DNA of 64,000 nucleotides from positions 2,337,267 through 2,401,266 of the forward strand of contig OZ253478.1 in the NCBI GenBank assembly GCA_965261835.1. The letters run 5' to 3'. Below the pieces are notes generated by a model, which worked only from the letters and a program-made list of their open reading frames with translations, was not told the DNA's origin and ran no database searches. The position numbers and the translations under genes were made by a program. Below, one piece after another: positions 1 through 64,000 of this stretch. Within the stretch, counting starts at the first letter, position 1; the number at the start of each line of letters is the position of its first letter. The DNA comes from Dehalococcoidia bacterium. GTDB lineage: Bacteria > Chloroflexota > Dehalococcoidia > SHYD01.

Positions 1-1
1 C

Positions 2-223
2 ATGCATTTTGTGGCACTAATGCGCAAGGATCCCGTCTTGTTCACGTCTAATATGGGCGAGCGGGACGCCGATTTTGCCGTGGCCCGGGACCTCATCGCC
101 TCCGGTAAAGTGTACGCCCGCCCGCTGATCACCCACCGTTTCCCGTTAGACCAGATATTGCCCGCCCATGAGTTGGCTGAAAGCAGGGCGGACAACGTGA
201 TAAAAATCTTGCTGGAGTTCTAG
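2..223 (+). CDS. C-terminal fragment of a zinc-type alcohol/threonine dehydrogenase-like oxidoreductase (gene starts upstream of window)
   Basis: ORF runs off the 5' edge; the C-terminal region (LITHRFPLDQI...VIKILL) resembles the C-terminus of MDR-family dehydrogenases. Confidence 0.45.
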   Translation: MHFVALMRKDPVLFTSNMGERDADFAVARDLIASGKVYARPLITHRFPLDQILPAHELAESRADNVIKILLEF

Positions 224-247
224 CAGCACACCAACCGGTCATCTTTA

Positions 248-856
248 TTGCCAACCGTGTCAGACCGTTCGGACATTGCGGCACAGCACGTCCACCAGAT
301 TCTCCGACGCCTTGAGCCGCTCCCGCCGCCCAGCGCTACTCCCGCGCTTGTAGTGCTATCCGGTCCGCCTGGGGCTGGCAAGTCCACCATCGCCCGCAGG
401 CTGCGGGATGCGGCCCCCGTAGCAATCGTAGCTTCCGACTTCGTGCGGAAGACGCTGTTCCCACAGCCCACATACAGCAACGCCGAGCACGCTCAAGTAT
501 TCGTGGCTGCCCACCGAGTACTGCGGACACTACTCCGGCGTTCCATATCCACTGTCTTTGACGCCACTAATTTGCGTGAGGATGCGCGGCGCAGCGCGGG
601 CGGAGTCGCCCGCGCCGCCGGGGCACGGTTGCTCCTGGTAGCGGTGACGGCCCCACCGGACGTGGTGAAAGCGCGCATGGATCTACGAGAGCGACAGCCC
701 CATCCGGAAGACCTTTCGGACGCCACGTGGGAGGTGTATCTCCAGTTAACTTCCACGGCACAGCCCATTGCTCAGGAGCACTGGAGCATCGACACCGCCG
801 CCGATCATGAAGCAGCGCTCCAAGCCATACTAGACACGCTGTCTACCCCTCATTGA
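248..856 (+). CDS. P-loop ATP-binding protein (AAA_33 / zeta-toxin-like kinase fold)
   Basis: Walker A motif LSGPPGAGKST about 35 aa from the N-terminus; small ~200-aa kinase-like size; start is TTG at 248 or GTG at 257. Confidence 0.55.
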   Translation: MPTVSDRSDIAAQHVHQILRRLEPLPPPSATPALVVLSGPPGAGKSTIARRLRDAAPVAIVASDFVRKTLFPQPTYSNAEHAQVFVAAHRVLRTLLRRSISTVFDATNLREDARRSAGGVARAAGARLLLVAVTAPPDVVKARMDLRERQPHPEDLSDATWEVYLQLTSTAQPIAQEHWSIDTAADHEAALQAILDTLSTPH

Positions 857-1001
857 TAGAGCGGGATAGGACGGCTAAGGCATGAGCAGCGCCAGCACAC
901 TATCCCCAGCCCCAATGCTATAATCCATCGGTCTAACCCCTACGTGCCGGCTTACGTAACCGCGGATACTATCAGGGGCACTAGCTGACCTAGGAGGCTT
1001 C

Positions 1002-2111
1002 GTGACCGAACCCGCAGCAATGCTGAAAACCACGTGTTTGCATCAAGCGCACCTCGATCTCTCGGCGCGCATGGTGCCCTTTGGCGGCTGGGACATGCCC
1101 ATTCAGTACCACAGCATTCTGGAAGAGCATCACGCCGTGCGCAACGCCGCGGGGATGTTCGATGTATCGCACATGGGCCGAGTGGACTTCCACGGCCCGG
1201 ACTGCATCGCATACCTGCAACGCCTTTTCACTTGCGATGTGACCAAAATTGCCGCGGGCAGTGCCCGCTACACTCTCCTCTGCGTGGAGGACGGCGGTAT
1301 CTTGGATGACACCATCCTGTACTGCCGCAACCCCGAGTCCTTCGTACTGATATGCAACGCGTCCAGCACCCCAGCGGTGTTAGACTGGCTGGCCCAATGG
1401 AAACTGCCGGGAGAACAGGTAGCCGTTACAGAGCGTACCGCTGAGACGGGCATGATCGCCCTTCAAGGACCGCAGGCTGCCGCACATATGAGGACCCTGG
1501 CTAACCCAGAGGTAGCCAACAAGCTGGCATACTTCACCTGGACGGAGACCATGGTCAACGGCTCCGCTGCGCTAGTCACCCGCACCGGTTACACGGGTGA
1601 GGACGGCTTCGAGATAATCATGAGCGCCCAAGATACGCCCAACCTCTGGCACGCCCTGTTAGAGCGCGGCGTGAAGCCCTGCGGTCTGGGCGCGCGCGAC
1701 ACGCTGCGGCTAGAGGCGGCCCTCCCACTCCAAGGCAATGACACTTCGCTCCATACCAACCCCATCCAAGCAGGATTGGGTTGGGTGGTGGCGCTGGACA
1801 AGAACAACTTCATTGGGCGAGACGCCATTCTCGCCGTGAAAGAGCAGGGCGCGCCAACCCGGCTAGTGGGGTTTGAAGTCACTGGCCGCGGCATCCCGCG
1901 TCCCCACTGCACGCTGCTAGACGACGGGCATACTATCGGCGAAACCACCAGCGGTGGCTTTGCGCCAACCCTCCAAAAGGGTATTGGGATGGGATACGTA
2001 GCTGCCGAGTGGAGCAAGCCGGGGCTTCCTATCACGGTGGACATTCGGGGCACTATGGTGCCCGCTCAAACCGTCCGCCGACCCTTCTACAAGCGGCCGC
2101 CCGCCGCATAA
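1002..2111 (+). CDS. gcvT: glycine cleavage system T protein (aminomethyltransferase)
   Basis: GTG start preceded by TAGGAGG; N-terminal DMPIQY...FDVSHMGR and full-length GcvT-like sequence; followed by gcvH/gcvP genes. Confidence 0.9.
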   Translation: MTEPAAMLKTTCLHQAHLDLSARMVPFGGWDMPIQYHSILEEHHAVRNAAGMFDVSHMGRVDFHGPDCIAYLQRLFTCDVTKIAAGSARYTLLCVEDGGILDDTILYCRNPESFVLICNASSTPAVLDWLAQWKLPGEQVAVTERTAETGMIALQGPQAAAHMRTLANPEVANKLAYFTWTETMVNGSAALVTRTGYTGEDGFEIIMSAQDTPNLWHALLERGVKPCGLGARDTLRLEAALPLQGNDTSLHTNPIQAGLGWVVALDKNNFIGRDAILAVKEQGAPTRLVGFEVTGRGIPRPHCTLLDDGHTIGETTSGGFAPTLQKGIGMGYVAAEWSKPGLPITVDIRGTMVPAQTVRRPFYKRPPAA

Positions 2112-2237
2112 TAATGCTTGCCCCTGGGTAAAGGCTGCGCTAATATTGAAGAGTTGGCCGCGGCATTGGGGCCATACGTAGCAACAAGACCGGCCTGCAC
2201 GCCCATCACCTTCCCTCACCACCTGAGGTACACGCAC

Positions 2238-2900
2238 ATGCCACGAAAAACTGAAGAAGCCGGCAACCTATGGCTAGCCCGCGCACTCTGGGACGTGGGC
2301 GCTGTCCGGTTTGGAGACTTTACTATCGGGCGAAGTACCATACACTCCCCCGCCTACGTCAACGTGCGTCGGCTCATTAGTCGTCCCCGCATATTGAAAC
2401 GCGTCGCACAAATGATGGTCAAAGAAATTCAGGCCGAGTTGGCGCTGCTCCGGCAACACATTCACCCCTTCAGTCTTGTTGCGGGCGTGCCCTTTGGCGG
2501 TCTCCTCATCGCCACCGCCTACTCGCTATCTGCAAACGTGCCAATGATCTACGCTCACCCGCGCGTAGTGGACGGACGCAACTACGTAGTAGAAGGAGCG
2601 TACGAACCTAACCAAGCCGTCCTTATCATTGATGATCTCATCACCTCCGGTGGCAGCGTCATCGAGACTGCTGACCTGCTGACCAACGAAGGCCTGGACG
2701 TCAAAGACGTGATGGTGCTCATTGACCGCGGCGAGGGTGCCGGTACTCGACTGCGGCGGGCGGGCTACAACCTGCATTCTATGCTCACGCTGGAAGTGAT
2801 GCTCAACTACTATCTATCCACCGGCCGGATCGATCAACGACTCCACCAGAAGTGCTACGACTACGTTCTGGCAAAACGAGCCGAACGCGAAGTCTCATAG
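2238..2900 (+). CDS. pyrE: orotate phosphoribosyltransferase-like (type I PRTase) protein
   Basis: ATG at 2238 after GAGGT; the PRPP-binding motif VLIIDDLITSGGS and flanking regions (FGDFTIGRS, VLIDRGEGAG) match OPRTase signatures; the longer ORF from 2118 lacks an RBS. Confidence 0.65.
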   Translation: MPRKTEEAGNLWLARALWDVGAVRFGDFTIGRSTIHSPAYVNVRRLISRPRILKRVAQMMVKEIQAELALLRQHIHPFSLVAGVPFGGLLIATAYSLSANVPMIYAHPRVVDGRNYVVEGAYEPNQAVLIIDDLITSGGSVIETADLLTNEGLDVKDVMVLIDRGEGAGTRLRRAGYNLHSMLTLEVMLNYYLSTGRIDQRLHQKCYDYVLAKRAEREVS

Positions 2901-2925
2901 CAAGTAACAACAGCGAGGTCTATTC

Positions 2926-3366
2926 ATGGATCAGGCGCAGATTGACCAGGTTGTCGCGCACGCGGCATCGTGGTCGCCCAGTGATTGCACGTACAGCAAA
3001 GAGCACGAGTGGGCCCGCGTGGTAGGGGAAGGCATCGTGTGGGTAGGGATCACGGATTACGCCGCCAGCGAGCTGGGAGACGTGGTGTTTGTCCAGTTGC
3101 CCGCCGTAGGCTCGGTCGTCAAACAGTTCGAAAAGTTTGGGGAGGTTGAGTCTGTCAAGGCAGTATCCGATCTGTTCTCTCCCATAAGCGGCGAGGTTAT
3201 CGCCGTAAATGAGACAGTGCAAATGCAACCTGAGCTAGTGAACCAGTCACCCTTCGGCCAGGGCTGGATGCTAGGGGTACAGGCCAGCAGTCCAAGCGAA
3301 CTAGACAGCCTCATGGCGCACAGCGCCTACGCCGAATACATTCAGGGATTGGGGAGCGCGCACTAA
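2926..3366 (+). CDS. gcvH: glycine cleavage system H protein (lipoyl carrier)
   Basis: 146 aa; lipoyl-lysine context VESVKAVSDL; located in gcv operon. Confidence 0.9.
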   Translation: MDQAQIDQVVAHAASWSPSDCTYSKEHEWARVVGEGIVWVGITDYAASELGDVVFVQLPAVGSVVKQFEKFGEVESVKAVSDLFSPISGEVIAVNETVQMQPELVNQSPFGQGWMLGVQASSPSELDSLMAHSAYAEYIQGLGSAH

Positions 3367-4670
3367 TGCCCTCGTATGTTCCCAACACTGATGCCGACCG
3401 GCAGGCAATGCTGGCGACGTTGGGCTTAGCAACAATCGATGACCTCTTTGCGGACATCCCAAGTCACCTGCAGCACGCAAACCTGGACCTTCCCCCAGGT
3501 CTCACAGAGCTGGAACTGCAGCAAGAATTGGCGCTGCTCGCCCAAAAGAACATAGCGCTCGACCGGACACCCAGTTTTCTGGGCGCCGGAGCATACAAGC
3601 ACTTCATCCCCAGCGTGGTGGGGCACATTACCAGCCGGAGCGAGTTCTCCACCGCCTACACACCCTATCAGCCAGAGATCAGCCAGGGCACCCTCCAGAC
3701 CATCTTCGAATTCCAGTCGATGATGTGCGAGTTGACGGGGATGGACGTTGCGAACTCCGGCATGTACGACGGCGCAACGGCACTGGCCGAAGCTGGCCTG
3801 ATGGCCTGCCGGGTAACCAACCGCGACAGGATCGTAGCCCTTTCCACCGTCAATCCTGCATGGCGAGACGTGGCGCATACCTACAGCCGCGGCCAGAATA
3901 TCGAGCTAGCGGTTGCTACGCCAGAAACGCTGAGCCTCAGTCAGGACTGCGGTTGCCTAATGGTGCAGTACCCCAACTACTACGGCTATCTGGAGGACAT
4001 ACAGCGCTGGGCCGATGTTGCCCATGCCGCTGGGGCACTTCTTGTGGTGGCCGTTAACCTGACTGCGTTAGGGATGCTCCAGCCCCCTGGCGACTTAGGG
4101 GCCGATATCGTAGTAGCGGAAGGGCAACCACTGGGCCAGGTACTCATCTACGGTGGCCCCTACGTTGGTGTGTTCTGCAGCCGTGATCAATTTGTTCGGC
4201 AAATGCCGGGCCGCATCGTAGGCCGTACTGCTGATGCGCAGGGACGCACCGGTTACGTGCTTACGCTACAAACCAGAGAGCAACACATCCGGCGGGAGCG
4301 GGCTACTTCCAACATCTGCACGAGCGAGGCTTTGGTGGCGCTCGCCACAACTATCTACACCGCCTCTATGGGACCGCAGGGTATGCGGGAAGTGGCTGAG
4401 TTGTGCTACCACAAAGCGCACTATCTTGCGGACCAGATAGCGCGGCTATCTGGCTATTCCCTACCCATTGCCGAAACGTTCTTTCACGAATTCGTAGTCC
4501 GCTGTCCAGTGACCCCGGCACAGGTCAACCGCCATCTGCTGGATGCCGGGATCATAGGCGGACTCGATGTCAGTGGCGCGATTGATAATGGACTGTTGCT
4601 CTGTTGCACCGAACTCACCAGCAAAGCGGACATGGACCGCCTTGTGGCCGAACTCGCCAAGGTAGCCTGA
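3366..4670 (+). CDS. gcvPA: glycine dehydrogenase (decarboxylating) subunit 1
   Basis: ATG overlaps gcvH stop (TAATG); N-terminus MPSYVPNTDADRQAML typical of GcvPA; 434 aa. Confidence 0.9.
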   Translation: MPSYVPNTDADRQAMLATLGLATIDDLFADIPSHLQHANLDLPPGLTELELQQELALLAQKNIALDRTPSFLGAGAYKHFIPSVVGHITSRSEFSTAYTPYQPEISQGTLQTIFEFQSMMCELTGMDVANSGMYDGATALAEAGLMACRVTNRDRIVALSTVNPAWRDVAHTYSRGQNIELAVATPETLSLSQDCGCLMVQYPNYYGYLEDIQRWADVAHAAGALLVVAVNLTALGMLQPPGDLGADIVVAEGQPLGQVLIYGGPYVGVFCSRDQFVRQMPGRIVGRTADAQGRTGYVLTLQTREQHIRRERATSNICTSEALVALATTIYTASMGPQGMREVAELCYHKAHYLADQIARLSGYSLPIAETFFHEFVVRCPVTPAQVNRHLLDAGIIGGLDVSGAIDNGLLLCCTELTSKADMDRLVAELAKVA

Positions 4671-4672
4671 CT

Positions 4673-6154
4673 ATGATTGACCCCGCAATGCCAATCCAAA
4701 CGCCCCGGGCCGGCCGCGTGCTCAACGATCTCTCCGTGACTGGCCGGCGGGCTACTAGTCTCCCCGAATGCGACGTGCCGCTTAGCCCGCTGCCAGACGC
4801 GGCCATGCTGCGCGACAACCTCACCCTGCCCGAGGTGAGCGAGGTAGAACTGGTCCGCTATTTTACCTACTTGAGCACTCTGAACTACAGCGTAGAGACC
4901 GGGATGTACCCCCTGGGCTCCTGCACCATGAAATACAACCCGAAGCGTCATGAAGACGCCGCCCGTATGCCCGGCTTTGCGTGGGCCCACCCGCTGGCCC
5001 CAGAGGAGAGCGTGCAAGGAGTGCTGCAAGTACTCTTTGAGCTCCAGGGATTCCTCGCTGAAATCACGGGTATGGCAGGCGTGAGCTTGGCGCCCATGGC
5101 AGGCGCGCACGGTGAGTTCGCCGGCATACTAATAGCGCGCGCGTACCATGAACGAAGGAATGACACTGCCCGCCGCAAAGTGCTGGTGCCGGATTCGGCA
5201 CACGGTACAAACCCGGCCACCGCAGCAATGGCCGGCTACGAGGTTGTGGCCATTCCCTCCGACGCCACAGGCAACTGCGATCTTGAGCAGCTACGCGCCG
5301 CACTGGGACCAGACGTGGCCGCGATGATGTTGACCCAGCCCAACACCCTCGGCCTATTCGACACTAATATCGTGGCGATTGCGGAAGCGCTGCACGAGCA
5401 CGGCGCACTGCTCTATGGAGACGGCGCCAACATGAACGCGCTGCTGGGCAGGGCTAAGCCCGGTACCATGGGCTTTGACATTCTCCACCTGAACCTCCAC
5501 AAAACCTTCAGCACACCCCATGGGGGAGGCGGCCCAGGAGCCGGTCCCGTGTGTGTTCAGCCGCACTTGGTCGACCACCTTCCCTATCCCGTAGTGATTG
5601 AGGCGGGTGAGGGAGCGCAACGCAGCTTCCACCTGGATGAACCTGCGCACACCATCGGACGCATGGGAGGGTTTTGCGGGAACTTCGGTGTCCTGCTCCG
5701 GGCGTACTGCTATATCCGAACCCTGGGGCCGGATGGACTGCGCGCGGTTACCGACAACGCCGTCTTGAACGCCAACTACCTCCGGGCGCAACTCAACGGC
5801 CTGTACAACCTGAAATATGACCGTATGTGCATGCATGAGGTGGTACTAGCGGGCACCAAACAGAAGGCTTTAGGAGCCAACACATTATCAATCGCCAAAC
5901 GCCTCATCGATTATGGATTTCATCCCCCAACCATCTACTTTCCTCTAATAGTTGAAGAGGCGCTCATGATTGAGCCAACAGAGACGGAAAGCCGTGAAAC
6001 GCTGGATGCCTTTGCCACCGCAATGAGGGCCATCGCTCGGGAGGTGGAAGAAGACCCGGACGTTGTTCGTTCCGCGCCACACTTCTCGCCCGTAGGCCGC
6101 TTGGACGAGGCCACCGCAGCACGCAAACCGTTCTTGCGGTGGCGTCCGGAATGA
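4673..6154 (+). CDS. gcvPB: glycine dehydrogenase (decarboxylating) subunit 2 (PLP-binding)
   Basis: ATG at 4673 immediately after gcvPA stop; ~490 aa; PLP-enzyme regions HLNLHKTFSTPHGGGGPG. Confidence 0.9.
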   Translation: MIDPAMPIQTPRAGRVLNDLSVTGRRATSLPECDVPLSPLPDAAMLRDNLTLPEVSEVELVRYFTYLSTLNYSVETGMYPLGSCTMKYNPKRHEDAARMPGFAWAHPLAPEESVQGVLQVLFELQGFLAEITGMAGVSLAPMAGAHGEFAGILIARAYHERRNDTARRKVLVPDSAHGTNPATAAMAGYEVVAIPSDATGNCDLEQLRAALGPDVAAMMLTQPNTLGLFDTNIVAIAEALHEHGALLYGDGANMNALLGRAKPGTMGFDILHLNLHKTFSTPHGGGGPGAGPVCVQPHLVDHLPYPVVIEAGEGAQRSFHLDEPAHTIGRMGGFCGNFGVLLRAYCYIRTLGPDGLRAVTDNAVLNANYLRAQLNGLYNLKYDRMCMHEVVLAGTKQKALGANTLSIAKRLIDYGFHPPTIYFPLIVEEALMIEPTETESRETLDAFATAMRAIAREVEEDPDVVRSAPHFSPVGRLDEATAARKPFLRWRPE

Positions 6155-6260
6155 CGCCCCCTACCGTGCGTATGTGCCAGCACACTCAATGGTAGCGAAG
6201 GACGCTATGGTACAATGAGCACACGAAGAGCACACGAATGGTGAGAGTGCGGAGGAATCC

Positions 6261-7199
6261 ATGGAAGAGGCGATAGCCCGCTTCCTAGCACACCTGCAAG
6301 AAGACAAGGGGTTCTCCCCTAATACTGTAGTGGCGTACCGCAACGACCTTGATCAATTGCTCTCGTTCTTACATACCGCTCAACCAGGCGATTCCGGCCC
6401 CATAACCACTCAATGGAATGCGGTCAAATCTGGCGCCATCCAACGCTACATTCTCACGCTTCAAGACAGTGGGTACGCCCAGACCACCATTGCCCGCAAA
6501 ATAGCTTCCGTCAAATCGTTCTTTAACTTCCTCCAAAGCGAGAAGCTCATCTCCAGCAACCCATCAGAAGGCTTCACTTCACCCGGCGTACGCCGGCCGC
6601 TGCCTAAGACCATCTCCGCTATTGAGGTGGATGAACTATTACTGCAGCCGCTGAAACGGGACAAACCTGAGGCAAAACGGGATTGTGCCATGTTGAGCCT
6701 GCTGTACGCTACTGGCATGCGTGTGACTGAACTCGTGAAACTCAATATCGACGACGTTATCCTGGCTGAAACCTTCTCCTACGTACGCTGCCAAGGCCGG
6801 AACACCGATCCGCGGTTAATACCCTTGCCAGAGCATTCCATCGAGCCAATTAAGGAATACCTCGCCAACGGCCGGCACCATCTGCTCCGCAAACGGGACA
6901 CCCCGGCTTTGTTCCTCAATCGCCGGGGGGAGCAGCTTACCCGGCAGGGCTTCTGGCTGATCCTCAAGAGTTACGTCAAGTCTGCCAACCTGAGCGGAGA
7001 GATTACGCCTCATATGCTCCGCCACACCTTCGCCACCCACATGCTGCAAAGCGGACAGTTGAACTTGAGAGAACTCCAGGAGTGCCTGGGTCACGCAAGC
7101 ATCACCACCACCCAGGTCTATACTCAGATACCAGAGGAGGGCCGCGCATCAAAAGACCCTGCCCCCACACCAGCGGTCAGTCACCAGCACTCCACCTAG
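6261..7199 (+). CDS. xerD: site-specific tyrosine recombinase XerC/XerD family
   Basis: N-terminal SAM-like domain (FLAHLQEDKGFSPNTVVAYRNDL) and C-terminal catalytic domain (HMLRHTFATHML...LGHASITTTQVYT, R-H-R-Y residues). Confidence 0.8.
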   Translation: MEEAIARFLAHLQEDKGFSPNTVVAYRNDLDQLLSFLHTAQPGDSGPITTQWNAVKSGAIQRYILTLQDSGYAQTTIARKIASVKSFFNFLQSEKLISSNPSEGFTSPGVRRPLPKTISAIEVDELLLQPLKRDKPEAKRDCAMLSLLYATGMRVTELVKLNIDDVILAETFSYVRCQGRNTDPRLIPLPEHSIEPIKEYLANGRHHLLRKRDTPALFLNRRGEQLTRQGFWLILKSYVKSANLSGEITPHMLRHTFATHMLQSGQLNLRELQECLGHASITTTQVYTQIPEEGRASKDPAPTPAVSHQHST

Positions 7200-7222
7200 C
7201 ATTCCATCGCTAGCATTCCATC

Positions 7223-9187
7223 GTGGGCAGAGTGCCCCACTTCATGAGCCCAGCCAGAATTTGCCCTCTGCTCTTCCTGCTCTGCGTGTGGTCCCTAGCG
7301 TGTACGGAGGAGAAACCACAGGACCCGCTCCCGCCACTCAACTCAGCAGTTACCCCCGAGACTACTGAAACTACTGAGACCGAGACCACAACCGCACCTT
7401 CCACCCCACCCAACGTCGCCGCCGCGCTTCCCACCCCACCCAACGCCGATCGCTATGACATCATCCGGCGGCTTAAGCCAGCGTCACATCCTGCTCCCCG
7501 GCCCGCACAAACTACGCCCGCTCCGCGTCGCGTTGGAGACACGAGCACATTCAGCGTCACCGACGCTGAGGGTATCACCCGGCGCAACGTCCCCGCCACG
7601 CTCCGTTTGGTCACGGACCATGCGTACTGGTACCTAGACGACTCGATCAGAGTAGACATGGCTGCGCTCCAGTCCTCCGCCCAGGTCTACGAAGCAACCA
7701 GCTACCCCACCAATACCAAACACTTTGGCGACACTATCCGAGGCGGCTACGACGGCGACCCTCATCTCACCGTCTTCATCACCCGTTTCAGGGGCGCGGT
7801 CGGCTATTACAGCTCACCGGACGAGTACCCCAAAGCGATCCATCCCTTCAGCAACGAACGGCTGATGCTCTACATCAATGGCAATGCGCTCCCGCCCGGA
7901 AGCCGCGGGTTCAACTCAGTGGTTGCGCATGAACTGCAGCACGCCATCCATTGGCACGCCGACCCCAACGAAGACAGTTGGGTAAACGAGGGCTTGTCCG
8001 TCTTAGCGGAAGAATTCGGCGGTTTCCGTAGCAATTCTGCTCGCGCTTTCCAGTCCGCTACCAACGTGCAGCTCACCGACTGGGAAGATGCTCCCGGAAA
8101 CAACCGACCCCACTACGCTGCGGCCCACCTCTTCATGCGTTTCTTGGCGCAGCATTGGAGCAACGGCGGCGACTTGAGCGCGCTAGTAGCCGAACCGAAA
8201 GATGGCGTTGAGGGAGTGGATGCTTACCTGGCAAGACAAGGCTATCCTGAGCGTTTCCGTGATGTGTTCAAAGCATGGGTGGCCGCCAACTCCGGGGCGC
8301 GCCTCACTGGCCCCAAGCTGAGTTATCCAGACCGGCCGGTCACGGCAGCGGTAAGCCGTACGCTCACTACTGACACCACGTTCACCGACACGGTAAGGCA
8401 GTACGCCGCCAAGTATTTCGATATTCAAGCATCGAGCGGAGCCGCTACCATAACGCTCTCCGGCACGCCGGGCGCGCGGTTGCTACCCACCCAGGCATCC
8501 AGCGGCGTTGCTTTCTGGTGGGGCAACCGGGGCGATCAAATTGACAGCACACTCACGCGCGAGTTTGACCTAACCAACGCTCAAACGGCCAACTTACGGT
8601 TCAAGACCTGGTATGACATAGAAGAAGGCTGGGACTACGCCTACGTAGTTGCGTCTATCGATAGTGGTAATACTTGGCAAATCCTGCCGGGTAGTCATAC
8701 CACTGTAGAAAACCCAGTAGGCAACAGTTACGGTCCGGGCTATACCGGACACAGCGGGGGCGGGCGGGACCCGCAATGGGTACAGGAAACGATTGACCTG
8801 AGTCAGTATGTGGGGAAAAAGGTGCTGGTGCGCTTCGAGTACATAACAGACGATGCGGTAAACACTGACGGCTTCGCCATCGACGACATAGAAGTCCCCG
8901 AGATTGGGTTCCATGATGCTAACGAACAGGATAGCGGATGGACCGCACAGGGGTTTTACCGCACAGACAACCTGCTTCCCCAGGAGTTCCTAATCCAGGT
9001 GGTTGAACAGACGCCAAATGGCACGGCGGTGCTTAAAGACATGGAACTAAATGCCAACCACCAAGGTGAGCTACGAGTATGTTGCTTTGGTCAGGAGCTG
9101 GCTAAGGCAACGGTCATCGTGGCCGCCATAGCGCCTGTCACCACTCAACAAGCCCACTTTGAGATGGACATTCGCTTTTCGAACTGA
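7223..9187 (+). CDS. secreted lipoprotein, gluzincin-like zinc metallopeptidase (HExxH) with C-terminal beta-sandwich domain
   Basis: Signal peptide with lipobox SLAC (probable true start ATG 7244); Thr/Glu/Pro-rich low-complexity linker; HELQHAIH...NEGLS motif; C-terminal region resembles M6/immune-inhibitor-like accessory domain. Confidence 0.6.
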   Translation: MGRVPHFMSPARICPLLFLLCVWSLACTEEKPQDPLPPLNSAVTPETTETTETETTTAPSTPPNVAAALPTPPNADRYDIIRRLKPASHPAPRPAQTTPAPRRVGDTSTFSVTDAEGITRRNVPATLRLVTDHAYWYLDDSIRVDMAALQSSAQVYEATSYPTNTKHFGDTIRGGYDGDPHLTVFITRFRGAVGYYSSPDEYPKAIHPFSNERLMLYINGNALPPGSRGFNSVVAHELQHAIHWHADPNEDSWVNEGLSVLAEEFGGFRSNSARAFQSATNVQLTDWEDAPGNNRPHYAAAHLFMRFLAQHWSNGGDLSALVAEPKDGVEGVDAYLARQGYPERFRDVFKAWVAANSGARLTGPKLSYPDRPVTAAVSRTLTTDTTFTDTVRQYAAKYFDIQASSGAATITLSGTPGARLLPTQASSGVAFWWGNRGDQIDSTLTREFDLTNAQTANLRFKTWYDIEEGWDYAYVVASIDSGNTWQILPGSHTTVENPVGNSYGPGYTGHSGGGRDPQWVQETIDLSQYVGKKVLVRFEYITDDAVNTDGFAIDDIEVPEIGFHDANEQDSGWTAQGFYRTDNLLPQEFLIQVVEQTPNGTAVLKDMELNANHQGELRVCCFGQELAKATVIVAAIAPVTTQQAHFEMDIRFSN

Positions 9188-9275
9188 GCCGTACCTTCAG
9201 TCCCTCCGTGCGCTCTTGACACCTTCGCAGTATGGCTGTGTATGCTGATGCAGTTCCCACTTTGAAAGGCACCCT

Positions 9276-11095
<1,820 letters not shown>

Positions 11096-11281
11096 CCAGG
11101 CCGCTGCTCTTCAATATATGAATACGAATATGAGATGAGATATGAGCCACATTCACTAATTCCACGGGTGTTATCTCGCGGGTTTTCTGATACAATGCTG
11201 CTGCCGACTACTCTGGAGATGCGAATCTGAACGTTTTCAGCATTCCAACCGGTTCATCGGTTGTCTTAGGGGGAGGGCCCA

Positions 11282-12730
11282 ATGGACAGTCCACGTGAAG
11301 CGTGCGGTGTCTTCGGTGTCTACGCCCCCGGTGACGACGTAGCTCGGATTACCTTCTTCGGCCTCTACGCCCTTCAGCATCGCGGTCAAGAAAGCGCGGG
11401 GATCGCCACATCCCACCGCGGTCGCCTGCGAACTGTCACCGGCATGGGATTGGTCACGCAAGTCTTTGACGAAGACGCGCTTAGCGATCTCCACGGTGAC
11501 ATTGCCATCGGCCACACTCGCTACTCCACCACCGGTTCCACCTTAGCGGTAAACGCCCAACCCTTCATTGCTGAGGGGAGCCTCGGCCAGATAGCGATTT
11601 CCCACAACGGGAACGTGGTCAACGCCGAAACGCTGCACCGTGAGATGAAGGCACAGGGTTACAACTTCGACACCTCCACCGATTCAGAGGTGATTGCCGC
11701 CTCCATTGCCAAGGCAGACGGTAAGACATGGGTGGAAAAAGTTCGCAACGGATTGCGTCACCTCGACGGCGCCTACAGCCTCGCCCTGCTCACGAAAGAC
11801 AGCCTGCTCGCAGTTCGAGACCCGTTGGGCATTCGCCCGCTCTGCCTCGGGCGACTGAACGGCGGGTGGGTTGTGGCCTCCGAGACCTGCGCATTGGACC
11901 ACCTGGGCGCGCAGTTTTTACGGGAGATTGAGCCCGGAGAAGTCCTGCGCATTGACGCCCAAGGGATTACCAGCTTCCGGCTGGAGCCATCCACACAACC
12001 AAATGCTTTCTGCATCTTCGAGTACATCTATTTTGCCCGCCCGGACAGCACAATGCACGGTAAGCTGCTTTATCAAGTGCGGGAACGGATGGGGCAACGC
12101 TTGGCGGAAGAGCACGGAGTGGAGGCCGACATTGTCATTGGCACACCGGACTCCGCAATTCCCGCCGCCATCGGCTATGCCCGCGCCTCAGGTATCCCCT
12201 ATAGCGAGGGCCTGATCAAAAACCGCTATGTGGGCCGTACCTTCATTCAGCCCTCACAGCGTATCCGTGACATTGGCGTCCGCCTGAAGTTCAACCCGCT
12301 GCCGGAAGTGCTGCGGGACAAACGGGTAGTGGTGGTGGACGACAGCATTGTGCGGGGCACCACCACGCCACGGGTAGTGAGCCTCCTCCGAAAAGCCGGC
12401 GCCAAGGAGATCCACCTCCGCATCTGCTCCCCGCCTATCAAGCATCCTTGCTTCTTTGGTGTGGACATGGCCACCAAAGGCGAACTTATTGCCGCCCACA
12501 AGACCGTTCCACAGATCAAGGATTTCATAGAAGCCGACTCCCTGGGCTATTTAAGCCTCGAGGGCCTAAACTGGTCCATCGACGTGCCGCAGCAGGGCTT
12601 CTGCACCGCTTGTCTTACGGGCGACTATCCGGTACCGGTGCAACTAGAATTGGACAAGCTTGCCTTGGAATCGGGATGGGCGCAAGATCCGTTGCACAAA
12701 ATCGGCGTAGTTGGTGATCGCCTCAAGTAG
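11282..12730 (+). CDS. purF: amidophosphoribosyltransferase
   Basis: N-terminal catalytic Cys (MDSPREACGVFGVY), class-II glutamine amidotransferase domain plus PRTase motif VVVVDDSIVRGTT. Confidence 0.95.
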   Translation: MDSPREACGVFGVYAPGDDVARITFFGLYALQHRGQESAGIATSHRGRLRTVTGMGLVTQVFDEDALSDLHGDIAIGHTRYSTTGSTLAVNAQPFIAEGSLGQIAISHNGNVVNAETLHREMKAQGYNFDTSTDSEVIAASIAKADGKTWVEKVRNGLRHLDGAYSLALLTKDSLLAVRDPLGIRPLCLGRLNGGWVVASETCALDHLGAQFLREIEPGEVLRIDAQGITSFRLEPSTQPNAFCIFEYIYFARPDSTMHGKLLYQVRERMGQRLAEEHGVEADIVIGTPDSAIPAAIGYARASGIPYSEGLIKNRYVGRTFIQPSQRIRDIGVRLKFNPLPEVLRDKRVVVVDDSIVRGTTTPRVVSLLRKAGAKEIHLRICSPPIKHPCFFGVDMATKGELIAAHKTVPQIKDFIEADSLGYLSLEGLNWSIDVPQQGFCTACLTGDYPVPVQLELDKLALESGWAQDPLHKIGVVGDRLK

Positions 12731-12770
12731 CGGTGAGGGGCGGCGACAAGCTGCATTCAATCAATTAAGA

Positions 12771-12800
12771 GGGGCGTAGCTTACTACTACGCCCTTATCA
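12771..12800 (+). terminator. hairpin downstream of purF (GGGCGTAG-loop-CTACGCCC followed by TTATCAT)
   Basis: 8-bp perfect stem with 7-nt loop directly after purF stop; weak U-tract. Confidence 0.4.
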
Positions 12801-12824
12801 TATGTACACCACAGAAGGGGAACA

Positions 12825-14390
12825 ATGCGCGCAATTCTTAGTGTTTACAATAAAGATGGATTGGTGGACTTTGCCAAAGGCCTGTCAGCACTGGGCGTGG
12901 AGCTGTTCAGCACTGGCGGCACCAAGGGAAGCCTAGAGCATGCGGGCCTCCACGTAAGCGCCGTGGAGGAGATTACCGGTTTTCCCGAAATCCTGGATGG
13001 ACGTGTCAAGACGCTGCATCCTGCCGTCCACGGTGGCCTATTGGCGCGCCGGGAGGTGCCAGACCACGTTGAACAGCTGCGCAAGCACCACATCACCCCC
13101 ATAGACATGGTAGTGGTCAACCTCTACCCCTTCGCCGAGACCATCGCAAAACCCGGGGTCACCCTGGAAGTTGCACTAGAGAACATCGACATTGGCGGCC
13201 CAACCATGCTACGCGCCGCGGCAAAAAACTTCCCCAGCGTCCTGGTGTTGTCCGATCCAACGGACTACGAAAGCGTGCTCAGCGCGCTCCAAACCGAGCA
13301 AACCGACATCGCGCTCCGGCGCCGTTTAGCAGCCAAGGCATTCCAGCACGTGGCCCACTACGACACCATGATTGCATCCTATCTCAGGGACGCTAACGAC
13401 CGTTCCCCCCAGGAGTTAACCGTGGCCATGGAACGGTCATCCACGCTACGCTACGGCGAGAACCCCCACCAGCTGGGAGCATTCTTTCTGGACAGCACGC
13501 TGACCAATCCTGCTAAGGGCGGTATTGCCACTGCGATGCAGCACCACGGCAAGGAGATGTCCTACAACAATTTCCTGGACGTGGACGCGGCATGGAATGC
13601 GGTGAACGACTTTGCTGGCCCTACCTGCGTGGTAGTAAAGCACACCAATCCCTGCGGCGTTGCCACCAGAGAAGACCTGCTCGAGGCATACCGGCTGGCG
13701 GTGCGGGCTGACGCCACCAGCGCGTTTGGCGGGATCGTGGCGTTTAACCGACCACTGGACGAGGCGCTGGCACGGGAACTGCGTGAGTTCCGCAATCCCA
13801 ATGACGGCGAAACCCGAATGTTCTACGAAATCGTCATCGCGCCTTCTTACACGCCGGAAGGCCTGCAGGTGCTGAAAGGGAAATCCAAAGACCTCCGCAT
13901 CCTGGAAGCCAAACCCTTAGCCCCTGGCGGCCGCGCCTACCGCCAAGTTGGCGGGGGCTGGTTGGTGCAGGACACCGACGACAAACGGGTGGAGGAGATC
14001 GAATTTCAGGCGGTGACAGAGCGGCAACCAACACCGGAAGAATGGGACAACCTAAAGTTCGCCTGGCGCAGTGTGAAGCACGTGAAGAGCAACGCCATTA
14101 CCATTGCCAAAGACAACCGGCTGTTAGGGATGGGGAGCGGTCAACCAAACCGGGTGAAGAGCGTGGAAATTGCCATGGACAAGGCGGGAGCTGAGCTAAA
14201 AGGCGCAGCGCTTGCCAGTGACGCCTTTTTCCCCTTCGCCTGGAACGACTCCATCGAGCATGCCTGTAAAGCGGGCATCGGGGTCATTGTCCACCCAGGC
14301 GGCAGCTTGCGAGATCAAGATGGCATCGATTGCTGCAACAAGTACGGGGTGGCAATGGTATTCACTGGCACGCGGCATTTCCGCCATTAG
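12825..14390 (+). CDS. purH: bifunctional AICAR formyltransferase / IMP cyclohydrolase
   Basis: MGS-like N-terminal domain (RAILSVYNKDGLV) and AICARFT domain; 521 aa. Confidence 0.95.
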   Translation: MRAILSVYNKDGLVDFAKGLSALGVELFSTGGTKGSLEHAGLHVSAVEEITGFPEILDGRVKTLHPAVHGGLLARREVPDHVEQLRKHHITPIDMVVVNLYPFAETIAKPGVTLEVALENIDIGGPTMLRAAAKNFPSVLVLSDPTDYESVLSALQTEQTDIALRRRLAAKAFQHVAHYDTMIASYLRDANDRSPQELTVAMERSSTLRYGENPHQLGAFFLDSTLTNPAKGGIATAMQHHGKEMSYNNFLDVDAAWNAVNDFAGPTCVVVKHTNPCGVATREDLLEAYRLAVRADATSAFGGIVAFNRPLDEALARELREFRNPNDGETRMFYEIVIAPSYTPEGLQVLKGKSKDLRILEAKPLAPGGRAYRQVGGGWLVQDTDDKRVEEIEFQAVTERQPTPEEWDNLKFAWRSVKHVKSNAITIAKDNRLLGMGSGQPNRVKSVEIAMDKAGAELKGAALASDAFFPFAWNDSIEHACKAGIGVIVHPGGSLRDQDGIDCCNKYGVAMVFTGTRHFRH

Positions 14391-14505
14391 TGTGTGTAGA
14401 AACCCGTCAGCCCACCCACAACCTGCTTCAGACCGCGAGTTTCTCTATCCCCCCTTGCCAACTCCATATCTAGTTGTGAAAAACTAGCAAACACTAGATA
14501 TTGAA

Positions 14506-14535
14506 GACAGGCGGACACCGTTCCGCCTGTCTTCG
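14506..14535 (+). terminator. stem-loop GACAGGCGGA-CACCGT-TCCGCCTGTC downstream of purH
   Basis: 10-bp perfect inverted repeat; followed by TTCG, so U-tract is poor. Confidence 0.35.
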
Positions 14536-14621
14536 CGCGAGTCGCGAGGTGGTCTTGAGACAGGCAGAACGCAGGTCACCATTACGCTTCAGCAACAGCC
14601 TGCTAGTACAGACGGGGCCGG

Positions 14622-15026
14622 GTGAATAGCGCCGTCATTAACTTGGACCTCACCCGAGGGGAGCTATGGCTGTTGCGCCGGGTCCTCACGAAGCGTCTGG
14701 GCGCCCTGGGCTTGGTAGACTCCACTACTGACAGTGAATTCGCCGAGATCGAGGCGCTAACACGCGCTATTCCCCGCCTGACCGAATGCTCTGAGCAGGG
14801 ACAGACGCATATCCAGATGCCTGCCATCCTGCTCCCGCCAGCCCTGGACTACTTAGAATGTCCCCACAAACTCCTGCCACCGGCGGCCATGGCAACATCC
14901 CGAATAGCCCTCAAGTCACTCCTAGACAAGCTCACGCGCATAGCAAACCCCGGCACATTCAAACTTCGAGTGCTCCGTCACATCGTGGACCGCGTGAGTC
15001 GTGCAACGCTGATCGCCTGCCACTAA
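14622..15026 (+). CDS. hypothetical protein (weak call)
   Basis: 134-aa ORF in the gap between purH and the GT2 gene; no recognisable motif; same strand as neighbours. Confidence 0.3.
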   Translation: MNSAVINLDLTRGELWLLRRVLTKRLGALGLVDSTTDSEFAEIEALTRAIPRLTECSEQGQTHIQMPAILLPPALDYLECPHKLLPPAAMATSRIALKSLLDKLTRIANPGTFKLRVLRHIVDRVSRATLIACH

Positions 15027-15074
15027 CCCCACTCAGCCCCCATCTCACGCTCGCCACTTTGCTACAATCATGCT

Positions 15075-15872
15075 ATGACGCATGCTGTGACCTCAAATAG
15101 CGCGACGGCCCCTTCTCTCACCGCTGCACCCGTTGAAGAGATAATTATTGGGGTGAGCACACCCGTCCGGGTGGACGCCGTGATCCCCGTTTACAATGAG
15201 CAGCAGGTGTTACGGCAGAGTGTCGAGCGGTTGCGATCCTTCCTGCTGGAGCGCCCACAACTGCATCGCTGCATGATCGTTATTGCCGACAACGCCTCCA
15301 CCGACAACACGCTCGCCGTAGCACAGCAGTTGGCGCGGGAGTACCCGGAGCAGGTCTCCTGGCTCCATCTGGATGAAAAGGGCCGCGGCCGTGCGCTCCG
15401 GCAGGCATGGCTGAGCAGCGACGCCGACGTACTCTCCTACATGGACGTGGACCTTTCCACCAACCTGGCGTCGTACCCGCTCCTCGTACAATCCATCATC
15501 AACGGCTACGACATCGCTATCGGCTCACGGCTGCTGGCGGAAGCCTGCACCAACCGGTCGCTCAAACGAGAGGTCATTTCTCGGGGCTACAACCTGCTGA
15601 TCAAGCTCTCACAGTGCACCAACATCTCCGATACGCAGTGCGGCTTCAAAGCAATCAGCCGGAGCGCCGCGCAGAAACTGCTCCCGCTGGTGCAGAACCA
15701 AGAATGGTTCTTCGACACCGAGCTTCTGCTCATTGCCAACAAGCTGGGCTACACCATCAAGGAACTCCCCGTTACCTGGGTAGAAGACCCCGACAGCCGT
15801 GTAAAAATCCTTCAGACCGCCTGGGAAGACATCAAGGGCCTCGTCCGGATCAGGCTCCATCCACCTCACTAG
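15075..15872 (+). CDS. family 2 glycosyltransferase (dolichol-phosphate mannosyltransferase-like)
   Basis: VIPVYNEQ...IADNASTDNT and downstream DxD-region pattern typical of GT2/GT-A fold. Confidence 0.8.
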   Translation: MTHAVTSNSATAPSLTAAPVEEIIIGVSTPVRVDAVIPVYNEQQVLRQSVERLRSFLLERPQLHRCMIVIADNASTDNTLAVAQQLAREYPEQVSWLHLDEKGRGRALRQAWLSSDADVLSYMDVDLSTNLASYPLLVQSIINGYDIAIGSRLLAEACTNRSLKREVISRGYNLLIKLSQCTNISDTQCGFKAISRSAAQKLLPLVQNQEWFFDTELLLIANKLGYTIKELPVTWVEDPDSRVKILQTAWEDIKGLVRIRLHPPH

Positions 15873-16037
15873 GCGGTGGGCGTTGTGTGACGTTCACGCA
15901 CGGTATGCTCTCAGCAGCGCGTTAACGTCCCCAGGCCGCGGCTTCGACTTCGCTCCAAGAAGCCGCTATAATAGCATCTCAGTAGTAACGCACGCAGTAA
16001 CACAAACTGCGGCACATAAATGAACGCAAGGAACGTA

Positions 16038-17894
16038 ATGAACATCATCGTCTGCGTGAAACAAGTTCCCAACGTGGCCGCCATCAAGTTCGACCGTGAG
16101 GCCAAGACCATTGTTCGAGAGGGCGTCCCGCTTCAGCTCAATTCGCTAGACCGTAGAGCGCTTACTCAAGCGTTGGACCTCCGGGACCAACTTGGAGGTA
16201 AGGTCACGGTCATCTCCTTGGGGCCACCTCAGGCCAAGAGCGCGCTCATCGAATGTCTGGCCACCGGTGCAGACGAAGCGATTCTGATCTCAGATCGCGC
16301 CTTTGCGGGGTCGGACACCCTTGCCACCGCCCGCGCGCTGGCCGCAGCCATTCGGAAGCTCCCTTATGACGTGGTGTTCTGCGGCCGTTTCAGCATTGAC
16401 GCCGAGACCGGTCAAGTCGGGCCGGAGGTGGCCGAACTCCTCGACCTCCCGCACGCAACCAACCTCTTCCGCCTGACCGCTGAAGGCGATGGGACCCGGC
16501 TCACCGCGACCCGGGAAGTGGAAGAGGGCTTCGAGATTCTGGACGTGCAGACCCCCTGCCTGTTGACCGCCGGCGAGTTTCTGGTCACACCCCGACGCCC
16601 GACGCCCGACGAGATAGAGCAGTTCGAAGATCATCCGGTCGCAGTCTGGACCGCCGCCGATCTAGGACTAGCCGCCGACCAGATCGGCGCCGCCGGGTCA
16701 CCCACAACCGTGTCCGAGATCCAGGAGTTCGTGGTGCAGCGGGAACAGCGGGTGGTGCAGCAAGACGACCCCGATGCCGCCGCAAAGCTCATCATGGACT
16801 ACCTAATGGCGAAAGGACTTTCCCAACCTTGGGAACGCTCGGTGGCGGCAACGCCGGCGCGGCGGACCGGCGGCGCCCTACGCAGCGACCGCGCGGTCTG
16901 GGTGGTTGCAGACCACGCGCTGGGCCAACTCCGGCACGTGACGCTGGAGCTCCTGGGTAAGGGCGTGGAACTGGCGCACCAACTCAACGGGGAACTAATC
17001 GCCGTCCTCATTGGCAACGATGTGAGCGGCCTTGCGGACACCCTCGCCAGGTACGGCGCCGACCGGGTCTATCTGGCGGAGGACCCCACTTTGGCGCATT
17101 ACAACAGTGCCGCTTATAGCCACGTCCTGAGCGAGGCCATCACCCATTACAAGCCCTACGTGGTTCTGCTAGGAGCTACCATCAACGGGCGGGACCTTGC
17201 GCCGCGGGTTGCCGCCCGGCTGCAGCTTGGCCTCACCGGTGACGCCATTGACCTGGAGATCGATGCGCAGGAACAAGTAGTGCAGCTCAAGCCCGCCTTT
17301 GGCGGCAGCATTGTGGCGCCCATTATCTCCCGTACCGTACCCGTCATTGCTACCGTGCGCCCAGGCATGCTGGCCAGCTTAGCCCCCCAGCCGGAGCAAC
17401 GAGCCGTAGTGGAAAACCTGAATCTCACGTTGAGCAAAGATGACCGGGTACGGTTGTTGGAGTTCCAGCCCACAGTGGGCACACCCGGCTTGGAGCTGGA
17501 CAGCGCAGAGGTAGTGGTGGGCGTGGGCATGGGCGTAGGCAGTGCGGATAACGTGCCGCCCTTCCAAGCCCTTGCCGCTGCTTTTGACGGAGCGCTTGCC
17601 ACCACCCTACCTGCTGTTCGAGGAAAGGTCCTCCCTAGCCAGCTTCAAGTTGGGCTGACCGGCCGATCCATTGCACCGCGCTTCTATTTAGCATTTGCCA
17701 TCAGCGGCGCGCTTAACCACCTCATCGGCATCCAGCGCACCGAGACCATCGTGGCCGTCAACAAAGACCCCGAAGCCGCCATCTTCAAGAGCTGCGACTT
17801 CGGCATCGTCGGCGACTACACCACCATCGTTCCCGCCTTGACCAAACTGGCCAACGAGGCGAAACCAACGCTGGCAGTGCGTAGTACTCACTAG
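16038..17894 (+). CDS. etfBA: electron transfer flavoprotein, fused beta (N-terminal) and alpha (C-terminal) subunits
   Basis: N-terminus MNIIVCVKQVPN... is EtfB-like; from ~aa 290 onwards (VWVVADHALG...LIGNDVSGLADTL...FAD-binding C-terminus) is EtfA-like; a single uninterrupted 620-aa frame. ATG 16038 preferred over 16020. Confidence 0.8.
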   Translation: MNIIVCVKQVPNVAAIKFDREAKTIVREGVPLQLNSLDRRALTQALDLRDQLGGKVTVISLGPPQAKSALIECLATGADEAILISDRAFAGSDTLATARALAAAIRKLPYDVVFCGRFSIDAETGQVGPEVAELLDLPHATNLFRLTAEGDGTRLTATREVEEGFEILDVQTPCLLTAGEFLVTPRRPTPDEIEQFEDHPVAVWTAADLGLAADQIGAAGSPTTVSEIQEFVVQREQRVVQQDDPDAAAKLIMDYLMAKGLSQPWERSVAATPARRTGGALRSDRAVWVVADHALGQLRHVTLELLGKGVELAHQLNGELIAVLIGNDVSGLADTLARYGADRVYLAEDPTLAHYNSAAYSHVLSEAITHYKPYVVLLGATINGRDLAPRVAARLQLGLTGDAIDLEIDAQEQVVQLKPAFGGSIVAPIISRTVPVIATVRPGMLASLAPQPEQRAVVENLNLTLSKDDRVRLLEFQPTVGTPGLELDSAEVVVGVGMGVGSADNVPPFQALAAAFDGALATTLPAVRGKVLPSQLQVGLTGRSIAPRFYLAFAISGALNHLIGIQRTETIVAVNKDPEAAIFKSCDFGIVGDYTTIVPALTKLANEAKPTLAVRSTH

Positions 17895-17923
17895 CGCCAA
17901 GCAGCAGCCACCTGCCTCACCCC

Positions 17924-18922
17924 ATGCGGTACGCCGCCCTTGCCCTTACCCTGAGCGTCCTGCTCGCGGCGTGTCGCTGGTCCGGGACACCACTCCCCGT
18001 CACACAATCCTCCACTCCCACAATTGCCACTACCCATAACGGCACGATAGCTCCCCCGGACGAAGCCGAGCTGACGATCACTGAACAGCTGACGCCTACA
18101 GACACCACGTGGCTAACGGAAGCTGGACCTGGGCCGTTGCCGCCACTGCTGGACGCGCCCGCCAACCTGACGGCCCGCTCGTCTGACAAAATAGCCGGGG
18201 TGACGGCAAAGGCGTACATGGTGATGGACTGGAATACTGGGGAGATACTGCTGGAAACATCCGCCACCACGCCATTGCCGCCGGCTAGCCTCACCAAGAT
18301 CATGACCGCAGTGCTCGCGCTGGAGCGAGGTAACCTCGACGACTTGGTAATGGTGGATGAGTCGGTCTTGAACTTGCGCTACAGCACGTTGATGGGTATC
18401 CAGCCGGGCGAACGGCTCACGCTACGGGACCTGCTCTACGGGCTGATGCTGCCCTCAGGCAACGATGCGGCAATCGCTATCGCACGGCACCTTGCAGGCA
18501 CCGAGACAACCTTCGTGGAGTGGATGAACCAACAGGCCCGTGAGCTGGGCCTCGCCAGCGCGCACTACGCCAACCCGCACGGTCTTGACTCACGCCGTAC
18601 TTCCCAGGTGCTCTCAGCTTACGACCTGGCCGAGCTCACCCGCTACGCGATGCTGGATCCGGAGTTCCGGGACATTGTGGGCACACGTCTATGGACCGCG
18701 CACGGCGAGCAGCAAACCTACGAAATGGCTAACAGCAACCGATTGCTTGGCGCTTACTCGGGAGCCGCGGGCGTGAAAATCGGCTACACCCGCCGCGCCG
18801 GTCAGACCCTTGTGGGATCGGTGGTGCGGGACGGCCGCCGCCTCATCGTGGTAGTGCTGGGCAGTCAGCAGCGCGTCACCGACACGATCCGGTTGCTCGA
18901 CGCCGCATTTGCGCTGCCGTAG
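17924..18922 (+). CDS. D-alanyl-D-alanine carboxypeptidase (serine-type, S11) lipoprotein
   Basis: Signal peptide with lipobox LAAC; SxxK active site (ASLTKIMT), SGN motif (LPSGNDAA), KxG motif (KIGYT). Confidence 0.8.
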   Translation: MRYAALALTLSVLLAACRWSGTPLPVTQSSTPTIATTHNGTIAPPDEAELTITEQLTPTDTTWLTEAGPGPLPPLLDAPANLTARSSDKIAGVTAKAYMVMDWNTGEILLETSATTPLPPASLTKIMTAVLALERGNLDDLVMVDESVLNLRYSTLMGIQPGERLTLRDLLYGLMLPSGNDAAIAIARHLAGTETTFVEWMNQQARELGLASAHYANPHGLDSRRTSQVLSAYDLAELTRYAMLDPEFRDIVGTRLWTAHGEQQTYEMANSNRLLGAYSGAAGVKIGYTRRAGQTLVGSVVRDGRRLIVVVLGSQQRVTDTIRLLDAAFALP

Positions 18923-18997
18923 CCGCAACCGCCGGTTCGAGGCCCCGTGGTTGAGCAAGCCGAACCATAGCCGCCTTCTCCCTGCGCTCGAGTGAGA

Positions 18998-19035
18998 AAA
19001 AGCCCCGCAACCATATGGTATGCGGGGCTTGAGGT
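18998..19035. terminator. bidirectional intrinsic terminator between convergent genes
   Basis: AAAAAGCCCCGCA-loop-TGCGGGGCTT perfect 10-bp stem flanked by A-run on one side and T-containing tail on the other. Confidence 0.6.
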
Positions 19036-19054
19036 TTCTAGCCGAGGGGCGTCG

Positions 19055-19486
19055 TTACATCTTGAACTCGGCGGGTTCCACGTACTCCCAGGGCTCGCCG
19101 GCCCGGTACTTCGCGGCAATGTCCAGCACCTTCAGCGCGTACTGGAAAGCATAGGGCATACCGGGGCCGCCCGGCACAAAGCCACCGGCGATGGTCCCCA
19201 CCGCTACTGCCTCAAAGATCTCACCGTCAGTTGCGCCGGCTTCAATAGCCGGAATGACATGAATGAGGCAGGCCGGAGAGCGGTACGACACACCGATAGA
19301 TGTGAACATCAACTCTTTAATCTTCCGGGGGAGCGCGCCGTCCGCCCAAATGGTTGCGTAGAAATCGGAGAACGCTTCGCCTGCCGCAGGGTGAACGGTG
19401 TTGATGATCTGGAACATCCGGGGGGTGAAGAGCATCTTCTCTTTCATGTAAGCATTGGCTTGTTCGGCCCGGGACTGGGTAGTCAT
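19055..19486 (-). CDS. carboxymuconolactone decarboxylase (CMD) / AhpD-like family protein
   Basis: 143 aa; AhpD-like fold signatures; last gene of a 5-gene minus-strand operon. Confidence 0.75.
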   Translation of the reverse strand: MTTQSRAEQANAYMKEKMLFTPRMFQIINTVHPAAGEAFSDFYATIWADGALPRKIKELMFTSIGVSYRSPACLIHVIPAIEAGATDGEIFEAVAVGTIAGGFVPGGPGMPYAFQYALKVLDIAAKYRAGEPWEYVEPAEFKM

Positions 19487-19562
19487 ACGTAAGTCCTCCT
19501 GTGTCTATATAGCATACTAGCAATGTTGAGGTAAGCAGATGACAATGTCAATATGGCAAGGG

Positions 19563-20943
19563 TTAAGCGCTCAATAACGGTGGGTCCCGCGCCCGGTCCT
19601 GTGCTCCTAGGCTAAGCACTCGGTCTACAAACGCAGTCGAGAGCCCCAACGAGTTCCGCAGGTCAAACGCGGCGTCAAGATCATCTACTGAGAGATGCTT
19701 GACCGCCTCGGTCTGCTCCAACGCCGCTCGCAACGGCATGCTCTGCTCCACGGCGGTCATTGCAGCCTCGTACACCATCCAGTGTGCGGACTGCTTTCCC
19801 AGCTTCTGGGTGAGCACACCCATCACCGCTTCTGATGCCAGTAACCCGTTCTCTTCATGCAGATTGCGCCGCATCGCTACCGCGTCTATCACTAGTCCGG
19901 CCAGAACATCGCGCGTGATCTGCATCGATTTTCCCGCCAGTACGCATGCTTCCGGTAGTGCCACCCACTCCGCCTTCCAGGGGCGCCCGTCACGCTCGTG
20001 CTCCTGCACCACGCCCTCCAACAACACGGCGGCATCTGCCCGCACCAGCCGCGCGAGCGTTGAGAGGTGCTCCACTGTCTCAGGGTTGCGCTTGTGCGGC
20101 ATGGTGACGCTCCCAACCCTGCCCGGTTCGAAGGGCTCGTACGCTTCCCCGATCTCTGGCCGTTGCAGCGTATAGATCTCGGTGCCAATTTTGGCGCAGG
20201 TCTGGCTGACTAGCGCCAAGAAGTGGGCGAACTCCGCCAGGTTATCCCGCGCCGTGTTCCACACGATGTCCGGCACGCCCACACCCAAGCGGTCCATGAC
20301 CCGGCGTTGCAGCTCCAAGCCCTGCTCCGGCCAAAACGCCAGCGTGCCTACGCCGCCGCACAACTGTCCTAGAACCAACCGCGGCCGCAACTCCTTGAGA
20401 CGCTGAATATGACGGCGTAGCTCGCGCGCCCACACCGCAGCCTTGAAGCCAAAGGTAATGGGCAAGCCGGTCTGGCCGTGCGTGCGGCCGGGCATCATCG
20501 TGTCCCGATGCTCCCGCGCCAGGCGAAGACACTCCGCCTCAATAGCGCGCAGGTCACGATAAGCCACGTCGCAGACGGTGCGGAAGGCAATGGCGTTTGC
20601 GGTGTCGGTGATGTCATGAACGGTGGTGCCGTAGTTGATGTACTCGCCAGCCTCGCCGTCACACACGGTCTGCAACACCCGGATAGTCGAGAGCAATGAA
20701 TGGCTCGTCTCCTGGATGCCGCGGCGGATGGCCTCAATGTCCAACAGCTCAACCTTAGCCTTGCGCGCTACTTCCTCCGCTGCGGTAGATGGAATGAGAC
20801 CCAGCGCCGCCTGCTCCAGAGCGAGCGCCGCCAGCACATCCAGCCAGCGTTGTAACCGGGCGTTGTCGTCAAAGAGCTCACGGAGTTCAGGGGTGCTCCA
20901 GCTATCTCGAAACAGCTCGGAATCCATTAAGTGTACCGGCATG
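19563..20943 (-). CDS. aspartase/fumarase superfamily lyase, PcaB / adenylosuccinate-lyase-like
   Basis: Signature loop GSVTMPHKRNPETVEHL; ATG at 20943 (MPVHLMD...) preceded by GAGG; the longer ORF to 21074 has no support. Confidence 0.75.
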
Positions 20944-20968
20944 ACTCGCCTCGATTTTGGATAGCGTT

Positions 20969-22501
20969 CTAGGAATCTTGTGTCTTGGGGAGCGCGTCCA
21001 CTGCTTGCATCTCGGCAAGTGCTACTAACCCTTGTTCCGCGCCGGCAATCCGGGCGGCCGTCTCCACGCGCCATGTCTCAGCGCTGGCAGTGGCAGCCCG
21101 CACTTCTTCGAGCATACGGGCGGTGGATGCAGGGGAGGCGCCGCCGACGCCCTGCCGTGCAGCCACCAGGGGGAACGGTGTCATCTCATCTTGCAAAAGC
21201 GATGGGCGTATCTTTAATGGCTGGCCCATCACCTCCTGCGCCCCCAGGTCAATTATCGCCGGTGTCATCGTAGGCGCTCCCTGTTCATGGGCCAAGCGAA
21301 CGGCGGCCCCCACAAGACGGTGCGCGGTACGGAAATCCAATCCGTGCTCCTGCACCAACACCTCTGCCAGGTCTGTGCCGTAGGTGTACCCTTCAGTCGC
21401 CCGCTGCGCCATCGCCACCGTGTTAACCGTGATGCTGGCAACCACTCCGGCCATTAACCGCACTGCCTCCAGCGCAAGGTCAAGGGTTGCGGGCACTTCT
21501 CCATACGCGAAGATTCGGTTGTCCACCTGGCCGGAAGGCGTTCTGCCTGTGACAGCCATAGCAGTCAGCTTACCCATGACCTGGCCTGACACGCCCCGGA
21601 TATACGCCAGTGCATAGGGGTTCTTCTTCTGCGGCATGATAATGCTGGTGCGCGCGTGCTCGTCTGCGAGTTCAATAAGACCGAACTCCTCTGTGCACCA
21701 GAGCTGGAGGTCTTCCGCCAGCCGGTCAACTTGCACCGTGAGCGCCACTACCGCCGCCGCTACCTCAATGGGCCCATCCGCCTGCCACATTGCGTCCCGC
21801 GGATGAGGCAGCACGTCGTCAAAGCCCAGCAGTTGGGCCAAGCGTTGCCGATCGAGCGGCAGCCGCGAGCCGTTTGTGCTACCGCCACCCGCCGGACTGC
21901 GGTTTACCCGTTGGAGCGCGGCCTGCAAGCGCTCCAAGTCCCGCAAGGCAGGATAGGCGAATCCCAGCAGGTAATGTGCCAGCGTGGTGGGGTGCGCGTG
22001 CTGCAAGTACGTGTAGTCCGGCATAACCGTCTGGAGATGGGCTTCTGCCTGATCGCATAGTGCGTTAAGGTATGCCGAGAGCGCCTCGGCGAGGTGCAGC
22101 AATCGCTTCCGGACCGCCAGGTGGTATGCCACCGTAGTCGCCTCCCGGCGAGCCCGTCCGGTAGAGAACCAACCGGCAGCGTCAGCATCTTGCTCCACCA
22201 GCCAGTGCTCCCGGTTGGTATACACGTCGCCCCGCTCAGGCGTGAGCGCAATGTGGTCGTATGAGAAGGCCTGCAGCTGCAAGAGCAGCGCTAGCAGCCG
22301 CCGGCCAGGCTCGGAAGGGACGATCCCGGTCTCGACCAGCATGAGCACGTGGGCTAAGTCGGACAACCCCATGCCCTCCCAAAGGTAGGGCGCAAGGCCT
22401 ACTTCCCAGCGGTACGCCGAAGCTACTAACTCGGGCGCGGGCGGCTGTTTTAGCCGCCCGGAGCTAGTCGTCCCCTTCCCAGGGGATGCCGTCTTCGACA
22501 T
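20969..22501 (-). CDS. aspartase/fumarase superfamily lyase, argininosuccinate-lyase-like
   Basis: Signature loop IMPQKKNPYALAYIRG (ArgH-type SxxMPQKKNP); ATG at 22501, or TTG at 22519; overlaps the upstream gene's 3' end. Confidence 0.75.
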   Translation of the reverse strand: MSKTASPGKGTTSSGRLKQPPAPELVASAYRWEVGLAPYLWEGMGLSDLAHVLMLVETGIVPSEPGRRLLALLLQLQAFSYDHIALTPERGDVYTNREHWLVEQDADAAGWFSTGRARREATTVAYHLAVRKRLLHLAEALSAYLNALCDQAEAHLQTVMPDYTYLQHAHPTTLAHYLLGFAYPALRDLERLQAALQRVNRSPAGGGSTNGSRLPLDRQRLAQLLGFDDVLPHPRDAMWQADGPIEVAAAVVALTVQVDRLAEDLQLWCTEEFGLIELADEHARTSIIMPQKKNPYALAYIRGVSGQVMGKLTAMAVTGRTPSGQVDNRIFAYGEVPATLDLALEAVRLMAGVVASITVNTVAMAQRATEGYTYGTDLAEVLVQEHGLDFRTAHRLVGAAVRLAHEQGAPTMTPAIIDLGAQEVMGQPLKIRPSLLQDEMTPFPLVAARQGVGGASPASTARMLEEVRAATASAETWRVETAARIAGAEQGLVALAEMQAVDALPKTQDS

Positions 22502-23288
22502 AGCGGCGCAGCGTCTCAAACCGAAGGCCGCAACGCAGCGCCTCTAGCACCAACACGTCCGAGGGACGGATGTTGGCCAGGTTTACGTTCGGCCCGAACC
22601 GTTGCACAAAATAGTCCTGCTGTTGCTTTAGCGGGGCTTCCCACATGATGTCGTCAACGCCATCGAGTCCAGCCAGGATTGCGTCCAACTTCTCCTCAAT
22701 CACATAGCCGCGCTCATCATAGATACCAACGCCTGTCCCGGACTGACGCGCTTCCATCGTCACTTTGCTGGCCCCGTTCTTCAGATCAAGCTGGATCTGT
22801 TCTAGCATAGCCTCCGACGAGGGCTGCTTAGTCGGATCCTTTTTGCCCACTTCGGAGAACACCTTGAGGCCTAGTTCTATAGAGCGACAAATGGCGTCCG
22901 CCCGCACTGACCCAGGCAAATCAATGGTTCCGTCTGAGACCTCAACCGCGGTGAATCCAAGATCACGCGTCCGCTGGAGGTACTGCGGGTAAACTCCCTT
23001 GAACACTGCGGCTTCAAACAAGGTGCCACCGGGGTACACATCGACACCTTGCGCCGTCATTGTCGCGATCTTTCGCTCTAGCAGCGTCCGCTCAAGAAAG
23101 ACCGATGTGCCGAAAGTGAGCTTCACTTGGTCGATGTAGTCGCCGGAAAGCTCCATAAGATCGTCAATGGCGGCCAGGCCCTGGCAGTGATCCAGCACCA
23201 TCGTGAGGCCGTTGTCACGCGGCTTGACTGCCCGTCCTTCAACAAGGTCTGGGAGAACCCCGTCCCATGGCCGATTGGCGGTCATCAT
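22464..23288 (-). CDS. comA: (2R)-phospho-3-sulfolactate synthase (ComA)-like protein
   Basis: 274 aa; TIM-barrel ComA-family regions (LTMVLDHCQGL...LSGDYIDQVKLTFGTS) resemble archaeal ComA and B. subtilis YitD; start overlaps stop of upstream gene. Confidence 0.7.
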   Translation of the reverse strand: MMTANRPWDGVLPDLVEGRAVKPRDNGLTMVLDHCQGLAAIDDLMELSGDYIDQVKLTFGTSVFLERTLLERKIATMTAQGVDVYPGGTLFEAAVFKGVYPQYLQRTRDLGFTAVEVSDGTIDLPGSVRADAICRSIELGLKVFSEVGKKDPTKQPSSEAMLEQIQLDLKNGASKVTMEARQSGTGVGIYDERGYVIEEKLDAILAGLDGVDDIMWEAPLKQQQDYFVQRFGPNVNLANIRPSDVLVLEALRCGLRFETLRRYVEDGIPWEGDD

Positions 23289-24172
23289 GTGCTGGTCTCG
23301 GAGGGAGTATCGGTGAAGCGTGCGGTGAAGTCCTCCAGCGCCGCTTCTATCTGGCGCAAAGTCGAGCCCCAGGGAACGGTGAGCCGGTTGCCCTCCACCT
23401 CACAGTTGAACTCGTACAGGCAGCACTTGAGCACCGTGGGCACGCCGTCCTGCGGAGCCAGGTCCCGGGGGCAGATATTTACCCACTCCGGCTCCTTGCC
23501 GTAGAAATGTTGGTATATCTCCAGCGAACGCTTGCATCCGAGGAGCAAGGCATCACCTGGGTCTTCGGGGCGCTGGTCCAGGGATAGCGCCGGCGCCTCT
23601 ATTTGAAAGCCGTCAACCTTGCAGGGCGTGATAATGCCAGACACCTGTCGCCCTTCCAGCAAGGAGTGCAGGTCGAGATTCTCCTCCCGCGCTTCTATGG
23701 CGGGCAAATCCGCATAGTCAATGACCTGCTGCACCAGAAGCGCCAGTTTGGCCGGAGACGGCGGCACCACGTCGAACACACGGAGCGGCATGGCCTTGGC
23801 CTCTAGGGTAAAGTTCACATGTTCGAAGCGGCCTTTGACCACCGCGGCCTTTTTGCCGCCATTGCGCGCGGCACGCGCCAGGTGGGTGGCGTTCATGACG
23901 TCAACGTCCGGATCCTCCACCCAGGCGGTATCCTCGGGCATCGCCAGAATTTCCACCGCAGTAATAGGACTGAATAGCGCATCCGGCTCTGCCCGCTTCA
24001 CCGCGGTTATGGCTACATCCGGCCCATTGTGGAGCGCCACGAAGTCGGTGCGCCGGTACCCCTCCTTACCGATCAGGTAGCGCGCAATGGTATCCCGCTC
24101 CAGCGGTATCGTCACATCCTGAACACTCACCTCACGGCACGTGCAGGCTGGTAGCTCTGGCGTTGCCTTCAT
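23285..24172 (-). CDS. hypothetical protein, first gene of the ComA/lyase operon
   Basis: 295-aa ORF with translational coupling (ATGA overlap) to the ComA-like gene; no motif I can name. Confidence 0.5.
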   Translation of the reverse strand: MKATPELPACTCREVSVQDVTIPLERDTIARYLIGKEGYRRTDFVALHNGPDVAITAVKRAEPDALFSPITAVEILAMPEDTAWVEDPDVDVMNATHLARAARNGGKKAAVVKGRFEHVNFTLEAKAMPLRVFDVVPPSPAKLALLVQQVIDYADLPAIEAREENLDLHSLLEGRQVSGIITPCKVDGFQIEAPALSLDQRPEDPGDALLLGCKRSLEIYQHFYGKEPEWVNICPRDLAPQDGVPTVLKCCLYEFNCEVEGNRLTVPWGSTLRQIEAALEDFTARFTDTPSETST

Positions 24173-24182
24173 ACCACACTCC

Positions 24183-24425
24183 TTATGGCTCTGACGGCCG
24201 TTTCCCTACAAAGATATACACCAGCCAGCCGATCATGAGCACGGCAAAGACTGGGAGTGTCCAATGGTAGCTCGAATCCGGCCAGAACACGATAAGGTAC
24301 AGTATCGCGGCCACCCACACGCCATAGTTGAACCACCGCATGAACGCCGGTGGCGCTCCCCGGCCAACGCGCACTTCGCCGCCTATTGGTTCATCGGAGC
24401 TGAGTGGCGCAGTCTCTCCGCTCAT
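24183..24425 (-). CDS. small two-helix membrane protein (possibly oxidase-associated CcoQ/FixQ-like)
   Basis: 80 aa; two hydrophobic helices; lies between the oxidase genes and the ComA operon on the same strand. Confidence 0.35.
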   Translation of the reverse strand: MSGETAPLSSDEPIGGEVRVGRGAPPAFMRWFNYGVWVAAILYLIVFWPDSSYHWTLPVFAVLMIGWLVYIFVGKRPSEP

Positions 24426-24623
24426 CTCTGTCAGGCTTCCTTAACCGTCACTATCATCAAAAACACGGTACTTAACCGCCTCGCCACTACTGCGAAACAA
24501 ACCGCTGCGCAACGCCCATAGCAGCAGCAGCCCCCACACCGCCACCGATAACGTGAAGGACGCAAATATGAGGACGTGGATTGGGTATAGCATGCAAATA
24601 GCGTACTGCTCTTCGTACTGCTC

Positions 24624-25109
24624 TTATTGTAGCGTAAGAAGGTAATCTGCCAAAGCCTCCAGCTCCACATCCGGGAGGTGACGGTAAAACGGCATGAGTG
24701 TACCCGGATTGAAGAGCTGTGGGTTTTTCAAATGCTGGATGTGCCACTCCCGGCTATTGCCCGGCGCACGGCTTGCCACATGAGAGAGGTCCGGCCCTTG
24801 GCGGCTGGTGCCCCACAGCACGGGTTGCTGATAGGCGTAATCCCCCGGCAGAGATTCCGGCCCGATGTCACCCTTAGTGCGCACCGTACCCGTATCAACC
24901 TCCACAGCACGCACTTGCTGGGTGTGACAATACACGCAGCCCTCACGGATGTAGATCGCCCGCCCTCTCAGCTCCTGAGCCGTGTACTGCACGGCCAGTG
25001 CCGTGGGTGGCGGCGACTCCACTACCGGCAGAACCACGGTGACCAACAAGCCCGCCACCAGAAAGACGAGCGACCCGATGAGCAGGTACGCAATGCTGGG
25101 TTGTCGCAT
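24624..25109 (-). CDS. ccoO: membrane-anchored mono-haem cytochrome c subunit (CcoO / FixO-like) of a C-family haem-copper oxidase
   Basis: N-terminal TM helix, single CVYCH haem-binding motif; immediately downstream of the catalytic subunit gene (8-bp gap). Confidence 0.7.
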   Translation of the reverse strand: MRQPSIAYLLIGSLVFLVAGLLVTVVLPVVESPPPTALAVQYTAQELRGRAIYIREGCVYCHTQQVRAVEVDTGTVRTKGDIGPESLPGDYAYQQPVLWGTSRQGPDLSHVASRAPGNSREWHIQHLKNPQLFNPGTLMPFYRHLPDVELEALADYLLTLQ

Positions 25110-25116
25110 ACTACGC

Positions 25117-26574
25117 CTACGCCTCTGCTACCCCAACCTGGGCAGGATGTCCCCTCTGGCGCACGGTGTTGATCAGGTTGTAAGCGAAGACAAACTGGCC
25201 TAGCACCATGGCAGCGCCCGCAAGCAATCGAATAAAGAAGAATGGTTGCAGAGAACGCACCGTCTCGATAAACGGAATACCACCCGTACTCCAGTTCTGG
25301 CCTTGTATAAGTCCCGCAATCCATAAACTGGTCATGAACACCACTAAACCAACCAGCGTCAGCCAGTAGTGCCACTCTAACAGCTTCTGGCTGGCAAAGG
25401 GCCGATCCAGCATGCGCGAGAGCAACGCATAGACTAACGCAATGCAGAGAAAAGTGTACGCTCCAAACAGCGCCAGGTGAGAGTGGCCAATGACCCAATT
25501 AGTGAAATGGACGTAGGCATTAAAGCCGCGAAACGACTGGGCGATCCCTTGGACACAGGTGAGAAAGTAAAAAATGCAGCCGGTAGCCACGAAACGCAAT
25601 GCCACGTCCGTCGCCATCTTGTGCCACGCGCCTTCCATGGTTTTCACAAAGTTCACCAGGAACGCCGCGTTGCCAATCCCTGCCAGTATGCTGAACGACA
25701 CGGACAGTAGCTCCAACCACTCTGGGCCGGGTCCATACAACAGGTGGTGCTGGCCCGTCCAAACGCTGGAAAAGCCCCATAGCGCCAGCCGGTGGCTGAA
25801 TAATGGGTTACCGGTTAAACGCGGCAGCAAGTAGAAGAACAGTCCCAACGCACCCGTGGTGAACCAGATATTGAAAATATTGTGCACGTAGAAGAAGTTC
25901 ATGATGGCGTCACCCGTGCCCAAATAGGCGCCACTCGGGTCCCAAATCTTGTTCCCTAACGCGTACACCACCGGGCCAATAGCCGTGGCAGCCATTGCGC
26001 TCCAGACCGTGATGTACATCCGCGGCTCTTTCCGGCGCCAAACCGTTTGCCAGATGTTGACCGCCACCAACACAAAGCACAGCATCAGCAGTAGGTCTAG
26101 GGGCCAAACCGCCTCGGCGTACTCCCGCCCCTGGGTGAAGCCCAACGGTAGAGTCAGCGCCACGCCCAGCACAAAAGCATTCCAGAGCACCAGGGTGACT
26201 CGAGCCAGCCACTCGGAATAGAGCGCCGTGCCGGTAAGCCGTGGGACAAGGTAGAGCAACGCGCCCACGTAGACCATGGACAGCCATCCAAACATCGCCA
26301 CGTTGACGTGCATCGGGCGCAGGCGGCCGAAGATTACCGCTGGGCGGAGTGCCTCAGGGACCCATTCCTGGGTGCGGGCATCGAGGAGGAAAAACGACAT
26401 CACCAGGCCCACGAGCACCGGGAGCATGAGCCAGAAGGCGCCCGAATAGAGGAACCACCGAGCCGCCAAATCATGCCGCTCGGCACGCCTATCAGAAGAT
26501 AGGGGTGATGTTATGACGTGGGGCAGGGTCACAACGGCGCCATTCTCCCGCTTTCCAGGTTCATGTACCCGCAA
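25117..26574 (-). CDS. ccoN: haem-copper oxidase catalytic subunit I, cbb3-type (CcoN-like) or related NO-reductase family
   Basis: 12-TM protein with conserved His ligands (MHVNVAMFGWLS; WTGQHHLLYGPG; IGHSHLALFGA); subunit order N-O as in cbb3 oxidases. Confidence 0.75.
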   Translation of the reverse strand: MRVHEPGKRENGAVVTLPHVITSPLSSDRRAERHDLAARWFLYSGAFWLMLPVLVGLVMSFFLLDARTQEWVPEALRPAVIFGRLRPMHVNVAMFGWLSMVYVGALLYLVPRLTGTALYSEWLARVTLVLWNAFVLGVALTLPLGFTQGREYAEAVWPLDLLLMLCFVLVAVNIWQTVWRRKEPRMYITVWSAMAATAIGPVVYALGNKIWDPSGAYLGTGDAIMNFFYVHNIFNIWFTTGALGLFFYLLPRLTGNPLFSHRLALWGFSSVWTGQHHLLYGPGPEWLELLSVSFSILAGIGNAAFLVNFVKTMEGAWHKMATDVALRFVATGCIFYFLTCVQGIAQSFRGFNAYVHFTNWVIGHSHLALFGAYTFLCIALVYALLSRMLDRPFASQKLLEWHYWLTLVGLVVFMTSLWIAGLIQGQNWSTGGIPFIETVRSLQPFFFIRLLAGAAMVLGQFVFAYNLINTVRQRGHPAQVGVAEA

Positions 26575-26880
26575 GGCACAGCGCTGACACGCTGCATTTT
26601 GTTATCTCTACACCGCTCAACAGGCCGTCCAAAGATGACGCGCCTGAGGCCTACGAACCATTGCTGTGAACGGTTGAAGGTTACTATGGGTAACAGGAAC
26701 GATAGTAGCCATGAGGTGTCCTGCTTGTAAAGCAGGAAGTAGCAATGGCGCCACGTTCTGCGGGGAACAACCAACCTGGAGGCAAGAAAAACACCGGGTG
26801 CGGCTGGCGCCCGCCGCGGCGGAAAGCGCACACACGAGACTTTCCCCCTTCAACCGCGCCTCCTTACGCTTCTCTATCTG

Positions 26881-26919
26881 TTGACCCCTTAGTCAGACAA
26901 CGCTATGCTAAAATAGCAT
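26881..26919. promoter_or_regulatory. candidate operator sequences in the divergent ccoN / metE-like intergenic region
   Basis: TTGAC-N6-GTCAG (26881-26896) followed by a perfect 15-bp palindrome ATGCTA-AAA-TAGCAT (26905-26919); TATAAT at 26944-26949. Confidence 0.3.
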
Positions 26920-27010
26920 GCAGCGCGCGGGATACAACCACACTATAATGCTGTTCGCGTGCCGGACAGAAACCTTTTTCGCATTCTTTATCCTAGGAAA
27001 GTAGGCAACT

Positions 27011-28186
27011 ATGTCTCTCAACAACCTCCCACTATTTCCAGTGACCGTTGTCGGAAGCTGGCCGCGGCCCTCATACCTGGTTGATGCGTTCCGTAAGCGT
27101 AAGGCGGGCCGTCTTAGCTTTAAGGATCTCAACGAGATGGCGGACCAGGCAGTGCTGGAAGCACTACGCTATCAGGATGAAGCGGGCGTCGACATCGTGA
27201 GCGACGGTGAGCAACGGCGGGACAACTTCTACTCCTTTGTCGTGGAGAAACTGGACGGCATTGAGCTCATGTCGCTGGCAGAGATCATGGACGTAGTGAG
27301 CGACAAGGCCTCCTTCGACCAGATCCTTCGCAGCATGGATGCTCCCGCGTTCGCCATTCATAACCCCACCGTAACGGGTCGCATCGAGCGACGGACGTCG
27401 CTGGCCTTGGACGAGTACGAGTTCCTACGGCAGCACACCGACAAGCCCATCAGAGTTGCCCTGCCCGGTCCGTACCTGTTGGCCCGCTCCATGTGGGTTG
27501 CCGGCATCACCGACAAAGCGTACCCATCCCAGGAAACCCTGGCCGATGATATCGTGCGCGTGCTACGGGAAGAGGTGTTGGAGTTAAAGGCTGCGGGGGT
27601 CGAGTTCATCCAGTTCGATGAGCCGGTCATCACCGACGTTGTCTTCCGCCCAGAACGCAAGGAGCGCACTTTCATGTGTGCGTCTATGGCCGCTACCACC
27701 GGTGACGCCGATGAAGAGCTCTACAAGGCGGCCTACTTGATGAACCAAGTTATGCGGGATATCGACGGGATCAAGACGGGCGTCCATGTCTGCCGGGGCA
27801 ACTGGAGCCGCCAAGAGGGCGCGCTGCTCGCCGGCACCTACGAACCACTGATGGGGTGCATGATGGACATGCCCGTCGATCAGCTGGTGTTGGAATATGC
27901 TACGCCGCGCGCCGGCGAGCTGGCTGTTTTCAGCAAGTACCCCAAGCAAAAAGAGATCGGCCTCGGCGTGATTAATCCCCGCACCGACGAGATAGAAGGG
28001 CCGCAGTCCGTGATTGACCGGACAGAGGAGGCCCTCAAGTACTTCGCGCCGAATCAGATCTACCTCAACCCCGACTGCGGCTTCGGCACCTTTGCCGAGC
28101 GGCCAATGAACCCCGCGGACATTGCTGCGCAGAAGGTGGCCGTCATCAGCCAGGCGGCACAGGAACTCCGGAAACGGCACGGGTAG
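27011..28186 (+). CDS. cobalamin-independent methionine synthase (MetE) C-terminal-domain-like protein
   Basis: 391 aa; UroD/MetE-like fold signatures (VVGSWPRP...VDIVSDGEQRRDNF...HVCRGNW). Confidence 0.8.
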   Translation: MSLNNLPLFPVTVVGSWPRPSYLVDAFRKRKAGRLSFKDLNEMADQAVLEALRYQDEAGVDIVSDGEQRRDNFYSFVVEKLDGIELMSLAEIMDVVSDKASFDQILRSMDAPAFAIHNPTVTGRIERRTSLALDEYEFLRQHTDKPIRVALPGPYLLARSMWVAGITDKAYPSQETLADDIVRVLREEVLELKAAGVEFIQFDEPVITDVVFRPERKERTFMCASMAATTGDADEELYKAAYLMNQVMRDIDGIKTGVHVCRGNWSRQEGALLAGTYEPLMGCMMDMPVDQLVLEYATPRAGELAVFSKYPKQKEIGLGVINPRTDEIEGPQSVIDRTEEALKYFAPNQIYLNPDCGFGTFAERPMNPADIAAQKVAVISQAAQELRKRHG

Positions 28187-28192
28187 GCAGCT

Positions 28193-28717
28193 ATGACCAA
28201 CAGCCAAGAGACGAACGGGATTGACACCAGCGCCCTGACCGAGGCGCTCGAAACGGTCAGGGAGGCCGGTGCCCGCAGCGGGCCAAAGGCCGCCCGGGTG
28301 CGGTGGGTGGGTGGACTCAAGCTGCGCTCTTACGTGCGCAACCACTCGTTCATGATCGATGAACCCACTCATCTCACCGGTGAGGATGAAGCGCCCAACG
28401 CGTTGGAATACGTGCTCGGTGCGCTGGGGGCATGCTACGCCACCGGCTTTGTGCTGAATGCTACGCTGCGAGGCATAGAGCTCTACAACCTAGAAGTCAC
28501 TATGGACTCCACCCAGGACAATGTCTTCACCTTCCTGCAGCTTGAAGAGGCGGGACACTCCGGCTTCGACAACATTACCGCCAAGCTTTACGTGCAGGCT
28601 GACGCAGATGAAGCAGTGCTCCGGGAAATTTGGGAGACTACCCTCCAAACTTCACCCGTGGGCAATTCTCTCACCCGCACCGTGGCCATCAAACCGGAAC
28701 TCTCGGTGTTGGGCTGA
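28193..28717 (+). CDS. OsmC/Ohr family peroxiredoxin-like protein
   Basis: 174 aa; conserved Cys pair regions (LGALGACYATG) typical of OsmC. Confidence 0.75.
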   Translation: MTNSQETNGIDTSALTEALETVREAGARSGPKAARVRWVGGLKLRSYVRNHSFMIDEPTHLTGEDEAPNALEYVLGALGACYATGFVLNATLRGIELYNLEVTMDSTQDNVFTFLQLEEAGHSGFDNITAKLYVQADADEAVLREIWETTLQTSPVGNSLTRTVAIKPELSVLG

Positions 28718-28798
28718 TACCAGATCTCCTGCTACCGTTTGCCCGGCCCAACGCCAAATGCTACAATGAAAAGCGCCCCCACTTGGGGGCGCTTCCGT

Positions 28799-28875
28799 GG
28801 TGGGCGTAGCCGAGCGGTTAAGGCGCCAGGTTGTGGCCCTGGAGACCGAGGGTTCGAATCCCTCCGTCCACCCCA
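28799..28875 (+). tRNA. tRNA-His (anticodon GTG) with encoded G-1 and CCA
   Basis: Manual fold: 8-bp acceptor stem including G-1:C73, anticodon loop TTGTGGC, T-loop GGTTCGAATCC, 3' CCA. Confidence 0.9.
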
Positions 28876-29202
28876 TATCCTCTTCATCCCTAGCACCGTC
28901 TTAGCACTGTAGTAGCCCGGGCCAGCGAATCTGCCGACGTGCGAGCGCGTGAGCAGCTCTCAAGGAGCAACCAGTGAAGGGTTTTATCTCGGTTTGTGTC
29001 AGCTTCGGCCTGATCTTTCTCTTCTTCATCCTCATCACCGTGTCCATGCGCAGCGCCCATCCCTAATACTCGGCGCAAACCCCGCACAGCCCACAGACCG
29101 CACAGCGCGCCGCACAGCGCCCTCACTATGAGTGAGGGCGCTACCCGCGCCCGGCTGACCGCACGCTGCATTACGTTACCCGATCGGCTAGAATGAGGCC
29201 GT

Positions 29203-29278
29203 GCGCCCGTAGCTCAACGGATAGAGCACCAGACTTCGGATCTGGGGGTTGGGGGTTCGAGTCCCTCCGGGCGTGCCA
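29203..29278 (+). tRNA. tRNA-Arg (anticodon TCG)
   Basis: Manual fold: acceptor GCGCCCG/CGGGCGT, D-arm GCTC..GAGC, anticodon loop CTTCGGA, T-arm GGGGGTTCGAGTCCCTC, CCA encoded. Confidence 0.85.
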
Positions 29279-29430
29279 GCGCTTACATCGAGTAGACATG
29301 GAGGTGAGAGACACGCTCACCCGCCCGGCAGAGAGGCTAACCCCTTCTGCGCATCCCTTATTCGCAGCATAGCCACGGCGCAGCGCACTATCGGCACGGA
29401 ACAGATCGAAACCGTAGTCTGGAGGTCAAC

Positions 29431-30603
29431 ATGGAGTTTGGCTGGTCAGCAGAAGAGCTAGCATTTCGCGATGAAGTTCGGAGCTTCCTAAAGCAGTTGC
29501 TTCCGCCTGATTGGGATCAGCATGTCCGGACCGACATGCAGGACCACGACTACTCCGTTCGCTTTGCCAAGGAGTTCGCTAAGCAGCGCTGGCGGGTGAT
29601 GCATTGGCCCAAAGAGTACGGGGGACTGGAACTCAACCTCTGGCGGCAGGTCATCTTCTCGGAAGAGCTGGCCTACCGCGGCGTCCCCGGATCATCCGAC
29701 CTCGGGAGCAGCTCCATTGGCCCCATGCTCATGAAGTTCGGTACGGAGCAGCAGAAGGACCAGTACCTGAATGCCATTGCCAACGCCGAGATCACCTTCT
29801 GCCAGCTGTTCACCGAACCCGGCTCCGGCTCCGACCTCGCCTCCTTGCAGACCCGCGCCGTTCACGATGGCGACGACTACGTCATCAACGGGCAGAAGGT
29901 CTTTACCTCCGGCGCACACCATTCCGACCACGGCTGGCTCACCGCGCGCACCGATACCGAGGCCCCCAAACACCGTGGCATCAGCACCTTTCTCATCGAT
30001 ATGAAGACGCCAGGCATCACGATCCGCCCCATGATCAACCTCACCGGCGGCCATGACCAGAACGAGGTCTTCTTCGACGACGTGCGCATCCCCGCCGACA
30101 CGCTGGTGGGCGAGGAGAACCGCGGCTGGTACCAGATCGCCTCATCGCTGGACAGCGCCCGCTCCAGCGTGCCGCGCTTTACCACCGCCAAACGGCTGCT
30201 GGACACCATCGCCAAATACCTGAAAGAGACCAACGGCCCCAATGGCTACGTGCTCGCCAAAGACCCCGTAGTGCGTTCCAAGCTTGCCGAGCTGGCGATT
30301 GAGATCGAGGTCGGCCGATTCCTTGGCTACCAATCGGTATCGTTGCAATACCAGGGCGTGCCATCGGAGAAGGAGGCGTCGGCCTCCAAGATCATGGGTA
30401 CCGAGCTCCTCCAACGCCTCACCAACGCCGCCATGAACATCCTGGGGCTCTACGGGCAGATCAAGCACGGCTCCAAACACGCCCCGCTGCTGGGTCAGAT
30501 CGAGTTCTTCTACAAGGAATCGGTGTACTACACCATCGGCTTCGGCACCTCCGAGATCAACCGCAACATCATCGCCGGCCGCGGCCTTGACCTGCCGCGC
30601 TAA
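29431..30603 (+). CDS. acyl-CoA dehydrogenase family protein
   Basis: 390 aa; N-terminal alpha domain, middle beta-barrel domain and C-terminal catalytic-base region (YTIGFGTSEINRNIIAG) typical of ACADs. Confidence 0.9.
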   Translation: MEFGWSAEELAFRDEVRSFLKQLLPPDWDQHVRTDMQDHDYSVRFAKEFAKQRWRVMHWPKEYGGLELNLWRQVIFSEELAYRGVPGSSDLGSSSIGPMLMKFGTEQQKDQYLNAIANAEITFCQLFTEPGSGSDLASLQTRAVHDGDDYVINGQKVFTSGAHHSDHGWLTARTDTEAPKHRGISTFLIDMKTPGITIRPMINLTGGHDQNEVFFDDVRIPADTLVGEENRGWYQIASSLDSARSSVPRFTTAKRLLDTIAKYLKETNGPNGYVLAKDPVVRSKLAELAIEIEVGRFLGYQSVSLQYQGVPSEKEASASKIMGTELLQRLTNAAMNILGLYGQIKHGSKHAPLLGQIEFFYKESVYYTIGFGTSEINRNIIAGRGLDLPR

Positions 30604-30655
30604 CCCACGCCTACCCACGCCAACCCGCGCGCTAGCCAAGAAGGACCGCTAAGCC

Positions 30656-31786
30656 ATGAACCTCGTCTTGAATGAAATGCACGACATGCTCCGGCGCTCC
30701 GCCCGTGACTTCTTGGAACAGGAATGTCCCAAGTCGCTCGTACGCTTCTGCGAGAACGAACCCAGCGGCTACGCACCGGAGCTCTGGGGAAAGATGGCCC
30801 GCCAGGGATGGCTGAGCATGGTGCTCCCCACCGAGTACGGCGGTACCAACTCGGCCTTTATGGACGTGTGCGTGCTCTACGAAGAGATGGGCCGCGCCAT
30901 AGTCCCCGGCCCATTCGCCGACGTGGTGCTCTCCGAATACCTATTGCTGGACCTCGCCAACGCTGAACAGCAGCGGCGCTACCTCCCCGGTCTCGGCAGC
31001 GGCAACCTCATCGCCACCATCGCCTACACCGAACCCACCGCAAGCTACGACGCCCACGCCATCCAGCTCAGCGCCAGGCAGGAGGAGGAGCGCTACGTGC
31101 TCTCCGGCGCCAAGCTCTTCGTCCCCAACGCCCACATTGCCGACGTGCTGTTGGTGGTGGCCCGCACCGGCCGGTACGTGAACCCCCAAGACGGCCTCAC
31201 CGTCTTCCTGGTGGACCGCAACGCGCCGGGAGTGGAGATTACGGTGCTGGACACCATTGGCTCCGACCGTCAGTGTGAAGTGCTCTTCAACGACGTCACG
31301 GTAGCCCAGAGCAGCGTCCTCGGCACCGTGGACAACGCCTGGCCCGCCCTCAAGCGCTACCTCGACCGCGCCAAGGTGATGACCAGCGTGTGGTCGGTCG
31401 GCGGCGCCTACTACGTGCAAGAGATCACGGTGGATTACGCCAAAAACCGGGTGCAGTTTGGCCGGCCCATCGGCAGTTTCCAGGCCGTGGCCCACAAGTG
31501 CGCCGACATCTCGATTCTCTGCGACGGCATGCGCTCCGCCGCCTACCATGCCGCCTGGCGGCTCGGTGAGGGCTTACCCGCAGACATGGAGATCGCCGTG
31601 GCGAAGGCCTGGACCGCCGAGAGCTACCGCAAGGTTGCCGCCATGGGTACCCAAATCCACGGCGGCGTGGGCTTCATGATGGAGTTCGACATCCAGCTCT
31701 ACTTCCGGCGCGCCAAAATGGCCGAACTGCTCTATGGCAACGCGGAGTACCACAAAGAGTTCGTGGCTCAGGGCATCGGGCTGTAG
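30656..31786 (+). CDS. acyl-CoA dehydrogenase family protein (second subunit/paralog)
   Basis: 376 aa; ACAD domains; tandem with the preceding ACAD, as in heteromeric alpha2beta2 ACAD pairs. Confidence 0.9.
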   Translation: MNLVLNEMHDMLRRSARDFLEQECPKSLVRFCENEPSGYAPELWGKMARQGWLSMVLPTEYGGTNSAFMDVCVLYEEMGRAIVPGPFADVVLSEYLLLDLANAEQQRRYLPGLGSGNLIATIAYTEPTASYDAHAIQLSARQEEERYVLSGAKLFVPNAHIADVLLVVARTGRYVNPQDGLTVFLVDRNAPGVEITVLDTIGSDRQCEVLFNDVTVAQSSVLGTVDNAWPALKRYLDRAKVMTSVWSVGGAYYVQEITVDYAKNRVQFGRPIGSFQAVAHKCADISILCDGMRSAAYHAAWRLGEGLPADMEIAVAKAWTAESYRKVAAMGTQIHGGVGFMMEFDIQLYFRRAKMAELLYGNAEYHKEFVAQGIGL

Positions 31787-31823
31787 TGCCGCCCCTTAAC
31801 CCCAACCGCGCCTAGCCACCGCC

Positions 31824-34800
31824 ATGACGGGCCAGCTATTCACCGACTACTTTCTCACCGCCGGCATCAAGGCCACCGAGGAGTGGCGGGAGTCAGACAC
31901 CGCGTTTGCCGCCTTCCGGGCCACCCTCGGCGCGCGCTACCGGCAGTTCAGCAGCAACCAACAACCCAACGAAGCCACTACCGAGCAGGAGCTGATCCGC
32001 CCGGTCCTGGAGGCGCTGGGATGGACTGACCACCTGCCGCAGCAGGGCACAACCGGTAACGAGGACATCCCGGACAATCTCCTGTTCATCGATGCGGCGT
32101 CCAAGGACCGCGCCGCCGGTCGAGCCAACCCGCAAGAACGCTACCAGGACGCCGCGGTGGTCGAAGAGAGCAAGCAGTTCGGTCTGAAGCTAGACGCCCT
32201 TACCAAAGCCCCCGGACAACACAGCAAGACGCCACACAGCCAGATACTCCAATACCTCTCGACTGCCGAGATCGCGTCGGAGAGCCGGATCCGCTGGGGG
32301 TTCCTGACCAACGGCGGCGTGTGGCGGCTCTACGACCAACGCGCCCGCCCGCGCGCCACCGGCTACTTCGAAGCCGACCTCGGGAAGCTGCTCGACTCTG
32401 GCGACGCAGACGCCCTGCGCGCCTTCTACCTGCTGTTCCGCCGCGACTCGTTCACCCGCACCAAGGGGGCCACCGCCACCTTCCTCGTGCAGGCGCTGGC
32501 CGAGGGCCGCCGCTACGAGGAGCAGGTGGCGCGGAACCTCTCCAGCGTGGTCTTCGATCAGGTCTTCCCCCGGCTGGTAACCGCACTCGCCAGCACGCCA
32601 GGGGTAGCGCTGCCGGAGGCGCGCGATGCCGCGCTGATCTTCCTCTACCGGCTGCTGTTCGTGCTTTACGCCGAGGACCGCGGGCTGCTCCCCGTCAACG
32701 ACGAGCGTTACGAAGACTACGGCCTGCGCAAGCCGGTACGCGATGATATCGCCCACAAGCAGACCACTGGCGCGCCCTTCTCGTCCGTGGCCACCGCCTA
32801 CTACGACCACCTGATGCAGCTGTGGCGACTCATCGACAAGGGCGACGCGTCCATCGGCCTGCCGCCCTACAACGGCGGCCTGTTCGCCGACGAGGCCGCC
32901 CCGCTGCTGGCGCGGGCCCGCCTGCCCGACGCGGTGGTCGCCCCGATCGTCTACGACCTTAGCCACGCTGAAACCGCCGACGGGCGCCGCTTCGTCAACT
33001 ACCGCGACATGTCGGTCCAGCAGCTCGGCTCGATCTACGAGCGGCTGCTGGAGCAGGAGCCGGTCCGCGCCGACGACGGCGGGATCGTCATCCGCCCCAA
33101 CAGCTACGCCCGCAAGGACAGCGGTAGCTTCTACACGCCGCAGGAGCTGGTCGACCTGATCGTCGACCGGACGCTGAAGCCGCTGGCGGAGGAGCGGCTG
33201 CGAGCATTCGAGCAGAAGGCCGCCGCGCTGAAGCACGACCACCGGCCCAAGTCCGAACGGCTGGCCGATCTGCGCAAGCTGGACCCCGCCGAGGCTGTCC
33301 TCGACCTCAAGGTGCTCGACCCCGCCATGGGCAGCGGCCACTTCCTGGTCACCGCCGTCGACTTTCTGTCCGACTACATCGCCGATCTGGTCGAGTCCGT
33401 GCCGGCGGTGCCGGACTGGCTGGATGGCGCGGGCGAGTATGAATCGCCGTTGGTGGGGCGGGTGGCCGCGATTCGGGACGACATTCGCGGCCGGGCCCGG
33501 CAGGCGGGATGGGTGATAGACGAGGAGGCCCAACTCACCGACCAAGCCATCATCCGCCGCATGGTGCTCAAGCGCTGCATCTACGGCGTGGACAAGAACC
33601 CCCTCACCGTGGAGCTGGCCAAGGTCTCGCTCTGGCTCCACAGCTTCACCGTCGGCGCGGCGCTCTCTTTCCTCGACCACCACCTCCGCTGCGGCGACTC
33701 CCTGGTCGGTTTGCGGGTGCGGGAGGCCAGGGACGAGTTGCTCCGGTTTGGCCCCATGTTTACTTCGAGCGCCGTCGCGGGGGCGGAAGCCGCCGCGGCC
33801 GGAATGCAGCGCATCGAGGAGATGTCCGACGCCGACATCTCGGAGGTAGAGCAGTCCGCCGCATTGTTCCGAGGCGTCGAGCAGACTACTGCTGACCTAC
33901 GCGGCCTGCTGGACTTCCTCACCGGCTTGCACTGGCACACCGCGGGGATGAAATCGAAGGAGCGCGCGGCCATCGAGGGGCACATCGCCGTGGCGCTGGG
34001 GGCGGACCAAGCGAACGGCTTGCAGCTACTGGCGCACGGCCCGGCGCATGGCCCAAACGAGAACGCCACCACCGCGCCCGCGGACGGCTCCTCACCCTAC
34101 GCTGCGCTGTGGCAGAACGCCACCGGCATCGCCGACCGTGAAACGTTCCTGCACTGGGAGGCGGCCTTCCCCGGCGTCTGGCAACGGTGGCAGGAAGCGC
34201 AACCCCAAGGCGGCTTCGACGCCGTCATCGGTAACCCGCCATGGGACCACATTGAACAGCCAGAGGTAGAGTGGTTCGCCACTCGTTCGCCTGACATAGC
34301 CCTGGCGCCGACCGCGGCTGCCCGCAAGACCTACATACAGCGGCTGCGCAACGCCGGGGCGCCACTGGCCGCCGAGTTCGACGCCGCCAAGGCGCAGGCC
34401 GATGACCTGGGCCAACTGGTGCGCGCGTCCGGCCATTACCCCCTGCTGAGCGGCGGCCGCATCAACCTCTACTCCCTGTTTGTCGAGCGCGCCATGGGGC
34501 TTGTCAAGCCGGACGGATTCGTCGGGCTGCTCACGCCATCGGGCATCTACGCCGACAAGACCGCCGCCGACTTCTTCAAGTCCATCTCAACCAGCGGGCG
34601 GGTAGCTGGGATATTCGATTTCGAGAATCGCCGCTCCGGAATGAGGCTACCGCACTTCTTCCCTGATGTCGACTCAAGGTTCAAGTTTTGCGCCCTGATA
34701 TTCGGCGGGGAGGAGCGACGATTTGATGAGACCGCGTGCGCCTTCTTCCTCCACGACACCGCGACCATCGAAGACCCCGACCGCTGTTTCCCGCTGGCGC

Positions 34801-35873
34801 CGGCGGACTTTGCCAGGGTGAACCCCAACACCGCCACCGCGCCGATCTTCCGCACCTGCCGCGACGCCGACATCACCCGCGGCATCTACGAGCGGCATCC
34901 GGTGCTGGTGGACCGCTCCGGGGGTGACGAGCGCCGCGCCTGGCCGGTCAAGTTTATGCAGGGGCTATTCAATATGACTTCAGACTCCCACCTGTTCCGG
35001 ACCGCGGCCCAGCTCGAAGCTGCGGGCTTCTACCCGGTCCAGGGCAACCGCTGGAAGAAGGGCGAGGAGACCTACTTGCCGCTGTACCAGGGCCGGATGA
35101 TCCGGCACTTCGACCACCGCGCCAACTCGGTCCGAGTCAACCCTGAGAACACGCACAATCCCTACCTGAGCCAGGAGGTCAGCGCAGCGCAGCACGCGGA
35201 TCCCAGCTTTCTGCCACATACTCAATACTGGGTGCCGGCCGTCGAGGTGGAGTCGGCTTTGCCCGAAAGTCGCGGGTACACGCTAGCGTTCCGTGACATT
35301 ACCAATCCTACCAACATGAGAACGATGATCGCTTCCATCGTTCCAGCGGTAGGTTTTGGGCACACAGCTCCCCTACTTATCGGAGACGACACCCTGGCTG
35401 CCACGTGTCTCGTGGCGAATCTGAATGCCCTATGTCTGGACTTCGTTACGAGACTAAAGGCCCAAGGCACCCATATGAACTGGTTCATCGTCGAGCAACT
35501 CCCCGTCATCGCGCCCGACGGCTACGACCGGCGGTTCGGGGAAAAGACGGCCCGTGAGATCGTCCGTGACCACGTGCTCCGCCTCAGCTACACCGCGCAC
35601 GACATGGCGCCGTTCGCCCGCGACCTCGGCTACGACGGCCCGCCGTTCATCTGGGACGAGGAGGCGCGCCGCCACCTGCGGGCCCGGCTCGACGCGCTGT
35701 ACTTCCACCTCTACGGGCTGAGCAAGGACGACGCGGGCTACATCCTCGGCACCTTCCCCATCGTGCAGCGGCAAGACGAGGCGGCGTTCGGGCGCTACCG
35801 CACGCGCGAGCTAGTGCTGGCATACATGAACGCCCTCGCCGCCGGCGACACCGAGACCGTGATGGCGGTGTAA
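31824..35873 (+). CDS. single-polypeptide type IIG/IIL restriction-modification enzyme (MmeI-like; nuclease + N6-adenine DNA methyltransferase + target-recognition region)
   Basis: N-terminal HsdR-N-like PD-(D/E)xK domain (IPDNLLF...VVEESKQF...QILQYL...GFLTNGGVWRLY); MmeI-like helical region (LLFVLYAEDRGLLP, PYNGGLFADE); MTase motif I KVLDPAMGSGHFLV and motif IV VIGNPPWDHIEQ; ~450-aa C-terminal region with no Walker A (GxxxxGK[ST]) motif seen. Confidence 0.75.
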   Translation: MTGQLFTDYFLTAGIKATEEWRESDTAFAAFRATLGARYRQFSSNQQPNEATTEQELIRPVLEALGWTDHLPQQGTTGNEDIPDNLLFIDAASKDRAAGRANPQERYQDAAVVEESKQFGLKLDALTKAPGQHSKTPHSQILQYLSTAEIASESRIRWGFLTNGGVWRLYDQRARPRATGYFEADLGKLLDSGDADALRAFYLLFRRDSFTRTKGATATFLVQALAEGRRYEEQVARNLSSVVFDQVFPRLVTALASTPGVALPEARDAALIFLYRLLFVLYAEDRGLLPVNDERYEDYGLRKPVRDDIAHKQTTGAPFSSVATAYYDHLMQLWRLIDKGDASIGLPPYNGGLFADEAAPLLARARLPDAVVAPIVYDLSHAETADGRRFVNYRDMSVQQLGSIYERLLEQEPVRADDGGIVIRPNSYARKDSGSFYTPQELVDLIVDRTLKPLAEERLRAFEQKAAALKHDHRPKSERLADLRKLDPAEAVLDLKVLDPAMGSGHFLVTAVDFLSDYIADLVESVPAVPDWLDGAGEYESPLVGRVAAIRDDIRGRARQAGWVIDEEAQLTDQAIIRRMVLKRCIYGVDKNPLTVELAKVSLWLHSFTVGAALSFLDHHLRCGDSLVGLRVREARDELLRFGPMFTSSAVAGAEAAAAGMQRIEEMSDADISEVEQSAALFRGVEQTTADLRGLLDFLTGLHWHTAGMKSKERAAIEGHIAVALGADQANGLQLLAHGPAHGPNENATTAPADGSSPYAALWQNATGIADRETFLHWEAAFPGVWQRWQEAQPQGGFDAVIGNPPWDHIEQPEVEWFATRSPDIALAPTAAARKTYIQRLRNAGAPLAAEFDAAKAQADDLGQLVRASGHYPLLSGGRINLYSLFVERAMGLVKPDGFVGLLTPSGIYADKTAADFFKSISTSGRVAGIFDFENRRSGMRLPHFFPDVDSRFKFCALIFGGEERRFDETACAFFLHDTATIEDPDRCFPLAPADFARVNPNTATAPIFRTCRDADITRGIYERHPVLVDRSGGDERRAWPVKFMQGLFNMTSDSHLFRTAAQLEAAGFYPVQGNRWKKGEETYLPLYQGRMIRHFDHRANSVRVNPENTHNPYLSQEVSAAQHADPSFLPHTQYWVPAVEVESALPESRGYTLAFRDITNPTNMRTMIASIVPAVGFGHTAPLLIGDDTLAATCLVANLNALCLDFVTRLKAQGTHMNWFIVEQLPVIAPDGYDRRFGEKTAREIVRDHVLRLSYTAHDMAPFARDLGYDGPPFIWDEEARRHLRARLDALYFHLYGLSKDDAGYILGTFPIVQRQDEAAFGRYRTRELVLAYMNALAAGDTETVMAV

Positions 35874-35878
35874 GTCTA

Positions 35879-36035
35879 CCCCCGTCATTGCGAGGAGCCT
35901 GCGACGTGGCAATCCGGGGTGGGGTGGCCGGCCGGTCGCGGGGAGTGTCCCCTGCCCCCGCTTCCCCAAGCGCCCCGCCCCCACCCCAGATTGCTTCGCT
36001 GCGGCTCGCAATGACGGGAAGCGGGGGGAGCCGCG
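35879..36035. repeat. ~155-bp long imperfect palindrome (MITE/REP-like element), copy A
   Basis: Terminal inverted repeats CCGTCATTGCGAGG ... CCTCGCAATGACGG; internal complementary arms CAATCCGGGGTGGGG / CCCCACCCCAGATTG; ~95% identical to copy B. Confidence 0.8.
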
Positions 36036-36289
36036 CGTGGGCGTCGAATATATCGCCGAAGGTGGAACCCGGCCAGGCAGCGTCCTTGCAGGCTTGAAGC
36101 GCGTCGCAACCTGCAGAGTGCATGGCAAGTTGCAACTGGCTGGGTTCGCCGGTAGTATCGTCCGCATCAGGCAGGAATGATAGTGCGGGCTGACCGACGA
36201 ATTATGAGTTCCGCATGGGGCTATCAGCTATGGCACCCGATGCAGTAACGGTGTTGCTGAATTTGTAATCGACCGAAAGGAGCGCTGGT

Positions 36290-36772
36290 ATGGCGGGAGG
36301 TCAACATGGGTTTACTTTCACCATCTTTGGACTCTTTGGCGCCGCAATAGTATTCGGAATCCCGTGGCTCGCTGGGAAGATTCTGCCTTTTATGGAATCC
36401 CCCAGCTTGGGCAGCCCGACAGGCTGGGTATTGTGCGGGGTCGGCGGCGTTGCCGGGGTTATTCTAGCCCAGATCGCGCTCACCGGCTGGCACAAAACGT
36501 GGCGGTCATGGGCCACATATGCCCTCCTTGTGGGTTCCATCTATGGAATTTTCGCCATCGCAGGGTGGTACATTGAGGCCAATCCAGACTCGGCCCTGCT
36601 GGAGACAATTACAGAACTGGGCCAAAATTTGTCTTTAGAGCCGGAGAATTTAGTCCTCATATTGTTTGTCGGTATTCCCATAGTGTTTATCGGTATTCCC
36701 ATATTGCTGTCCGTTATATTGTTCGCCCTTGTACTCTGGAAGGGGGACAGCAGCGGGAAATCTCGTCGGTAA
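36290..36772 (+). CDS. small polytopic membrane protein (4-5 TM), lower-GC cargo gene between the two palindromic repeats
   Basis: AAGGAG 7 nt upstream of ATG; Gly/Ile/Phe-rich TM segments; local GC clearly below flanks. Confidence 0.55.
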   Translation: MAGGQHGFTFTIFGLFGAAIVFGIPWLAGKILPFMESPSLGSPTGWVLCGVGGVAGVILAQIALTGWHKTWRSWATYALLVGSIYGIFAIAGWYIEANPDSALLETITELGQNLSLEPENLVLILFVGIPIVFIGIPILLSVILFALVLWKGDSSGKSRR

Positions 36773-36786
36773 CGCGAGGGGGTGGC

Positions 36787-36940
36787 TCTCCCCCCGTCAT
36801 TGCGAGGAGCCCGCGACGTGGCAATCCGGGGTGGGGTGGCCGGCCGGTCGCGGGGAGTGTCCCCTGCCCCCGCTTCCCCACGCGCCCCTCCCCCGCCCCA
36901 GATTGCTTCGCTGCGGCTCGCAATGACGAGAAGCGGGGAG
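36787..36940. repeat. ~155-bp long imperfect palindrome (MITE/REP-like element), copy B
   Basis: Near-identical to copy A over ~150 bp, same orientation, 908 bp downstream. Confidence 0.8.
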
Positions 36941-36996
36941 CCGAGTACCTTGGGCAGCGGCATCTGGTCCGCCGTGTCCGAGTTGAGGATATGGTG

Positions 36997-37833
36997 TTAC
37001 TGGCTATTCCCCTCGCTGCTATTCGCCACCAAATAGTTCACGAAGGCCGAGCAGGCTACAACCATATAGCGAGCTTCAGGGAGCCCCACTTGCGGCGCTT
37101 CCTTTATCCCATGGCGGACGCCATCCTCGTCACTCGTCCAGTTGTACATGTTGTTCCACGCTTGCTTGAGCTGAGGGTGGCCTTCTAGCTTCTGTAGACC
37201 CTTCGCGATATCGGCCTTCGAATCTCCTGCCGCTACCTGGACGGCTGATTCGACTGCCGATATCGACTCTTTGATAGCGTTGCGGAAATCGGGGGTGTTA
37301 CGGTCACTCAGAAGTGTAAGAGCTTGCCTGATATGCTGCGATGCAGCGTGAAATAGGTCCGACAACGAGGCAGCCGCATCAACCGCAGCTAGCTCTGCAT
37401 TATTGGTAATGGGGACTATCGCATTACCGACAAATCTGTAGGCGGACCCTTCCCTGCTTAGCATGTCGTTCGCATCGCTGACGTCCTCTTCGACTTCTCG
37501 CTTGCGCAGAAGATACTCCAAGACAGTGTAGACCTCATCCCAGTTTGCTTCTAAGTACCAGTCCCGAAGGACGTCTATCGCGGTATCAGGGAAACTCGAC
37601 GCAAAATCGGCATTTGGCAATTCGTCAGATGGCAATTCGTCAGAAAGCTTACCCACTATTTCGGTCCATACACTTTTTACTAACCCGTACCCATGAGAAA
37701 AACGCCCCATGACGAAATATCGATCTCGCAGGAAGTTCCAGATTGCATTCCTGAGCCGATCGTCCATCTCTTCAAATTGATGGAGCTGTGACCGGTCGAG
37801 CTTGTAGCCGTGACGTTCGGAGAAGGTTGCCAT
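36997..37833 (-). CDS. hypothetical protein, putative abortive-infection (Abi)/HEPN-like defence protein
   Basis: N-terminus MATFSERHGY...LRNAIWNFL recalls Abi-family N-terminal domains; C-terminal helical region FRNAIKESISAVESAV resembles degenerate HEPN-type motifs; lower GC than surroundings; ATG 37833 preferred (TTG 37851 alternative). Confidence 0.45.
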   Translation of the reverse strand: MATFSERHGYKLDRSQLHQFEEMDDRLRNAIWNFLRDRYFVMGRFSHGYGLVKSVWTEIVGKLSDELPSDELPNADFASSFPDTAIDVLRDWYLEANWDEVYTVLEYLLRKREVEEDVSDANDMLSREGSAYRFVGNAIVPITNNAELAAVDAAASLSDLFHAASQHIRQALTLLSDRNTPDFRNAIKESISAVESAVQVAAGDSKADIAKGLQKLEGHPQLKQAWNNMYNWTSDEDGVRHGIKEAPQVGLPEARYMVVACSAFVNYLVANSSEGNSQ

Positions 37834-37989
37834 GAAGCTATTATGCCACAATCTATGGCCGTTAAATCAGATGGAGAATCGTCACGCTCCATGACAACTG
37901 CCCAGTGTGCGCTCACCCAATTGGGGTACGCTACAATAACAGGCACACGAACAGCCGCACGCGGCCCGGTTAGGTGAGGGCAGGGCGCC

Positions 37990-39615
37990 ATGAATAACGC
38001 AGAACTTATCGTCAAGATGCTCGAGGCGGCAGGCGTGCGCTGGGTCTTCGGCATCCCCAGCGGCCCGGTGCTGCCCCTGATCGAAGCGCTGCGGCACAGC
38101 TCGATCCGCTACGTGCTGACCGCCAACGAAACCTCGGCCGGGTTCATGGCGCACACCGTGGGCGCCATGAGCGGTGTGCCGGGCGTCTGCGTGTCCACGT
38201 TGGGCCCCGGCGCCACCAACCTTGCCACCGGGGTCGGCGCGGCGTGGCTGGACCGGGCGCCGGTGATCGCCATCACCTGCAACGTGGAGACGGCTTGGCT
38301 CGACCGGCGGGTTCAGATGCGCATCGACCACCACGCGCTATTCGCGCCGCTGACCAAGGCGAGTCTCCCGCTGCGGCGCGACCGGGTAGCAGAGCGGTTG
38401 GGGCAGGCGCTGGCCCTGTGCCGGGCCGAACCGCCCGGTCCGGTGCACCTCGACCTGCCGGAGGACGTGGGCCTGGCGCCTGCCTCCGAGACCACTGCGC
38501 CGCCCGACGCCGCGGTGGCGCCGGCGGCGGCGCTGCCGCCCATCGGCCCGGACGTGCTGGCTGCGCTGGCCGCCGCATTGCAGCGCAGCCAACGGCCGCT
38601 GCTGGTGGGCGGGCTGGCCTTGACCAGAACCAAGAGCCGCCAGCGCTTACTGGAGTTCATCGAACGTCAACACCTGCCCTTTGCCCTCACGCTTCACGCC
38701 AAAGGGTTCCTGCCTGAGAGCCATCCCAATTACGTGGGCGTCATTGGCCGGGCGCGCCGCAGCGACGTCGCGGCCTTCGTGCGCCAGGCCGATCTCATCA
38801 TCGGCATGGGTTATGACCCCATCGAGATCAACTACGAAGAATGGGTGGGCGCGATCCCCGTCATGCACCTGAGCACTGAGATTGCCGACGTCGCCGCGCC
38901 GGTCCGTACCCTGCTGAACGCCGGGGGCGACCTGGAAGCCGCCTGGCCGGCCTTGGCAGCCTTGCCGCCGCAGCAACATGCGTGGACCGTTGGGGAATTC
39001 ACCGCGCACCGGCGCGCGCTGGAGCGCGCGTTGCGGCCGGAGCGGCCGGAGCGGCCCGTGAACCATGGCCTCGCTCCCCATGACGTGCTCGATGCGCTCC
39101 GGGCGCGGCTGCCTACGGACGCGATCCTGACCTACGACGTGGGGGCCCATACCCACCAGATCGCTACCCAATGGCGCACCGACGAACCCCACACCTGCTT
39201 CTCCACCAATGGCTGGTCGTCTATGGGGTTCGGGCTGCCGGCCACCTACGCGGCCAAGCTCGTCCACCCCAATCGCGTGGTGGTAGGCGTGGTGGGCGAT
39301 GGGTGCTTCCAGATGACGGTGGGCGAGGTCAGCGTGGCAAAACGCCTGGGTTTGGCCGCGCCGGTGGTGGTGCTGAACGACGGCTGGCTGGGCCTGCTGA
39401 AAGTGAAGCAGGAACGCAAGGGCTATGGGCTGTCCGGGGTGGACATCGGCGAGCCAGCGGTGCCGCCGTCCGACTATTTTGGCGTGCCATGCCGCGCCGT
39501 CCGCAATGCAGACGAGCTGACGGCGGCCCTGGATTGGGCGCTCACCCTCGAAGGCCCCAGCGTCATTGAGGCGTTGGTCGACGTGGCGCCCTACTCCACC
39601 ACCGTCTACGACTGA
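37990..39615 (+). CDS. thiamine-pyrophosphate-dependent enzyme, acetolactate-synthase-large-subunit-like
   Basis: N-terminal TPP-pyrimidine domain (GVRWVFGIPSGPVLPL), central domain, C-terminal TPP-binding motif GDGCFQM...N; 541 aa. Confidence 0.8.
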   Translation: MNNAELIVKMLEAAGVRWVFGIPSGPVLPLIEALRHSSIRYVLTANETSAGFMAHTVGAMSGVPGVCVSTLGPGATNLATGVGAAWLDRAPVIAITCNVETAWLDRRVQMRIDHHALFAPLTKASLPLRRDRVAERLGQALALCRAEPPGPVHLDLPEDVGLAPASETTAPPDAAVAPAAALPPIGPDVLAALAAALQRSQRPLLVGGLALTRTKSRQRLLEFIERQHLPFALTLHAKGFLPESHPNYVGVIGRARRSDVAAFVRQADLIIGMGYDPIEINYEEWVGAIPVMHLSTEIADVAAPVRTLLNAGGDLEAAWPALAALPPQQHAWTVGEFTAHRRALERALRPERPERPVNHGLAPHDVLDALRARLPTDAILTYDVGAHTHQIATQWRTDEPHTCFSTNGWSSMGFGLPATYAAKLVHPNRVVVGVVGDGCFQMTVGEVSVAKRLGLAAPVVVLNDGWLGLLKVKQERKGYGLSGVDIGEPAVPPSDYFGVPCRAVRNADELTAALDWALTLEGPSVIEALVDVAPYSTTVYD

Positions 39616-39633
39616 GGGGGAAGTGGGATCGCA

Positions 39634-39662
39634 GAAGGGGCGTCCATCCGCCCCTTCTTGTC
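39634..39662. terminator. hairpin GAAGGGGCG-TCCATC-CGCCCCTTC followed by TTGTCGCCCTTT
   Basis: 9-bp perfect stem between the TPP gene (+) and convergent small gene (-). Confidence 0.5.
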
Positions 39663-39691
39663 GCCCTTTAGTGGTCCTTTAGTGGATGGTA

Positions 39692-39883
39692 TTAGGTAGG
39701 GGTACCGGAAAGCTCGCCCGCGGTGATGTAGGCTTCCCCCAACGCCTTGCAGACCTGCACGGTGCCCTGAAAACGGATTTCGTACTCGTATTGCTGGCCG
39801 CCGCCGCTCACCTGCTTGGCAATCTCGTAGATGTCCGCTTTGCCCTTGGGGCCTTCTACGGAACTGACTAACTCCTCCGACAT
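39692..39883 (-). CDS. small hypothetical protein (63 aa), possible partner of the HicB-like gene
   Basis: Strong AGGAGG SD 9 nt upstream of ATG; 43 bp downstream of the HicB-like gene on the same strand; no HicA GSH motif. Confidence 0.45.
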   Translation of the reverse strand: MSEELVSSVEGPKGKADIYEIAKQVSGGGQQYEYEIRFQGTVQVCKALGEAYITAGELSGTPT

Positions 39884-39926
39884 TGGGAAACCTCCTGAGC
39901 TACTATCCAGCTACTATGCGCGCCCC

Positions 39927-40250
39927 TTAGCGGGCGTCGGTCAACTTTCCGTTATCCACCAGCCACTTGCTGAACTCCAACTGCTCGCGGTTGAGCGCAG
40001 GCATGGCCGACTTGAGCGGAGGCCGCGGCACCGGTACCGGCCGGCCCTGCTCCAAGAGCTGCATGATGATTTGCACCCGCAGCTGCTCCAACTGCTCGAT
40101 GATCTCCACCGCGGATATCCCCTCCACCACGCAGCCCGGCAGCTCGGGCATCGAGGCGCGGCGCATCCACTCGCCGTTGTCCGCCTCAAACGACTCAACC
40201 GACAATATATAGGGGATAGCCATGTATTCTTCTATTGTCATGCTCGCCAT
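39927..40250 (-). CDS. HicB-like (UPF0150) antitoxin-family protein
   Basis: Perfect AAGGAGG SD before ATG at 40250; sequence SVESFEADNGEWMRRASMPELPGCVVEGISAVEIIEQLEQLRVQII matches the HicB N-terminal RNase-H-like antitoxin domain. Confidence 0.65.
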   Translation of the reverse strand: MASMTIEEYMAIPYILSVESFEADNGEWMRRASMPELPGCVVEGISAVEIIEQLEQLRVQIIMQLLEQGRPVPVPRPPLKSAMPALNREQLEFSKWLVDNGKLTDAR

Positions 40251-40419
40251 GATCTTGCCTCCTTTGGGCGTCCGGGCACCGCTGGACACCGCCGCCCTAG
40301 TGCAGCAGTCCTGATGAAGCGTAGTGGTGTGATTGTAGTACTGGCGTGCCCCCCGCTGCAATGCGGCAATACGCTATAATAGCGGTCAGACGCGGCTAGA
40401 TTTCGAAGGACGTGGCGGC

Positions 40420-41469
40420 ATGATCAAACTAGACACGCTGGATACGCAGCTCCTCAACCTGATTCAGGGCGATTTTCCGCTTGATCCCCAGCCCTTTGCC
40501 CGCTTAGCGGAGCGTTTCGAGACCAGCGAAGCTGAGATCCTCGCCCGCCTGGGCCGGATGAAGGACGGCAGCGTGATCCGGCAGATCAGCGCGATATTCG
40601 ACACCAAGGCGCTGGGCTATCAGAGCTCGCTGGTGGCGATGGCGGTGGCGCCGGAGCGGCTGGAGGCGGCGGCGGCCATCGTGAATGGGCATCCGGGGGT
40701 GAGCCACAACTACAAGCGCGATCACAGCTTCAACCTATGGTTCACCATCGCCATGCCGCCCACCAGCAGCCTCCAGGCCACGGTGGACCGGCTGCACCAG
40801 CTGTCGGGCGCTACGTCCACCCGGATTCTTCCCACGCTGCACCTGTTCAAGATCGGCGTGGAGTTGGACATGACCGGCAAGGAGTCGCTCACCCGCCGCT
40901 CGGACCCGGCCTACAGCGCGGACAAGCGGGAGCGGTCGAAAGACTACGCCATCAGCAACGAGGACATCGCCTTCATCCGCGCCATTCAGAACGATATGGA
41001 GCTGGTGCCGCGCCCGTATGCCGACGCCGCGACCCGATTGGGCGTGACCGAGGAGGCGCTGCTGGAGCACGCCCGCAAGCTCATCGGCACCGGTCATCTG
41101 CGGCGGATCGCCGCGATTCTGTACCACCGCCGCGCCGGCTACGCGGCCAACGGCATGGCGGTGTGGCAGGTGCCGGAGGACAAGCTGCACGAAGTGGGCA
41201 ACCAGATGGCCTCCTTCACCGTGGTCAGCCACTGCTACCTCCGCCCGACCTACGAGGACTGGCCGTACAACATCTTCACCATGCTCCACGGCCGCAAGAT
41301 CGCCGACTGCTACGAAGTGGCGAAGGCGATCTCCGAGACCACCGGGGTTACCGAGTACGCCATGCTGTTCAGCACCAAGGAGTACAAGAAAGTGCGGCTG
41401 CGGCTGTTTACCCCGGAGTACGAGGAGTGGGAGGCCCGCTACCTGACGCCGGCTCCGGTGGCTTCCTGA
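40420..41469 (+). CDS. fused Lrp/AsnC-like siroheme decarboxylase family protein (NirDL / AhbAB-like)
   Basis: 349 aa with two tandem Lrp/AsnC-type HTH + ligand-domain repeats (LDTQLLNLIQ..., and second repeat AFIRAIQNDMELVPRPY...) as in NirD-NirL/AhbA-AhbB fusions. Confidence 0.6.
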   Translation: MIKLDTLDTQLLNLIQGDFPLDPQPFARLAERFETSEAEILARLGRMKDGSVIRQISAIFDTKALGYQSSLVAMAVAPERLEAAAAIVNGHPGVSHNYKRDHSFNLWFTIAMPPTSSLQATVDRLHQLSGATSTRILPTLHLFKIGVELDMTGKESLTRRSDPAYSADKRERSKDYAISNEDIAFIRAIQNDMELVPRPYADAATRLGVTEEALLEHARKLIGTGHLRRIAAILYHRRAGYAANGMAVWQVPEDKLHEVGNQMASFTVVSHCYLRPTYEDWPYNIFTMLHGRKIADCYEVAKAISETTGVTEYAMLFSTKEYKKVRLRLFTPEYEEWEARYLTPAPVAS

Positions 41470-41633
41470 AGCGCGGTGCCCCACTAGACCACCCAACCCC
41501 GACGGGGATCCGGGCAGGAACCGGGGCGAGGCCGCTTGACTTGTAGCCGCCCGTTCCATTTTGTACAATACAGCAGTTACAATCTAGCCTAAGTGGGACT
41601 CATTTCTCGCAGGCCGAGCAGGGAGGATCAAGT

Positions 41634-42509
41634 TTGCACCGTTTCGACTACTACACCCCCGCAACGGTAGCGGAAGCCGTCGAACTCCTTAGCACTAAGG
41701 GAGACGGCGGTAAGGTATTGGCGGGCGGCACAGACCTCATGCCGCAGATGAAGGAGCGGGGCCGTCACCCCAAGTACATCGTCAGCATCAAGAATATCGA
41801 GGAACTACGCAGCGTTAGCTACAGCGCGAGCGATGGGCTTACGGTTGGCGCCGGGATGAGGATGACCGCCCTGCAGCGCGAGGCGTCGGTCAAAAGCAAT
41901 TACGACGTCATCGTTCAGGGCGCTGAGCTCATTGGCTCACTGCAAACCCAGAACTTGGCTACCATTGGCGGGAACGTCTGCAATGCGGCGCCCTCCGCCG
42001 ATGCCGTCCCCGCGTTCGTTATCTTGGACGCCCAAGCCATGATTGCGGGGCCGAATGGCAGCCGCACGGTGCCACTCACCGAGGTGATCACCGGCCCAGG
42101 CATGACCAGCTTGGCGCCGAATGAGATGCTCACCAGCCTCAGCGTAGCGTCACCGCTACCCCGCAGCGCCGGTGCCTATCTACGTCACGTTCCTCGCAAA
42201 GAGCTGGACATCGCCGTTGCCGGCGTGGGAGTGTACATCCAGTTGGACGAAGCCAAGGAACGCGTTACCCACGCCCGAGTGTGCCTCGCGTCGGTAGCGC
42301 CGATCCCCATGCGGGCTGAACAGACGGAAGCGGCGCTGATGGGCCAAGCCGTCACGCCGGAACTCATCGAGCAGGCAGGCCAGGTTGCGGCGGGCGAGTC
42401 GCGCCCGATCTCCGACCAGCGTGGTTCCGCGGCGTTCCGGCGGCAGTTGGTGAAAGCCCTGACCGTCAAGACCCTCACGGATGCCGTAAACCGGATCAAA
42501 AGCAGCTAA
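41634..42509 (+). CDS. coxM: xanthine-dehydrogenase-family FAD-binding subunit (CoxM-like)
   Basis: 291 aa; FAD-binding domain (KVLAGGTDLMPQMK) plus CO-dehydrogenase flavoprotein C-terminal domain. Confidence 0.85.
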   Translation: MHRFDYYTPATVAEAVELLSTKGDGGKVLAGGTDLMPQMKERGRHPKYIVSIKNIEELRSVSYSASDGLTVGAGMRMTALQREASVKSNYDVIVQGAELIGSLQTQNLATIGGNVCNAAPSADAVPAFVILDAQAMIAGPNGSRTVPLTEVITGPGMTSLAPNEMLTSLSVASPLPRSAGAYLRHVPRKELDIAVAGVGVYIQLDEAKERVTHARVCLASVAPIPMRAEQTEAALMGQAVTPELIEQAGQVAAGESRPISDQRGSAAFRRQLVKALTVKTLTDAVNRIKSS

Positions 42510-42546
42510 AGCGATAGTGTAAGCAAAGTAATCATTAGGTGAGCCA

Positions 42547-43011
42547 ATGGCGAAACAGATTTTTCGACTCAACGTCAACAACTTCGACTACGAAGTCTTT
42601 GTAGAACCGAACCGGTGCCTCCACGAGGTCATCCGAGAGGAGATCGGGCTAACCGGTACCAAAGAGGGCTGCGGCACCGGCGATTGCGGCGCATGCACGC
42701 TGTGGCTGGACGGAGAACCAGTGACCTCCTGCCTAGTGCTCGCGGGTGAGGGTGAAGACGTCCCGATCACGACCATCGAGGGGCTGGCCCAAGGCGATAC
42801 GCTCCACCCGGTTCAAGCGGCCTTTGTGGAGTACGGCGGGTTGCAGTGCGGCTTCTGCATCCCTGGCATGCTGATGTCGGCAGCCGCAGTGCTCAAGGAG
42901 CACCCCCACGCCACGTCAGACGAGATCCGACGCGGCATCGCCGGCAACCTCTGCCGATGCACCGGTTACACCAAGATCGTTGAAGCCATCGCAGCCGTAG
43001 CCAAGAACTAA
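42547..43011 (+). CDS. coxS: (2Fe-2S)-binding small subunit (CoxS-like)
   Basis: 154 aa; plant-type ferredoxin motif CGTGDCGAC and second cluster motif CGFCIPG...CRCTGY. Confidence 0.9.
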   Translation: MAKQIFRLNVNNFDYEVFVEPNRCLHEVIREEIGLTGTKEGCGTGDCGACTLWLDGEPVTSCLVLAGEGEDVPITTIEGLAQGDTLHPVQAAFVEYGGLQCGFCIPGMLMSAAAVLKEHPHATSDEIRRGIAGNLCRCTGYTKIVEAIAAVAKN

Positions 43012-43020
43012 GGAGGTCGC

Positions 43021-45309
43021 ATGACTACCACCTATCGAGCCGTCCATCAGCGTCTACCACGGTTAGAAGGCCCCGCCAAAGTCAGTGGCGGGACGGTCTA
43101 CACCGCGGACGTACAGATTCCCAACATGGCGCACGCCAAGGTATTGCATGCGCCCTACACCCACGCCATGATCACGAAGCTGGACACCTCCAAGGCCGCG
43201 AGCTATCCGGGCGTGGTGGGCGTGTTCACCGCCGCGGACCTGCCGCCGCACCTGGCACGCGACAGCGCCAACCGTCTGAACACCATTCTGGCGGACAAAG
43301 AGGTGATGTACTACGGACAGCCCATAGCCGCGGTGGTGGCGCTGGAGCCGCACATTGCCGAGGAAGCGCTCGACCTCATTACCGTGGAGTACGAAGAGCT
43401 CCCGGTAGTGATGGACATCCTGGATGCGTTGAAGCCCGACTCGCTGCCCGTGCGCCACTCCATGGAGGGCATCGACCGCTCCGAGCTGAAGGCGCACACC
43501 ACGGTCACCGAGGAGGCAGAGGAGGAAGAGCAGGCCTCGCCCAATATCACTCACCGCCTGGTATGGAGCCGCGGCGATGTTGAGCAGGCGTTCAAAGACT
43601 CCGACGTCGTCATCGAGCGAGAGTACCGGGCGTCTTGGGTGCACCAAGGCTACATCGAGACCATGGGCGCCGTTGTCGATTGCGACATGAACGGCAACTA
43701 CAAGGTCTGGACGAGCACCCAAGGCGACTTCCCTACCCGTGAAGGCCTTGCCAAGCTTCTGGGCGTTCCGGAGACCAAGATCGTAGTGGACTTCGTGGAG
43801 ATGGGCGGCGGCTTCGGCGCCAAGATCCAGCCCTATGCGGCCGCCGTGCCGGCAGTGCTGGCCCGTATCCTGCGCCGTCCGATTAAGTTCATCATGAGCC
43901 GGAGTGAAGACCTGCGCTCGGCAGACCCTGCGCCCGGCGCTTACTTCTGGCTCAAGACCGCCGCCATGAAGGACGGCACCCTCACCGCATTGAAGGCCAC
44001 GGCCGCTTACGACTCCGGTTCATTCCCTGGCAGCCCGCTGTTGGCCGGCGCCAACCTGCTGGGCAGCTACTACAAGTGCCCCAACCTGGAGATCGAAGGG
44101 CTGGAGGTCATCACCAACAAAGTGAGCCAGGGCGCACTGCGAGCGCCGGGCACCCCCCAGGCCACCTTCGCCATCGACTCTAACATGGAGCTCATGGCCA
44201 AGGCGTTGGGGATGGATTCTCTGGAGCTCCGCCGGAAGAACGTGGTCACTGAAGGTGACCCTATGGCCAACGGCCGGCCTTTCGGCAGGGTTGGCGGCGT
44301 GGAAGTACTAGACGCCCTGAAAGAGACCGAATTCTGGAAGAACCGCAACGACCGCCCGGAGCTGCCCGGCAAGAAGGTCGGTGTGGGCATTGGCCTCGGT
44401 GGCTGGCTGGGCGGCGCCGCACCGTCCAGCGCATCCGTCCTGCTTAACCAGGATGGCACCGCGAGCGTTCTGGTGGGCGCCAATGACATCAGCGGCACCA
44501 ACACCTCCTTCGGGCAAATCACGGCGGAGGTCCTGGGCCTCTCACCGGATAAAGTGAGCGTCCGCACCGGCAGCACGGATGCTGCCCCCTACGCCGGCTT
44601 CAGTGCGGGCAGCAAGACCCTGCGCACCGTAGGTCTCTCGGTGGAGATGGCGGCCACGGACGCCCGAGACCAGATGTTCAAGCTGGTAGCGCAGCGCTTG
44701 GAGTGCAACGCCGACGATCTAGAGGCTGCGGACGGCCAGATCCGGGTGAAGGGATCGCCCGACAAAGCTATCAGTCTTGAGGTACTGGGCACCATGACCA
44801 CCAGCTACGGCTCACCGGCGCCGGTGGTACTGGGCCGCGGCCATTCGGGTTCCCCCCCGATGGCGCCCGGCTTCTCGCTGCAGGGCGTGAAAGTGGCCGT
44901 AGATCCCGAGACCGGCCAAGTAGATATTCTGGACGCCGTGTGCGTGCAGGATGTGGGCTTTGCCATCAACCCCCTGTCCGTGGAGAGCCAGCTCCAGGGC
45001 GGTATGGTTCAGTCGCTCTCCATCGGCTTCTCCGAAGAGATGGTGTGGGACGACAAGGGCGTGCTCCGCAACCCCAGCTTGCTGGACTACCGGCTGCCCA
45101 CCGCGCTGGATATCCCTGACATCGAGGTCAAGCTGGTGGAGGTACCGGTGCCGGGTGCTGGCCCCTTTGGCGCCAAAGGCATCGGCGAGCCACCCATCGC
45201 TCCCGGCTGCGCGGCATTGGTTAACGCCATTGAAGACGCAGTGGGCAGCCGGGTATACACGATGCCCGCCACCGCCGAGCGCATCCTTACCGCAATGGGC
45301 AAGATCTAA
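43021..45309 (+). CDS. coxL: molybdopterin-binding large subunit of a xanthine-dehydrogenase / aerobic CO-dehydrogenase family enzyme (CoxL-like)
   Basis: 762 aa; aldehyde oxidase/xanthine dehydrogenase a/b hammerhead and Moco-binding domains; M-S-L gene order. Confidence 0.85.
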   Translation: MTTTYRAVHQRLPRLEGPAKVSGGTVYTADVQIPNMAHAKVLHAPYTHAMITKLDTSKAASYPGVVGVFTAADLPPHLARDSANRLNTILADKEVMYYGQPIAAVVALEPHIAEEALDLITVEYEELPVVMDILDALKPDSLPVRHSMEGIDRSELKAHTTVTEEAEEEEQASPNITHRLVWSRGDVEQAFKDSDVVIEREYRASWVHQGYIETMGAVVDCDMNGNYKVWTSTQGDFPTREGLAKLLGVPETKIVVDFVEMGGGFGAKIQPYAAAVPAVLARILRRPIKFIMSRSEDLRSADPAPGAYFWLKTAAMKDGTLTALKATAAYDSGSFPGSPLLAGANLLGSYYKCPNLEIEGLEVITNKVSQGALRAPGTPQATFAIDSNMELMAKALGMDSLELRRKNVVTEGDPMANGRPFGRVGGVEVLDALKETEFWKNRNDRPELPGKKVGVGIGLGGWLGGAAPSSASVLLNQDGTASVLVGANDISGTNTSFGQITAEVLGLSPDKVSVRTGSTDAAPYAGFSAGSKTLRTVGLSVEMAATDARDQMFKLVAQRLECNADDLEAADGQIRVKGSPDKAISLEVLGTMTTSYGSPAPVVLGRGHSGSPPMAPGFSLQGVKVAVDPETGQVDILDAVCVQDVGFAINPLSVESQLQGGMVQSLSIGFSEEMVWDDKGVLRNPSLLDYRLPTALDIPDIEVKLVEVPVPGAGPFGAKGIGEPPIAPGCAALVNAIEDAVGSRVYTMPATAERILTAMGKI

Positions 45310-45336
45310 ACGCCCCAATAGACAGAGACAGACAAT

Positions 45337-45376
45337 GCAGGAGGCCCGCCGGAGATTATCCGGCGGGCCTGCTGCA
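45337..45376. terminator. bidirectional hairpin GCAGGAGGCCCGCCGG-AGATTAT-CCGGCGGGCCTGCTGC
   Basis: 16-bp stem (one mismatch) between convergent coxL and cyclase genes. Confidence 0.5.
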
Positions 45377-45397
45377 TTAGTCACACTTTGGTCCTTG

Positions 45398-46342
45398 TCA
45401 GAACACCGCCACCGGGTTCACCGGCGATCCGGTCCCATACTGGATGCGCAGCGGATTGATGGTGAGCATAAACTCCCAGCGGTTGTGCTGCGCACAGGCC
45501 GCCGCTAGCTCCTCAAGGTTGCAGTTATCTATCAGCCATAAGCCCATGCCGGCAATGCCCACTTGGTGCACCGGTCGCACCATATCCTGATATCCGGACG
45601 GTATCTGGTCATTGGCGGTGTCCGATCCCAGCATCGCGATGTCCCGTTCTCGGAACCAGGGCAGGCAGGACGCTTGCGGGCCCGTCCGGCTCTCGAGAGC
45701 GCTCGGCCCTTCTACTAAGCGCCGCTTGAAGTCACCGGTGCGGATAAGCAGGATGTCGCCCGGCCCTACTTGCACATTGCAGGCCTGCGCGGCGGCATCC
45801 AGTTCGTCGGGCCAGATGGCATCGCCAAACTCCACCCAGTCCACCCCACGCAGCCGCGCGATGTCCAGTAAAACGCCCCGGCTTACTACGCCGTCCTTGA
45901 GGAGCTCGATTGACCCCACGGTTGCGCCCTCCCGCGTGGTGATTAGCTGGGAAGGCCGGCCGTTGTACAACTTGCCGCGCCAGAAAATGTGCGACAAGCT
46001 ATCAACGTGCGTGATCATGAAACCGTGGAACACCATGCCGATGTAGTCGCTAGCCGCCTGCAACTCGCCCGGTTGCTGCTCGTGGAGAGCATACTCCTCA
46101 CCGCTGTACGCCATGAAGTGCGAGACCGTCTGGCGCACGTCCACGGCGTTCTGCGTGGTGAGCACTCGGGCGCAGGAAACCGGCGCGCCTTCCTGCACCA
46201 GACCCGCGGCCTGCCGTACTTTCTCCGGCGTCACAAGGTTCATCGTGCCTAATTGGTCATCCGGGCCCCAACGGCCCCAGTTGCTTAGCGTCTCGAAGTA
46301 TCCTAACGTGGTTGCTTCGTCCGGAGGCATGCGATCTGCCAT
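45398..46342 (-). CDS. cyclase family protein (kynurenine-formamidase-like fold)
   Basis: 314 aa; putative-cyclase family HxxxDxxxH-containing region (HGFMITHVDSLSH). Confidence 0.75.
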   Translation of the reverse strand: MADRMPPDEATTLGYFETLSNWGRWGPDDQLGTMNLVTPEKVRQAAGLVQEGAPVSCARVLTTQNAVDVRQTVSHFMAYSGEEYALHEQQPGELQAASDYIGMVFHGFMITHVDSLSHIFWRGKLYNGRPSQLITTREGATVGSIELLKDGVVSRGVLLDIARLRGVDWVEFGDAIWPDELDAAAQACNVQVGPGDILLIRTGDFKRRLVEGPSALESRTGPQASCLPWFRERDIAMLGSDTANDQIPSGYQDMVRPVHQVGIAGMGLWLIDNCNLEELAAACAQHNRWEFMLTINPLRIQYGTGSPVNPVAVF

Positions 46343-46360
46343 CTGCTTCTCCTTACTGCG

Positions 46361-47164
46361 TTATTTCGTCCGGTACATAGCCGGCAGCTTGCTTAACCCC
46401 AGCATACTCACCACGGCAAGGCCTAGGGCCAGCATGAGAACCAGCACCGCAATGATTACCGTGGCATCACGAAAAAACTCAAACGGATACATCATGATGA
46501 GAAAATCCCGCCTGGGATCAAGCATCCAGAAGTCATTACTGAAGCTCAGCAGATGGAACTGTAAAAAGAGCTGTTCAAATCCAACAAGGGTTCCCAGGCC
46601 TGCCAGTACTACCAAGCCCACCGTAAGCCCACTGCCCTGGAACACGGTGCTGAGCACGCGGGGAACAAAGAACAACCTCCTCACCCACAGCCCAATGCCC
46701 AACAGCAACAGCAGCATGGTGAAGATGGCGTTCTCTACGAACCGTACTCGCCCCAGCAACTCCTTTACATCCGCCATGTGCGTAATCTCACGCTGGTTGT
46801 AAAGCTCGAAAGGTGCGCCTCCCCGTTGCACCACAACGTGCAGCGGTTCTTCGTTTTCGGCGTTAAAATAATCCCGGGTCTGCGCCGCCGCATCAAGCAG
46901 CTGGTCCATCGCTATACCTGTCCGTTGGGGTATGCCGTACACCTCGAAACCGTACTCATACAACAAGGGCGCGTTGACCACCACGCGTACCGAGAAGACA
47001 ATCAGGAACAGCGGTATACAGATGACGGCGGCGATTTTCAGCAATCGCAATGCCCAACGGCCAGCGTTGTGCATTAACGTGCGGCCTGGAGGCAGTTCGG
47101 CCAAGTTCGATCCCGCGGCGTTGAAATACTCCACCATTCTGGCACCGCATGGTGCGTAAGGCAA
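46361..47164 (-). CDS. integral membrane protein, TIGR01906 / DUF1461 family
   Basis: 267 aa; N-terminal and C-terminal TM segments with extracytoplasmic middle region; family-typical layout. Confidence 0.55.
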   Translation of the reverse strand: MPYAPCGARMVEYFNAAGSNLAELPPGRTLMHNAGRWALRLLKIAAVICIPLFLIVFSVRVVVNAPLLYEYGFEVYGIPQRTGIAMDQLLDAAAQTRDYFNAENEEPLHVVVQRGGAPFELYNQREITHMADVKELLGRVRFVENAIFTMLLLLLGIGLWVRRLFFVPRVLSTVFQGSGLTVGLVVLAGLGTLVGFEQLFLQFHLLSFSNDFWMLDPRRDFLIMMYPFEFFRDATVIIAVLVLMLALGLAVVSMLGLSKLPAMYRTK

Positions 47165-47224
47165 TCAAGCGCAGACTATACCTCAAGGTGCTACAATCAG
47201 CGCGACCGCAGCCTCATCCACACC

Positions 47225-48472
47225 GTGCATACAACACCTTCCACAAACCACCCCACACAACGTCCCTGGGTTGCGCTGGAGTCGCACAACTACCGGCTGC
47301 TCTGGCTTGGGTTTATCCTTGCAAACCTCGGCCTACAGGCGCAGCAGGTAGCGAACCTCTGGCAGGTCTATGAGCTTACAGGGTCGCCGCTCCAGTTAGG
47401 ATTGACCGGGCTGTTTCAAGCCCTAGCCATCCTTATCTTCGGCCTCTTTGGCGGTGTGCTGGCAGACGCTTTTGACCGCCGGCAAGTGATGCTGGTAAGC
47501 CAGAGCCTCCGCCTTCTAGTGACGTTGGCCCTCGGCATAGTTACGCAGTTGGGCATCGCCGAGGTCTGGCACGTGTATGCGGCCACCTTTCTCGTGACCG
47601 CCCTGGGCATCTTGGACCGCCCGGCCCGTCAGGCGGTGATTGCCAATGCGGTACCACGATCCCATCTATTCAGCGCCGTTTCGCTCCAGATCTCCTCAGT
47701 GCAGGCGTCCCGGCTGATCGGCCCGTCCTTGGCGGGCATCGCCATCAGCACACTGGGGCTCACCTTCACCTATTACGCCATCACCGCAACGGTGCTCTTG
47801 GTGATAGCGCTAGTGCTGGCGCTGCAGTACGCCCAGACTCAGGAGCGGGGCAACACATCATTTTCACTGTCCGCCATGCTGGAAGGCTTCAAGTTTATCT
47901 GGGCAGCTCCCGTGATCATGGGGCTAATTGCCCTGGATTTTGGCATGACCTTCTTTGGCGCTTATCGCCCGCTCCTCCCAATCTTTGCGGAGGAAGTGCT
48001 CCGGGTAGGGCCGGCCGGGCTGGGCGCGCTGTTCGCGGCCCCTGGCGTTGGCGCGCTGCTGGGATCGGGCGCTGTAGTATTGTTAGGAGAGCGACGCTTC
48101 AAAACCGCCCTCGCCCTGGCGGGGACGGCGGTCTACGCCTTCTGCCTTGCACCCCTGGGTCTATCCCACCTGTTTCTGCTCTCGCTGGTGCTCACTGGCG
48201 GACTCGGGTTCTTCGATTCCATGGCCGCCACCATCCGCCAGACCACCGTACAACTGGCCGCCCCAGACGCGCTGCGCGGCCGGGTTACCAGCGTGCATCA
48301 GATGTTCAGCCAGAGCGGGCCGAACCTGGGTTACGTGCAGGTTGGGGTTACCGCCAGCCTCTTCGGAGTAGGCACAGCTCTCGTCATTGGCGCCGCCCTG
48401 TGCTTAGCCACTGTAGTGGTAGTAGGTATCTGGTGGCGGCGCGCCGGCGTGCGGCTAGTTGCCAGCGAGTGA
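47225..48472 (+). CDS. MFS transporter
   Basis: 415 aa; 12 predicted TM helices; MFS motif GxLaDrxGrR (GGVLADAFDRRQ). Confidence 0.8.
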   Translation: MHTTPSTNHPTQRPWVALESHNYRLLWLGFILANLGLQAQQVANLWQVYELTGSPLQLGLTGLFQALAILIFGLFGGVLADAFDRRQVMLVSQSLRLLVTLALGIVTQLGIAEVWHVYAATFLVTALGILDRPARQAVIANAVPRSHLFSAVSLQISSVQASRLIGPSLAGIAISTLGLTFTYYAITATVLLVIALVLALQYAQTQERGNTSFSLSAMLEGFKFIWAAPVIMGLIALDFGMTFFGAYRPLLPIFAEEVLRVGPAGLGALFAAPGVGALLGSGAVVLLGERRFKTALALAGTAVYAFCLAPLGLSHLFLLSLVLTGGLGFFDSMAATIRQTTVQLAAPDALRGRVTSVHQMFSQSGPNLGYVQVGVTASLFGVGTALVIGAALCLATVVVVGIWWRRAGVRLVASE

Positions 48473-48517
48473 CCGCACCACTACCATAGGTAACAACTCA
48501 CCCCCTTAGGAGCGCAC

Positions 48518-49957
48518 GTGGGCATCACCATCCTCGGCCTTGGCCCTGGCGCAGGAGACTTGCTGACCCAGCAAGCGCTGCAGCGCCTGCACGCCGCAGA
48601 CCACGTCTATGTGCGCACGGTACACCACCCCTCCGTGGCCGACCTCCCCGGCCATCTCACGGTGCACAGCTTCGATTACCTCTACGAGCGGAAGCCCACC
48701 TTTGAGGCGGTGTACGCCGCTATCACGCAGCAGGTGCTGGAACTGGGGAGCCGGCCTCAAGGCGTGCTCTACGCAGTGCCCGGACATCCCTTGGTGGCGG
48801 AAGCCACCGTCGCGGCGTTGCTACACCGCAGCAAAGCGGAGGACGTGCCCGTCGAGATCGTGGCAGGGCTCAGCTTCATTGAGCCAGCGCTCGCTGCCCT
48901 ACAGATCGACCCCTTCTCCTCTACCGGCCTGCAATTAGTAGACGCACTGCAACCTCGGATCGATCCGGCAAGACCAGCGCTGATCGCACAGATCTATAGC
49001 CAGCAGGTCGCCGCACAGCTCAAGCTGGACCTTCTGGAGCTCTACCCCCCGGAGCACCCCGTTACTTTGGTCATGGCAGCGGGCGGAAGCGAGCCGGAAC
49101 AGGTGTATCACTTACCCCTGTATGAGCTGGACCGGAACCAACCTATTAATCACCTCACTTGCCTCTACTTGCCGGCCCTTACGATCGAAGAGAATCTTGC
49201 CACCTTTGACGGGCTGGCCGCCATCGTGGCGCGGCTGCGCGCCCCGGATGGTTGCCCCTGGGACCGGGAGCAAACGCACACTAGCCTCAAGCCCTACCTG
49301 CTGGAGGAGGCCTACGAAGCGCTGGCCGCATTGGATGAGCAAGATCTGGATAAACTACAGGAGGAGTTGGGCGACTTGATGCTCAATATCCTGCTCCAAT
49401 GCCAGATAGCGGCAGAAGCCGGGGAATTTGAAGCGCGCGATATGATCCGGGGTATCGCCAGTAAACTTATCCGCCGGCACCCCCACGTGTTCGGCGATTT
49501 CAAGGCCGCAACGCCGGAGCAGGTAGTCCAGAACTGGGAAGTACTCAAAGGCAAGGAACGCGCTGCCGAGCGCTCCATGCTGGACGGCCTGCCCACCAGC
49601 CTCCCCTCCCTCGCCTACGCCCGCTCGCTGCAAGAGCGCATCGCACCGCTCCATTTGCCGGTCACCACAGCGCTCACGGCCGATGCGACTGCGCACGTGG
49701 GGTGGCTGTCCGGGCAGACTAAAGCGGAGCGCCGCACTGCCCTTGGCGAAGCGCTGCTTGAGCTGTCTTTCCTAGCCGCCGGCCACGGCCTCGATCCCGA
49801 GGAGGCCCTGCGTTTCGCCAATGCACGGCTCGCCCGGCAAATCCGATCTGTTGAAGACATAGCCCGCCTTGAAGGCAGCAGCATTCAAGAACTCGATGCG
49901 GCGCGCAGGGCGCTGCTGTGGAGCCAAACTGCCTCGACCCAGATCAACCCCCCGTAA
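48518..49957 (+). CDS. mazG: MazG nucleotide pyrophosphohydrolase fused to an N-terminal tetrapyrrole-methylase-like domain (YabN-like)
   Basis: GTG start; N-terminus ITILGLGPGAGDLLT (TP-methylase fold); C-terminal tandem MazG EExxE motifs (LLEEAYE, EELGDLML). Confidence 0.8.
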   Translation: MGITILGLGPGAGDLLTQQALQRLHAADHVYVRTVHHPSVADLPGHLTVHSFDYLYERKPTFEAVYAAITQQVLELGSRPQGVLYAVPGHPLVAEATVAALLHRSKAEDVPVEIVAGLSFIEPALAALQIDPFSSTGLQLVDALQPRIDPARPALIAQIYSQQVAAQLKLDLLELYPPEHPVTLVMAAGGSEPEQVYHLPLYELDRNQPINHLTCLYLPALTIEENLATFDGLAAIVARLRAPDGCPWDREQTHTSLKPYLLEEAYEALAALDEQDLDKLQEELGDLMLNILLQCQIAAEAGEFEARDMIRGIASKLIRRHPHVFGDFKAATPEQVVQNWEVLKGKERAAERSMLDGLPTSLPSLAYARSLQERIAPLHLPVTTALTADATAHVGWLSGQTKAERRTALGEALLELSFLAAGHGLDPEEALRFANARLARQIRSVEDIARLEGSSIQELDAARRALLWSQTASTQINPP

Positions 49958-50022
49958 TCGCCGGTGCGGGCGGTGCGCTATGCCCGCTATACCTCGGACG
50001 AGTGGGAGTGGTGTGCAATAGC

Positions 50023-50099
50023 AGGAGGGTTTGTGGTCGGGGTGGTCGGACTCGAACCGACGACCTCGTCGTCCCGAACGACGCGCGCTACCAGACTGC
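50023..50099 (-). tRNA. tRNA-Pro (anticodon CGG)
   Basis: Manual fold of reverse complement: C1:G72, A73, anticodon loop TTCGGGA, T-loop GGTTCGAGTCC, CCA encoded. Confidence 0.85.
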
Positions 50100-50313
50100 G
50101 CCACACCCCGTCCGGCGCATCATAACATAGGGCAGTGTCTCCGACAACGCGCAACCAACACGCCGCGCCGCGATGCTGGCTTCACGCCGCGCACGACGCC
50201 GGTTTACTTGACTGGCAAGAGTTAGCGTGACAAAATGAACCGCACATGGACCAGTACAGTTTCAACCAGAGCATATCGGCGCTGGCTTTGTTTGGGAATA
50301 CAAGTCAGGAGGA

Positions 50314-51372
50314 GTGTCAATGGCAAAAATTGTTAGGGGGCTAGGAACCTCCCATACCCCCATGATTAGCGAGCCCCCCGAGTTCTGGCTGAGGCATGGC
50401 GAGGGCGACAAACGCTCTCGGGAGTTGATCTCTCCCAGAAGCTTCTCCGTAGTACCCTACGATGAGTTGGAAGCGGAGGCGGGCGATCAGTTCGAACCAC
50501 AACTGACTCTGGAAAATTTCACCAAACAGTACAATCAACTCCAGCGGGGTGTTGCCGAGGTGACCAAGGCCCTCAAGGAGGCCAACCCCGATGTACTGAT
50601 CATCGTGACAGATGACCAGGACGAGATCATGTTCGACGACAACATGCCAGCGTTCTACATCTACTGGGGCGAGAAAATGAAGCTGCTCGCTCGGGAGGTC
50701 CCCGATACTGCGCCGGAGTTCATCAAGGCGGCCATGTGGGGCTATGGTGATGTCACCATGGACGTGCCGGTGGATGCGGAGCTGGGACAGCACCTCATCG
50801 AATACCTCACTGAGAGCGACTTCGATATCGCCCATGGCCGCTACCTCAACGACGAGTACGGCGGCGCCATTGGCCCGGCCGGTTATGTGCACTGGAAGCG
50901 GGAGACCAAGAAACGGCCTCACGGCATGCCCCACGGCCTGAGCTACGTGATCCGGCGCGTTTTCGACAACAACCCCTACATCCCCATCGTGCCCGTCATA
51001 CAGAACACCTGCTACCCGCCCAATCAGCCCACCCCGCGCCGGTGCTATGCCCTGGGCAAGGCGATCCGCTCGGCAGTTGAGGCTTACGGGAAGGACAAGC
51101 GTGTGGCCATAATGGGATCAGGCGGTCTGAGCCACTTCGTGCTGGACGAGGAGACCGACCGCATGGCCATCCGGGCCATGGAGACCAAGGACGCCGAGGC
51201 GCTCTGCAATCTACCGAAGGAACGGCTCAACTCTGCCAGCTCTGAGATCCGTAACTGGATCACTACCGCTGGCGCGTGTGAGCACCTCGATTTCGAATTA
51301 TTCGAATACGTCCCGGTCGCCCGTACCCCAGCAGGGTCAGGCGGTGGATGGGGCTTCAGCAAGTGGGAGTAG
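50314..51372 (+). CDS. class III extradiol ring-cleavage dioxygenase, LigB/GalA family (paralog 1)
   Basis: N-terminal GTSHTPMIS and C-terminal IMGSGGLSHFVLDEE motifs match LigB/GalA-type catalytic subunit; 352 aa. Confidence 0.75.
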   Translation: MSMAKIVRGLGTSHTPMISEPPEFWLRHGEGDKRSRELISPRSFSVVPYDELEAEAGDQFEPQLTLENFTKQYNQLQRGVAEVTKALKEANPDVLIIVTDDQDEIMFDDNMPAFYIYWGEKMKLLAREVPDTAPEFIKAAMWGYGDVTMDVPVDAELGQHLIEYLTESDFDIAHGRYLNDEYGGAIGPAGYVHWKRETKKRPHGMPHGLSYVIRRVFDNNPYIPIVPVIQNTCYPPNQPTPRRCYALGKAIRSAVEAYGKDKRVAIMGSGGLSHFVLDEETDRMAIRAMETKDAEALCNLPKERLNSASSEIRNWITTAGACEHLDFELFEYVPVARTPAGSGGGWGFSKWE

Positions 51373-51432
51373 TACCCGCGTAGCGAATACCCGCAGAACT
51401 GCACGTATGGAATACCTGCAAGGAGGCGCATC

Positions 51433-52491
51433 ATGGCAAAGATAGTCCTAGGAATTGGCACTTCTCACACCCCGATGATCAGCATGCCGCCCGATATCTG
51501 GGGCACCCACGGCGAGGTGGTGGACAAGCGGAGTAAGGAGCTCGTTTCTCCCAAGCAAGGGCGCGTCCTGCCTTATGAAGAACTCCTTGCGGAAGCAAAT
51601 CACGCATTTGATGACCAGCTCAACATGGAGGTCTTCGAGGAGAAACACGCGCGCCTGCAGGCCGCCGTTGCTGAGTTGGCCAAGACCCTGCGTGAAGTGA
51701 AGCCGGACGTGTTGGTTATCGTTACTGATGACCAAGATGAAAACTACTTCGAAGACAACATGCCAGCGTTCAATATCTATTGGGGAGATACCATCAAGCT
51801 GCTTCCCCGCAAGCCACCGGCCAATGCATCGCCTTCTGCCATCGCGTCGGCCTGGGGGTACGGTGAAAAGGAAATGGATTTCCCGGTGGATAGCGTCCTA
51901 GGCCAGCACCTCATCGAGTACATGACCGAGGCTGATTTCGACGTATCCCATTCCCGCTACATTAAGGAAGAACCGTACGGTGGCACCATTGGCCCGGCCG
52001 GTTACGTCTGGTGGAAACGGGAAACAGCGCCCAAGCAGCACGGGATGGGACATGGTCATGCCTTTGTAGCCAAGCGCTTAATGAACGAGGACCCCTACAT
52101 CCCGTTCGTTCCCATCAACCAGAACACCTGCTACCCGCCCAATGTGCCCACGCCGCGCCGCAGTTACGCCTTTGGCAAAGCCCTCCGAGACGCCATCAAC
52201 GCCTGGGACAGCGACAAGCGCGTGGCGGTACTAGCCTCCGGTGGTCTCAGCCACTTCGTGCTAGACGAAGAGATAGACCAGCAGCTCATCAAGGGGATGC
52301 GGGAGAAGAACGGCGAGATCCTCACCTCCCTGCCTCGAGAACGGCTGCAGTCCGCAGCCTCTGAGATCAGGAACTGGATCACCACCGCGGCGGCCTCAGA
52401 CCACCTAGACTTCGAGTTAATCGACTACGTTCCAGTGCCTCGGACGCCCGCAGGCACCGGCGGTGGTTGGGGCTTCGTGCGGTGGACGTAA
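51433..52491 (+). CDS. class III extradiol ring-cleavage dioxygenase, LigB/GalA family (paralog 2)
   Basis: Roughly two-thirds identical to paralog 1 (unaided visual estimate); GTSHTPMIS...LASGGLSHFVLDEE. Confidence 0.75.
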   Translation: MAKIVLGIGTSHTPMISMPPDIWGTHGEVVDKRSKELVSPKQGRVLPYEELLAEANHAFDDQLNMEVFEEKHARLQAAVAELAKTLREVKPDVLVIVTDDQDENYFEDNMPAFNIYWGDTIKLLPRKPPANASPSAIASAWGYGEKEMDFPVDSVLGQHLIEYMTEADFDVSHSRYIKEEPYGGTIGPAGYVWWKRETAPKQHGMGHGHAFVAKRLMNEDPYIPFVPINQNTCYPPNVPTPRRSYAFGKALRDAINAWDSDKRVAVLASGGLSHFVLDEEIDQQLIKGMREKNGEILTSLPRERLQSAASEIRNWITTAAASDHLDFELIDYVPVPRTPAGTGGGWGFVRWT

Positions 52492-52517
52492 CCCGCAACA
52501 GTTAGCAAAAGCATACT

Positions 52518-52560
52518 AAAGGTGGTAGTATCAACAACCTGATACTACCACCTTTATTTT
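52518..52560 (+). terminator. rho-independent terminator between dioxygenase paralogs 2 and 3
   Basis: Perfect 16-bp stem AAAGGTGGTAGTATCA / TGATACTACCACCTTT with 6-nt loop followed by ATTTT. Confidence 0.8.
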
Positions 52561-52580
52561 CACCCTAGGAGGAACGGAAC

Positions 52581-53633
52581 ATGGCAGAAATTGTGCTTGG
52601 TATGGGGACATCTCACACCCCAATGATTAGCATGCCCCCGGAGTTTTGGCTTATGCATGGGGAACGCCAGGACGTGCACCTACGGGAGCTGGTTTCCCCG
52701 CGCACAGGTAAGGTGGTTGCTTATGACGAGCTGCTCGCAGAGGCCGATCCCGGCATCGCGAGCACCCTCACCGCTGAGCACTTCAAGGAACAATACGATC
52801 AACTGCAGCATGGCGTGGCTGAATTGAGCAAGACCCTGCGCGAGGTTAACCCGGATGCAGTGATCATTGTCAGCGACGACCAAGATGAGCTTCTTTTTGA
52901 AGACAACATGCCGTCCTTCCTGGTCTATTGGGGCGAATCGGTGAAGCTGCTGCCATGGCCGGTGACGGAGACTGCCTCCCCCGCCATTAAAGCCGCGCTC
53001 TCCGGGTACGGCGACGTTGAAATGGACGTCCCAGTCAATGCAGAGCTCGGTAAACACCTCATCGAGTACCTTACCGAGGCGGATTTCGACATATCCCACT
53101 CTCGTTACTTGAAGGACGAGTACGGCGGCTCAATCGGTCCGACCGGCTACGTCTGGTGGAAGCGTGAGACCAAACCGCGACCGCACGGCATCGGTCACGG
53201 CTATTCATTCGTGGTCAAGCGCATCATGGACAATAAGCCCATCCCCATTGTGCCGGTCCTGCAAAACACGTGCTATCCACCCAACCAGCCCACGCCCAAG
53301 CGTTGCTACGCGCTCGGTAAAGCTATCAAAGCGGCCGTAGAGGCATGGGACAGCAATGCACGCGTAGCCATTATGGCTTCCGGCGGGCTGAGCCATTTTG
53401 TGCTAGACGAAGACATCGACCAGCAGCTCATACGAGGGATGCGGGAGAAGAACGGCGAGATCCTGAGCTCCCTTCCCAAAGAGCGGCTGCAGTCTGCCTC
53501 TTCCGAAATCCGGAACTGGATCACGACCTCCGCGGCCTGCGAACATCTGGACTTCGAGATGGTGGACTACGTCCCCGTCGCCCGGACGCCGGCCGGTACC
53601 GGCGGCGGCTGGGGCTTTGCCCGCTGGACGTAG
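52581..53633 (+). CDS. class III extradiol ring-cleavage dioxygenase, LigB/GalA family (paralog 3)
   Basis: GTSHTPMIS...MASGGLSHFVLDED; closest to paralog 1. Confidence 0.75.
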   Translation: MAEIVLGMGTSHTPMISMPPEFWLMHGERQDVHLRELVSPRTGKVVAYDELLAEADPGIASTLTAEHFKEQYDQLQHGVAELSKTLREVNPDAVIIVSDDQDELLFEDNMPSFLVYWGESVKLLPWPVTETASPAIKAALSGYGDVEMDVPVNAELGKHLIEYLTEADFDISHSRYLKDEYGGSIGPTGYVWWKRETKPRPHGIGHGYSFVVKRIMDNKPIPIVPVLQNTCYPPNQPTPKRCYALGKAIKAAVEAWDSNARVAIMASGGLSHFVLDEDIDQQLIRGMREKNGEILSSLPKERLQSASSEIRNWITTSAACEHLDFEMVDYVPVARTPAGTGGGWGFARWT

Positions 53634-53655
53634 CCAGATTAGGAACGCCAACCGC

Positions 53656-53690
53656 AAAGGGCTGTGCCGCTGGCACAGCCCTTTCTGCTG
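53656..53690 (+). terminator. hairpin AAAGGGCTGTGCC-GCTG-GCACAGCCCTTT
   Basis: 12-bp perfect stem directly after paralog 3 stop; weak U-tract. Confidence 0.55.
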
Positions 53691-53786
53691 CATGAAGGAC
53701 GGCTCCATTGACATCCCGCTCGCTTTGCGCGTAGGGTAGGCAGGCACTAGCCCTTACACAACTAATCACTCTTTTGGAGGCATATC

Positions 53787-54497
53787 ATGGCTCGGATCGA
53801 AGTCCCGCAGTCAATTCTGGACCGCTACAAGAAAGTCTGCTCCGCCACGGTGTATTCAGCGGTACGAAACCGCGGCGCCACACTCTGCTTCATGGAAGAC
53901 GTCAACTGCATGATACCCGGAACACGCCTCGCAGCTCGGGCCCGTACCCTCCGCTGCCTGCCTCCCCGCCCCGACCTGCACGAGGAAGTGGTCATCGGTG
54001 AGGGGTCGCCGGAGTACCGGGCCATGGCCCTCTGCGGCCCTGGCGACTGCCTGGTGGTGGATACCATGCGGCGACCGTACTCCACCGTAGTTGGAGACGT
54101 GAAGCTAATCCAGCTCAAAATGCAGAACGCCGACGGCTTCGTGACCGACGGCGCGATCCGCGACCTCGATGTCGTCTCTGAGTACGGCCTCGCGATCTTC
54201 GCCGCAAAACGGACGCCCACCGCCCGCGAGTACGGTGAAGCCTTCGAAGAGGACGTGGATATCCAATGCGCTGGCGTACTGGTACGCCCCGGGGACGTGA
54301 TTGTGGGCGACAACGATGGCATCGTGGTGGTGCCCTCGTACATGGCGGAAGAAGTAATTGAGTGGGTGGAGATCCACGAGCAGGCCGAAGACTTCGCGAA
54401 GGAGAAGATAATAGCGGATAACTGCCGCCCGGGCCGCTACTATCCGCCCACCGACGCGCTCAAGAAAGTGATGCTGGAGACGCAAGGCCGGCGCTAG
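53787..54497 (+). CDS. RraA-family protein (class II 4-hydroxy-4-methyl-2-oxoglutarate / 4-carboxy-4-hydroxy-2-oxoadipate aldolase-like)
   Basis: 236 aa; RraA/MenG-like fold ([15 protein letters not shown]); this family includes the LigK/GalC aldolases of meta-cleavage pathways. Confidence 0.75.
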
Positions 54498-54618
54498 CAC
54501 TGGCGCACTACTGACCACGTAGTTTTCGGCAACACCCTCCAACTCAGCGCCACACACTGGGGCTGGCTACCGCGGGGAAGCTGCCGAGCACTAATGATTA
54601 TGTAAAGGGGTGCGGGAG

Positions 54619-55887
54619 CTAAGTGGCCGCTTTAGCCGCCGGACGCTCCTGAAGCGTCTCGCGTAGCACCACACCCACCACAAACGCCACAACTAGCCCG
54701 GACAAGCCGATTGCACCGAATGCCACCGCAAAATTGAAGCGCTCGGAAAGCACCGCCACCAACGCCGGACCTATAGTTGCGGCAAGCATGGCCACAAACC
54801 GCCAGATCGCGAAAAAGCGGCCACGAGCACGGGCGGGCGCGAGATCGGACCCCAGCACCTGCATGGTGCCGGAGGTCATGCTCATTGATGCAAGTGAGGC
54901 CGTATATACCACGGCAAAAAGGATGAACGGCACTGGACCCACCGTGGTTGCCGCCAGCAGGACCCCCATGGTTCCAGTCAGGAAAAAGCCGGGCACGATA
55001 ATCTTTTTCCGGCCAAAGCGGTCCATGATTGGCCCCGTGGCAAAGGTGATAGGGAGCGAAACTACTCCGGCAGCAGTGCCCAAAAGACCCAGGACAGCCG
55101 GACCAACCCCATAAGCGTACGCCGCATAGAAGATCACGCTGCCCCCCTGGAAGCCGATCCGTGCAATATTTGCGCAGAACTGGGCCAACAAGAAGACCAA
55201 CATCTGGAACTTCAACAGCTCGCCAATCACCATCCCCCAGTCGCTCTGAGCCTTCTGTCCTGGCTGCGCCGCCGGGCCTTCCTGTGCAAAACGCGCCGGG
55301 TTGGTCTCCTGAATCAGCCAGAAGCTGGGCAGGATGGACAGGAAAACCATGACGCCAAAGATGATAAATGGGATGCGTATGTCGAAGCCCGCGGCCAAAA
55401 ATCCGCCTACCGCGGGTCCCATCAACATGCCCGCGCGGCCAAGGCCCGTCATCCAAGTAATCTGTCGCCCGCGCTCACGGCTGCCAGCGAGATCCGTGAT
55501 CACCGCTAAGCGGCTCAGCATCCACATCTGCTCCGCCGCACCTCCGATGAAGCGTAATATCAGCACCTGGGTAAAGTCTTGGCTGAATGCAATCAATGCT
55601 GAAGAAAGTGCCAGCACTATAGGGCCAGTAAGGAGAATGGGCCGCCGCCCAAGCTTGTCCAGCAGGTATCCCGTGGGGAACGTAATTGCCATGCCACCAC
55701 CCTGGTAAAGAATGATGGCCAAGGAGGCTACCGCGAAGGAGATGTCGAAAGATTTCACATAGACAGGCAACACCGGTGCAATGATGCCCGTTCCTAGCGA
55801 AAGAACGAATGCCGGCAGGTAAATAGAGAGCGTTTGCTGAATAGACAGCGTTCCGCTGTCATCCTGCTGCTGCTGTGGCTGTGCCAT
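54619..55887 (-). CDS. MFS transporter (paralog a)
   Basis: 422 aa; 12 TM; motif LDKLGRRP; N-terminus near-identical in pattern to the next gene. Confidence 0.8.
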   Translation of the reverse strand: MAQPQQQQDDSGTLSIQQTLSIYLPAFVLSLGTGIIAPVLPVYVKSFDISFAVASLAIILYQGGGMAITFPTGYLLDKLGRRPILLTGPIVLALSSALIAFSQDFTQVLILRFIGGAAEQMWMLSRLAVITDLAGSRERGRQITWMTGLGRAGMLMGPAVGGFLAAGFDIRIPFIIFGVMVFLSILPSFWLIQETNPARFAQEGPAAQPGQKAQSDWGMVIGELLKFQMLVFLLAQFCANIARIGFQGGSVIFYAAYAYGVGPAVLGLLGTAAGVVSLPITFATGPIMDRFGRKKIIVPGFFLTGTMGVLLAATTVGPVPFILFAVVYTASLASMSMTSGTMQVLGSDLAPARARGRFFAIWRFVAMLAATIGPALVAVLSERFNFAVAFGAIGLSGLVVAFVVGVVLRETLQERPAAKAAT

Positions 55888-55906
55888 TCCCCGCTTTAAC
55901 CTAACA

Positions 55907-57175
55907 CTACGCGGCTACAGGCTCGGCATCGCGCTTCATGGTTTCCTTCAAAACGAACGCAACCAGTAGTGATACCGCAAATGCAGCAAGCGCTGAGGAC
56001 AAAAAAGCCGTCCCATAGTTGACCTGGTCTGCTAGAACCGCAAAAATGGCGGGTCCTATTAGGGAGCCCATTTGAGCGATGAACCGCCAGATGCCAAAGA
56101 ACATGCCCCGTGATGCCACCGGAGCCACATCTGCACCCAGGGTCTGCATGGTGCCGTTAGTAGTACTTAGCGTGGCCTGCACCAGCAAGAAGGTAACCAC
56201 AAACGCTTCAAAAGGCAACAAAAAGAACGCGGACAGCCCCATTGTGAAAATCGCCAGGCCGTACAACGCAAAGCCAGGTACCACGATCACCTTGCGGCCG
56301 TAGCGGTCCATGAAATAACCGGTGAGGAAGGGGATGGGAAGCACCAGCACTCCTACCGCTGCGTTCAGGAACCCAAGGACCTTGGGGCCAATACCATAAG
56401 CGTACACTGCATAGAGGTTAAATGTACCGGCCTCGCCGCCTCTACATACGGTGGCAAAGAACTGAATGATCAAGAACGTGACCATCTGCACGGTAAATAT
56501 AGCCGTCATGAGGGTGCGGAACGCGCCGGCCGGCGGTGGCGCGCCCTCAACTTGTGGCGACCGTTGAGGCGCCTCAGACGCCTCAGGGGCCGTCTCCTTC
56601 ACTATCTTGAAGCTTGGGGCAACGGCAAGGAAGCAGAGAAGGCCGTGCACAATAAATGGCAGGCGGATATCAAAACCTGCCGCCAATAACCCTCCAACGG
56701 CGGGGCCCAGCATCATGCCGGCCCGCTGCATCCCAATCATCCACGTGACCTGCCGGGCCAGGTTGTTACTGCGCGCCGTGTCTGCAATTACTGCAAGCCT
56801 GGCCTGCATCCAGAGCTGATTGGCTACGCCGCCAATAAATCGGAAGAGCACCAACTCCGGAAATGTCCCCGCAAACGCGGTGAGGATCGACGACAGGCCG
56901 AGCGCCACCGGGCCGGCTAGGATGATTGGGCGCCGGCCGATTTTATCCATGAGGTAACCGGCAGGCAATGTGGCGGCAAGCGAACCAAGCTGGTACGCAA
57001 TGATGATCAGAGACGCGATACCAAAGGAGATGTTGAAGGACTTGGCGTAGACCGGCAGGACAGGAGCAATAATCCCAGTACCGAGCGCCAGAATAAGAGC
57101 AGGAATGTAAAGCGAGAGGATTTGGTAACGGGAGATGACCCCTTCGCCATCTCGGGCCGGAGTGTCTGACATCAA
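55907..57175 (-). CDS. MFS transporter (paralog b)
   Basis: 422 aa; motif MDKIGRRP; tandem duplicate of 54619-55887. Confidence 0.8.
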   Translation of the reverse strand: MMSDTPARDGEGVISRYQILSLYIPALILALGTGIIAPVLPVYAKSFNISFGIASLIIIAYQLGSLAATLPAGYLMDKIGRRPIILAGPVALGLSSILTAFAGTFPELVLFRFIGGVANQLWMQARLAVIADTARSNNLARQVTWMIGMQRAGMMLGPAVGGLLAAGFDIRLPFIVHGLLCFLAVAPSFKIVKETAPEASEAPQRSPQVEGAPPPAGAFRTLMTAIFTVQMVTFLIIQFFATVCRGGEAGTFNLYAVYAYGIGPKVLGFLNAAVGVLVLPIPFLTGYFMDRYGRKVIVVPGFALYGLAIFTMGLSAFFLLPFEAFVVTFLLVQATLSTTNGTMQTLGADVAPVASRGMFFGIWRFIAQMGSLIGPAIFAVLADQVNYGTAFLSSALAAFAVSLLVAFVLKETMKRDAEPVAA

Positions 57176-57358
57176 CCCTCTCTGCTATTGGTGCGCCGAG
57201 GCGTGTTTATACCGGTTCTGTACAGTGGACGCCGACAAGTGTACCACGTCTAGTCATGAACACCAATTGCCGCGCGTCTCGTATGAGCGTTTACGTGTGC
57301 CCTGAGAGACGCTACTATCATGCGGACCGCGCAGCGCAACACTGAACAGGAGTACGCC

Positions 57359-58099
57359 ATGGAGATACGTTTGGATGATAAAGTTGCCGTCATTACCGGA
57401 GGCGGAGGAGGCTTCGGGCAAGCCTTTTCTACCGCGTTCGCACAGTCGGGCGCCATCGTATGTCCGGTAGACGTCAACCTGTCCCTCGCTGAGTCGGTGG
57501 CAGCATCGCTGCGTGATTCCGGCAGTCGTGCTCAGGCCTATCAGCTGGACGTCACCAACAGCGCCGCCATTGAACGAACCTTCAACCAAGTTTCGCAGCA
57601 GTTCGGCGGCGTCGACATCCTCATTAACATTGCCGGCGACAACTCACGGTTCCCGCTGATGGACCTGCCGGAACAAGAATGGGACCGGTTGATGGACCTG
57701 AACCTCAAGAGCGTCTTCCTATGCTGTAAGGCAGTGCTACCGCACCTGATGCGCCGTGGTGGCGGCCGCATCATCAACATGGCGTCACACATCGCTATCC
57801 CAGGGCGGGCCTTACAATCACACTACGCCGCATCCAAAGCGGGCATCATCGCCCTTACCAGTTCGCTGGCCCAGGAAATGGTGCCGCACCGCATTACGGT
57901 GAACGGTTTTGCCCCCGGTAGCACGGAATCCCCCATGTGGATAAGGGGCCTCACCCCCGTGGAGCAAGAAGACCGGAAACGCTCCGGCCGGGTGGGACAG
58001 CCGAGCGACCTCGCGCCGGTAGCGGTCTTTCTAGCCTCCGAGTACGGCTATCACGTCACTGGCCACATCGTGGCGCGGGACCACTACATGCCTCGATAG
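57359..58099 (+). CDS. short-chain dehydrogenase/reductase (SDR)
   Basis: CAGGAG SD then ATG 57359; TGGGGGFG cofactor motif, NIAG, catalytic YxxxK (YAASK). Confidence 0.85.
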   Translation: MEIRLDDKVAVITGGGGGFGQAFSTAFAQSGAIVCPVDVNLSLAESVAASLRDSGSRAQAYQLDVTNSAAIERTFNQVSQQFGGVDILINIAGDNSRFPLMDLPEQEWDRLMDLNLKSVFLCCKAVLPHLMRRGGGRIINMASHIAIPGRALQSHYAASKAGIIALTSSLAQEMVPHRITVNGFAPGSTESPMWIRGLTPVEQEDRKRSGRVGQPSDLAPVAVFLASEYGYHVTGHIVARDHYMPR

Positions 58100-58115
58100 T
58101 GTGCTCAACCCGCCA

Positions 58116-59480
58116 CTACCCGGATGGGTTAGGAGCAGTCGCAAATGCTGGCGGCGTGGGCCTGCGGGCAAGCAGGAAACACCCCCCGGCAACGTAGCTG
58201 AACACCGCAAACAGTCCGAAGATAAACGTATAGCTGCCCGTTGTGTCGTAAAGGAAGGCGGCAACCAGCGGCCCACCCGCCATAGCCGGGGTGGTAATGA
58301 GGGTCGAATACCCTACCAGCGTGCCCACGGCCCTTCTGCCAAAATAGTCTGGCCACACCTGTGCTTGTAGCTGCGCTGCTCCACCGATGGCCAACCCAAG
58401 TATCAGTACTACCAAGAAGAGCGCGAGGCCTTGGGTTAATACCAGCGCCACAATCCCCGTGCCGTACACAAACGCAAACGCCACCAGCGCCCATTGGACG
58501 CCTACTTTGGCCAGCACCGCGGCCCAAACCAGACGGCCACTGAGGGCCCCAAAAGCGTACATGCTTAGGGCAGCGGCGGCCTCAGGAGCCGACAGCCCTC
58601 TGTCCTGAAAGTACGCCACCATGTGGATGTATATGGAGGCCCCTGGAGCAGACACCAAGAACACCCCGGCGGCAACCGCCCAGAATTCCCGGGTGCGCAG
58701 GGCCGCCCGCGCCGTCCACTCCGGTTCGGCCCGTACTGCGGTTGCCGGCGGTGCGACATCGAGCGGGGTCCCAGGCGCTTGCAGGGTGTCTCCGTCTGGT
58801 AATAGCCCCTCATCCTCCGGCCGTTTCCTAAGGGCGAGCCACGAAATCGGCACTAAGACTAGAAAATGGAGGAGTCCCATAACCACCCACACGGCCCGCC
58901 AGCCCTGCACGCCAGTCAATATCGCCAGCGGGGGCACTAGGAACAGGCCCGCCAGCGCCCGACCGATGCTATAGGTGGCAAAGGCGGCCGGCCGCATTCG
59001 CACAAACCAGTTGGCGATTGCAGTACGTGGGCCCACCGTGTCCAATGCAGGCCGGCTCGCAGCGTCTAGCAAGCCCAAGAGGAGATAGTACTGCAGTGGC
59101 GAGTTCATCCGGGAGACGAGCAGGAATGCCACACCGCTCACGGCGGCTCCCGCGGTGGTCAATACTCTAGAACCGTACCGGTCTACCAGCAGGCCAGTGG
59201 GCGCGGCCAATAGACCAGACACGATTGCCGTCATGGTGATCACGCCCACTAGGGTGGTGCGGCTCCAACCCAAGTCCGCTTCCATGGGCTTGATGAGCAC
59301 GCTGAACACAAAGGAGGTTGCGCCACCGTTTATGACCAGCGCCAGCAGGCCCGCCAGGACGATCCACCAACCACGGAAAATTCTGCGGGGATGCGGTAAA
59401 CGAGCAGGAACAGGCAACGCGGTTACGGCTGAGCGGTTACGGTTGCGCGGCCACGGAGTTCGCTTCCTCCGCCTCGGCAT
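58116..59480 (-). CDS. MFS transporter
   Basis: 12 TM; motif VDRYGSR; true start probably internal to avoid overlap with upstream gene. Confidence 0.7.
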   Translation of the reverse strand: MPRRRKRTPWPRNRNRSAVTALPVPARLPHPRRIFRGWWIVLAGLLALVINGGATSFVFSVLIKPMEADLGWSRTTLVGVITMTAIVSGLLAAPTGLLVDRYGSRVLTTAGAAVSGVAFLLVSRMNSPLQYYLLLGLLDAASRPALDTVGPRTAIANWFVRMRPAAFATYSIGRALAGLFLVPPLAILTGVQGWRAVWVVMGLLHFLVLVPISWLALRKRPEDEGLLPDGDTLQAPGTPLDVAPPATAVRAEPEWTARAALRTREFWAVAAGVFLVSAPGASIYIHMVAYFQDRGLSAPEAAAALSMYAFGALSGRLVWAAVLAKVGVQWALVAFAFVYGTGIVALVLTQGLALFLVVLILGLAIGGAAQLQAQVWPDYFGRRAVGTLVGYSTLITTPAMAGGPLVAAFLYDTTGSYTFIFGLFAVFSYVAGGCFLLARRPTPPAFATAPNPSG

Positions 59481-60696
59481 TCTTGGTCACGTGATAATTC
59501 CACAACGCCGGCACTTTGGCTGCAATGACCCCAAGCACTAGGAGGCATCCAACGCCGCCGCTCACCACGGAAAACGTCGCGTTGGTAACCGCGGCCACCA
59601 AACCGGACTCCATACCGCCCAAATGGTTGGACGCACCGATGAATATCATGTTCACCGAGCTCACCCGCCCCCTCAAGGCATCGGGAGTGGCCAATTGGAT
59701 CGTGACTTGCCGCATCACCGCACTCACCTGATCAATGGCCCCCACCAAACCATAGGCTAACATCGAGAACCAGAAGTTTGTGGAGAGCCCAAAAATGATG
59801 GTGAACACTCCGAAACCACCCACCGCAAACAGTATTGCTCGGCCCGTGTGCTGAATCTGCGGAATGAACAGGATTGCAAAGGCGGAAAGAAAGGCGCCCC
59901 ACGCCAAGGCGGAAGCAAGCAGGCCATAGCCCTCCGGACCTACTTTTAGGATGTCCTGGGCATAGATAGGCAACATGGCCTGAGCGCTGCCCAACATCAC
60001 TGCGAACATATCCAGTGTCATGATGCCCCACAGGACAGAGCGCTGCTTCACAAACCGCATACCCTCCTTAATGAGCGCAAGGGTTACTCTGCCGCGCGCC
60101 ACCGCGCCGTATTTCGTCTCCACGGGGATCAACGCACACACGCTGCAGACCATCAGCAACACATGTAGCAGATAGGTACCGCCCATCCCCACGCTGGCAA
60201 TGGCCACTCCCGCCAATGCGGGGCCAAGCGCAAGAGAAAGTTGCTGGATGGTAGTGCTGCTAGTAACCGCTTTACCGAACACCTCTCTAGGCACGATCTG
60301 AGGTAGCAGCGCCTGCCTTGCCGGGTTCTCGAAAGAGTTTGCTAGGCCAATCATCACAACATTCAAGTAAATGAACGGCGTGTTGACGAGATTAGTGTAG
60401 GTAAGGACGGCCAAAAGCAGGGAGAAAAGAATCGGGAGCACTTGCGCAGCAATGATGACCTTGCGGCGGTCATAGGTATCAGCTATCGCGCCGCCTAACA
60501 GGCTCACTGCTAACGCGGGGACAAAACGCGCCACTCCCAGCAAGCCCAACTGGAGCGCTGAACCGGTCAGCGAATAAACCTGCCACGCAATCAGCGCCTG
60601 ATGCAGGGTATTGCCATTCCCCGACAGAAAACGGCTGCCGCTGTATAAGATGAAGCTGCGTTCGCGTAGGCTCGCTAGCGATGTTAGTTCGTACAA
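59437..60696 (-). CDS. MFS transporter
   Basis: 419 aa; motif ADTYDRRK; 12 TM. Confidence 0.75.
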   Translation of the reverse strand: MYELTSLASLRERSFILYSGSRFLSGNGNTLHQALIAWQVYSLTGSALQLGLLGVARFVPALAVSLLGGAIADTYDRRKVIIAAQVLPILFSLLLAVLTYTNLVNTPFIYLNVVMIGLANSFENPARQALLPQIVPREVFGKAVTSSTTIQQLSLALGPALAGVAIASVGMGGTYLLHVLLMVCSVCALIPVETKYGAVARGRVTLALIKEGMRFVKQRSVLWGIMTLDMFAVMLGSAQAMLPIYAQDILKVGPEGYGLLASALAWGAFLSAFAILFIPQIQHTGRAILFAVGGFGVFTIIFGLSTNFWFSMLAYGLVGAIDQVSAVMRQVTIQLATPDALRGRVSSVNMIFIGASNHLGGMESGLVAAVTNATFSVVSGGVGCLLVLGVIAAKVPALWNYHVTKNAEAEEANSVAAQP

Positions 60697-60922
60697 TAAT
60701 GCTCTGTAAGCGAAAGGAAGTCATCGGCCGATCGGCCGATCGGCGTGGTGTTCTCCCTGCACGGGCGGCGGAGACAATAGGGCTTCATTGTACTCTATCG
60801 TAGTGAGCGTGTGCTACACGGGTGCGTTTGCTATTGCGTGCCTGCCCGCCGGTTATGTTACCATCGGTGCGCCCGTGCGCCCGGTGCGCCGCTTACCCAA
60901 GCACAGAAACTGCGGAGACACC

Positions 60923-61966
60923 ATGAACATTGGACTTGGATTAGACCATGGCCTCCAGCTCTCCCGGCCCGAACAGCGGGCGGTTGTGCAGGAAGCCGCG
61001 CAATTGGGCTACACCCACGTATTCACTAACCAGAGTGCGGTTGGCCAAGACGCATTCCAGATCTGCGCCCAGTGGTGGGCAGCCAGCGCTGAGGTAACGG
61101 ACGGCGGCGTCACCACCGGGATTTCGGTGGTCCCGGCGCCGGTGTGGACCGCCTTGCCTCTGGCCAGCGTAGCCGGTAGCGTCTCCGATTTCACCGGGGG
61201 GCGTTTCATCCTGGGCATCGGCAGCGGCATGATCTACAGCCCGAACTTCCGAAAAAGTTATGGTCTCCCCGAGCGGCCCGCGATAGGGGTCATGCGTGAC
61301 TACCTCCTGACACTCCGTGCGCTGCTGGCTGGCGAGAAGGTCACCCATGACGGCCCGGCGGTCTCGCTTAACAATGTACAACTGGCATTCAAGCCGCCCC
61401 ATACTCCGGTCTTCCTGGCAGCTATGGGACCTCAGATGCTTCATCTAGCAGGCGAATACGCCGATGGGGTAGCCCTCAACTGGTGCTCTGCCGAGCAGGC
61501 CGCATGGAGCCGAACGCTGATCGCGGAGGGCGCGGCCCGCACTGGCCGTGCGGGAGCAGACGTACAAGTGCTCTCTTACGTCCGCATGTGCGTCGATGAT
61601 GACGTCGATCTGGCCCGGCGCCAACTCGCCAAGGCTACCCTGGGCTACGCCCTCGCCCGTCCGGGCGCATCGAAAACCCACGGTTACCGCGGGCACTTCG
61701 CACGCATGGGATTCGACGAGGCGCTCACCAAGCTCGAAGCGCAGCGAGAGGACGGTGTTTCTGTAGACAAGCTGGCAGACGCCTTCCCCACTGATCTCCT
61801 CACGCAAGTGGGTTATTTTGGCCAGGCATCGGGGGCAGCTGCAGCGTTCCAACGGATGGCCGCACCCCTGGATATAGCCATTGTCCGCGTGGCCCCGGCA
61901 CGCCCCGGGGTGGAATCTGTGCGAGCGGTAATGCTTTCCTGTTCCACCGCACTCCAAACGGCATAA
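60923..61966 (+). CDS. LLM-class (luciferase-like) flavin/F420-dependent oxidoreductase
   Basis: GGAGACA SD then ATG 60923; TIM-barrel LLM signatures (GLGLDHG...FILGIGSG). Confidence 0.75.
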   Translation: MNIGLGLDHGLQLSRPEQRAVVQEAAQLGYTHVFTNQSAVGQDAFQICAQWWAASAEVTDGGVTTGISVVPAPVWTALPLASVAGSVSDFTGGRFILGIGSGMIYSPNFRKSYGLPERPAIGVMRDYLLTLRALLAGEKVTHDGPAVSLNNVQLAFKPPHTPVFLAAMGPQMLHLAGEYADGVALNWCSAEQAAWSRTLIAEGAARTGRAGADVQVLSYVRMCVDDDVDLARRQLAKATLGYALARPGASKTHGYRGHFARMGFDEALTKLEAQREDGVSVDKLADAFPTDLLTQVGYFGQASGAAAAFQRMAAPLDIAIVRVAPARPGVESVRAVMLSCSTALQTA

Positions 61967-61970
61967 CAAA

Positions 61971-61992
61971 GCGCCCCGGGGTTACGGGGCGC
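61971..61992 (+). terminator. hairpin GCGCCCCG-GGGTTA-CGGGGCGC after LLM gene
   Basis: 8-bp GC stem; followed by T-containing tract (TGGTTCTTACGG). Confidence 0.45.
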
Positions 61993-62043
61993 GCTATGCC
62001 TGGTTCTTACGGTCCTCGATTGGTGGTACCCCCGGGGTGACTC

Positions 62044-62119
62044 GAACACCCGACACACGGTTTAGGAAACCGTTGCTCTATCCTCTGAGCTACGGGGGCA
62101 CGCGCCTAGATAATAACAG
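62044..62119 (-). tRNA. tRNA-Arg (anticodon CCT)
   Basis: Manual fold of reverse complement: acceptor GCCCCCG/CGGGGGT, anticodon loop TTCCTAA, T-loop GGGTGTTCGAGTCACCC, CCA encoded. Confidence 0.85.
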
Positions 62120-62318
62120 CGCAGTGCGGATTGTGTAACGTAGCGTCGTAACCTCACTGCCTGTCACACTCGATTCGCTAAACCGCAATACATGCTATAC
62201 TTACTGCAGTGGTAACTGATCGGGCCCCGCGTGGCAGGCGACTTCGAGTTTCGAAAATTCCTCGGCTCCCCCGTATGCGCAACCGAACGTTCCCAACTTT
62301 CCCCAAAGGAGTCAGCGC

Positions 62319-62624
62319 TTGACTGACCAAAACCTTACGTGCCGAGATTGCGGCGCGCCGTTCGTATTCACCGTCTCGGAGCAGCAGTTCTTCGCAGAGA
62401 AGGGCTTTTCCAATGCGCCGAGCCGATGCACAACCTGCAGGGAAGCCCGCAAGGCTAACCGGGTCGAGGGCTACCGCAGCGGCCAGCGAGAGATGTTCCC
62501 TGCGGTGTGCGCTCAGTGCGGCAAGGATACCCAGGTACCCTTCCAGCCTCGGGGCGACCGGCCAGTTTACTGCTCGGATTGCTACAGCCCGCGGCCAAAG
62601 TCTTACGCATACGAGAACCGCTAA
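62319..62624 (+). CDS. small duplicated zinc-ribbon protein
   Basis: 101 aa with two CxxC...CxxC units (CRDCG...CTTCR and CAQCG...CSDCY) and conserved FxFTxxEQxFFxxKGF pattern. Confidence 0.55.
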   Translation: MTDQNLTCRDCGAPFVFTVSEQQFFAEKGFSNAPSRCTTCREARKANRVEGYRSGQREMFPAVCAQCGKDTQVPFQPRGDRPVYCSDCYSPRPKSYAYENR

Positions 62625-63126
62625 CCGCTCCTTCTCTAGCCAAGACAACAAGAAGAGTTCCCCGGCAGATTGCCGGGGAACTCTTCTTGTTGCTGACAAT
62701 TGCTTACCGCGAAGGCAGTTGGGAGGCTTCTGCCGTGCGGCGTTCAGACTGTGCGCCTGCCGGCGGCGCAATCCGCCACATCTGTGGAAGCTGCCGGACA
62801 AGTTGATCGCCGGGTGCCCATTCCCATAGATCGATCCGACTCCGGATCACAGTAGCGATTTGGTGGTACAGCGGAAGCGGGCCTTCTCGGTTGAGCTGCT
62901 CAGTCACGTGCAGCGCCTTTATCCTTTAGTAAGGTATATGAGTACCCACCGCAATATAACAGGGGGCAAACGGGACGCGAGCGCACAATGCAGTCCTGCC
63001 GACACGAGCTGTTGGCAATAGTAGCCCCTTGTAGCCTTTTCTTGCAGACGGCGCACCCGTTACACTAGCTGTGTAACGTTCATTCGAATCGCATGATTCG
63101 CACGATTCACCTCTCAGGAGTCGTCC

Positions 63127-64000
63127 GTGTTCAAAGCTCCTCGGGGCACCGCAGACGTGCTCCCCAACGACCAACCCTACTGGCACCACATCGTGCAACA
63201 CGCCGAGGCGCTTTGCCACCGTTACGGCTACCAACGTATCGACACGCCATTGTTTGAAGAGTCCGGCCTGTTCCAGCGCAGCATCGGTGAAGGCACGGAC
63301 ATTGTGGAGAAAGAGACGTACACGTTCGAGGACCGCAGCGCGGACCTGCTGACGCTTCGGCCGGAGGGTACCGCTCCTGTTTGCCGATCGTATCTTGAGC
63401 ACGGGATGCACAACCTGCCTCAACCTGTAAAGCTCTACTACATTGCGCCGTCCTTCCGTTACGAACGCCCACAGGCTGGACGCTATCGGCAGTTCCACCA
63501 GTTCGGCTACGAAGCCCTGGGAGAGCTGGATCCCGCATTGGACGCCGAAGTTGTCACCATGGCATGGCAGTTCTACCAGGATCTAGGCATCGGCGGCCTG
63601 ACCGTCTTACTAAACAGCATTGGTGATAGCACCTGCCGGCCGGGATTCATCAGCGCACTGGCCACTTATTACCAGCCGCTGGCAGATCGCATTTGCCGGG
63701 ACTGCCAGGTGCGCCTGGTAAAGAACCCGCTGAGGCTCCTGGACTGCAAACAGGGGCAGTGTCAATCCATCATTCAGGGTGCGCCGCACATCAGTGACCA
63801 CCTGTGCCAGACATGCCGCGAGCATTTCAGTGCGGTACGGAGCTATCTGGATGCCGTGGCGGTACCCTACGCCATAGAGCACCGATTGGTGCGGGGACTG
63901 GACTACTACACCAAGACGGTCTTTGAGGTGGTCCCCACCGACGCCGGCGCACAGGGCACGGTTGGCGCCGGTGGCCGCTACGACGGCCTCATTGAAGAGC
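63127..64000 (+). CDS. hisS: histidine--tRNA ligase (N-terminal part, continues beyond window)
   Basis: CAGGAG SD then GTG; class II aaRS motif 1/2 regions (FRPEGTAPVCRSY, RYRQFHQFG); frame open to window end. Confidence 0.9.
   Translation, partial: MFKAPRGTADVLPNDQPYWHHIVQHAEALCHRYGYQRIDTPLFEESGLFQRSIGEGTDIVEKETYTFEDRSADLLTLRPEGTAPVCRSYLEHGMHNLPQPVKLYYIAPSFRYERPQAGRYRQFHQFGYEALGELDPALDAEVVTMAWQFYQDLGIGGLTVLLNSIGDSTCRPGFISALATYYQPLADRICRDCQVRLVKNPLRLLDCKQGQCQSIIQGAPHISDHLCQTCREHFSAVRSYLDAVAVPYAIEHRLVRGLDYYTKTVFEVVPTDAGAQGTVGAGGRYDGLIEE

Follow-up and report, generated by a model that had tools for sequence, protein, structure and literature searches.

A probable Xcb-type coenzyme M biosynthesis cluster lacking XcbE and set beside a cbb3-like oxidase module in a Dehalococcoidia bacterium

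What is made by a run of minus-strand genes that combines a ComA-like synthase with two lyases of the aspartase/fumarase superfamily (AFS)? Positions 19055-24172 of the window, by which we mean the whole 64-kb stretch of DNA analysed here, raise this question. A sequence-only reading had proposed a bacterial cluster for coenzyme M (CoM) or another sulfonate, and this proposal is upheld by the family-model scores given below and by identities of 39-49% to the Xanthobacter proteins. We consider it likely that the cluster encodes a re-wired form of the Xcb-type bacterial CoM biosynthesis pathway in the context of an oxidase module. The reference for our comparison is the five-gene pathway of Xanthobacter, for which published biochemistry exists for each step (PMC9457059); in Xanthobacter autotrophicus Py2, xcbABCDE correspond to Xaut_5051-5055 on plasmid pXAUT01 (Wu et al. 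2022, PMC9457059).

Organization of the gene array

The five minus-strand ORFs lie exactly where that reading had placed them: xcbA (23285..24172), xcbB (22464..23288), xcbC (20969..22501), xcbD (19563..20942) and a gene for a CMD-like protein of the AhpD/CMD fold (19055..19486; 143 aa; CMD PF02627, 33.6 bits). Domain E-values across them range from 1e-8 to 1e-184, so the array is not due to chance. The longest ORF of xcbC covers 20969-22519, up to a TTG at 22519, and that of xcbD covers 19563-21074; the gene calls of a sister genome (XcbA 99% identical) and the onsets of the HMM alignments indicate that XcbC probably starts at ATG 22501 (510 aa) and XcbD at ATG 20942 (459 aa). Overlaps of 4 nt (ATGA) and 38 nt join xcbA to xcbB and xcbB to xcbC, respectively, a gap of 26 nt separates xcbC from xcbD, and 76 nt, with an AGGAGG of the CMD gene's own, lie between xcbD and the CMD gene. 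These spacings show that xcbABCD are tightly packed and that the CMD gene lacks translational coupling to them.

The same-strand array reaches further upstream (24183-26574), through a gene for a small protein predicted to have two membrane helices (orf80, 24183..24425), a small hydrophobic protein in the ccoO/orf80 interval (orf50, 24441..24593), a ccoO-like gene (24624..25109) and a ccoN-like gene (25117..26574). Gaps along ccoN-ccoO-orf50-orf80-xcbA are only 7, 30, 15 and 10 nt, a spacing which suggests that the xcb genes and the cbb3-like oxidase are probably co-transcribed. Promoter and terminator scans gave a signal no better than that of shuffled sequence. Both small membrane ORFs are called as genes in the sister genome L003, and a search for a family match to orf80 found none.

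Four genes match the Xanthobacter pathway

By sequence comparison, four of the five genes have orthologues in the characterised CoM pathway of Xanthobacter and stand in the canonical order. The 295-aa product of the first, which had been taken for an unknown filling the slot of XcbE, is instead assigned as XcbA, the predicted orthologue of the terminal [2Fe-2S] reductase that in Xanthobacter converts sulfoethanethioaldehyde to CoM (PMC9457059). This DUF7714/XcbA-family protein scores 295.7 bits against NF052538 (XcbA_fam; cutoff 150), is 39% identical to Xanthobacter XcbA, retains the invariant His and all five Cys of the family and occupies the canonical place upstream of xcbB. XcbB (274 aa; ComA PF02679, 279.8 bits) is in turn assigned as a ComA-family (2R)-phospho-3-sulfolactate synthase that would act on PEP and sulfite: it scores 306.9 bits against TIGR03849 (arch_ComA; cutoff 280), is 49% identical to Xanthobacter XcbB and gives a full-length alignment with 1qwg, the ComA of M. 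jannaschii (178.6 bits), in which the VE[IV]SDG and EVGKK motifs are kept.

The two lyases share fold and tetrameric-lyase motifs with ASL, ADL, 3-carboxymuconate cycloisomerase and Tad1, and could be suspected of being housekeeping argH and purB (or pcaB) genes that cluster by coincidence. Indeed, the argininosuccinate-lyase-like XcbC (Lyase_1 + ASL_C2) passes the argH cutoff (TIGR00838, 303 bits against 279.5) and, at 552.9 bits, falls 22 below the curated cutoff of 575 for NF052535, so automated annotation could well label it argH; purH and purF also lie in the window. However, its argH score is 250 bits under its XcbC-model score, and it shares 45% identity with the characterised XcbC of Xanthobacter over 458 aa. 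The adenylosuccinate-lyase/CMLE-like XcbD (Lyase_1 + ADSL_C) scores 614 bits against NF052536 (cutoff 600) but remains under cutoff for both purB (309.8 against 326.2) and pcaB (260.6 against 355.75), and is 42% identical over 448 aa to Xanthobacter XcbD. Altogether the Xcb models beat argH, purB and pcaB by 250-350 bits, and the four-gene order is that of Xanthobacter xcbABCD.

The active-site motifs point the same way. The ASL motifs THLQ and GSSxMPQKKNP are replaced in XcbC by TYLQ and RTSIIMPQKKNP (loop IIMPQKKNP), with Tyr and Ile in place of the His and second Ser of ASL (TYLQ; R-x-S-[KVI]), substitutions also found in Xanthobacter XcbC and other xcbC-linked orthologues. In XcbD, whose loop reads GSVTMPHKRNPE (TMPHKRNP), the ADL GSS corresponds to the GS[IV]T of the XcbD family, the second Ser being Val in the window protein. 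Both signatures are common to Xanthobacter XcbC/XcbD and to most orthologues in the loci examined. Among solved structures, 6iem (ASL) comes closest to XcbC, and 3c8t, 9h4e (Tad1) and 1re5 (CMLE) come closest to XcbD. Because both enzymes carry Xcb-specific substitutions, neither is assigned as a housekeeping argH, purB or pcaB, and coincidental clustering retains hardly any plausibility. The earlier rejection of argH, purB/pcaB and a beta-ketoadipate pair is supported. Its division of labour, in which an enzyme other than the argininosuccinate-lyase homologue eliminated phosphate, has to be redrawn: the homologue XcbC would itself turn phosphosulfolactate into sulfoacrylate, and XcbD would catalyse the thiol addition to sulfoacrylate (cysteine in Xanthobacter).

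A missing XcbE and two diverged enzymes

In Xanthobacter, the PLP-dependent XcbE performs decarboxylation and C-S cleavage between XcbD and XcbA (PMC9457059). Its absence, remarked on from the first, holds for the whole 64-kb window, where no XcbE homologue was found, and extends to the clade: within the XcbA/XcbD clade to which the window belongs, 0/8 distinct loci carry XcbE, versus 55/59 other xcb loci (Fisher p = 7.6e-8, uncorrected for phylogeny). This clade forms a separate long branch in the XcbA and XcbD NJ trees. Compared with the nearest non-clade relatives (L064 and L090), XcbB is 67-68%, XcbC 63-64% and the CMD-like protein 84% identical, versus only 56% for XcbD and 40-41% for XcbA. 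Clade-specific changes at positions at least 95% conserved elsewhere comprise P11T, Y12C, E134D, Q218E and H220Y in XcbA and four in XcbD (G85S, W101Y, Q109H and I279V). The enzymes flanking the missing step thus appear to have co-diverged. In some sister loci xcbA-xcbD are followed by Aminotran_5 (a class-V PLP enzyme) and/or rhodanese genes, neither of which, in this form, is in the window; no close Aminotran_5 orthologue was found on this species' long contigs. Sister loci of the same clade have xcbA-xcbD without linked xcbB/xcbC, and such stand-alone modules adjoin SdhAB-like, Aminotran_5 and rhodanese genes.

A variant route had been suspected, with the CMD-like gene at the position of XcbE; the clade-wide absence of XcbE bears out the variant, and the CMD gene does not. 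That the CMD-family protein replaces XcbE as decarboxylase is suggested by the family's namesake, gamma-carboxymuconolactone decarboxylase, and by the place of its gene directly after xcbD in the window, L087 and L096. Yet the same orthologue accompanies XcbE in at least eight other loci (the nine listed are L006, L027, L036, L042, L071, L118, L137, L138 and L162), its tightest linkage is to the cbb3-like oxidase genes (directly after ccoO in 16/33 metagenome loci, with xcbA nearby in only 4/14 well-flanked ones), and in the window it has its own ribosome-binding site after the 76-nt gap. The protein shares the fold of the small AhpD-like proteins 3bey, 5dik and 1vke, and its single conserved Cys (S-P-x-C-[IL]-I-H) aligns with their redox CxxC...H; it differs from them in being 1-Cys, the first Cys being Ser, in its oxidase linkage and in an unusually high cross-phylum conservation (63-84% identity across Chloroflexota and Acidobacteriota, 52 invariant columns). 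C-S cleavage would moreover exceed what a CMD protein can supply. We regard this replacement as very improbable, and the protein would rather belong to the neighbouring oxidase/redox module than to the Xcb pathway proper. A gene for XcbE elsewhere in the ~2.8-Mb chromosome, which would make this a cluster of known type with one scattered gene and the chemistry of Xanthobacter, is a more serious possibility, though still somewhat unlikely. Gene scattering does occur in the lineage, as the unlinked xcbB/xcbC of sister loci show, and XcbD passes its curated cutoff. Against it stand the contrast between clade and non-clade loci in adjoining XcbE, the disproportionate divergence of XcbA and XcbD next to neighbours at 63-84%, and the presence of a different PLP enzyme plus rhodanese exactly at the place of xcbE in sister loci.

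It is also conceivable, if rather improbable, that the diverged XcbD and XcbA make a non-CoM thiol, for instance undecarboxylated mercapto-sulfopropionate or a cysteine adduct, in a sulfonate-thiol pathway other than that to CoM. The lack of a decarboxylating XcbE at the cluster and the clade-specific substitutions agree with this, and the xcbA-xcbD modules standing alone in sister loci leave room for another product. On the other hand, the cluster has both xcbB and xcbC in their usual order, and the family signatures of their products are intact, so that the substrate would be sulfoacrylate, the CoM precursor; XcbD still scores above its cutoff and XcbA keeps every family-invariant residue. 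Nor need loss of XcbE mean loss of decarboxylation, since CMLE-like AFS enzymes can decarboxylate and Tad1 is among the closest solved relatives of XcbD.

For the re-wired CoM pathway that we favour, orthology with the Xanthobacter enzymes predicts that XcbB would form phosphosulfolactate from sulfite and PEP, XcbC would eliminate phosphate to give sulfoacrylate, XcbD would add a sulfur nucleophile across its double bond, and XcbA, an Fe-S reductase, would produce the final thiol. In this lineage the cluster apparently includes no gene for the step from XcbD to XcbA, which would most likely proceed through a non-orthologous enzyme or sulfur relay, or an unlinked gene. CoM, or a mercapto-sulfonate very closely resembling it, is the most likely product.

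Possible users of the product

The ccoO-like gene (PF02433 FixO, 111.2 bits; every NCBIfam match under cutoff), a conserved neighbour of CMD and xcb genes, is predicted to encode the mono-haem cytochrome c subunit of a divergent C-family haem-copper oxidase. Its catalytic partner, the ccoN-like protein (PF00115, 253.1 bits; TIGR00780, 267.5 bits, under the cutoff of 583), probably starts near 26469 (about 450 aa) and is 53-79% identical to the xcb/CMD-adjacent ccoN of L087, L090, L064, L071, L137 and L036. The gene set of this array recurs in L087, L064, L089, L090, L118, L137, L152 and L162.

On the plus strand lie a MetE-like gene (27011..28186; PF01717, 106.8 bits) and an OsmC-family gene (28193..28717; PF02566, 57.2 bits), always paired in the loci where the former adjoins xcb (L035, L036, L043, L045, L081, L087, L090 and L137). 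The xcb cluster of Methylocystis, too, is preceded by an OsmC gene. The MetE-like protein has the C-terminal domain only, scores under cutoff with all NCBIfam methionine-synthase models and is 22% identical to Xanthobacter EaCoMT (E=2e-17); its H259/C261/E295/C356, invariant in 12 orthologues, align with EaCoMT H218/C220/E275/C341. This putative zinc thiol alkyltransferase is our candidate CoM-using enzyme. Xcb genes of Chloroflexota and Acidobacteriota adjoin oxidase, AhpD-like, rhodanese, MetE-like and OsmC genes, and no epoxyalkane:CoM transferase was found beside them across these loci; loci carrying CMD, CcoNO or MetE-like genes showed no orthologue-level EaCoMT or 2-KPCC. Among these loci, only L157 has a 2-KPCC-class match, which is unassessed. 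The window contains a single TPP enzyme (37990-39615), which resembles acetolactate synthase. As no known CoM-using alkene or epoxide genes are present at the cluster, use of CoM by the conserved MetE-like/OsmC/AhpD-like set is probable, and from the neighbourhood we would expect CoM to act as the small-molecule thiol of alkyl-transfer or redox/detoxification reactions.

Comparison with known systems

Window xcbA-B-C-D are colinear with Xaut_5051-5054 in the same orientation, their products (39/49/45/42% identical for XcbA/B/C/D) match near full length, and the lyase signature loops and XcbA Cys/His set are common to both. Unlike the Xanthobacter cluster, that of the window lacks XcbE, directly follows a cbb3-like oxidase, has XcbA and XcbD from a separate long-branch clade, and is not adjacent to the epoxyalkane:CoM transferase, 2-KPCC and hydroxypropyl-CoM dehydrogenases found immediately upstream in Xanthobacter. 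The window cluster is surrounded by housekeeping genes (glycine-cleavage, enolase, purF/purH), which fits a place on the chromosome, whereas the Xanthobacter cluster is on a catabolic plasmid. The EaCoMT/2-KPCC-linked clusters of methanotrophs and Burkholderiales (for example Methylohalobius crimeensis, PMC11507031; L008, L012, L020 and L057) have the same biosynthetic genes, but always with XcbE and adjoining epoxide-metabolism genes, both missing here. With the archaeal PEP-dependent pathway (ComA-ComB-ComC-ComDE) the cluster shares the first step and its enzyme family, through XcbB; in the bacterial route, AFS lyases and XcbA replace the later ComB/C/DE steps (PMC9457059).

Closest in setting are xcb loci of Anaerolineae, Dehalococcoidia and Acidobacteriota that we call Type-2 (for example L137, also L036, L071, L118 and L162), a neighbourhood for which no description was found in the searchable literature. 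They have the same accessory set of ccoN/ccoO-like, 1-Cys AhpD-like, MetE-like and OsmC genes (53-84% identical), ordered in L137 as ccoN-ccoO-CMD-rhodanese-MetE-like-OsmC-xcbABCDE. Most keep XcbE and often a rhodanese, neither of which the window has, and their xcb genes follow the CMD gene, whereas window xcbABCD lie between ccoO and the CMD gene. No description of this context was found either; the pathway itself is known, and its XcbE-less variant is new.

Gene content of the cluster and orthology to the Xcb pathway

The five minus-strand open reading frames at 19055-24172, which a sequence-only reading had proposed as a candidate cluster for coenzyme M (CoM) or another sulfonate, are all present exactly as described there, and the main interpretation, a bacterial CoM cluster of the Xcb type, proved right. 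The Xanthobacter pathway has been reconstituted by Wu et al. in 2022 (PMC9457059). XcbB produces phosphosulfolactate from PEP and sulfite, the argininosuccinate-lyase homologue XcbC eliminates phosphate to give sulfoacrylate, and the adenylosuccinate-lyase homologue XcbD adds cysteine, yielding 3-sulfopropionyl-cysteine (PMC9457059). This is decarboxylated and cleaved to sulfoethanethioaldehyde by the PLP enzyme XcbE, and reduced to CoM by XcbA, a [2Fe-2S] protein described as lacking any known homologue (PMC9457059).

The first gene of the cluster (xcbA, 23285-24172) encodes the 295-aa protein that had been left as an unknown. It belongs to the XcbA family (DUF7714, PF24830, 228.4 bits; NF052538, 295.7 bits for a cutoff of 150). 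The ComA-like protein, XcbB (22464-23288), matches PF02679 (279.8 bits) and TIGR03849 (306.9 bits, cutoff 280). The ArgH-like lyase, XcbC (20969-22501), carries Lyase_1 and ASL_C2 domains and scores 552.9 bits with NF052535 (cutoff 575), while the PcaB/PurB-like lyase, XcbD (19563-20942), carries Lyase_1 and ADSL_C and scores 614 bits with NF052536 (cutoff 600). The 143-aa product of the last gene (19055-19486) contains a CMD domain (PF02627, 33.6 bits, cutoff 23) and comes near no NCBIfam cutoff. Identities to the Xanthobacter XcbA, XcbB, XcbC and XcbD proteins are 39, 49, 45 and 42%, respectively. XcbB aligns over its full length with ComA of Methanocaldococcus jannaschii (1qwg) and conserves the VE[IV]SDG and EVGKK motifs. 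XcbA retains all the family-invariant residues (H118, C184, C213, C234, C250 and C251) and is a putative Fe-S reductase of the DUF7714 family. Its AF2 model is confident (pLDDT 93.4) and has no close solved relative, in agreement with the absence of homologues described for XcbA (PMC9457059).

The four xcb genes are co-directional, tightly spaced and in the order of Xaut_5051-5054. Gene calls in the sister genome (L003) and the starts of the HMM alignments place the true starts of XcbC and XcbD at 22501 and 20942. The xcbA/xcbB and xcbB/xcbC junctions are overlaps of 4 and 38 nt, and xcbC and xcbD are separated by 26 nt. A longer gap of 76 nt follows xcbD, and the CMD-like gene is preceded by its own AGGAGG. 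Scanning 18.7-27.2 kb for promoters and terminators performed no better than on shuffled sequence, and the operon boundaries are hence drawn from spacing alone. An exact-protein look-up with the XcbB of the window gave no match; a cluster representative 99% identical to its XcbA led to the sister genome. Among the best 80 of 578 matches in GTDB-representative genomes, none is a close match; the nearest XcbA (67% identity) is from a Dehalococcoidia MAG, and on this basis the window is placed as probably Chloroflexota and Dehalococcoidia-like.

The two lyases are not housekeeping enzymes

XcbC aligns with positions 10-493 of the 495 in NF052535, which is its top match by 250 bits over argH. It also scores 303 bits with the argH model TIGR00838, above the cutoff of 279.5. 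In the active site, the window protein has TYLQ and RTSIIMPQKKNP (R-T-S-I-I-MPQKKNP), and its Xanthobacter counterpart TYLQ and RASKILPQKRNP (R-A-S-K-I-LPQKRNP). Argininosuccinate lyase (ASL, 6iem) has instead THLQ and GSSIMPQKKNP, so that XcbC carries a Tyr in place of the His and an Ile in place of the second Ser, the two residues that form the catalytic pair of ASL. Among the XcbC orthologues of the fetched loci, the loop pattern was found in 70 of 74 and TY[LM]Q in 48 of 74, the remainder falling outside the search patterns. XcbD differs in a comparable place: adenylosuccinate lyases (ADL) have GSS where the XcbD family has GS[IV]T (GSVT in the window, GS[IV]TMPHKRNPE in the family). The positions substituted in both lyases are catalytic in ASL and ADL. 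XcbD also scores below cutoff with purB (309.8 bits against 326.2), pcaB (260.6 against 355.75) and PRK09053 (342.1 against 595).

Together with Xcb orthology, these family-specific substitutions lead us to reject two alternative readings. One takes the lyases as the housekeeping argH and purB products, and is ruled out by the margins of the Xcb models and by the active-site changes. The other takes XcbD and the CMD-like protein as a beta-ketoadipate pair, and fails because the pcaB models stay below cutoff and the CMD-like protein is AhpD-like and linked to an oxidase. The sequence-only reading had argued against both, and the HMM comparison bears it out. Since XcbC passes the argH cutoff and narrowly misses its own, the risk of mis-annotation is real, and automated pipelines probably label it as argininosuccinate lyase, which is of practical importance. 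The 'exception' cutoff of NF052535 (575) seems slightly too strict for the clade of the window.

XcbE is absent from the xcb loci of a clade in which XcbD and XcbA have diverged

The absence of XcbE, already noticed from the sequence, was confirmed within the 64-kb window: tblastn with the Xanthobacter and Methylocystis proteins gave no match at E<=0.01, and no PF00291 protein was found among the 45 ORFs scanned with Pfam, which are all but a few small ones. To place this absence in the family we used 80 XcbA-bearing loci fetched from species-representative genomes, out of at least 578 matching genomes; exact-protein look-ups and a scan of metagenomes supplied further loci. Elsewhere, XcbE is 44-60% identical to the Xanthobacter protein and almost always clustered with xcb genes. 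Counting outside the clade only loci that contain XcbD followed by 1.5 kb or more of sequence, XcbE is present in 55 of 59 loci outside the clade of the window and in none of the 8 distinct loci inside it (Fisher p = 7.6e-8, a value that ignores shared ancestry). Neighbour-joining trees of XcbA and of XcbD each place the window and five other loci (L003, L087, L088, L005 and L085) on a separate long branch.

Comparison with the nearest relatives outside the clade (L064 and L090) shows where the cluster has changed. Identities are 67-68% for XcbB, 63-64% for XcbC, 84% for the CMD-like protein and 59-61% for CcoN, against only 56% for XcbD and 40-41% for XcbA. The diverged enzymes are therefore those that flank the XcbE step. 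At positions at least 95% conserved elsewhere, XcbD shows the clade-specific changes G85S, W101Y, Q109H and I279V, and XcbA shows P11T, Y12C (creating C10-T-C12), E134D, Q218E and H220Y.

The clade contains two architectures. In the window, L003 and L087 the order is ccoN-ccoO-...-xcbA-B-C-D-CMD. In seven other loci (L085, L088, L005, L169, L171, L172 and L174), xcbA-xcbD is followed by a rhodanese, a class-V PLP enzyme (an L-cysteine/cystine lyase in one source's annotation) or both. These xcbA-xcbD modules stand alone, with no xcbB or xcbC nearby. In L088, L172 and L174 a divergent SdhB-like/SdhA-like pair (Fer2_3 and FAD_binding_2) lies upstream of the module, and an SdhB-like gene lies beside it in L169; these neighbours may provide another route to the unsaturated acid substrate or reflect plain synteny.

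The presence of another PLP enzyme and a sulfurtransferase exactly at the place of xcbE suggests that the XcbE step has been taken over by a non-orthologous enzyme in these sister loci. The replacement could act as a C-S lyase, for which EgtE is a class-V precedent, or through a persulfide relay. Neither the rhodanese nor the Aminotran_5 enzyme of the sister loci was detected by tblastn in the 64-kb window, which also gave no match to 2-KPCC, Aminotran_3 or PALP+ACT queries. A search with the sister-clade Aminotran_5 found no match on the 2.7-3.1-Mb contigs of the species of the window down to 185 bits, a weak negative. XcbE itself may be unlinked and lie elsewhere in the genome of the window, an arrangement that would depart from the near-constant clustering of xcbE with xcb genes in other loci. 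A profile search for XcbE on the same contigs, in a set of 5.8 billion proteins, covered the best 120 of 7858 matches, all of at least 498 bits.

The CMD-like gene groups with an oxidase module

The CMD-like gene had been suggested to hold the slot of XcbE. We reject an XcbE substitute as the main reading, since the CMD-like gene and XcbE are both present in at least nine loci. CMD orthologues from Chloroflexota and Acidobacteriota share 63-84% identity and an invariant S-P-x-C-[IL]-I-H motif (S70-P-A-C73...H76 in the window). In alignments with small AhpD-like structures it falls on their CxxC...H redox motif, except that the first Cys is replaced by Ser, in 12 of 12 orthologues, so that the redox pair is not retained. 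When loci were gathered without bias, with the CMD-like protein itself as the seed, ccoO ends at most 1.5 kb upstream of it in 16 of the 33 loci with enough upstream sequence, while xcbA is within reach in only 4 of 14 well-flanked loci. The usual order in relatives is ccoN-ccoO-CMD-...-xcbA, and in the window and L087 xcbABCD sits between the oxidase genes and the CMD-like gene. Neighbourhood counts and gene order thus make the CMD-like gene part of the oxidase module. Its place after xcbD reflects a rearrangement and is no evidence that it replaces XcbE.

In the window, divergent cbb3-type ccoN-like and ccoO-like genes and two small ORFs for membrane proteins of 50 and 80 aa lie upstream at 24183-26574 (minus strand), separated from one another and from xcbA by gaps of 7, 30, 15 and 10 nt. 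The NCBIfam scores of ccoN and ccoO are all far below cutoff. This predicted oxidase, which may be an O2 or an NO reductase, accompanies xcb and CMD genes in Chloroflexota and Acidobacteriota. Across a divergent gap of 436 nt, a MetE-like gene (27011-28186) and an OsmC gene (to 28717) follow on the plus strand; the pair is conserved beside xcb clusters across phyla (57-82%), often preceded by a rhodanese that is absent in the window. The MetE-like protein, a putative zinc thiol-alkyltransferase, consists of the C-terminal domain only and scores below every methionine-synthase cutoff. Its zinc ligands are intact and line up with those of epoxyalkane:CoM transferase (EaCoMT), to which it is only 22% identical. 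The set of ccoN, ccoO, 1-Cys AhpD-like (CMD), rhodanese, MetE-like, OsmC and xcb genes recurs in Anaerolineae, Dehalococcoidia and Acidobacteriota, and in one locus (L137) all eleven genes of the set are on one strand.

Other genes of the window

The flanks consist of housekeeping genes, namely those for glycine cleavage and enolase, purF, purH and an ETF fusion. At a greater distance there are three LigB paralogues, several MFS transporters, a fused AhbAB and an F420/luciferase-like oxidoreductase. The best matches in other genomes come from MAGs of Dehalococcoidia and other Chloroflexota. The fused ETF beta and alpha subunits (16020-17894, plus strand, 624 aa) are kept beside the cluster in L003 and L087. 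A XerC/D-type tyrosine recombinase (6261-7199, plus strand) has the glycine-cleavage genes on one side and an InhA-like protease on the other. The interval from OsmC to the acyl-CoA dehydrogenases contains tRNA-His and tRNA-Arg genes (28800-29278, plus strand); in this region L003 has two extra genes (2967-4648), one with DUF4365 and one for an unknown protein of 394 aa, which is a small indel specific to the strain. The region 31824-37851, with a 1349-aa Eco57I-like type IIG restriction-modification protein followed on the opposite strand by an AbiJ N-terminal-domain protein, is probably a small defence islet; GC falls to 0.56 at 36-38 kb. At 37990-45309 we found an acetolactate-synthase-like TPP enzyme that reaches no curated cutoff, the fused AhbA/AhbB siroheme decarboxylase (alternative haem pathway) and CO-dehydrogenase/xanthine-dehydrogenase-like Mo-hydroxylase subunits. 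At 50314-60696, the three LigB-type paralogues, which are extradiol dioxygenases arranged in tandem, are joined by an RraA-like aldolase, an SDR and four MFS transporters in a paralogue-rich block of aromatic catabolism that has no relation to the XcbD/CMD pair.

Discussion

CoM has long been viewed as a cofactor of methanogens with a narrow second use in bacterial degraders of alkenes and epoxides. The pathway is known and curated HMMs exist for it, so most of this finding is not new. Beyond the literature we found, we observe a clade-wide form without XcbE, with co-diverged XcbD and XcbA, and a conserved non-epoxide neighbourhood for CoM genes in two phyla. Our joint reading, which we offer tentatively and hold to be possible rather than probable, is that XcbE was lost in the clade, sulfur enters by another route, XcbD and XcbA co-evolved, and CoM is the thiol of a module unrelated to alkenes. 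Sulfur could enter through a persulfide relay, through a class-V PLP C-S lyase with a rhodanese, as encoded after xcbD in the sister loci, or through a decarboxylating XcbD; XcbD and XcbA would then have co-evolved around a changed intermediate. The clade offers a natural experiment on the least-understood steps, namely thiolation, decarboxylation and reduction by XcbA.

Independently of the loss of XcbE, CoM in Chloroflexota and Acidobacteriota could be, instead of a cofactor of alkene metabolism, the small-molecule thiol of the module formed by the cbb3-like oxidase, 1-Cys AhpD-like, OsmC, rhodanese and MetE-like proteins; if true, bacterial CoM would have a physiological role that is new. 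Judging from the neighbourhood alone, we infer that the thiol of the window serves alkyl transfer, peroxide and disulfide chemistry, or both, in connection with this module, and we regard this inference as the least secure in our account. No CoM-dependent epoxide or alkene island (EaCoMT, 2-KPCC and hydroxypropyl-CoM dehydrogenases) was found near the xcb genes of the window, where the only matches were the MetE-family protein and a generic SDR at 57.3 kb. The loci in which this set recurs likewise contain neither EaCoMT nor 2-KPCC at orthologue level (L157 alone has a putative 2-KPCC-class match). A literature search on xcb, DUF7714 and CoM in Chloroflexota, SAR202 and Acidobacteriota found no description of this non-epoxide context. 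Bacterial Xcb genes occur in at least 578 species-level genomes, and the existence of a whole class of xcb clusters without epoxide enzymes raises the question of the role of CoM there.

Among known systems, the proteobacterial, actinobacterial and methanotroph xcb clusters always adjoin epoxide genes, a context published for methanotrophs (PMC11507031). On plasmid pSS37A-Re-1 of Methylocystis iwaonis (L002, 7656-13755) the genes are shuffled into OsmC-xcbB-xcbA-xcbD-xcbE-xcbC, the fetched flanks of +/-9 kb contain no EaCoMT, and the genes are annotated only as hypothetical protein, adenylosuccinate lyase family protein and argininosuccinate lyase. Compared with xcbABCDE of Xanthobacter, the window lacks XcbE and keeps the same A-B-C-D gene order.

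Follow-up and report, generated by a model that had tools for sequence, protein, structure and literature searches.

An XcbA-family gene in a coenzyme M-type operon of a Dehalococcoidia bacterium lacking a linked XcbE

In a 64,000-nucleotide stretch of DNA from a Dehalococcoidia bacterium (hereafter the window), a gene for a 295-residue protein lies directly upstream of a comA-like gene. Does this protein belong to a route of sulfonate synthesis, and does it take the place of the PLP enzyme that operates in Xanthobacter? To our knowledge, coenzyme M (CoM) in bacteria is known only as a cofactor of alkene and epoxide catabolism. The five-enzyme pathway that makes it in bacteria was completed only in 2022, and XcbA, which is without relatives, a solved structure or a known physiological reductant, is its least understood step.

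Assignment of the protein to the XcbA family

The gene occupies positions 23285..24172 on the minus strand and runs from ATG to TGA, encoding the 295 residues that an earlier sequence-only reading had given it. A Shine-Dalgarno sequence, AAGGAG, can be read 6 nt 5' of the ATG. It is a real gene, since it has 118 homologue clusters, relatives in 400 species genomes and, on a MAG contig of 2.83 Mb, a copy with 99% identity. At its 3' end, the plus-strand bases TCAT at 23285-23288 read ATGA on the minus strand, where the stop codon of the gene (23287-23285) and the start codon of the ComA gene (23288-23286) form the 4-nt overlap noticed previously. Co-translation with xcbB (comA) is the best explanation of this arrangement.

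Although the sequence-only reading had found no motif and called the protein unannotatable, it matches both Pfam PF24830 (DUF7714; 228.4 bits against a cutoff of 25, E 1.3e-67) and the NCBIfam model NF052538, ‘XcbA family protein’ (295.7 bits against a cutoff of 150, covering residues 11-284 of 295). Comparison with XcbA of Xanthobacter autotrophicus Py2 (Xaut_5051 / XAUT_RS25610) gave 38.9% identity over 280 aa (E 3.5e-67), and a tblastn search with the window protein returned a match on pXAUT01 that lies on Xaut_5051. By its sequence, therefore, the protein is a member of the XcbA (DUF7714) family. Py2 XcbA is a [2Fe-2S] protein (-372 mV) that converts sulfoethanethioaldehyde to coenzyme M in vitro; the role of XcbA as the final reductive step of bacterial CoM synthesis rests on this one in vitro study (Wu et al. 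2022, PMC9457059). Apart from that paper, literature searches on DUF7714, on thioaldehyde reductase and on the xcb genes or CoM synthesis of Chloroflexota turned up nothing. The family comprises about 600 clusters at 50% identity, and a search of metagenome contigs with the window protein recovered only 5 distant loci, none of them from the Dehalococcoidia subclade described below.

In order to locate candidate functional residues, we used two alignments, A1 (21 sequences, including XcbA of Py2 and of Nocardioides JS614) and A2 (111 sequences). In both, residues C184, C213, C234, C250 and C251 of the window protein are invariant, and the signature that we derived for the family cysteines, PC-x28-GC-x20-CP-x15-KCC, is present in it. 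JS614 XcbA has these five cysteines and no others, and Py2 XcbA has nine, including these five, so that the candidate functional cysteines of XcbA are narrowed from nine to the five invariant ones. The AlphaFold (AF2) model of the window protein is confident and has no PDB match that would identify a solved structural relative. Taken together, the family is best explained as a group of small (~300-residue), orphan, cysteine-rich iron-sulfur redox proteins.

Wu et al. likened XcbA to reductases of the ferredoxin:thioredoxin reductase type, in which an Fe-S cluster beside redox-active cysteines would deliver two electrons to a sulfur substrate (PMC9457059). The adjacent C250-C251 pair, and the additional CxC motif found in the window clade, would fit such a scheme, by analogy only, as Pfam, NCBIfam and PDB comparisons reveal no sequence or fold relationship between these reductases and XcbA. 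The archaeal CoM synthase MMP16/ComF (COG1900) is likewise a cysteine-rich metalloprotein, and forms the thiol of CoM in the last step of its synthesis (PMC12068725). However, it belongs to an unrelated family with no match to XcbA (Pfam, NCBIfam), and uses sulfoacetaldehyde and a sulfur donor.

Neighbouring genes and operon boundaries

Downstream of xcbA, and on the same (minus) strand, lies the phosphosulfolactate synthase gene xcbB/comA (22464..23288; 274 aa; PF02679, E 2e-83), whose product scores 306.9 bits against TIGR03849 (cutoff 280) and is 49% identical to Py2 XcbB. The next gene, xcbC-like (20969..22501, minus), encodes an aspartase/fumarase-superfamily lyase of 510 aa when started at the ATG of the gene call in the sibling locus L001 (22501); the mechanical ORF reaches a TTG at 22519. 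This product falls just under the cutoff of NF052535 (552.9 bits against 575) and also passes the argH model TIGR00838; identification as XcbC is favoured because the gene is flanked by xcbB and xcbD and the protein shares 45% identity with Py2 XcbC across 457 aa. It is followed by xcbD (19563..20942, minus), an adenylosuccinate-lyase homologue of the 3-sulfopropionylcysteine synthase type (459 aa if translation begins at 20942, the ATG used in the L001 and L005 gene calls, with the mechanical ORF reaching 21074). XcbD scores 614 bits against NF052536 (cutoff 600) and shares 42% identity with its Py2 counterpart. The final co-directional gene (19055..19486, minus; 143 aa) occupies the place that xcbE has in canonical operons and encodes a CMD/AhpD-like protein with an SxxC motif, ‘RSPAC’ (PF02627, E 4e-8), whose PDB relatives are CMD/AhpD proteins. 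Orthologues of this gene are present in the Chloroflexota xcb loci L089, L019 and L026.

The arrangement resembles that of Py2, where full-length homology of XcbA (39%, with membership in the same Pfam and NCBIfam family and the same five invariant cysteines) is accompanied by the same position of xcbA, first in the xcb block and directly upstream of the ComA homologue. However, the window operon ends in the CMD/AhpD-like gene instead of xcbE, its xcbA is not beside alkene or epoxide CoM-pathway genes, and the cluster is chromosomal in a Dehalococcoidia MAG, whereas that of Py2 is on a catabolic megaplasmid. In the actinobacterial clusters (for example those of Nocardioides sp. JS614 pNOCA01 and plasmids of Mycolicibacterium chubuense NBB4), XcbA is 40-41% identical to that of the window and adjoins XcbD, as in the window clade; these differ in having the order B-A-D-E-C, with XcbE present and linkage to EaCoMT and alkene catabolism.

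Further co-directional genes lie upstream of xcbA, all on the minus strand: an ORF for a predicted 80-aa membrane protein (24183..24425; kept in L001 and L089), a 50-aa ORF (24441..24593), a short ccoO-like gene (24624..25109; Pfam FixO, with the NCBIfam ccoO match under cutoff) and a ccoN-like gene (25117..26574; Pfam COX1, with the NCBIfam ccoN match under cutoff). The gaps among these four are 7-30 nt, the sole large non-coding gap (26575..27010) being upstream of the ccoN-like gene, and L089 has the same upstream gene order. Scans for promoters and terminators gave counts no higher than chance, and operon boundaries were inferred from gene spacing. The 80-aa ORF stops 10 nt upstream of xcbA and is possibly on the same transcript. 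Since this co-directional run from the oxidase genes reaches to within 10 nt of xcbA, the transcript probably starts further upstream. Of the xcb genes xcbA is the first, and its description as leading the operon is doubtful beyond that sense.

Co-occurrence of XcbA with the PLP enzyme

We next considered 44 genome loci in which the sequence extends 6 kb or more to each side of xcbA. Within 8 kb of XcbA, XcbD was present at 44/44, XcbE at 43/44, XcbC at 42/44 and XcbB (ComA) at 39/44, with ABCDE (28 loci) and BADEC (14 loci) as the dominant gene orders. XcbA is tightly bound to XcbD across the family. Of the enzymes of CoM-dependent epoxide metabolism, EaCoMT (XecA) was found within about 10 kb in 39/44 canonical loci and XecC (2-KPCC) in 25/44. 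The strong co-occurrence with ComA, which the sequence-only reading had named as a check, bears out its view that the protein is functionally linked to the ComA-like gene in a sulfonate-biosynthesis operon, and assignment of the window operon as a cluster for sulfonate (coenzyme M type) biosynthesis is supported.

The same counts bear on the further suggestion that the protein replaces the PLP enzyme. On such a view it would be a carrier, or would itself perform the step of amination, of C-S cleavage or of decarboxylation. Translational coupling to ComA, and a window in which XcbE is absent, would suit such a role. However, as XcbA is found with XcbE at 43 of the 44 loci, it is a companion of the PLP enzyme, not its substitute. 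XcbA is itself a component of the Xanthobacter route, in which reconstitution with the Py2 proteins needs both XcbA and XcbE (PMC9457059). Moreover, the window protein has no PLP-family signature (Pfam, NCBIfam) and no fold match to PLP enzymes, and sister lineages that recruit another PLP enzyme nevertheless keep XcbA. The co-occurrence data largely refute the suggestion, which we consider highly improbable. Of the roles guessed for the protein (amination, reduction or carrier function), reduction survives as the published role of the family (PMC9457059), and substitution for the PLP enzyme does not.

The observation behind that suggestion was nonetheless correct for the window. XcbE is a PALP-type PLP enzyme akin to ACC deaminase and D-cysteine desulfhydrase. 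Searches by tblastn with Py2 and JS614 XcbE gave no match in the 64 kb at E<=0.01, and Pfam scans detected no PALP-domain ORF there. Because XcbE is absent from the 64-kb window, the published substrate of XcbA is left without an obvious source. The window also contains no XecC match, and no CoM-using enzyme was found near xcbA. Other genes of the window were considered and rejected: a MetE-like protein (27011..28186), the sole XecA-like match, as EaCoMT, with 24% identity and scores under every NCBIfam cutoff; a TPP enzyme (37990..39615) as sulfopyruvate decarboxylase or Xsc, being acetolactate-synthase-like and under cutoffs; and an LLM protein (60788..61966) as a sulfonate monooxygenase, which resembles F420-dependent LLM oxidoreductases.

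We favour the reading, at a probability of roughly 0.6, that the window protein is an XcbA that would act in CoM synthesis as in Py2, with the PLP step supplied from elsewhere in the genome. In this scheme ComA would combine sulfite and PEP to form phosphosulfolactate, from which XcbC would eliminate phosphate to give sulfoacrylate, as the Py2 enzyme does. XcbD would then add L-cysteine to sulfoacrylate to yield 3-sulfopropionyl-cysteine, and the PLP enzyme would cleave and decarboxylate this intermediate to sulfoethanethioaldehyde. Finally, XcbA would generate 2-mercaptoethanesulfonate (coenzyme M) with two electrons passed through its [2Fe-2S] cluster, a redox-active cysteine pair or both. 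Counting against this scheme are the lack of XcbE and of a CoM-using enzyme in the window, the divergence of the subclade and the reliance on a single in vitro study.

The absence from the window of XcbE and of all known CoM-dependent enzymes might alternatively reflect a decaying or incomplete remnant, in which the gene has no current function. Yet every ORF is intact, the 90%-identity XcbA cluster has 15 members, whose contigs reach about 3 Mb, the A-B-C-D-CMD arrangement is kept in L089 at 64-80% protein identity to the window and the family-invariant residues are retained, all of which makes decay scarcely credible.

The Dehalococcoidia subclade and its missing XcbE

The window XcbA falls within a distinct subclade from Dehalococcoidia that carries an additional CxC near the N-terminus and is divergent, sharing no more than 46% identity with the remaining 92 homologues of A2. 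The extra motif, C10-T-C12 in the window protein, is clade-specific and absent from Py2 XcbA; within the subclade C10 occurs in 95% and C12 in 100% of sequences. At position 220 the subclade has Tyr in place of the near-universal His, which is found in 97% of other sequences, Py2 included. All family-invariant residues are kept in the window protein, and the XcbD proteins of the subclade pass the XcbD model at 611-631 bits.

Within the available flanks, XcbE was present in 0/11 independent subclade contexts. In 9/11, XcbA and XcbD are accompanied by a class-V PLP enzyme, a rhodanese or both: the arrangement is A-D-rhodanese in five (L005, L085, L088, L090 and L096), A-D-classV-rhodanese in three (L093, L102 and the contig with P0015) and A-D-classV in one (L092). 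The other two, the window and L089, have A-B-C-D-CMD, and neither contains the class-V gene or the rhodanese. The rhodanese or the class-V gene was found in 0/80 canonical loci. Thus in this Chloroflexota subclade XcbE is consistently absent, with sulfur-trafficking genes instead in most members, and in the sister lineages its place beside xcbD is taken by the class-V PLP enzyme and rhodanese, not by XcbA.

These observations raise the possibility, which we hold only tentatively, that XcbA and XcbD of the subclade work in a route without XcbE. Sulfur insertion and C-S cleavage would then fall to a PLP enzyme of class V (SufS/CsdA/EgtE-like), to a persulfide relay through the rhodanese, or to both, and the XcbA step would be a related but non-identical redox or sulfur-transfer reaction. 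The extra CxC may serve as an added redox-active pair, the partners in the window might be the CMD/AhpD-like protein or an unlinked enzyme, and either CoM or a different mercapto-sulfonate might be made. The contrast between the subclade contexts and the canonical loci, the clade-specific C10, C12 and Tyr220, and an XcbD that still passes its model are in keeping with such a route. Alanine is a product of cysteine-desulfurase-type class-V enzymes. The published XcbE reaction may likewise release alanine (PMC9457059).

On the other hand, the window itself has neither class-V gene nor rhodanese, and the class-V gene had no close orthologue on a contig of the same size as that of the window genome, which is weak negative evidence. 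XcbE could be merely unlinked in the window genome. The CMD/AhpD-like gene was considered as a simple XcbE substitute, a role weakened by the co-occurrence of XcbE and CMD in the Caldilineaceae locus L026. Furthermore, the subclade keeps the five core cysteines and most of the other invariant residues, which points to the same chemistry. We retain the reading of a Py2-like XcbA with an unlinked PLP step. Overall, the locus represents a known family within a modestly novel pathway variant, and the gene should be annotated ‘XcbA family protein’ instead of ‘hypothetical’.

If the subclade variant is functional, it provides natural experiments on the XcbA mechanism, and suggests that CoM or a CoM-like thiol is present in Dehalococcoidia that are abundant, uncultured and without an epoxide pathway. 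It is conceivable, if rather doubtful at present, that the Dehalococcoidia-specific XcbA/XcbD pair, with its CxC-bearing XcbA, constitutes an alternative, XcbE-free late stage of mercaptoethanesulfonate synthesis, served by a class-V PLP enzyme with persulfide relay through the rhodanese or, for the lineage of the window, by another partner, in hosts without a known CoM-dependent enzyme. If this is true, bacteria would put CoM, or a related thiol-sulfonate, to a new physiological use.

Family assignment and gene arrangement

The 295-aa product of the ORF at 23285..24172 (minus strand; ATG start, TGA stop) had been described, from the sequence alone, as unannotatable and devoid of assignable motifs. 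This description does not hold. The protein matches Pfam PF24830 (DUF7714) over residues 11-284 (E 1.3e-67) and scores 295.7 bits against the NCBIfam model NF052538 'XcbA family protein' (cutoff 150). A tblastn search of plasmids matched six records, including pXAUT01 from Xanthobacter autotrophicus Py2, where the match falls on Xaut_5051, the gene immediately preceding that for phosphosulfolactate synthase. Pairwise comparison with Py2 XcbA gave 38.9% identity over 280 aa (E 3.5e-67). Judged by these matches, the protein is a member of a known family and the name to use is 'XcbA family protein'. The nearest genome match is a Dehalococcoidia MAG. Counterparts of XcbA (99% identity) and of the enolase (98%) sit together on one MAG contig, and all named relatives of the enolase are from Dehalococcoidia or Chloroflexota MAGs.

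An AAGGAG ribosome-binding site can be read 6 nt 5' of the ATG. The plus strand is TCAT at 23285-23288, so that on the minus strand the xcbA TGA shares 4 nt with the ATG of the ComA ORF (22464..23288), as had been proposed. The position of xcbA at the head of an operon is less secure, because a co-directional 80-aa, two-TM membrane-protein ORF (24183..24425) stops just 10 nt before it, preceded by a tightly spaced 50-aa ORF (24441..24593), an unusually short ccoO-like gene (24624..25109, 161 aa) and a ccoN-like gene (25117..26574, 485 aa), all on the minus strand. The sole sizeable non-coding stretch near this string lies upstream of ccoN (26575..27010); scans for consensus promoters and terminators performed no better than chance. 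The order from ccoN to xcbA recurs at L089, the locus of a 69%-identical relative. Every NCBIfam score of the ccoN/ccoO-like genes is well under the ccoN and ccoO cutoffs, so this cbb3-type-like oxidase set (24183..26574), syntenic in L089, may specify a divergent member of the heme-copper oxidases or an enzyme of the NOR type.

Divergent from the string, and also beside the xcb cluster in L089, are genes for a MetE-family protein (391 aa) and an OsmC-like protein (27011..28717, plus strand). The former is 24% identical to epoxyalkane:CoM transferase (EaCoMT) and passes no curated model; a role as thiol-alkyltransferase is conceivable, if unsupported. Between its OsmC and acyl-CoA dehydrogenase genes the sibling strain carries two genes that the window does not (L001:2967-4648), one of the DUF4365 type and one of 394 aa. 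Elsewhere the window encodes an EtfB-EtfA fusion (16020..17894, plus strand; a single 624-aa electron-transfer flavoprotein), a defence-type island (31824..37851) with a 1349-aa type IIG restriction-modification protein (Eco57I / N6_Mtase) and an AbiJ_NTD4 protein, and a fused AhbA-AhbB siroheme decarboxylase (40420..41469, plus strand; 349 aa). Three tandem LigB-family extradiol dioxygenase paralogues, an RraA-like aldolase gene and four MFS transporter genes at 50314..60696 suggest an aromatic-compound catabolic island.

Conserved cysteines and genomic partners of XcbA

The Py2 protein, named XcbA by Wu et al. (2022; PMC9457059), is reddish-brown, shows a dithionite-reducible [2Fe-2S] EPR signal and has a potential of -372 mV. 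In vitro it converts sulfoethanethioaldehyde, the product of XcbE, to coenzyme M (CoM). Its nine cysteines form no recognizable motif according to these authors, who suggested an analogy to ferredoxin:thioredoxin reductase (PMC9457059). We built one alignment of 21 diverse members, the Py2 and Nocardioides JS614 proteins among them, and a second of 111 members. C184, C213, C234, C250 and C251 (window numbering; PC-x28-GC-x20-CP-x15-KCC) are invariant in each, as are Y39, R41, H118, K142 and a VPWG motif. Since JS614 XcbA contains exactly these five cysteines and none besides, the candidate functional cysteines number five, not nine. A high-confidence AlphaFold2 model based on the 111-sequence alignment (mean pLDDT 94.9, pTM 0.89) describes an alpha/beta protein with each of the five predicted at or just past a beta-strand end in the C-terminal third, and the secondary-structure string suggests that they may share one site. 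The fold is without a solved relative: neither Foldseek against the PDB (E<=1e-3) nor profile searching of PDB sequences turned up a match. Exhaustive HMMER searching of 1.84 billion representatives yielded just 624 proteins at E<=1e-3 (most among the 150 listed being about 280-320 aa), so the family is small and isolated.

With each species represented by a single genome, relatives turned up in 400 of 185,579 species, and the best 80 loci were examined. Of these, 44 had flanks of 6 kb or more on each side; within 8 kb of XcbA they showed XcbD in all 44, XcbE (the PLP enzyme) in 43, XcbC in 42 and XcbB (ComA) in 39, bearing out the association with ComA-type genes; EaCoMT was in the locus in 39 cases and 2-KPCC in 25. 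The dominant gene orders were A-B-C-D-E (28 loci) and B-A-D-E-C (14 loci). The sequence-only reading was partly right about a missing PLP enzyme. XcbE, class-V enzyme, rhodanese, EaCoMT and 2-KPCC genes are all absent from the 64-kb window. The co-occurrence data contradict its further idea that the 295-aa protein stands in for this enzyme: XcbA is linked to XcbE as tightly as to ComA and thus accompanies that enzyme.

In the window, the ComA/XcbB neighbour scores 306.9 bits against TIGR03849 (cutoff 280) and the XcbD neighbour 614 bits against NF052536 (cutoff 600). The XcbC-like lyase (20969..22501, minus strand), 45% identical to Py2 XcbC, falls slightly under its cutoff (NF052535, 552.9 versus 575 bits). 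It passes the argH equivalog, the curated XcbC model being of the 'exception' type, and automatic pipelines would probably mis-name it as argininosuccinate lyase. A 143-aa CMD/AhpD-like protein (19055..19486, minus strand) has SxxC ('RSPAC') where CxxC is usual; the motif is 'CSPRC' in Anaerolineales and Caldilineaceae. Its gene recurs in Chloroflexota xcb loci (L089:15034-15465, L019:1-462, L026:8931-9401) with or without xcbE. L026 carries both, which argues for an accessory gene rather than a straight XcbE substitute.

A Dehalococcoidia subclade without XcbE in the contexts recovered

Nineteen clusters sharing 61-71% identity with the window XcbA make up the compact subclade to which it belongs; none of the 92 remaining homologues in the 111-sequence alignment exceeds 46% identity to it. 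The subclade retains the five core cysteines and adds C10-x-C12 (95% and 100% conserved, respectively), essentially missing elsewhere in the family, and has Tyr at residue 220, where 97% of other sequences have His. XcbE was found in none of the 11 independent genomic contexts recovered for it. The gene order is A-B-C-D-CMD in the window (with sibling strain L001) and L089, A-D-rhodanese in L005, L085, L088, L090 and L096, A-D-class-V PLP in L092, and A-D-class-V PLP-rhodanese in L093, L102 and the contig carrying P0015. The adjoining lyases still pass the XcbD model. The class-V enzyme is SufS-, CsdA- and EgtE-like, under every curated cutoff, and the rhodanese resembles 3-mercaptopyruvate sulfurtransferase; neither gene occurs in any of the 80 canonical loci. 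Contigs of the window genome's size showed no gene closely orthologous to the class-V one.

Compact modules of xcbA, xcbD, a class-V PLP 'cysteine/cystine lyase'-like gene and a two-domain rhodanese gene, the last two variably present, lie at L093:3172-7579, L102:7554-11956, L092:2146-5790 and L085:10001-13274, with no comA or xcbC within their flanks. The xcbA-xcbD modules of these relatives may carry out the late CoM steps by sulfur relay, or belong to a pathway whose substrate is some other enoate. In four relatives a divergent SdhB/SdhA-like pair (Fer2_3 and FAD_binding_2) adjoins the module (L088:6311-8732, L090:4007-4708, L093:465-2973, L102:4923-7433); this may be coincidental synteny or point to a fumarate/thiol redox link.

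Proposed role in coenzyme M biosynthesis

The best-supported reading is that the window protein acts as the terminal reductase of an xcb-type CoM pathway. Family membership is established here, the chemistry comes from the Py2 study, and we infer its transfer. PEP and sulfite would give phosphosulfolactate, then sulfoacrylate, 3-sulfopropionyl-cysteine and the thioaldehyde, which the XcbA-type protein would reduce to CoM. The earlier guess of a reduction step was partly right, the published Py2 step being thioaldehyde to CoM. The transfer is weakened because XcbE is missing from the window and no CoM consumer lies nearby. Alanine is a product of cysteine-desulfurase-type class-V enzymes. It may also be released in the published XcbE reaction (PMC9457059), so non-orthologous replacement of XcbE by a class-V enzyme in sister lineages is chemically plausible. 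The main alternative, possible though distinctly less probable than the terminal-reductase reading, is that the subclade runs a route independent of XcbE, with a related but not identical role for XcbA. That the xcb cluster is a remnant is unlikely, given the intact ORFs, the 15 member sequences of the 90%-identity XcbA cluster and the synteny kept with L089 at 64-80% identity. The novelty is modest and resides in the subclade, which has an additional CxC motif, is invariably paired with XcbD, lacks XcbE in every context recovered and has alternative sulfur-handling neighbours, and in its occurrence in Dehalococcoidia without a known CoM-dependent enzyme nearby.

Follow-up and report, generated by a model that had tools for sequence, protein, structure and literature searches.

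A probable single-chain, type IIG-like restriction-modification enzyme encoded by a Dehalococcoidia bacterium

The window we analysed is a 64-kb stretch of contig OZ253478.1 from the genome of a Dehalococcoidia bacterium (assembly GCA_965261835.1). The ORF list contains one ATG-to-stop frame of 1349 aa on its forward strand, ending in a stop codon at 35871–35873, while the largest other ORF in the window is at most 763 aa (Table 1). The frame is a real gene and not a chance ORF, because its GC3 is 0.86, its product matches Pfam Eco57I (1.1e-19; 71.6 bits against a cut-off of 25.3) and N6_Mtase (2.6e-8), and its homologues number more than 5500, with the best 120 nearly all full length (~1340 aa) and 70–93% identical. 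The extent and length of the ORF given in a preliminary description of this DNA, and all of the motif strings quoted there, were found in the translation as claimed: PDNLLF (residues 83–88), VVEESK (112–117), QILQYL (140–145), GFLTNGGVWRLY (159–170), LLFVLYAEDRGLLP (277–290), PYNGGLFADE (348–357), DPAMGSGHFLV (499–509) and NPPW (804–807).

Table 1. Features of the 1349-aa gene and its immediate surroundings (positions in the window)
Feature	Position	Strand	Basis
Fused nuclease-methyltransferase, complete gene	31824..35873	+	ORF list; Pfam Eco57I, N6_Mtase; PADLOC REase_MTase_IIG 1.4e-66, DrmMI 5.7e-86
Predicted PD-(D/E)xK nuclease domain, N-terminal, ~aa 45-200	31956..32423	+	residue conservation; weak Pfam HSDR_N, MmeI_N
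Nuclease residues: D84; E115-S-K117; Q140xxxY144	32073-32075; 32166-32174; 32241-32255	+	
Helical spacer, ~aa 201-420, with conserved LLFVLYAEDRGLLP and PPYNGGLF	32424..33083	+	AlphaFold helices, pLDDT 70-94
Gamma-class N6-adenine DNA methyltransferase domain, ~aa 421-965	33084..34718	+	Pfam Eco57I 1.1e-19, N6_Mtase 2.6e-8
Methyltransferase motifs: X SGSFYTP; I VLDPAMGSGHFLV; IV NPPW	33120-33140; 33312-33350; 34233-34244	+	
~150-aa insertion, mostly helical, aa 630-780, between motifs I-III and IV	33711..34163	+	conservation profile; indels
Putative target-recognition part, ~aa 1085-1231, from PLYQGRMIRHFDHR to EQLPVIAP	35076..35516	+	variability; boundaries inferred
Conserved C-terminal helical tail, aa 1232-1349	35517..35870	+	identity 0.74-0.90 in close homologues
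Hairpin element (MITE/REP-like) copy 1, 152 nt, directly after stop codon	35875..36026		direct repeat
Hairpin element copy 2	36787..36938		direct repeat
Predicted membrane ORF, 160 aa, flanked by the hairpin copies	36290..36772	+	only in window and close relatives L001, L002
AbiJ-like single-gene defence candidate, 284 aa (PDC-S32)	36997..37851	-	AbiJ_NTD4 3.1e-28; PDC-S32 1e-82

The genes that border it directly are for two acyl-CoA dehydrogenases on the upstream side; on the downstream side they are for a TPP enzyme, an AsnC/NirDL regulator and a xanthine-dehydrogenase-type trio. A sample of ten other large ORFs from across the 64 kb consists of genes for housekeeping enzymes and transporters and, in one case, an InhA-like protease. 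No helicase, PglZ, PLD, DUF1998, M or S gene and no drmA/B/C/D or brxC/brxL-like gene was found in the 64 kb, and this ORF survey bears out the earlier statement that no partner genes lie within the window. The two copies of the hairpin element are 96% identical; the first, a long imperfect palindrome (−98.8 kcal/mol, z = −5), is a neighbour of the 1349-aa gene that possibly acts as a terminator. The 160-aa membrane ORF matched no PADLOC model and is a lineage-specific neighbour, not a partner. The AbiJ-like gene occupies a low-GC (0.56), strain-variable slot whose content differs in L001 and L002. The small defence-like island proposed for this region thus stands as far as the AbiJ-like gene is concerned, but not for the membrane ORF.

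Residues ~45–200 are predicted to form a PD-ExK nuclease with a QxxxY motif. Among 173 close homologues, E115, K117 and Q140 are kept in every sequence, and D84 and Y144 in 172. Among 76 diverse relatives (34–50% identity), D84 is kept in 69, E115 in 57 (with D in 5 more), K117 in 59, Q140 in 62 and Y144 in 66; a minority branch of the wider family, ~13 of these 76 sequences, is without the PD and ExK residues. The near-invariance of these five residues argues for selection on catalysis, and the putative catalytic D, E and K, whose absence on alignment the preliminary description had named as grounds for giving up its reading, are present. Its wording “HsdR-N-type” is also reasonable: QxxxY follows ExK, Pfam HSDR_N matches the protein at 0.0088 (16.3 bits, under the cut-off of 25.1), and 14 of 34 diverse relatives match at ≤0.01 (best 4e-5). 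Similar to the type I HsdR nuclease domain, the motif order PD...ExK...QxxxY is conserved here; in contrast to type I HsdR, the 1349-aa protein has no helicase/translocase domain, its inter-motif loops are longer, and its HSDR_N score is below threshold. The AlphaFold model has a pLDDT below 50 over residues 72–154, too weak to confirm the nuclease fold or its HsdR-N type, and Foldseek returned no match.

The helical spacer that follows gave a sub-threshold match to Pfam MmeI_hel (0.0012). In PADLOC, it lines up with the N-terminal portions of both the DrmMI and the type IIG models, which residues 1–420 on their own match at 3.7e-28 and 1.6e-23, respectively. The gamma-class methyltransferase motifs span residues 433–949. 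SGSFYTP, DPAMGSGHFLV and NPPW show no or almost no variation in the family, whose profile aligns to the methyltransferase cores of CamA, PglX/BrxX and M.TaqI. The insertion shows gaps and indels in diverse relatives, and its residues 717–760 are among the most variable stretches. As the preliminary description had it, a PD-ExK motif set and an N6-adenine methyltransferase are thus present in a single polypeptide. The C-terminal 415 aa give only weak matches, all of them to the C-terminal ends of type IIG models in PADLOC (8.6e-8 to 4.4e-5). Of all 15-aa windows of the protein, the two that vary most (1139–1153 and 1183–1197, the latter with indels) both fall in the putative recognition part. 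The TRDs of many R-M families vary much more than this module. The helices of the C-terminal tail appear in a low-confidence model (the model of the methyltransferase and C-terminus has a pLDDT of 42 and is unusable). A C-terminal recognition region had been described earlier as a ~450-aa TRD; this length was overstated, as ~30 of those residues belong to the methyltransferase (motif VIII) and the TRD-like variable part is followed by the conserved helical tail.

We consider it likely that the gene encodes a self-sufficient, type IIG-like R-M enzyme, with nuclease, methyltransferase and recognition in one chain. Similar to the Eco57I-like group of type IIG enzymes, represented in PADLOC by REase_MTase_IIG (PDLC03613; protein residues 4–410 align to model positions 14–405), it joins an N-terminal PD-ExK domain, a gamma-class methyltransferase with an Eco57I domain and NPPW, and a C-terminal recognition part. 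Nuclease and methyltransferase share one ORF, the AdoMet motifs X, I and IV are present, and separate M, S or helicase genes are absent. Like type IIG enzymes, it occurs as a single gene without partners, on plasmids as well as in defence islands. Direct support comes from the domain order, the complete and strongly conserved motifs, the absent partner genes, and the residence in defence islands and on plasmids. In contrast to type IIG enzymes, the 1349-aa protein has a longer helical spacer and the methyltransferase insertion. The characterised type IIG enzymes known to us are considerably shorter than its ~1350 aa, and we found none from this clade.

It is unlikely that the protein is a solitary DNA methyltransferase with an epigenetic or anti-restriction role, its N-terminal domain being non-cutting or serving only in DNA binding or regulation. 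Such a role would fit the fact that no part other than the methyltransferase scores above threshold with curated models, as well as the branch that lacks the PD and ExK residues. However, conservation of D84, E115, K117, Q140 and Y144 in 172–173 of 173 homologues across several phyla is hard to explain without catalytic selection, and the gene occurs within defence islands and on plasmids, with several copies in other genomes frameshifted or interrupted. Disrupted copies are common for toxic restriction genes.

The preliminary description had gone further and placed the protein in the MmeI-like, or type IIL, family, a true member of which would cut ~20/18 nt from its site, with the host protected by one-strand methylation. 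This assignment was not supported. The protein does share with the MmeI family (MmeI, DraRI, NmeAIII; PMC2731913, PMC4833311) the order nuclease, helical arm, gamma-class methyltransferase, recognition part and helical tail, and like them has no companion methyltransferase gene; EQLPVIAP and the conserved helices after it resemble the MmeI “FPFP” motif and C-terminal helices (PMC2731913). Pfam MmeI_hel (0.0012; 20.0 bits), MmeI_Mtase (0.0016; 18.1 bits) and MmeI_N (0.09; 13.5 bits) gave weak matches, and at ≤0.01 MmeI_Mtase matched 31, MmeI_hel 18 and MmeI_N 8 of 34 diverse relatives. However, all three scores for the 1349-aa protein fall under the 27-bit gathering cut-off, the MmeI TRD and C-terminal Pfam models were unmatched, and searches of PDB sequences (phmmer and four profile searches, up to E ≤ 10) yielded no MmeI-family chain, even with family profiles. 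The profile searches returned CamA, PglX/BrxX, type I M subunits and M.TaqI, and no nuclease or TRD relative. The catalytic residues of MmeI, D70, E80 and K82, are arranged as D-X9-ExK (PMC2731913), whereas the arrangement here is D84-X30-E115-x-K117, a D-to-ExK spacing of 30 residues instead of 9, with an extra helical loop; the MmeI_N alignment is below threshold. The 1349-aa protein also has the QxxxY motif and is ~430 aa longer than MmeI. For MmeI membership, Morgan et al. (2009) required E < 1e-20 together with similarity along the full length (PMC2731913), and with sub-threshold Pfam models and no PDB family chain such whole-length similarity was not found. The resemblance is distant, the gene belongs outside the MmeI family proper, and true membership is very unlikely.

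The novel specificity and cut position expected in the preliminary description were not supported as worded there, and the family that contains this type IIG-like protein is common, not rare: it is a large, widely transferred clade of 3551 clusters at E ≤ 1e-30. Full-length homologues (44–49% identity) are found on plasmids of cultured Alphaproteobacteria, annotated as “restriction endonuclease” or [quoted passage not shown], and phage genomes almost entirely lack the gene. Only two points about the family are unusual. Near-identical copies are common to distant bacterial phyla (70–78% identity), some of them in sponge-derived genomes, and displaced 3′-end arrays occur downstream in other genomes, where the C-terminal tail (aa 1232–1349) is the part that recurs as displaced remnants.

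At 84 homologous loci, we found no conserved partner or neighbour gene. Defence genes adjoining homologues elsewhere include SoFic, PDC-M38A/AbiLi, PDC-S01, Avs4 and Dsr2. On plasmids, some downstream genes are tightly linked: on Celeribacter pP73C the gene for a 667-aa ATP-binding protein overlaps the end of the homologue by 4 nt, and a PLD-family gene of Pannonibacter begins 7 nt downstream. Accessory proteins may therefore have a role in some members of the family. A stronger version, that the R-M enzyme usually acts together with an accessory gene (an ATPase or PLD nuclease) that lies downstream and varies, and that the copy in the window is incomplete or differently partnered, could also draw on an AAA_21/AbiLi-like ATPase downstream in 11 of the 84 loci and SoFic adjacent in 15. 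We regard it as highly improbable, since none of these neighbours occurs in more than 18% of the loci, their orientation and distance vary, the downstream slot in the window and its close relatives holds unrelated genes, and neighbours of this kind are already known as defence genes that act alone.

The best single HMM match of the protein is DrmMI of class 1 DISARM (PDLC02643; 5.7e-86, model length 1347; bioRxiv 10.1101/2021.12.28.474362), which is collinear with it over residues 29–418 and 419–807, that is, over the N-terminus and methyltransferase. On this basis, the protein might be the methyltransferase subunit of a DISARM- or BREX-type multi-gene system that has lost its other genes or carries them elsewhere; weak NCBIfam PglX matches, and a Deinococcus radiodurans MP1 homologue (34.5% identity) that lies after two helicase genes, point the same way. 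However, DrmMI is defined by an operon with drmD (SNF2), drmA (helicase), drmB (DUF1998) and usually drmC (PLD) (bioRxiv 10.1101/2021.12.28.474362), and the sequence match here comes without that linkage: no drmA/B/C/D, pglZ or brxC-like gene is present in the window, and none recurs at the 84 loci. The C-terminal 415 aa are unmatched by the DrmMI model, and the full nuclease motif set is kept, unlike in the helicase-linked branch, where the match begins only at residue 136. PglX/BrxX (PDB 8c45, 8q56, 9ewz), among the few PDB sequence matches, resembles the protein in its gamma-class core, in the motif I region and in having a helical insertion ahead of NPPW. In contrast to PglX, the 1349-aa protein scores 16–35 bits against NCBIfam cut-offs of 400–900 and has no pglZ, brxC or brxL nearby. 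We know of no report of a PD-ExK nuclease domain in PglX. Membership of such a system is extremely improbable, in agreement with the earlier view of a stand-alone gene that belongs to neither BREX nor DISARM. A type ISP enzyme (LlaGI/LlaBIII-like) was rejected: no helicase family matched in Pfam, NCBIfam or PADLOC, and the segment between nuclease and methyltransferase is a ~220-aa helical spacer, not the SF2 helicase/translocase of that type.

As a type IIG-like enzyme, the protein would read a short, probably asymmetric DNA sequence through its C-terminal module (~aa 1085–1231). Its gamma-class methyltransferase would use S-adenosylmethionine to place an N6-methyl group on an adenine of the same site in host DNA, and the N-terminal PD-ExK nuclease, carried on the ~220-aa helical arm, would cut unmethylated incoming DNA away from the site. 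Our expectations for cleavage, methylation strandedness, cut distance and specificity are extrapolated from knowledge of type IIG enzymes. A single-protein R-M enzyme of this sort would be an ordinary kind of bacterial anti-phage defence.

The open reading frame at 31824-35873 on the + strand begins with ATG and encodes 1349 aa, in agreement between the ORF listing and the preliminary description, and all peptide strings cited in that description were found in the translation. Its GC3 of 0.86 is similar to that of the adjoining genes, it matches the Pfam models Eco57I (1.1e-19) and N6_Mtase (2.6e-8), and >5500 database proteins match it, the best 120 nearly all ~1340 aa long at 70-93% identity. 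Therefore, the ORF is a real gene. A promoter and terminator scan yielded nothing exceeding chance.

Predicted parts of the enzyme (residues) and features flanking its gene (window positions)
Feature	Position	Strand	Details
Nuclease motif part	residues ~45-200		P83-D84, E115-S-K117, Q140...Y144; PD...ExK...QxxxY motif set
Helical spacer	residues ~201-420		confident AlphaFold prediction
Gamma-class N6-adenine methyltransferase	residues ~421-965		motif X SGSFYTP, motif I DPAMGSGHFLV, motif IV NPPW
Linking region	residues ~966-1084		conserved
Putative DNA-recognition part	residues ~1085-1231		start PLYQGRMIRHFDHR, end EQLPVIAP
C-terminal tail	residues 1232-1349		conserved, probably helical
Upstream neighbours			two acyl-CoA dehydrogenases
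Downstream neighbours			TPP enzyme, AsnC/NirDL-type regulator, xanthine-dehydrogenase-like trio
152-nt element, two copies, 96% identical	35875-36026, 36787-36938		long imperfect palindromes, ends CGTCATTGCGAG / CTCGCAATGACG
AbiJ-like PDC-S32 candidate, 284 aa	36997-37851	-	Pfam AbiJ_NTD4 3.1e-28, PADLOC PDC-S32 1e-82

The nuclease residues are kept almost throughout 173 full-length close homologues: D84 and Y144 in 172/173, and E115, K117 and Q140 in 173/173. Across 76 diverse full-length relatives (34-50% identity), D84 is retained in 69, E115 in 57 (with Asp in 5 more), K117 in 59, Q140 in 62 and Y144 in 66. Approximately 13 of these 76, a minority branch, are without PD and ExK altogether (P0243, P0263, P0264, P0266, P0270, P0272, P0273, P0276, P0277, P0281, P0282, P0222, P0232). 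This branch keeps the WG-hh-TNG-x-x-RL motif and the remaining architecture, and it is reminiscent of YeeA-type MmeI homologues, which pair with helicases.

In an AlphaFold2 model of residues 1-430, based on a 55-sequence alignment, the spacer was confident and the nuclease core (72-154) had pLDDT <50; a Foldseek search of the PDB with this N-terminal model gave a best E of 0.56. In the low-confidence secondary structure, a strand begins at D84, the following strand carries ExK and the helix after that carries QxxxY, an arrangement that would be compatible with a PD-(D/E)xK core, short of proof. Residues 420-1349 gave an unusable model (mean pLDDT 42), built on too shallow an alignment (about 73% identity).

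An insertion of ~150 aa lies within the methyltransferase, between its motifs. Variability across the whole protein peaks in two 15-residue windows, 1139-1153 and 1183-1197 (the latter with indels), and both fall within residues ~1085-1231, which we take as the putative DNA-recognition part. The ~450-aa target-recognition domain (TRD) proposed earlier was reasonable in its C-terminal siting and too generous in its length, because the C-terminal region divides into a linker, this variable part and a conserved tail.

We compared the enzyme with known defence families. Among PADLOC models, DrmMI of DISARM scored best (5.7e-86), with type IIG models next (1.4e-66). When sub-ranges were scanned, residues 1-420 were collinear with the N-terminal part of DrmMI and of a type IIG model, and the last 415 residues matched the C-termini of type IIG models only. 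Class 1 DISARM is defined by drmMI beside drmD, drmA, drmB and drmC (bioRxiv 10.1101/2021.12.28.474362); none of these four partners is present, so the enzyme does not belong to DISARM. BREX is likewise ruled out because scores against the NCBIfam PglX models are far under their cut-offs. The MmeI label given in the preliminary description fails by the criteria of Morgan et al. (PMC2731913). Three MmeI Pfam models respond, all sub-threshold, and the TRD and C-terminal models give no response; D and ExK are 30 residues apart in the enzyme vs 9 in MmeI. PDB-chain searches with the whole protein and with close-family, N-terminal-only, C-terminal-only and diverse-family profiles returned methyltransferase-core matches only (CamA, PglX/BrxX, type I M subunits and M.TaqI). 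The resemblance to MmeI is nonetheless real in architectural terms: among 34 diverse relatives, profile matches at E<=0.01 were obtained for MmeI_Mtase in 31, MmeI_hel in 18, HSDR_N in 14 and MmeI_N in 8. The enzyme is best described as a distant cousin of MmeI, DrmMI and PglX, with its own clade among Eco57I-domain methyltransferase fusions.

This kind of protein is already known and abundant, as judged from thousands of matches and from annotated plasmid homologues. A search with residues 1-1200 against a 50%-identity representative library matched 16,200 proteins at E<=0.001; the stricter limit of E<=1e-30 left 3551, among them dozens of collinear proteins of 1300-1400 aa. Full-length plasmid homologues at 44-49% identity occur in cultured Sinorhizobium, Pannonibacter, Celeribacter, Pukyongiella and Novosphingobium, annotated as 'restriction endonuclease', 'Eco57I restriction-modification methylase domain-containing protein' or 'hypothetical protein', and one of the plasmids is conjugative. 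The carriers at this identity level include Celeribacter indicus P73 (plasmid pP73C, WP_043872322.1), Pannonibacter phragmitetus BB (WP_119396906.1) and Sinorhizobium meliloti (NZ_CP088115.1). In the phage genomes searched, the gene was essentially absent. Our search for a solved structure or a characterised member of the ~1350-aa clade (3551 clusters at E<=1e-30) found none. The preliminary description thus identified the correct kind of protein, a stand-alone fused restriction-modification enzyme, and erred in its family label and in the rarity it implied.

A 34.5%-identical homologue, matching from residue 136 only, is found on Deinococcus radiodurans R1 plasmid MP1 (NC_000958.1 165118-170147; locus L084). 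It is split and interrupted by ISDra3. Immediately before it are genes for a DEAD/DEAH helicase and a 'helicase-related protein', and McrBC is close by; the branch of the wider family represented here, linked to helicases, resembles DISARM. We rejected a link through this match to the characterised MmeI-family enzyme DraRI, since the disruptions differ: DraRI is broken by one stop codon, at position 841, whereas the MP1 gene carries an IS insertion and sits behind two helicase genes.

The claim that the enzyme stands alone was borne out, as no partner gene is present in the window and none is constant across related loci. Ten other large ORFs sampled across the 64 kb encode housekeeping enzymes, transporters and one InhA-like protease, and apart from the enzyme gene the ORFs reach at most 763 aa, leaving no room for genes the size of DrmA, DrmD, PglZ or BrxC. 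We clustered the ORFs of 10-kb flanks from 80 loci in reference genomes and three in metagenome assemblies, and each gene family was shared by at most roughly a third of the loci. The commonest flank family, a short-chain dehydrogenase, varies in distance and orientation. The recurring neighbours are other defence genes, namely SoFic (15 loci), AbiLi/PDC-M38A ATPase (11) and PDC-S01 (11), with Avs4, Dsr2 or HEAT-ARM proteins near the enzyme gene at single loci. In the window, the PDC-S32 candidate lies 1.1 kb downstream of the enzyme gene, on the opposite strand, in a low-GC (0.56) slot that is filled differently in the window and in its closest relatives, L001 and L002. Because it has no constant partner and its recurring neighbours are defence genes, the enzyme gene is stand-alone and tends to reside in defence islands.

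Several other features of these neighbourhoods were recorded. Window positions 29431-45309 have a GC3 of 0.75-0.89 vs mostly 0.65-0.77 in the rest of the window, and the enzyme gene is therefore compositionally like its metabolic neighbours. A 160-aa membrane ORF was rejected as a partner, being confined to the window and two close relatives. It is bracketed by the two copies of the 152-nt element, the first beginning 2 nt past the enzyme stop codon (RNA fold -98.8 kcal/mol, z = -5). We set this repeat aside as an attachment site or cassette boundary, because it is a self-complementary hairpin with just two copies in the window and no integrase was seen; it looks like a MITE/REP-type hairpin, possibly with a terminator role. 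At other loci, a conserved ORF of ~1375 aa (L048:5870-9991, +; also L013, L019, L022, L030, L033, L045 and L074) matches nothing in Pfam or PADLOC. It precedes the enzyme gene by a median of 369 nt, adjoins PDC-S01 (DUF4143 ATPase) and could be an undescribed defence gene. A 445-aa ORF, also without Pfam or PADLOC match, ends a median 16 nt ahead of the enzyme start codon at L068 (8648-9982, +) and ten other loci (nine labelled Latescibacterota and one, L046, Gemmatimonadota), and reflects lineage synteny or else a partnership within a local operon.

The enzyme most likely works as a type IIG restriction-modification protein. Its C-terminal module would read a short DNA site, the methyltransferase would put m6A on host DNA, and the nuclease, on a helical arm, would cleave unmodified DNA some distance away. 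Cleavage, methylation strandedness, cut distance and specificity are extrapolated from knowledge of type IIG enzymes in general, whereas our comparisons themselves establish which motifs the enzyme carries, how strongly these are conserved, that it lacks partners and that its context is that of defence islands. The main weakness of this reading is structural. Part of the family may instead be accessory-dependent, because the gene just downstream is tightly coupled to some of the plasmid homologues: on Celeribacter pP73C (L085) a gene for an ATP-binding protein overlaps the homologue's end by 4 nt, and on Pannonibacter p.BB_2 (L086) a PLD-family gene lies 7 nt downstream. On pP73C, a Fic gene just upstream echoes the SoFic neighbour of 15 MAG loci.

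The close family, with 63-78% mutual identity over the full length (1349 residues), spans many phylum labels. The MAGs are labelled Dehalococcoidia, Caldilineaceae, Latescibacterota, Rhodothermales, Gemmatimonadota, Nitrospirales, Binatia and Fidelibacterota; the names Plut and RHO2 presumably denote coral and sponge hosts. Identities between phyla (means 0.66-0.80, maxima 0.69-0.91) overlap with those inside phyla (0.63-0.97), a pattern indicative of horizontal gene transfer, although binning error could also account for the 91% Latescibacterota-Gemmatimonadota pair. The MAG series SB06xx and PNGco are sponge-derived (PMC7883664). Some genomes carry two full-length copies (L016/L025, 96.5% identical; L044/L057, 88.2%; and L013/L042). 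Other copies are frameshifted (L065, L079, L038, L051) or interrupted by about 1.2 kb after residue 616 (L082), which fits the decay often met in restriction genes.

At 13-14 of 84 loci, the intact gene is followed, in the same orientation, by between one and four additional copies of just its last 60-510 nt (L040:14900-17430; also L017, L022, L033, L035, L036, L044, L051, L052, L059, L061, L038 and L002); the window has no such remnant. Most end no more than about 10 nt from the stop codon, a few are up to ~30 nt short and two overrun it; their identity to the resident 3' end is 78-97%. The small genes between them differ; at L040 they are an MNT/HEPN pair, two unknown ORFs and an MNT gene again. 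These copies may reflect repeated insertion of incoming gene-plus-cassette DNA, with the conserved gene as a homology anchor. We consider it improbable that the gene goes beyond an ordinary restriction enzyme to act as a community methylation code, a 3' recombination anchor organising defence islands, or both. As a code, it could let co-resident symbionts exchange DNA while outside DNA is excluded; as an anchor, its highly conserved 3' end could capture new downstream defence cassettes and leave stacks of displaced 3' ends. If either were true, the gene would be organising the defence islands of a host-associated microbiome.

As an enzyme, the protein would matter in practice only if it turned out to have a useful specificity or cut distance. 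The homologues in cultured Sinorhizobium, Pannonibacter and Celeribacter make the clade accessible to experiment. Its cross-phylum spread (70-78% identity), together with the 3'-end arrays, provides a testable case of defence-gene movement through a microbial community, and such a moving defence gene may seed defence islands.

Follow-up and report, generated by a model that had tools for sequence, protein, structure and literature searches.

The window analysed here, a 64,000-nt stretch of a Dehalococcoidia genome assembly, contains a block of genes in which two acyl-CoA dehydrogenase genes are followed by a type IIG restriction-modification (RM) gene, a gene for a small membrane protein (TM gene), a convergent AbiJ-like defence gene and a gene for a thiamine-pyrophosphate (TPP) enzyme (Table 1). 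Two near-identical palindromic repeats, copies A and B, sit behind two genes of what is a variable phage-defence island: copy A begins 2 nt past the RM stop codon, and copy B begins 15 nt past that of the TM gene, with 51 nt left between its end and the stop of the AbiJ-like gene. The TM gene was predicted to have a strong Shine-Dalgarno sequence and to encode a membrane protein, and it does (AAAGGAG, 7 nt before the ATG at 36290; four helices), the protein having no match in Pfam or PADLOC. By Pfam, none of the eight neighbouring genes encodes a transposase or integrase domain. According to the original prediction, the segment between the copies spans ~0.9 kb and stands out by its low GC content against a background of ~65%. 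The distance is in fact 750 nt (912 nt from start to start), and the window mean is 60.7%. The segment is indeed GC-poor (55%), but copy B does not end it: the low-GC stretch continues through the AbiJ-like gene (52%) to about 37900. The same two genes have low GC3 values (TM 0.60, AbiJ-like 0.59); those of the dehydrogenase, RM and TPP genes are 0.86-0.87. The RM gene, with a GC3 of 0.86, looks host-like. All named homologues of the flanking dehydrogenase come from Chloroflexi/Dehalococcoidia MAGs, and since the nearest non-identical one has only 68% identity, the host appears to be a poorly sampled, Chloroflexota-like lineage.

Table 1. Genes, repeat copies and hairpin units at the locus (window coordinates).
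Feature	Position	Strand	Source or score
Two acyl-CoA dehydrogenase genes	29431-31786	+	Pfam
Type IIG restriction-modification gene, Eco57I/MmeI-like, 1349 aa	31824..35873	+	Pfam, PADLOC
Copy A: head-head doublet of REP units with outward CGTC tags and a ~19-nt 3' extension	35875..36036	+	
Copy A left unit, CGTC-ATTGC-GA-[GGAGCCTGCGAC]-GTG-GCAAT-CCG	35883..35916	+	profile HMM E=3e-8
Copy A spacer, 70 nt: complementary ends GGGGTGGGG/CCCCACCCC and hairpin GGGGAGTGTCCCC	35917..35986	.	
Copy A right unit, CGTC-ATTGC-GA-[GCCGCAGC]-GAA-GCAAT-CTG (read on -)	35987..36016	-	profile HMM E=1.2e-8
TM gene, 160-aa membrane protein, about four hydrophobic segments	36290..36772	+	
Copy B: second doublet copy, strain-specific	36787..36946	+	
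Copy B left unit	36795..36828	+	profile HMM E=5e-8
Copy B right unit	36899..36928	-	profile HMM E=1.2e-8
AbiJ-like defence gene, AbiJ_NTD4; PADLOC candidate PDC-S32	36997..37833	-	Pfam, PADLOC
Thiamine-pyrophosphate (TPP) enzyme gene	37990-39615	+	Pfam

Copies A and B were predicted to be near-identical direct repeats, each an internally long imperfect palindrome, and both features are borne out. A repeat search of the window aligned 35875-36026 with 36787-36938 at 96% identity over 152 nt, and blastn, allowing one indel in a G-run, extended the pair to 35875-36033/36 and 36787-36943/46 (95% over 159 nt), so that overall the copies are 95-96% identical. Both have a GC content of 74%. The palindrome is made up of outer arms, CCCGTCATTGCGAG and CTCGCAATGACGGG, complementary at 14 of 14 positions, of inner arms of 16 nt, GCAATCCGGGGTGGGG and CCCCACCCCAGATTGC, which are 94% complementary, and of a small central hairpin (at 35940-35952 in copy A). 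By inspection, the element ends are CCGTCATTGCGAG and CTCGCAATGACGG. Terminal inverted repeats are therefore present as proposed, but the 14-mer originally given for them, CCGTCATTGCGAGG, has one mismatch in the right arm. Beyond the palindrome, the similarity between A and B continues for 5 nt at the left end and for about 19 nt at the right end. Each copy folds as one long imperfect hairpin, and the check on RNA folding that had been suggested came out clearly positive: the z-scores for the two copies are -5.4 and -5.5 as RNA and -5.3 and -3.7 as DNA, and when both strands are compared with dinucleotide shuffles the ranges are -5.1 to -5.7 (RNA) and -3.7 to -6.1 (DNA). A search for target-site duplications, also suggested, found no direct repeat flanking either copy. 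Rfam at gathering thresholds assigned no family to the repeats and reported four tRNAs over the whole window; at permissive E-values, the region 35000-38000 yielded chance-level matches only and no family.

The arms of each copy resolve into smaller modules. Each copy is an inverted (head-head) doublet of a ~35-nt REP-like unit that carries a CGTC tag, with the tags facing outward (CGTC at 35883-35886 and 36795-36798; GACG at 36013-36016 and 36925-36928). The spacer between the units is 76 nt long if everything between the left GCAAT and the right ATTGC is counted. The consensus of 70 parsed units, taken from the window and from the other loci, reads (C)CGTC / ATTGC / GA / inner hairpin / G(T/A)(G/A) / GCAAT / C(C/T)N. 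The ATTGC...GCAAT stem occurs in all four window units and in 70 of the 70 parsed units; this 5-bp stem is followed by an internal loop, GA against G(T/A)(G/A), and by an inner stem-loop (stem 1-6 bp, loop 3-7 nt). Sequence varies in the inner hairpin while pairing is kept, as in GGGC-GAA-GCCC, GGCC-GCTA-GGCC, GCCC-CTTA-GGGC and GGCGCG-GAA-CGCGCC; in another form, exemplified by G-GA-GC-GAA-GC-GA-C, G.A pairs occur in tandem. For 32 unique inner sequences the terminal stem averages 2.09 bp, compared with 0.59 +/- 0.15 in 2000 shuffles (maximum 1.09), and the second inner pair is C-G in 11, G-C in 8 and G.A in 11. Because the variation of the inner sequence is compensatory, the unit is a real hairpin. 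The tails are CCG and CTG in the window; across the 70 units the commonest tail starts are CTCT (20), CCAG (18) and CTCA (11), GC-rich loci having mostly CCAG. Two inverted units joined by a spacer with complementary ends together give a single long hairpin.

A profile HMM was built from 248 unique units. Scanned against the 64-kb window, it found exactly four units, all within copies A and B (E 1e-8 to 5e-8), the next match having E = 1.5; no unit is present in the other 62 kb of the window or in the flanks of the related loci. The outer arms separated by a 95-125-nt gap match 14 viral contigs with GC contents of 38-70%, and all 14 share one layout: CGTCATTGCGAG, then GAAGCAATCC(A/G)G, a variable centre and the mirror image. 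The pattern of a single unit is found in at least 120 viral contigs. A set of 132 viral loci (1.24 Mb; 30-72% GC) contains 261 units, in which neighbours are arranged with tags outward 47 times, with tags inward 3 times and in tandem 27 times; the gap in the tags-outward pairs has a median of 26 nt and a range of 10-86. In viral contigs, phage structural genes are found on both sides of the elements, and paired copies do not enclose a transposase. Among GTDB genomes, a 19-mer from the inner arm gave four matches, two of which are true relatives, namely Chloroflexi/Dehalococcoidia MAGs (loci L018 and L017). Four JGI metagenome contigs contain the left 33-mer letter for letter, followed by quite different sequence, and the central 24-mer has zero matches in the JGI metagenomes. 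Since the 33-mer recurs with different centres and the central 24-mer is absent, the conserved module is the ~35-nt unit; the 76-nt centre appears to be private to the lineage of the window. A blastn search of a plasmid collection in distant mode returned one 46-nt partial match, from Novosphingobium. Small GIY-YIG nuclease genes, considered as companions of such repeats, were not detected by motif scan in about 1.4 Mb of unit-bearing loci, and the association was dropped. The proposed REP- or MITE-like family thus exists at the level of the units, which are widespread with the same architecture in many unrelated contigs, but not at the level of the whole 160-bp element, which in the databases scanned occurs nowhere besides the window pair and the orthologous site in relatives. 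Occurrence as this pair alone, named in the original prediction as a refuting outcome, is accordingly half true: at full length the element is confined to this pair in the window and otherwise to the orthologous site in relatives; the terminal units are widespread nonetheless.

A high copy number within a genome is a defining trait of REPs. By this measure the four units (two doublets) within 64 kb, confined to one island, look low, and no further units were found elsewhere in loci L023, L026, L027 and L030. In other respects the resemblance to one published class is close. The study on the CGTC-tagged REP superfamily (Di Nocera, De Gregorio & Rocco 2013, BMC Genomics 14:522; PMC3733652) describes an unpaired terminal CGTC (or TGTC/CCTC) tag, stems of 8-9 bp in which A-T pairs almost always come first, loops of 4-5 nt (atypical in Bradyrhizobium CGTC-1) and short unpaired tails that fit CCA. 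Most of these repeats are presented there as HH dimers, that is, with tags outside; the spacers measure 20-100 bp and often end in complementary sequences or contain small stem-loops. The repeats occupy sites downstream of ORFs where the adjoining genes are co-directional or convergent, have no associated transposase, and form four families, CGTC-1 to -4, mostly in Alphaproteobacteria (PMC3733652). Compared by this published description, the window units have the same tag and a stem that opens with A-T and T-A; of their two tails, CCG is of the CC(A/G) type and the other is CTG. Their doublets likewise have outward tags and a 76-nt spacer with complementary ends and a central hairpin, and they too are located downstream of ORFs, co-directional or convergent, with no linked transposase. 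Besides the copy number, there are two differences. The window stem is bipartite, with 5 bp, an internal loop and a variable inner hairpin, so that the published sizes of 8-9 bp and 4-5 nt are not matched, and the host appears to belong to Chloroflexota, whereas the repeats covered by PMC3733652 are mostly alphaproteobacterial. No consensus string matching the window unit is present in the text and supplements of that paper. A literature search by sequence strings produced unrelated primer matches only, and the RepRanger paper contained nothing relevant. The dRS3 repeat of Neisseria has the form CGTC-ATTCCC...GGGAAT-CCAG. On the evidence of tag, orientation and spacer, the repeats appear to belong to a known class, CGTC-tagged REP dimers, and not to a new kind of element.

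Other systems of palindromic repeats fit less well. REPINs, as Bertels and Rainey are said to have described them in 2011, are two inverted REPs mobilised by RAYT transposases; they are characterised by a GTAG tag and by a cognate RAYT (Y1 transposase) gene that has the same REPs on both sides. The window copies resemble them in having two inverted units with a short spacer that form one long intergenic hairpin, but the tag is CGTC rather than GTAG, and no RAYT gene is found among the eight neighbours in the 64-kb window. REP/RAYT systems are also the subject of Nunvar et al. 2010 (PMC2817692). With classical MITEs the copies have in common that they are short and non-coding and have 14-bp perfect terminal inverted repeats. 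Unlike MITEs, however, they lack a target-site duplication, the similarity between A and B runs past the terminal inverted repeats on both sides, and what is conserved across genomes is a sub-terminal hairpin unit and not the whole element, the centre being private. Integron attC sites have core sites RYYYAAC/GTTRRRY and depend on an integrase. They are similar to the window copies in being imperfect palindromes of about 60-140 nt that separate small genes of foreign composition within a variable array, but units of the window type are also found between phage structural genes. An identification with attC was rejected, as the RYYYAAC/GTTRRRY core sites are absent at the ends and no integrase is present among the neighbours.

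A comparison with related strains had been recommended. The TM protein has eight homologues, and four of them are encoded in related metagenomic genomes at syntenic loci (L023, L024, L026 and L030) that are 92-98% identical to the window at the nucleotide level. The gene order ACAD-ACAD-RM-A-TM...TPP is shared by L023, L026 and L030; L024, whose contig begins inside the spacer between A and TM, covers TM onward. An orthologous copy A (L023 7588-7747, L026 7762-7945, L030 5702-5859) lies directly behind the RM stop in all three relatives that reach that far. The relatives thus keep copy A and the TM gene, but copy B and the AbiJ-like gene are absent from all four. Their homology to the window ends at 'TAACGCGAGG' (window 36779), 7 nt before copy B. 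After the TM gene they have ~130 nt, then an RM-gene remnant and then other small cassettes, the remnant consisting of a short piece from the 5' part of the gene fused to its final ~100 nt, 84-93% identical to the intact gene. The copy A of L030 equals the inferred ancestral sequence, from which copy A of the window differs by two substitutions and one G and copy B by three substitutions and one G. With so few differences from the ancestral A, copy B is a paralogue no older than the divergence among the strains. The copy A of L026 has acquired one more unit, which indicates that the units are dynamic, and also a partial tandem duplication; the same locus is missing about 206 nt, counted from a point in copy A some 8 nt short of the right end of the repeat shared by A and B. 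Judging from these alignments, copy A is an old resident directly behind the type IIG RM stop and represents the ancestral state, and copy B is a recent second copy confined to this strain, at a breakpoint where the AbiJ-like gene has replaced the RM-gene remnant and the other cassettes. Copy B does not travel generally with AbiJ, since the context of the nearest AbiJ homologue (L029, 73% identity) has no REP nearby.

How copy B arose can be approached from the same comparison. Recombination or import is its most likely source and transposition a less likely one. With somewhat better than even confidence, we favour a recombinational origin, which could have been either gene conversion or unequal exchange through a module consisting of the RM 3' end and the element, or an allelic import together with AbiJ from the island of a sister strain. 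Three observations favour such an origin: the similarity between A and B exceeds the palindrome on both sides, both flanks of copy B are novel relative to the relatives, and the relatives have an RM 3' end at the equivalent position. The left flank of copy B was also aligned with the RM 3' end and its remnants; the local alignments were not significant, with matches of 8 nt only. The main alternative is that copy B represents a fresh REPIN-like hop of the doublet into the TM/AbiJ intergenic region, performed by a putative enzyme. That copy B is only three substitutions away from the inferred ancestral A, that it forms a 74%-GC island within foreign DNA of 52-55% GC, that L026 has acquired an extra unit inside its copy A and that the unit family is clearly dispersed would all be compatible with a hop. 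However, the shared sequence outruns the palindrome at both ends (by 5 and about 19 nt), and no transposase dedicated to CGTC REPs is known (PMC3733652) or present among the neighbours. Moreover, both flanks of copy B are novel in the comparison with the four relatives, and for this reason there is no empty site to compare. Taken together, we regard a hop as rather unlikely.

More speculatively, the unit might be the recognition hairpin of a putative widespread protein that binds or cleaves DNA or RNA, and the doublets might then serve as exchange junctions for defence cassettes, somewhat like attC sites. Two sets of observations point in this direction. The unit is nearly letter-conserved across contigs of 30% to 72% GC, phage included, with no known transposase, and three independent rearrangement breakpoints coincide with an element end or lie no more than about 12 nt from one: the left edge of copy B, the 206-nt indel of L026 that starts in the right-hand extension of copy A, and the RM-3'-end remnants at old junctions. 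We nevertheless consider this improbable. Less probable still is a plain tandem-duplication scar, in which a private palindrome that belongs to no family was duplicated once. Neither the whole 160-bp element nor its centre is found elsewhere, and there are just two copies in the window, but the ~35-nt units at the ends match (E around 1e-8) a family that is large and dispersed and has the same doublet orientation and covarying inner hairpins. The scar reading is contradicted for the units and holds for the private 76-nt centre.

The original prediction also considered the TM segment to be cargo mobilised between two MITEs. Since the relatives have copy A and the TM gene without copy B, the TM gene would not be cargo of the repeat pair and seems merely to lie between two 3'-end repeats. 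A composite mobile unit, with the repeats as the ends of a MITE-flanked element that brought the TM gene in, is suggested by the two direct, 95%-identical repeats that bracket a gene of foreign composition, but it is largely refuted, and very improbable, given that at this very locus four relatives have the TM gene accompanied by copy A alone, that more distant TM homologues in unrelated contexts (L027 and L028) have no unit within 8 kb, that the low GC and low GC3 run on through the AbiJ-like gene past copy B, and that there is neither a target-site duplication nor a transposase among the neighbours.

The reading that we consider likely as a whole is therefore that of CGTC REP-type doublets, copy A being old and located behind the RM gene and copy B recent and strain-specific, with the TM gene not carried as cargo and the doublets acting as 3' hairpins and as breakage-prone palindromes. 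As to the first of these roles, the hairpins would stabilise the 3' ends of the RM, TM and AbiJ transcripts or serve there as terminators that lack a U-tract, and the copy B hairpin would insulate the convergent TM and AbiJ genes from each other. Such a 3'-end role of the RNA is plausible. No U-tract follows the hairpin of copy A or of copy B on either strand, so the copies are not canonical intrinsic terminators, and the terminator reading in this strict sense is ruled out for both hairpins. As to the second role, we infer that the long DNA palindromes would favour breakage and rearrangement in the defence island.

The locus documents a CGTC-type REP doublet in a Chloroflexota-like genome, the unit being present both in its defence island and in numerous phage contigs, and it permits a sharper description of the unit as a conserved outer stem with a covarying inner hairpin. 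It also illustrates the turnover, between near-identical strains, of a small island composed of a type IIG RM gene, a small membrane protein gene and an AbiJ-like gene, in which palindromic repeats and RM-gene remnants are located at the joints. For annotation, it is worth pointing out that the repeats create spurious ORFs, as had been anticipated (e.g. 35811-36167(-), 36541-36963(-) and 36782-37036(+)), and that the resulting peptides of the VIARS.../...LAMT type should not be called genes.

Remnants of a restriction-modification (RM) gene, carrying an internal deletion, are found downstream of the membrane-protein (TM) gene in four related syntenic loci (L023, L024, L026 and L030; see table). 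In these remnants, a 5' piece resembling window positions 32268-32329 is joined to the final ~100 nt of such a gene, and additional short fragments similar to the 3' end of the gene are present at other cassette junctions of the relatives. No RM-gene remnants were found within the window. The remnants in the relatives suggest that nested insertion or replacement has occurred repeatedly at RM sequences of the defence island.

The REP-like units themselves are gained and lost between close relatives, as is evident from the comparison of the L026 orthologue of copy A with the window. In L026, the first ~27 nt of copy A are partly duplicated in tandem, and a third, extra unit lies within its centre. 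This locus also lacks ~206 nt of window sequence (roughly 36028-36233), a gap that begins inside the repeat shared by copies A and B, ~8 nt short of its right-hand end. In the window, GGGAAGCGGGGGGAG (36016-36030), the 3' extension of copy A, and CTGCCCCCGCTTCCC (35952-35966), a stretch inside that copy, show 93% complementarity, which would allow an alternative hairpin competing with the long hairpin of copy A. Since copy B shows a weaker form of this pairing and L026 has lost it, the complementarity might simply be due to chance in G/C-rich sequence.

Positions of features in the window and in related or unit-bearing loci
Feature	Sequence	Positions	Strand	Remark
RM-gene remnants/fragments	L023	8616-8751, 9745-9775
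RM-gene remnant	L024	762-895
RM-gene remnant	L026	8568-8674
RM-gene remnants/fragments	L030	6733-6872, 10178-10234
Orthologous copy A	L026	7728-7945
AbiJ-like gene	window	37000-37833	-	PADLOC candidate system PDC-S32, E=5e-82
tRNA-His(GTG), tRNA-Arg(TCG)	window	28800-28875, 29203-29278
REP-unit tandem arrays	L002	6428-6602, 8520-8755
REP-unit tandem arrays	L011	688-814, 3346-3584, 5499-5676
REP-unit tandem array	L039	11383-11521
REP-unit tandem array	L072	2727-2818

The ~45 nt located 5' of the TM start codon, TGTTGCTGAATTTGTAATCGACAGAAAGGAG, are conserved (window 36240-36289; about 7950-8000 in L027 and L028, loci of more distant homologues), even where the TM homologues are only 50-56% identical and their contexts unrelated. 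This stretch, in which a small hairpin (window 36243-36259) is flagged as terminator-like, may represent a promoter or leader element. Within the gene, an internal 21-nt tandem duplication at 36658-36699 (CATATTGTTTGTCGGTATTCC / CATAGTGTTTATCGGTATTCC, 90%) produces the repeated FVGIPIV / FIGIPIL in the last membrane segment.

The nearest database relative of the AbiJ-like protein, with P0009, the identical entry from the source genome itself, set aside, shows only 73% identity, and the GC3 of the AbiJ-like gene (0.59) is on a par with that of the TM gene. Two tRNA genes lie ~3 kb upstream of the island.

The REP unit family also forms clusters, in this case in AT-rich hosts. Tandem arrays of the CGTC-tagged unit, with periods of ~33-54 nt, are present in low-GC (38-39%) phage-like contigs, where they adjoin tail-fibre-like genes.
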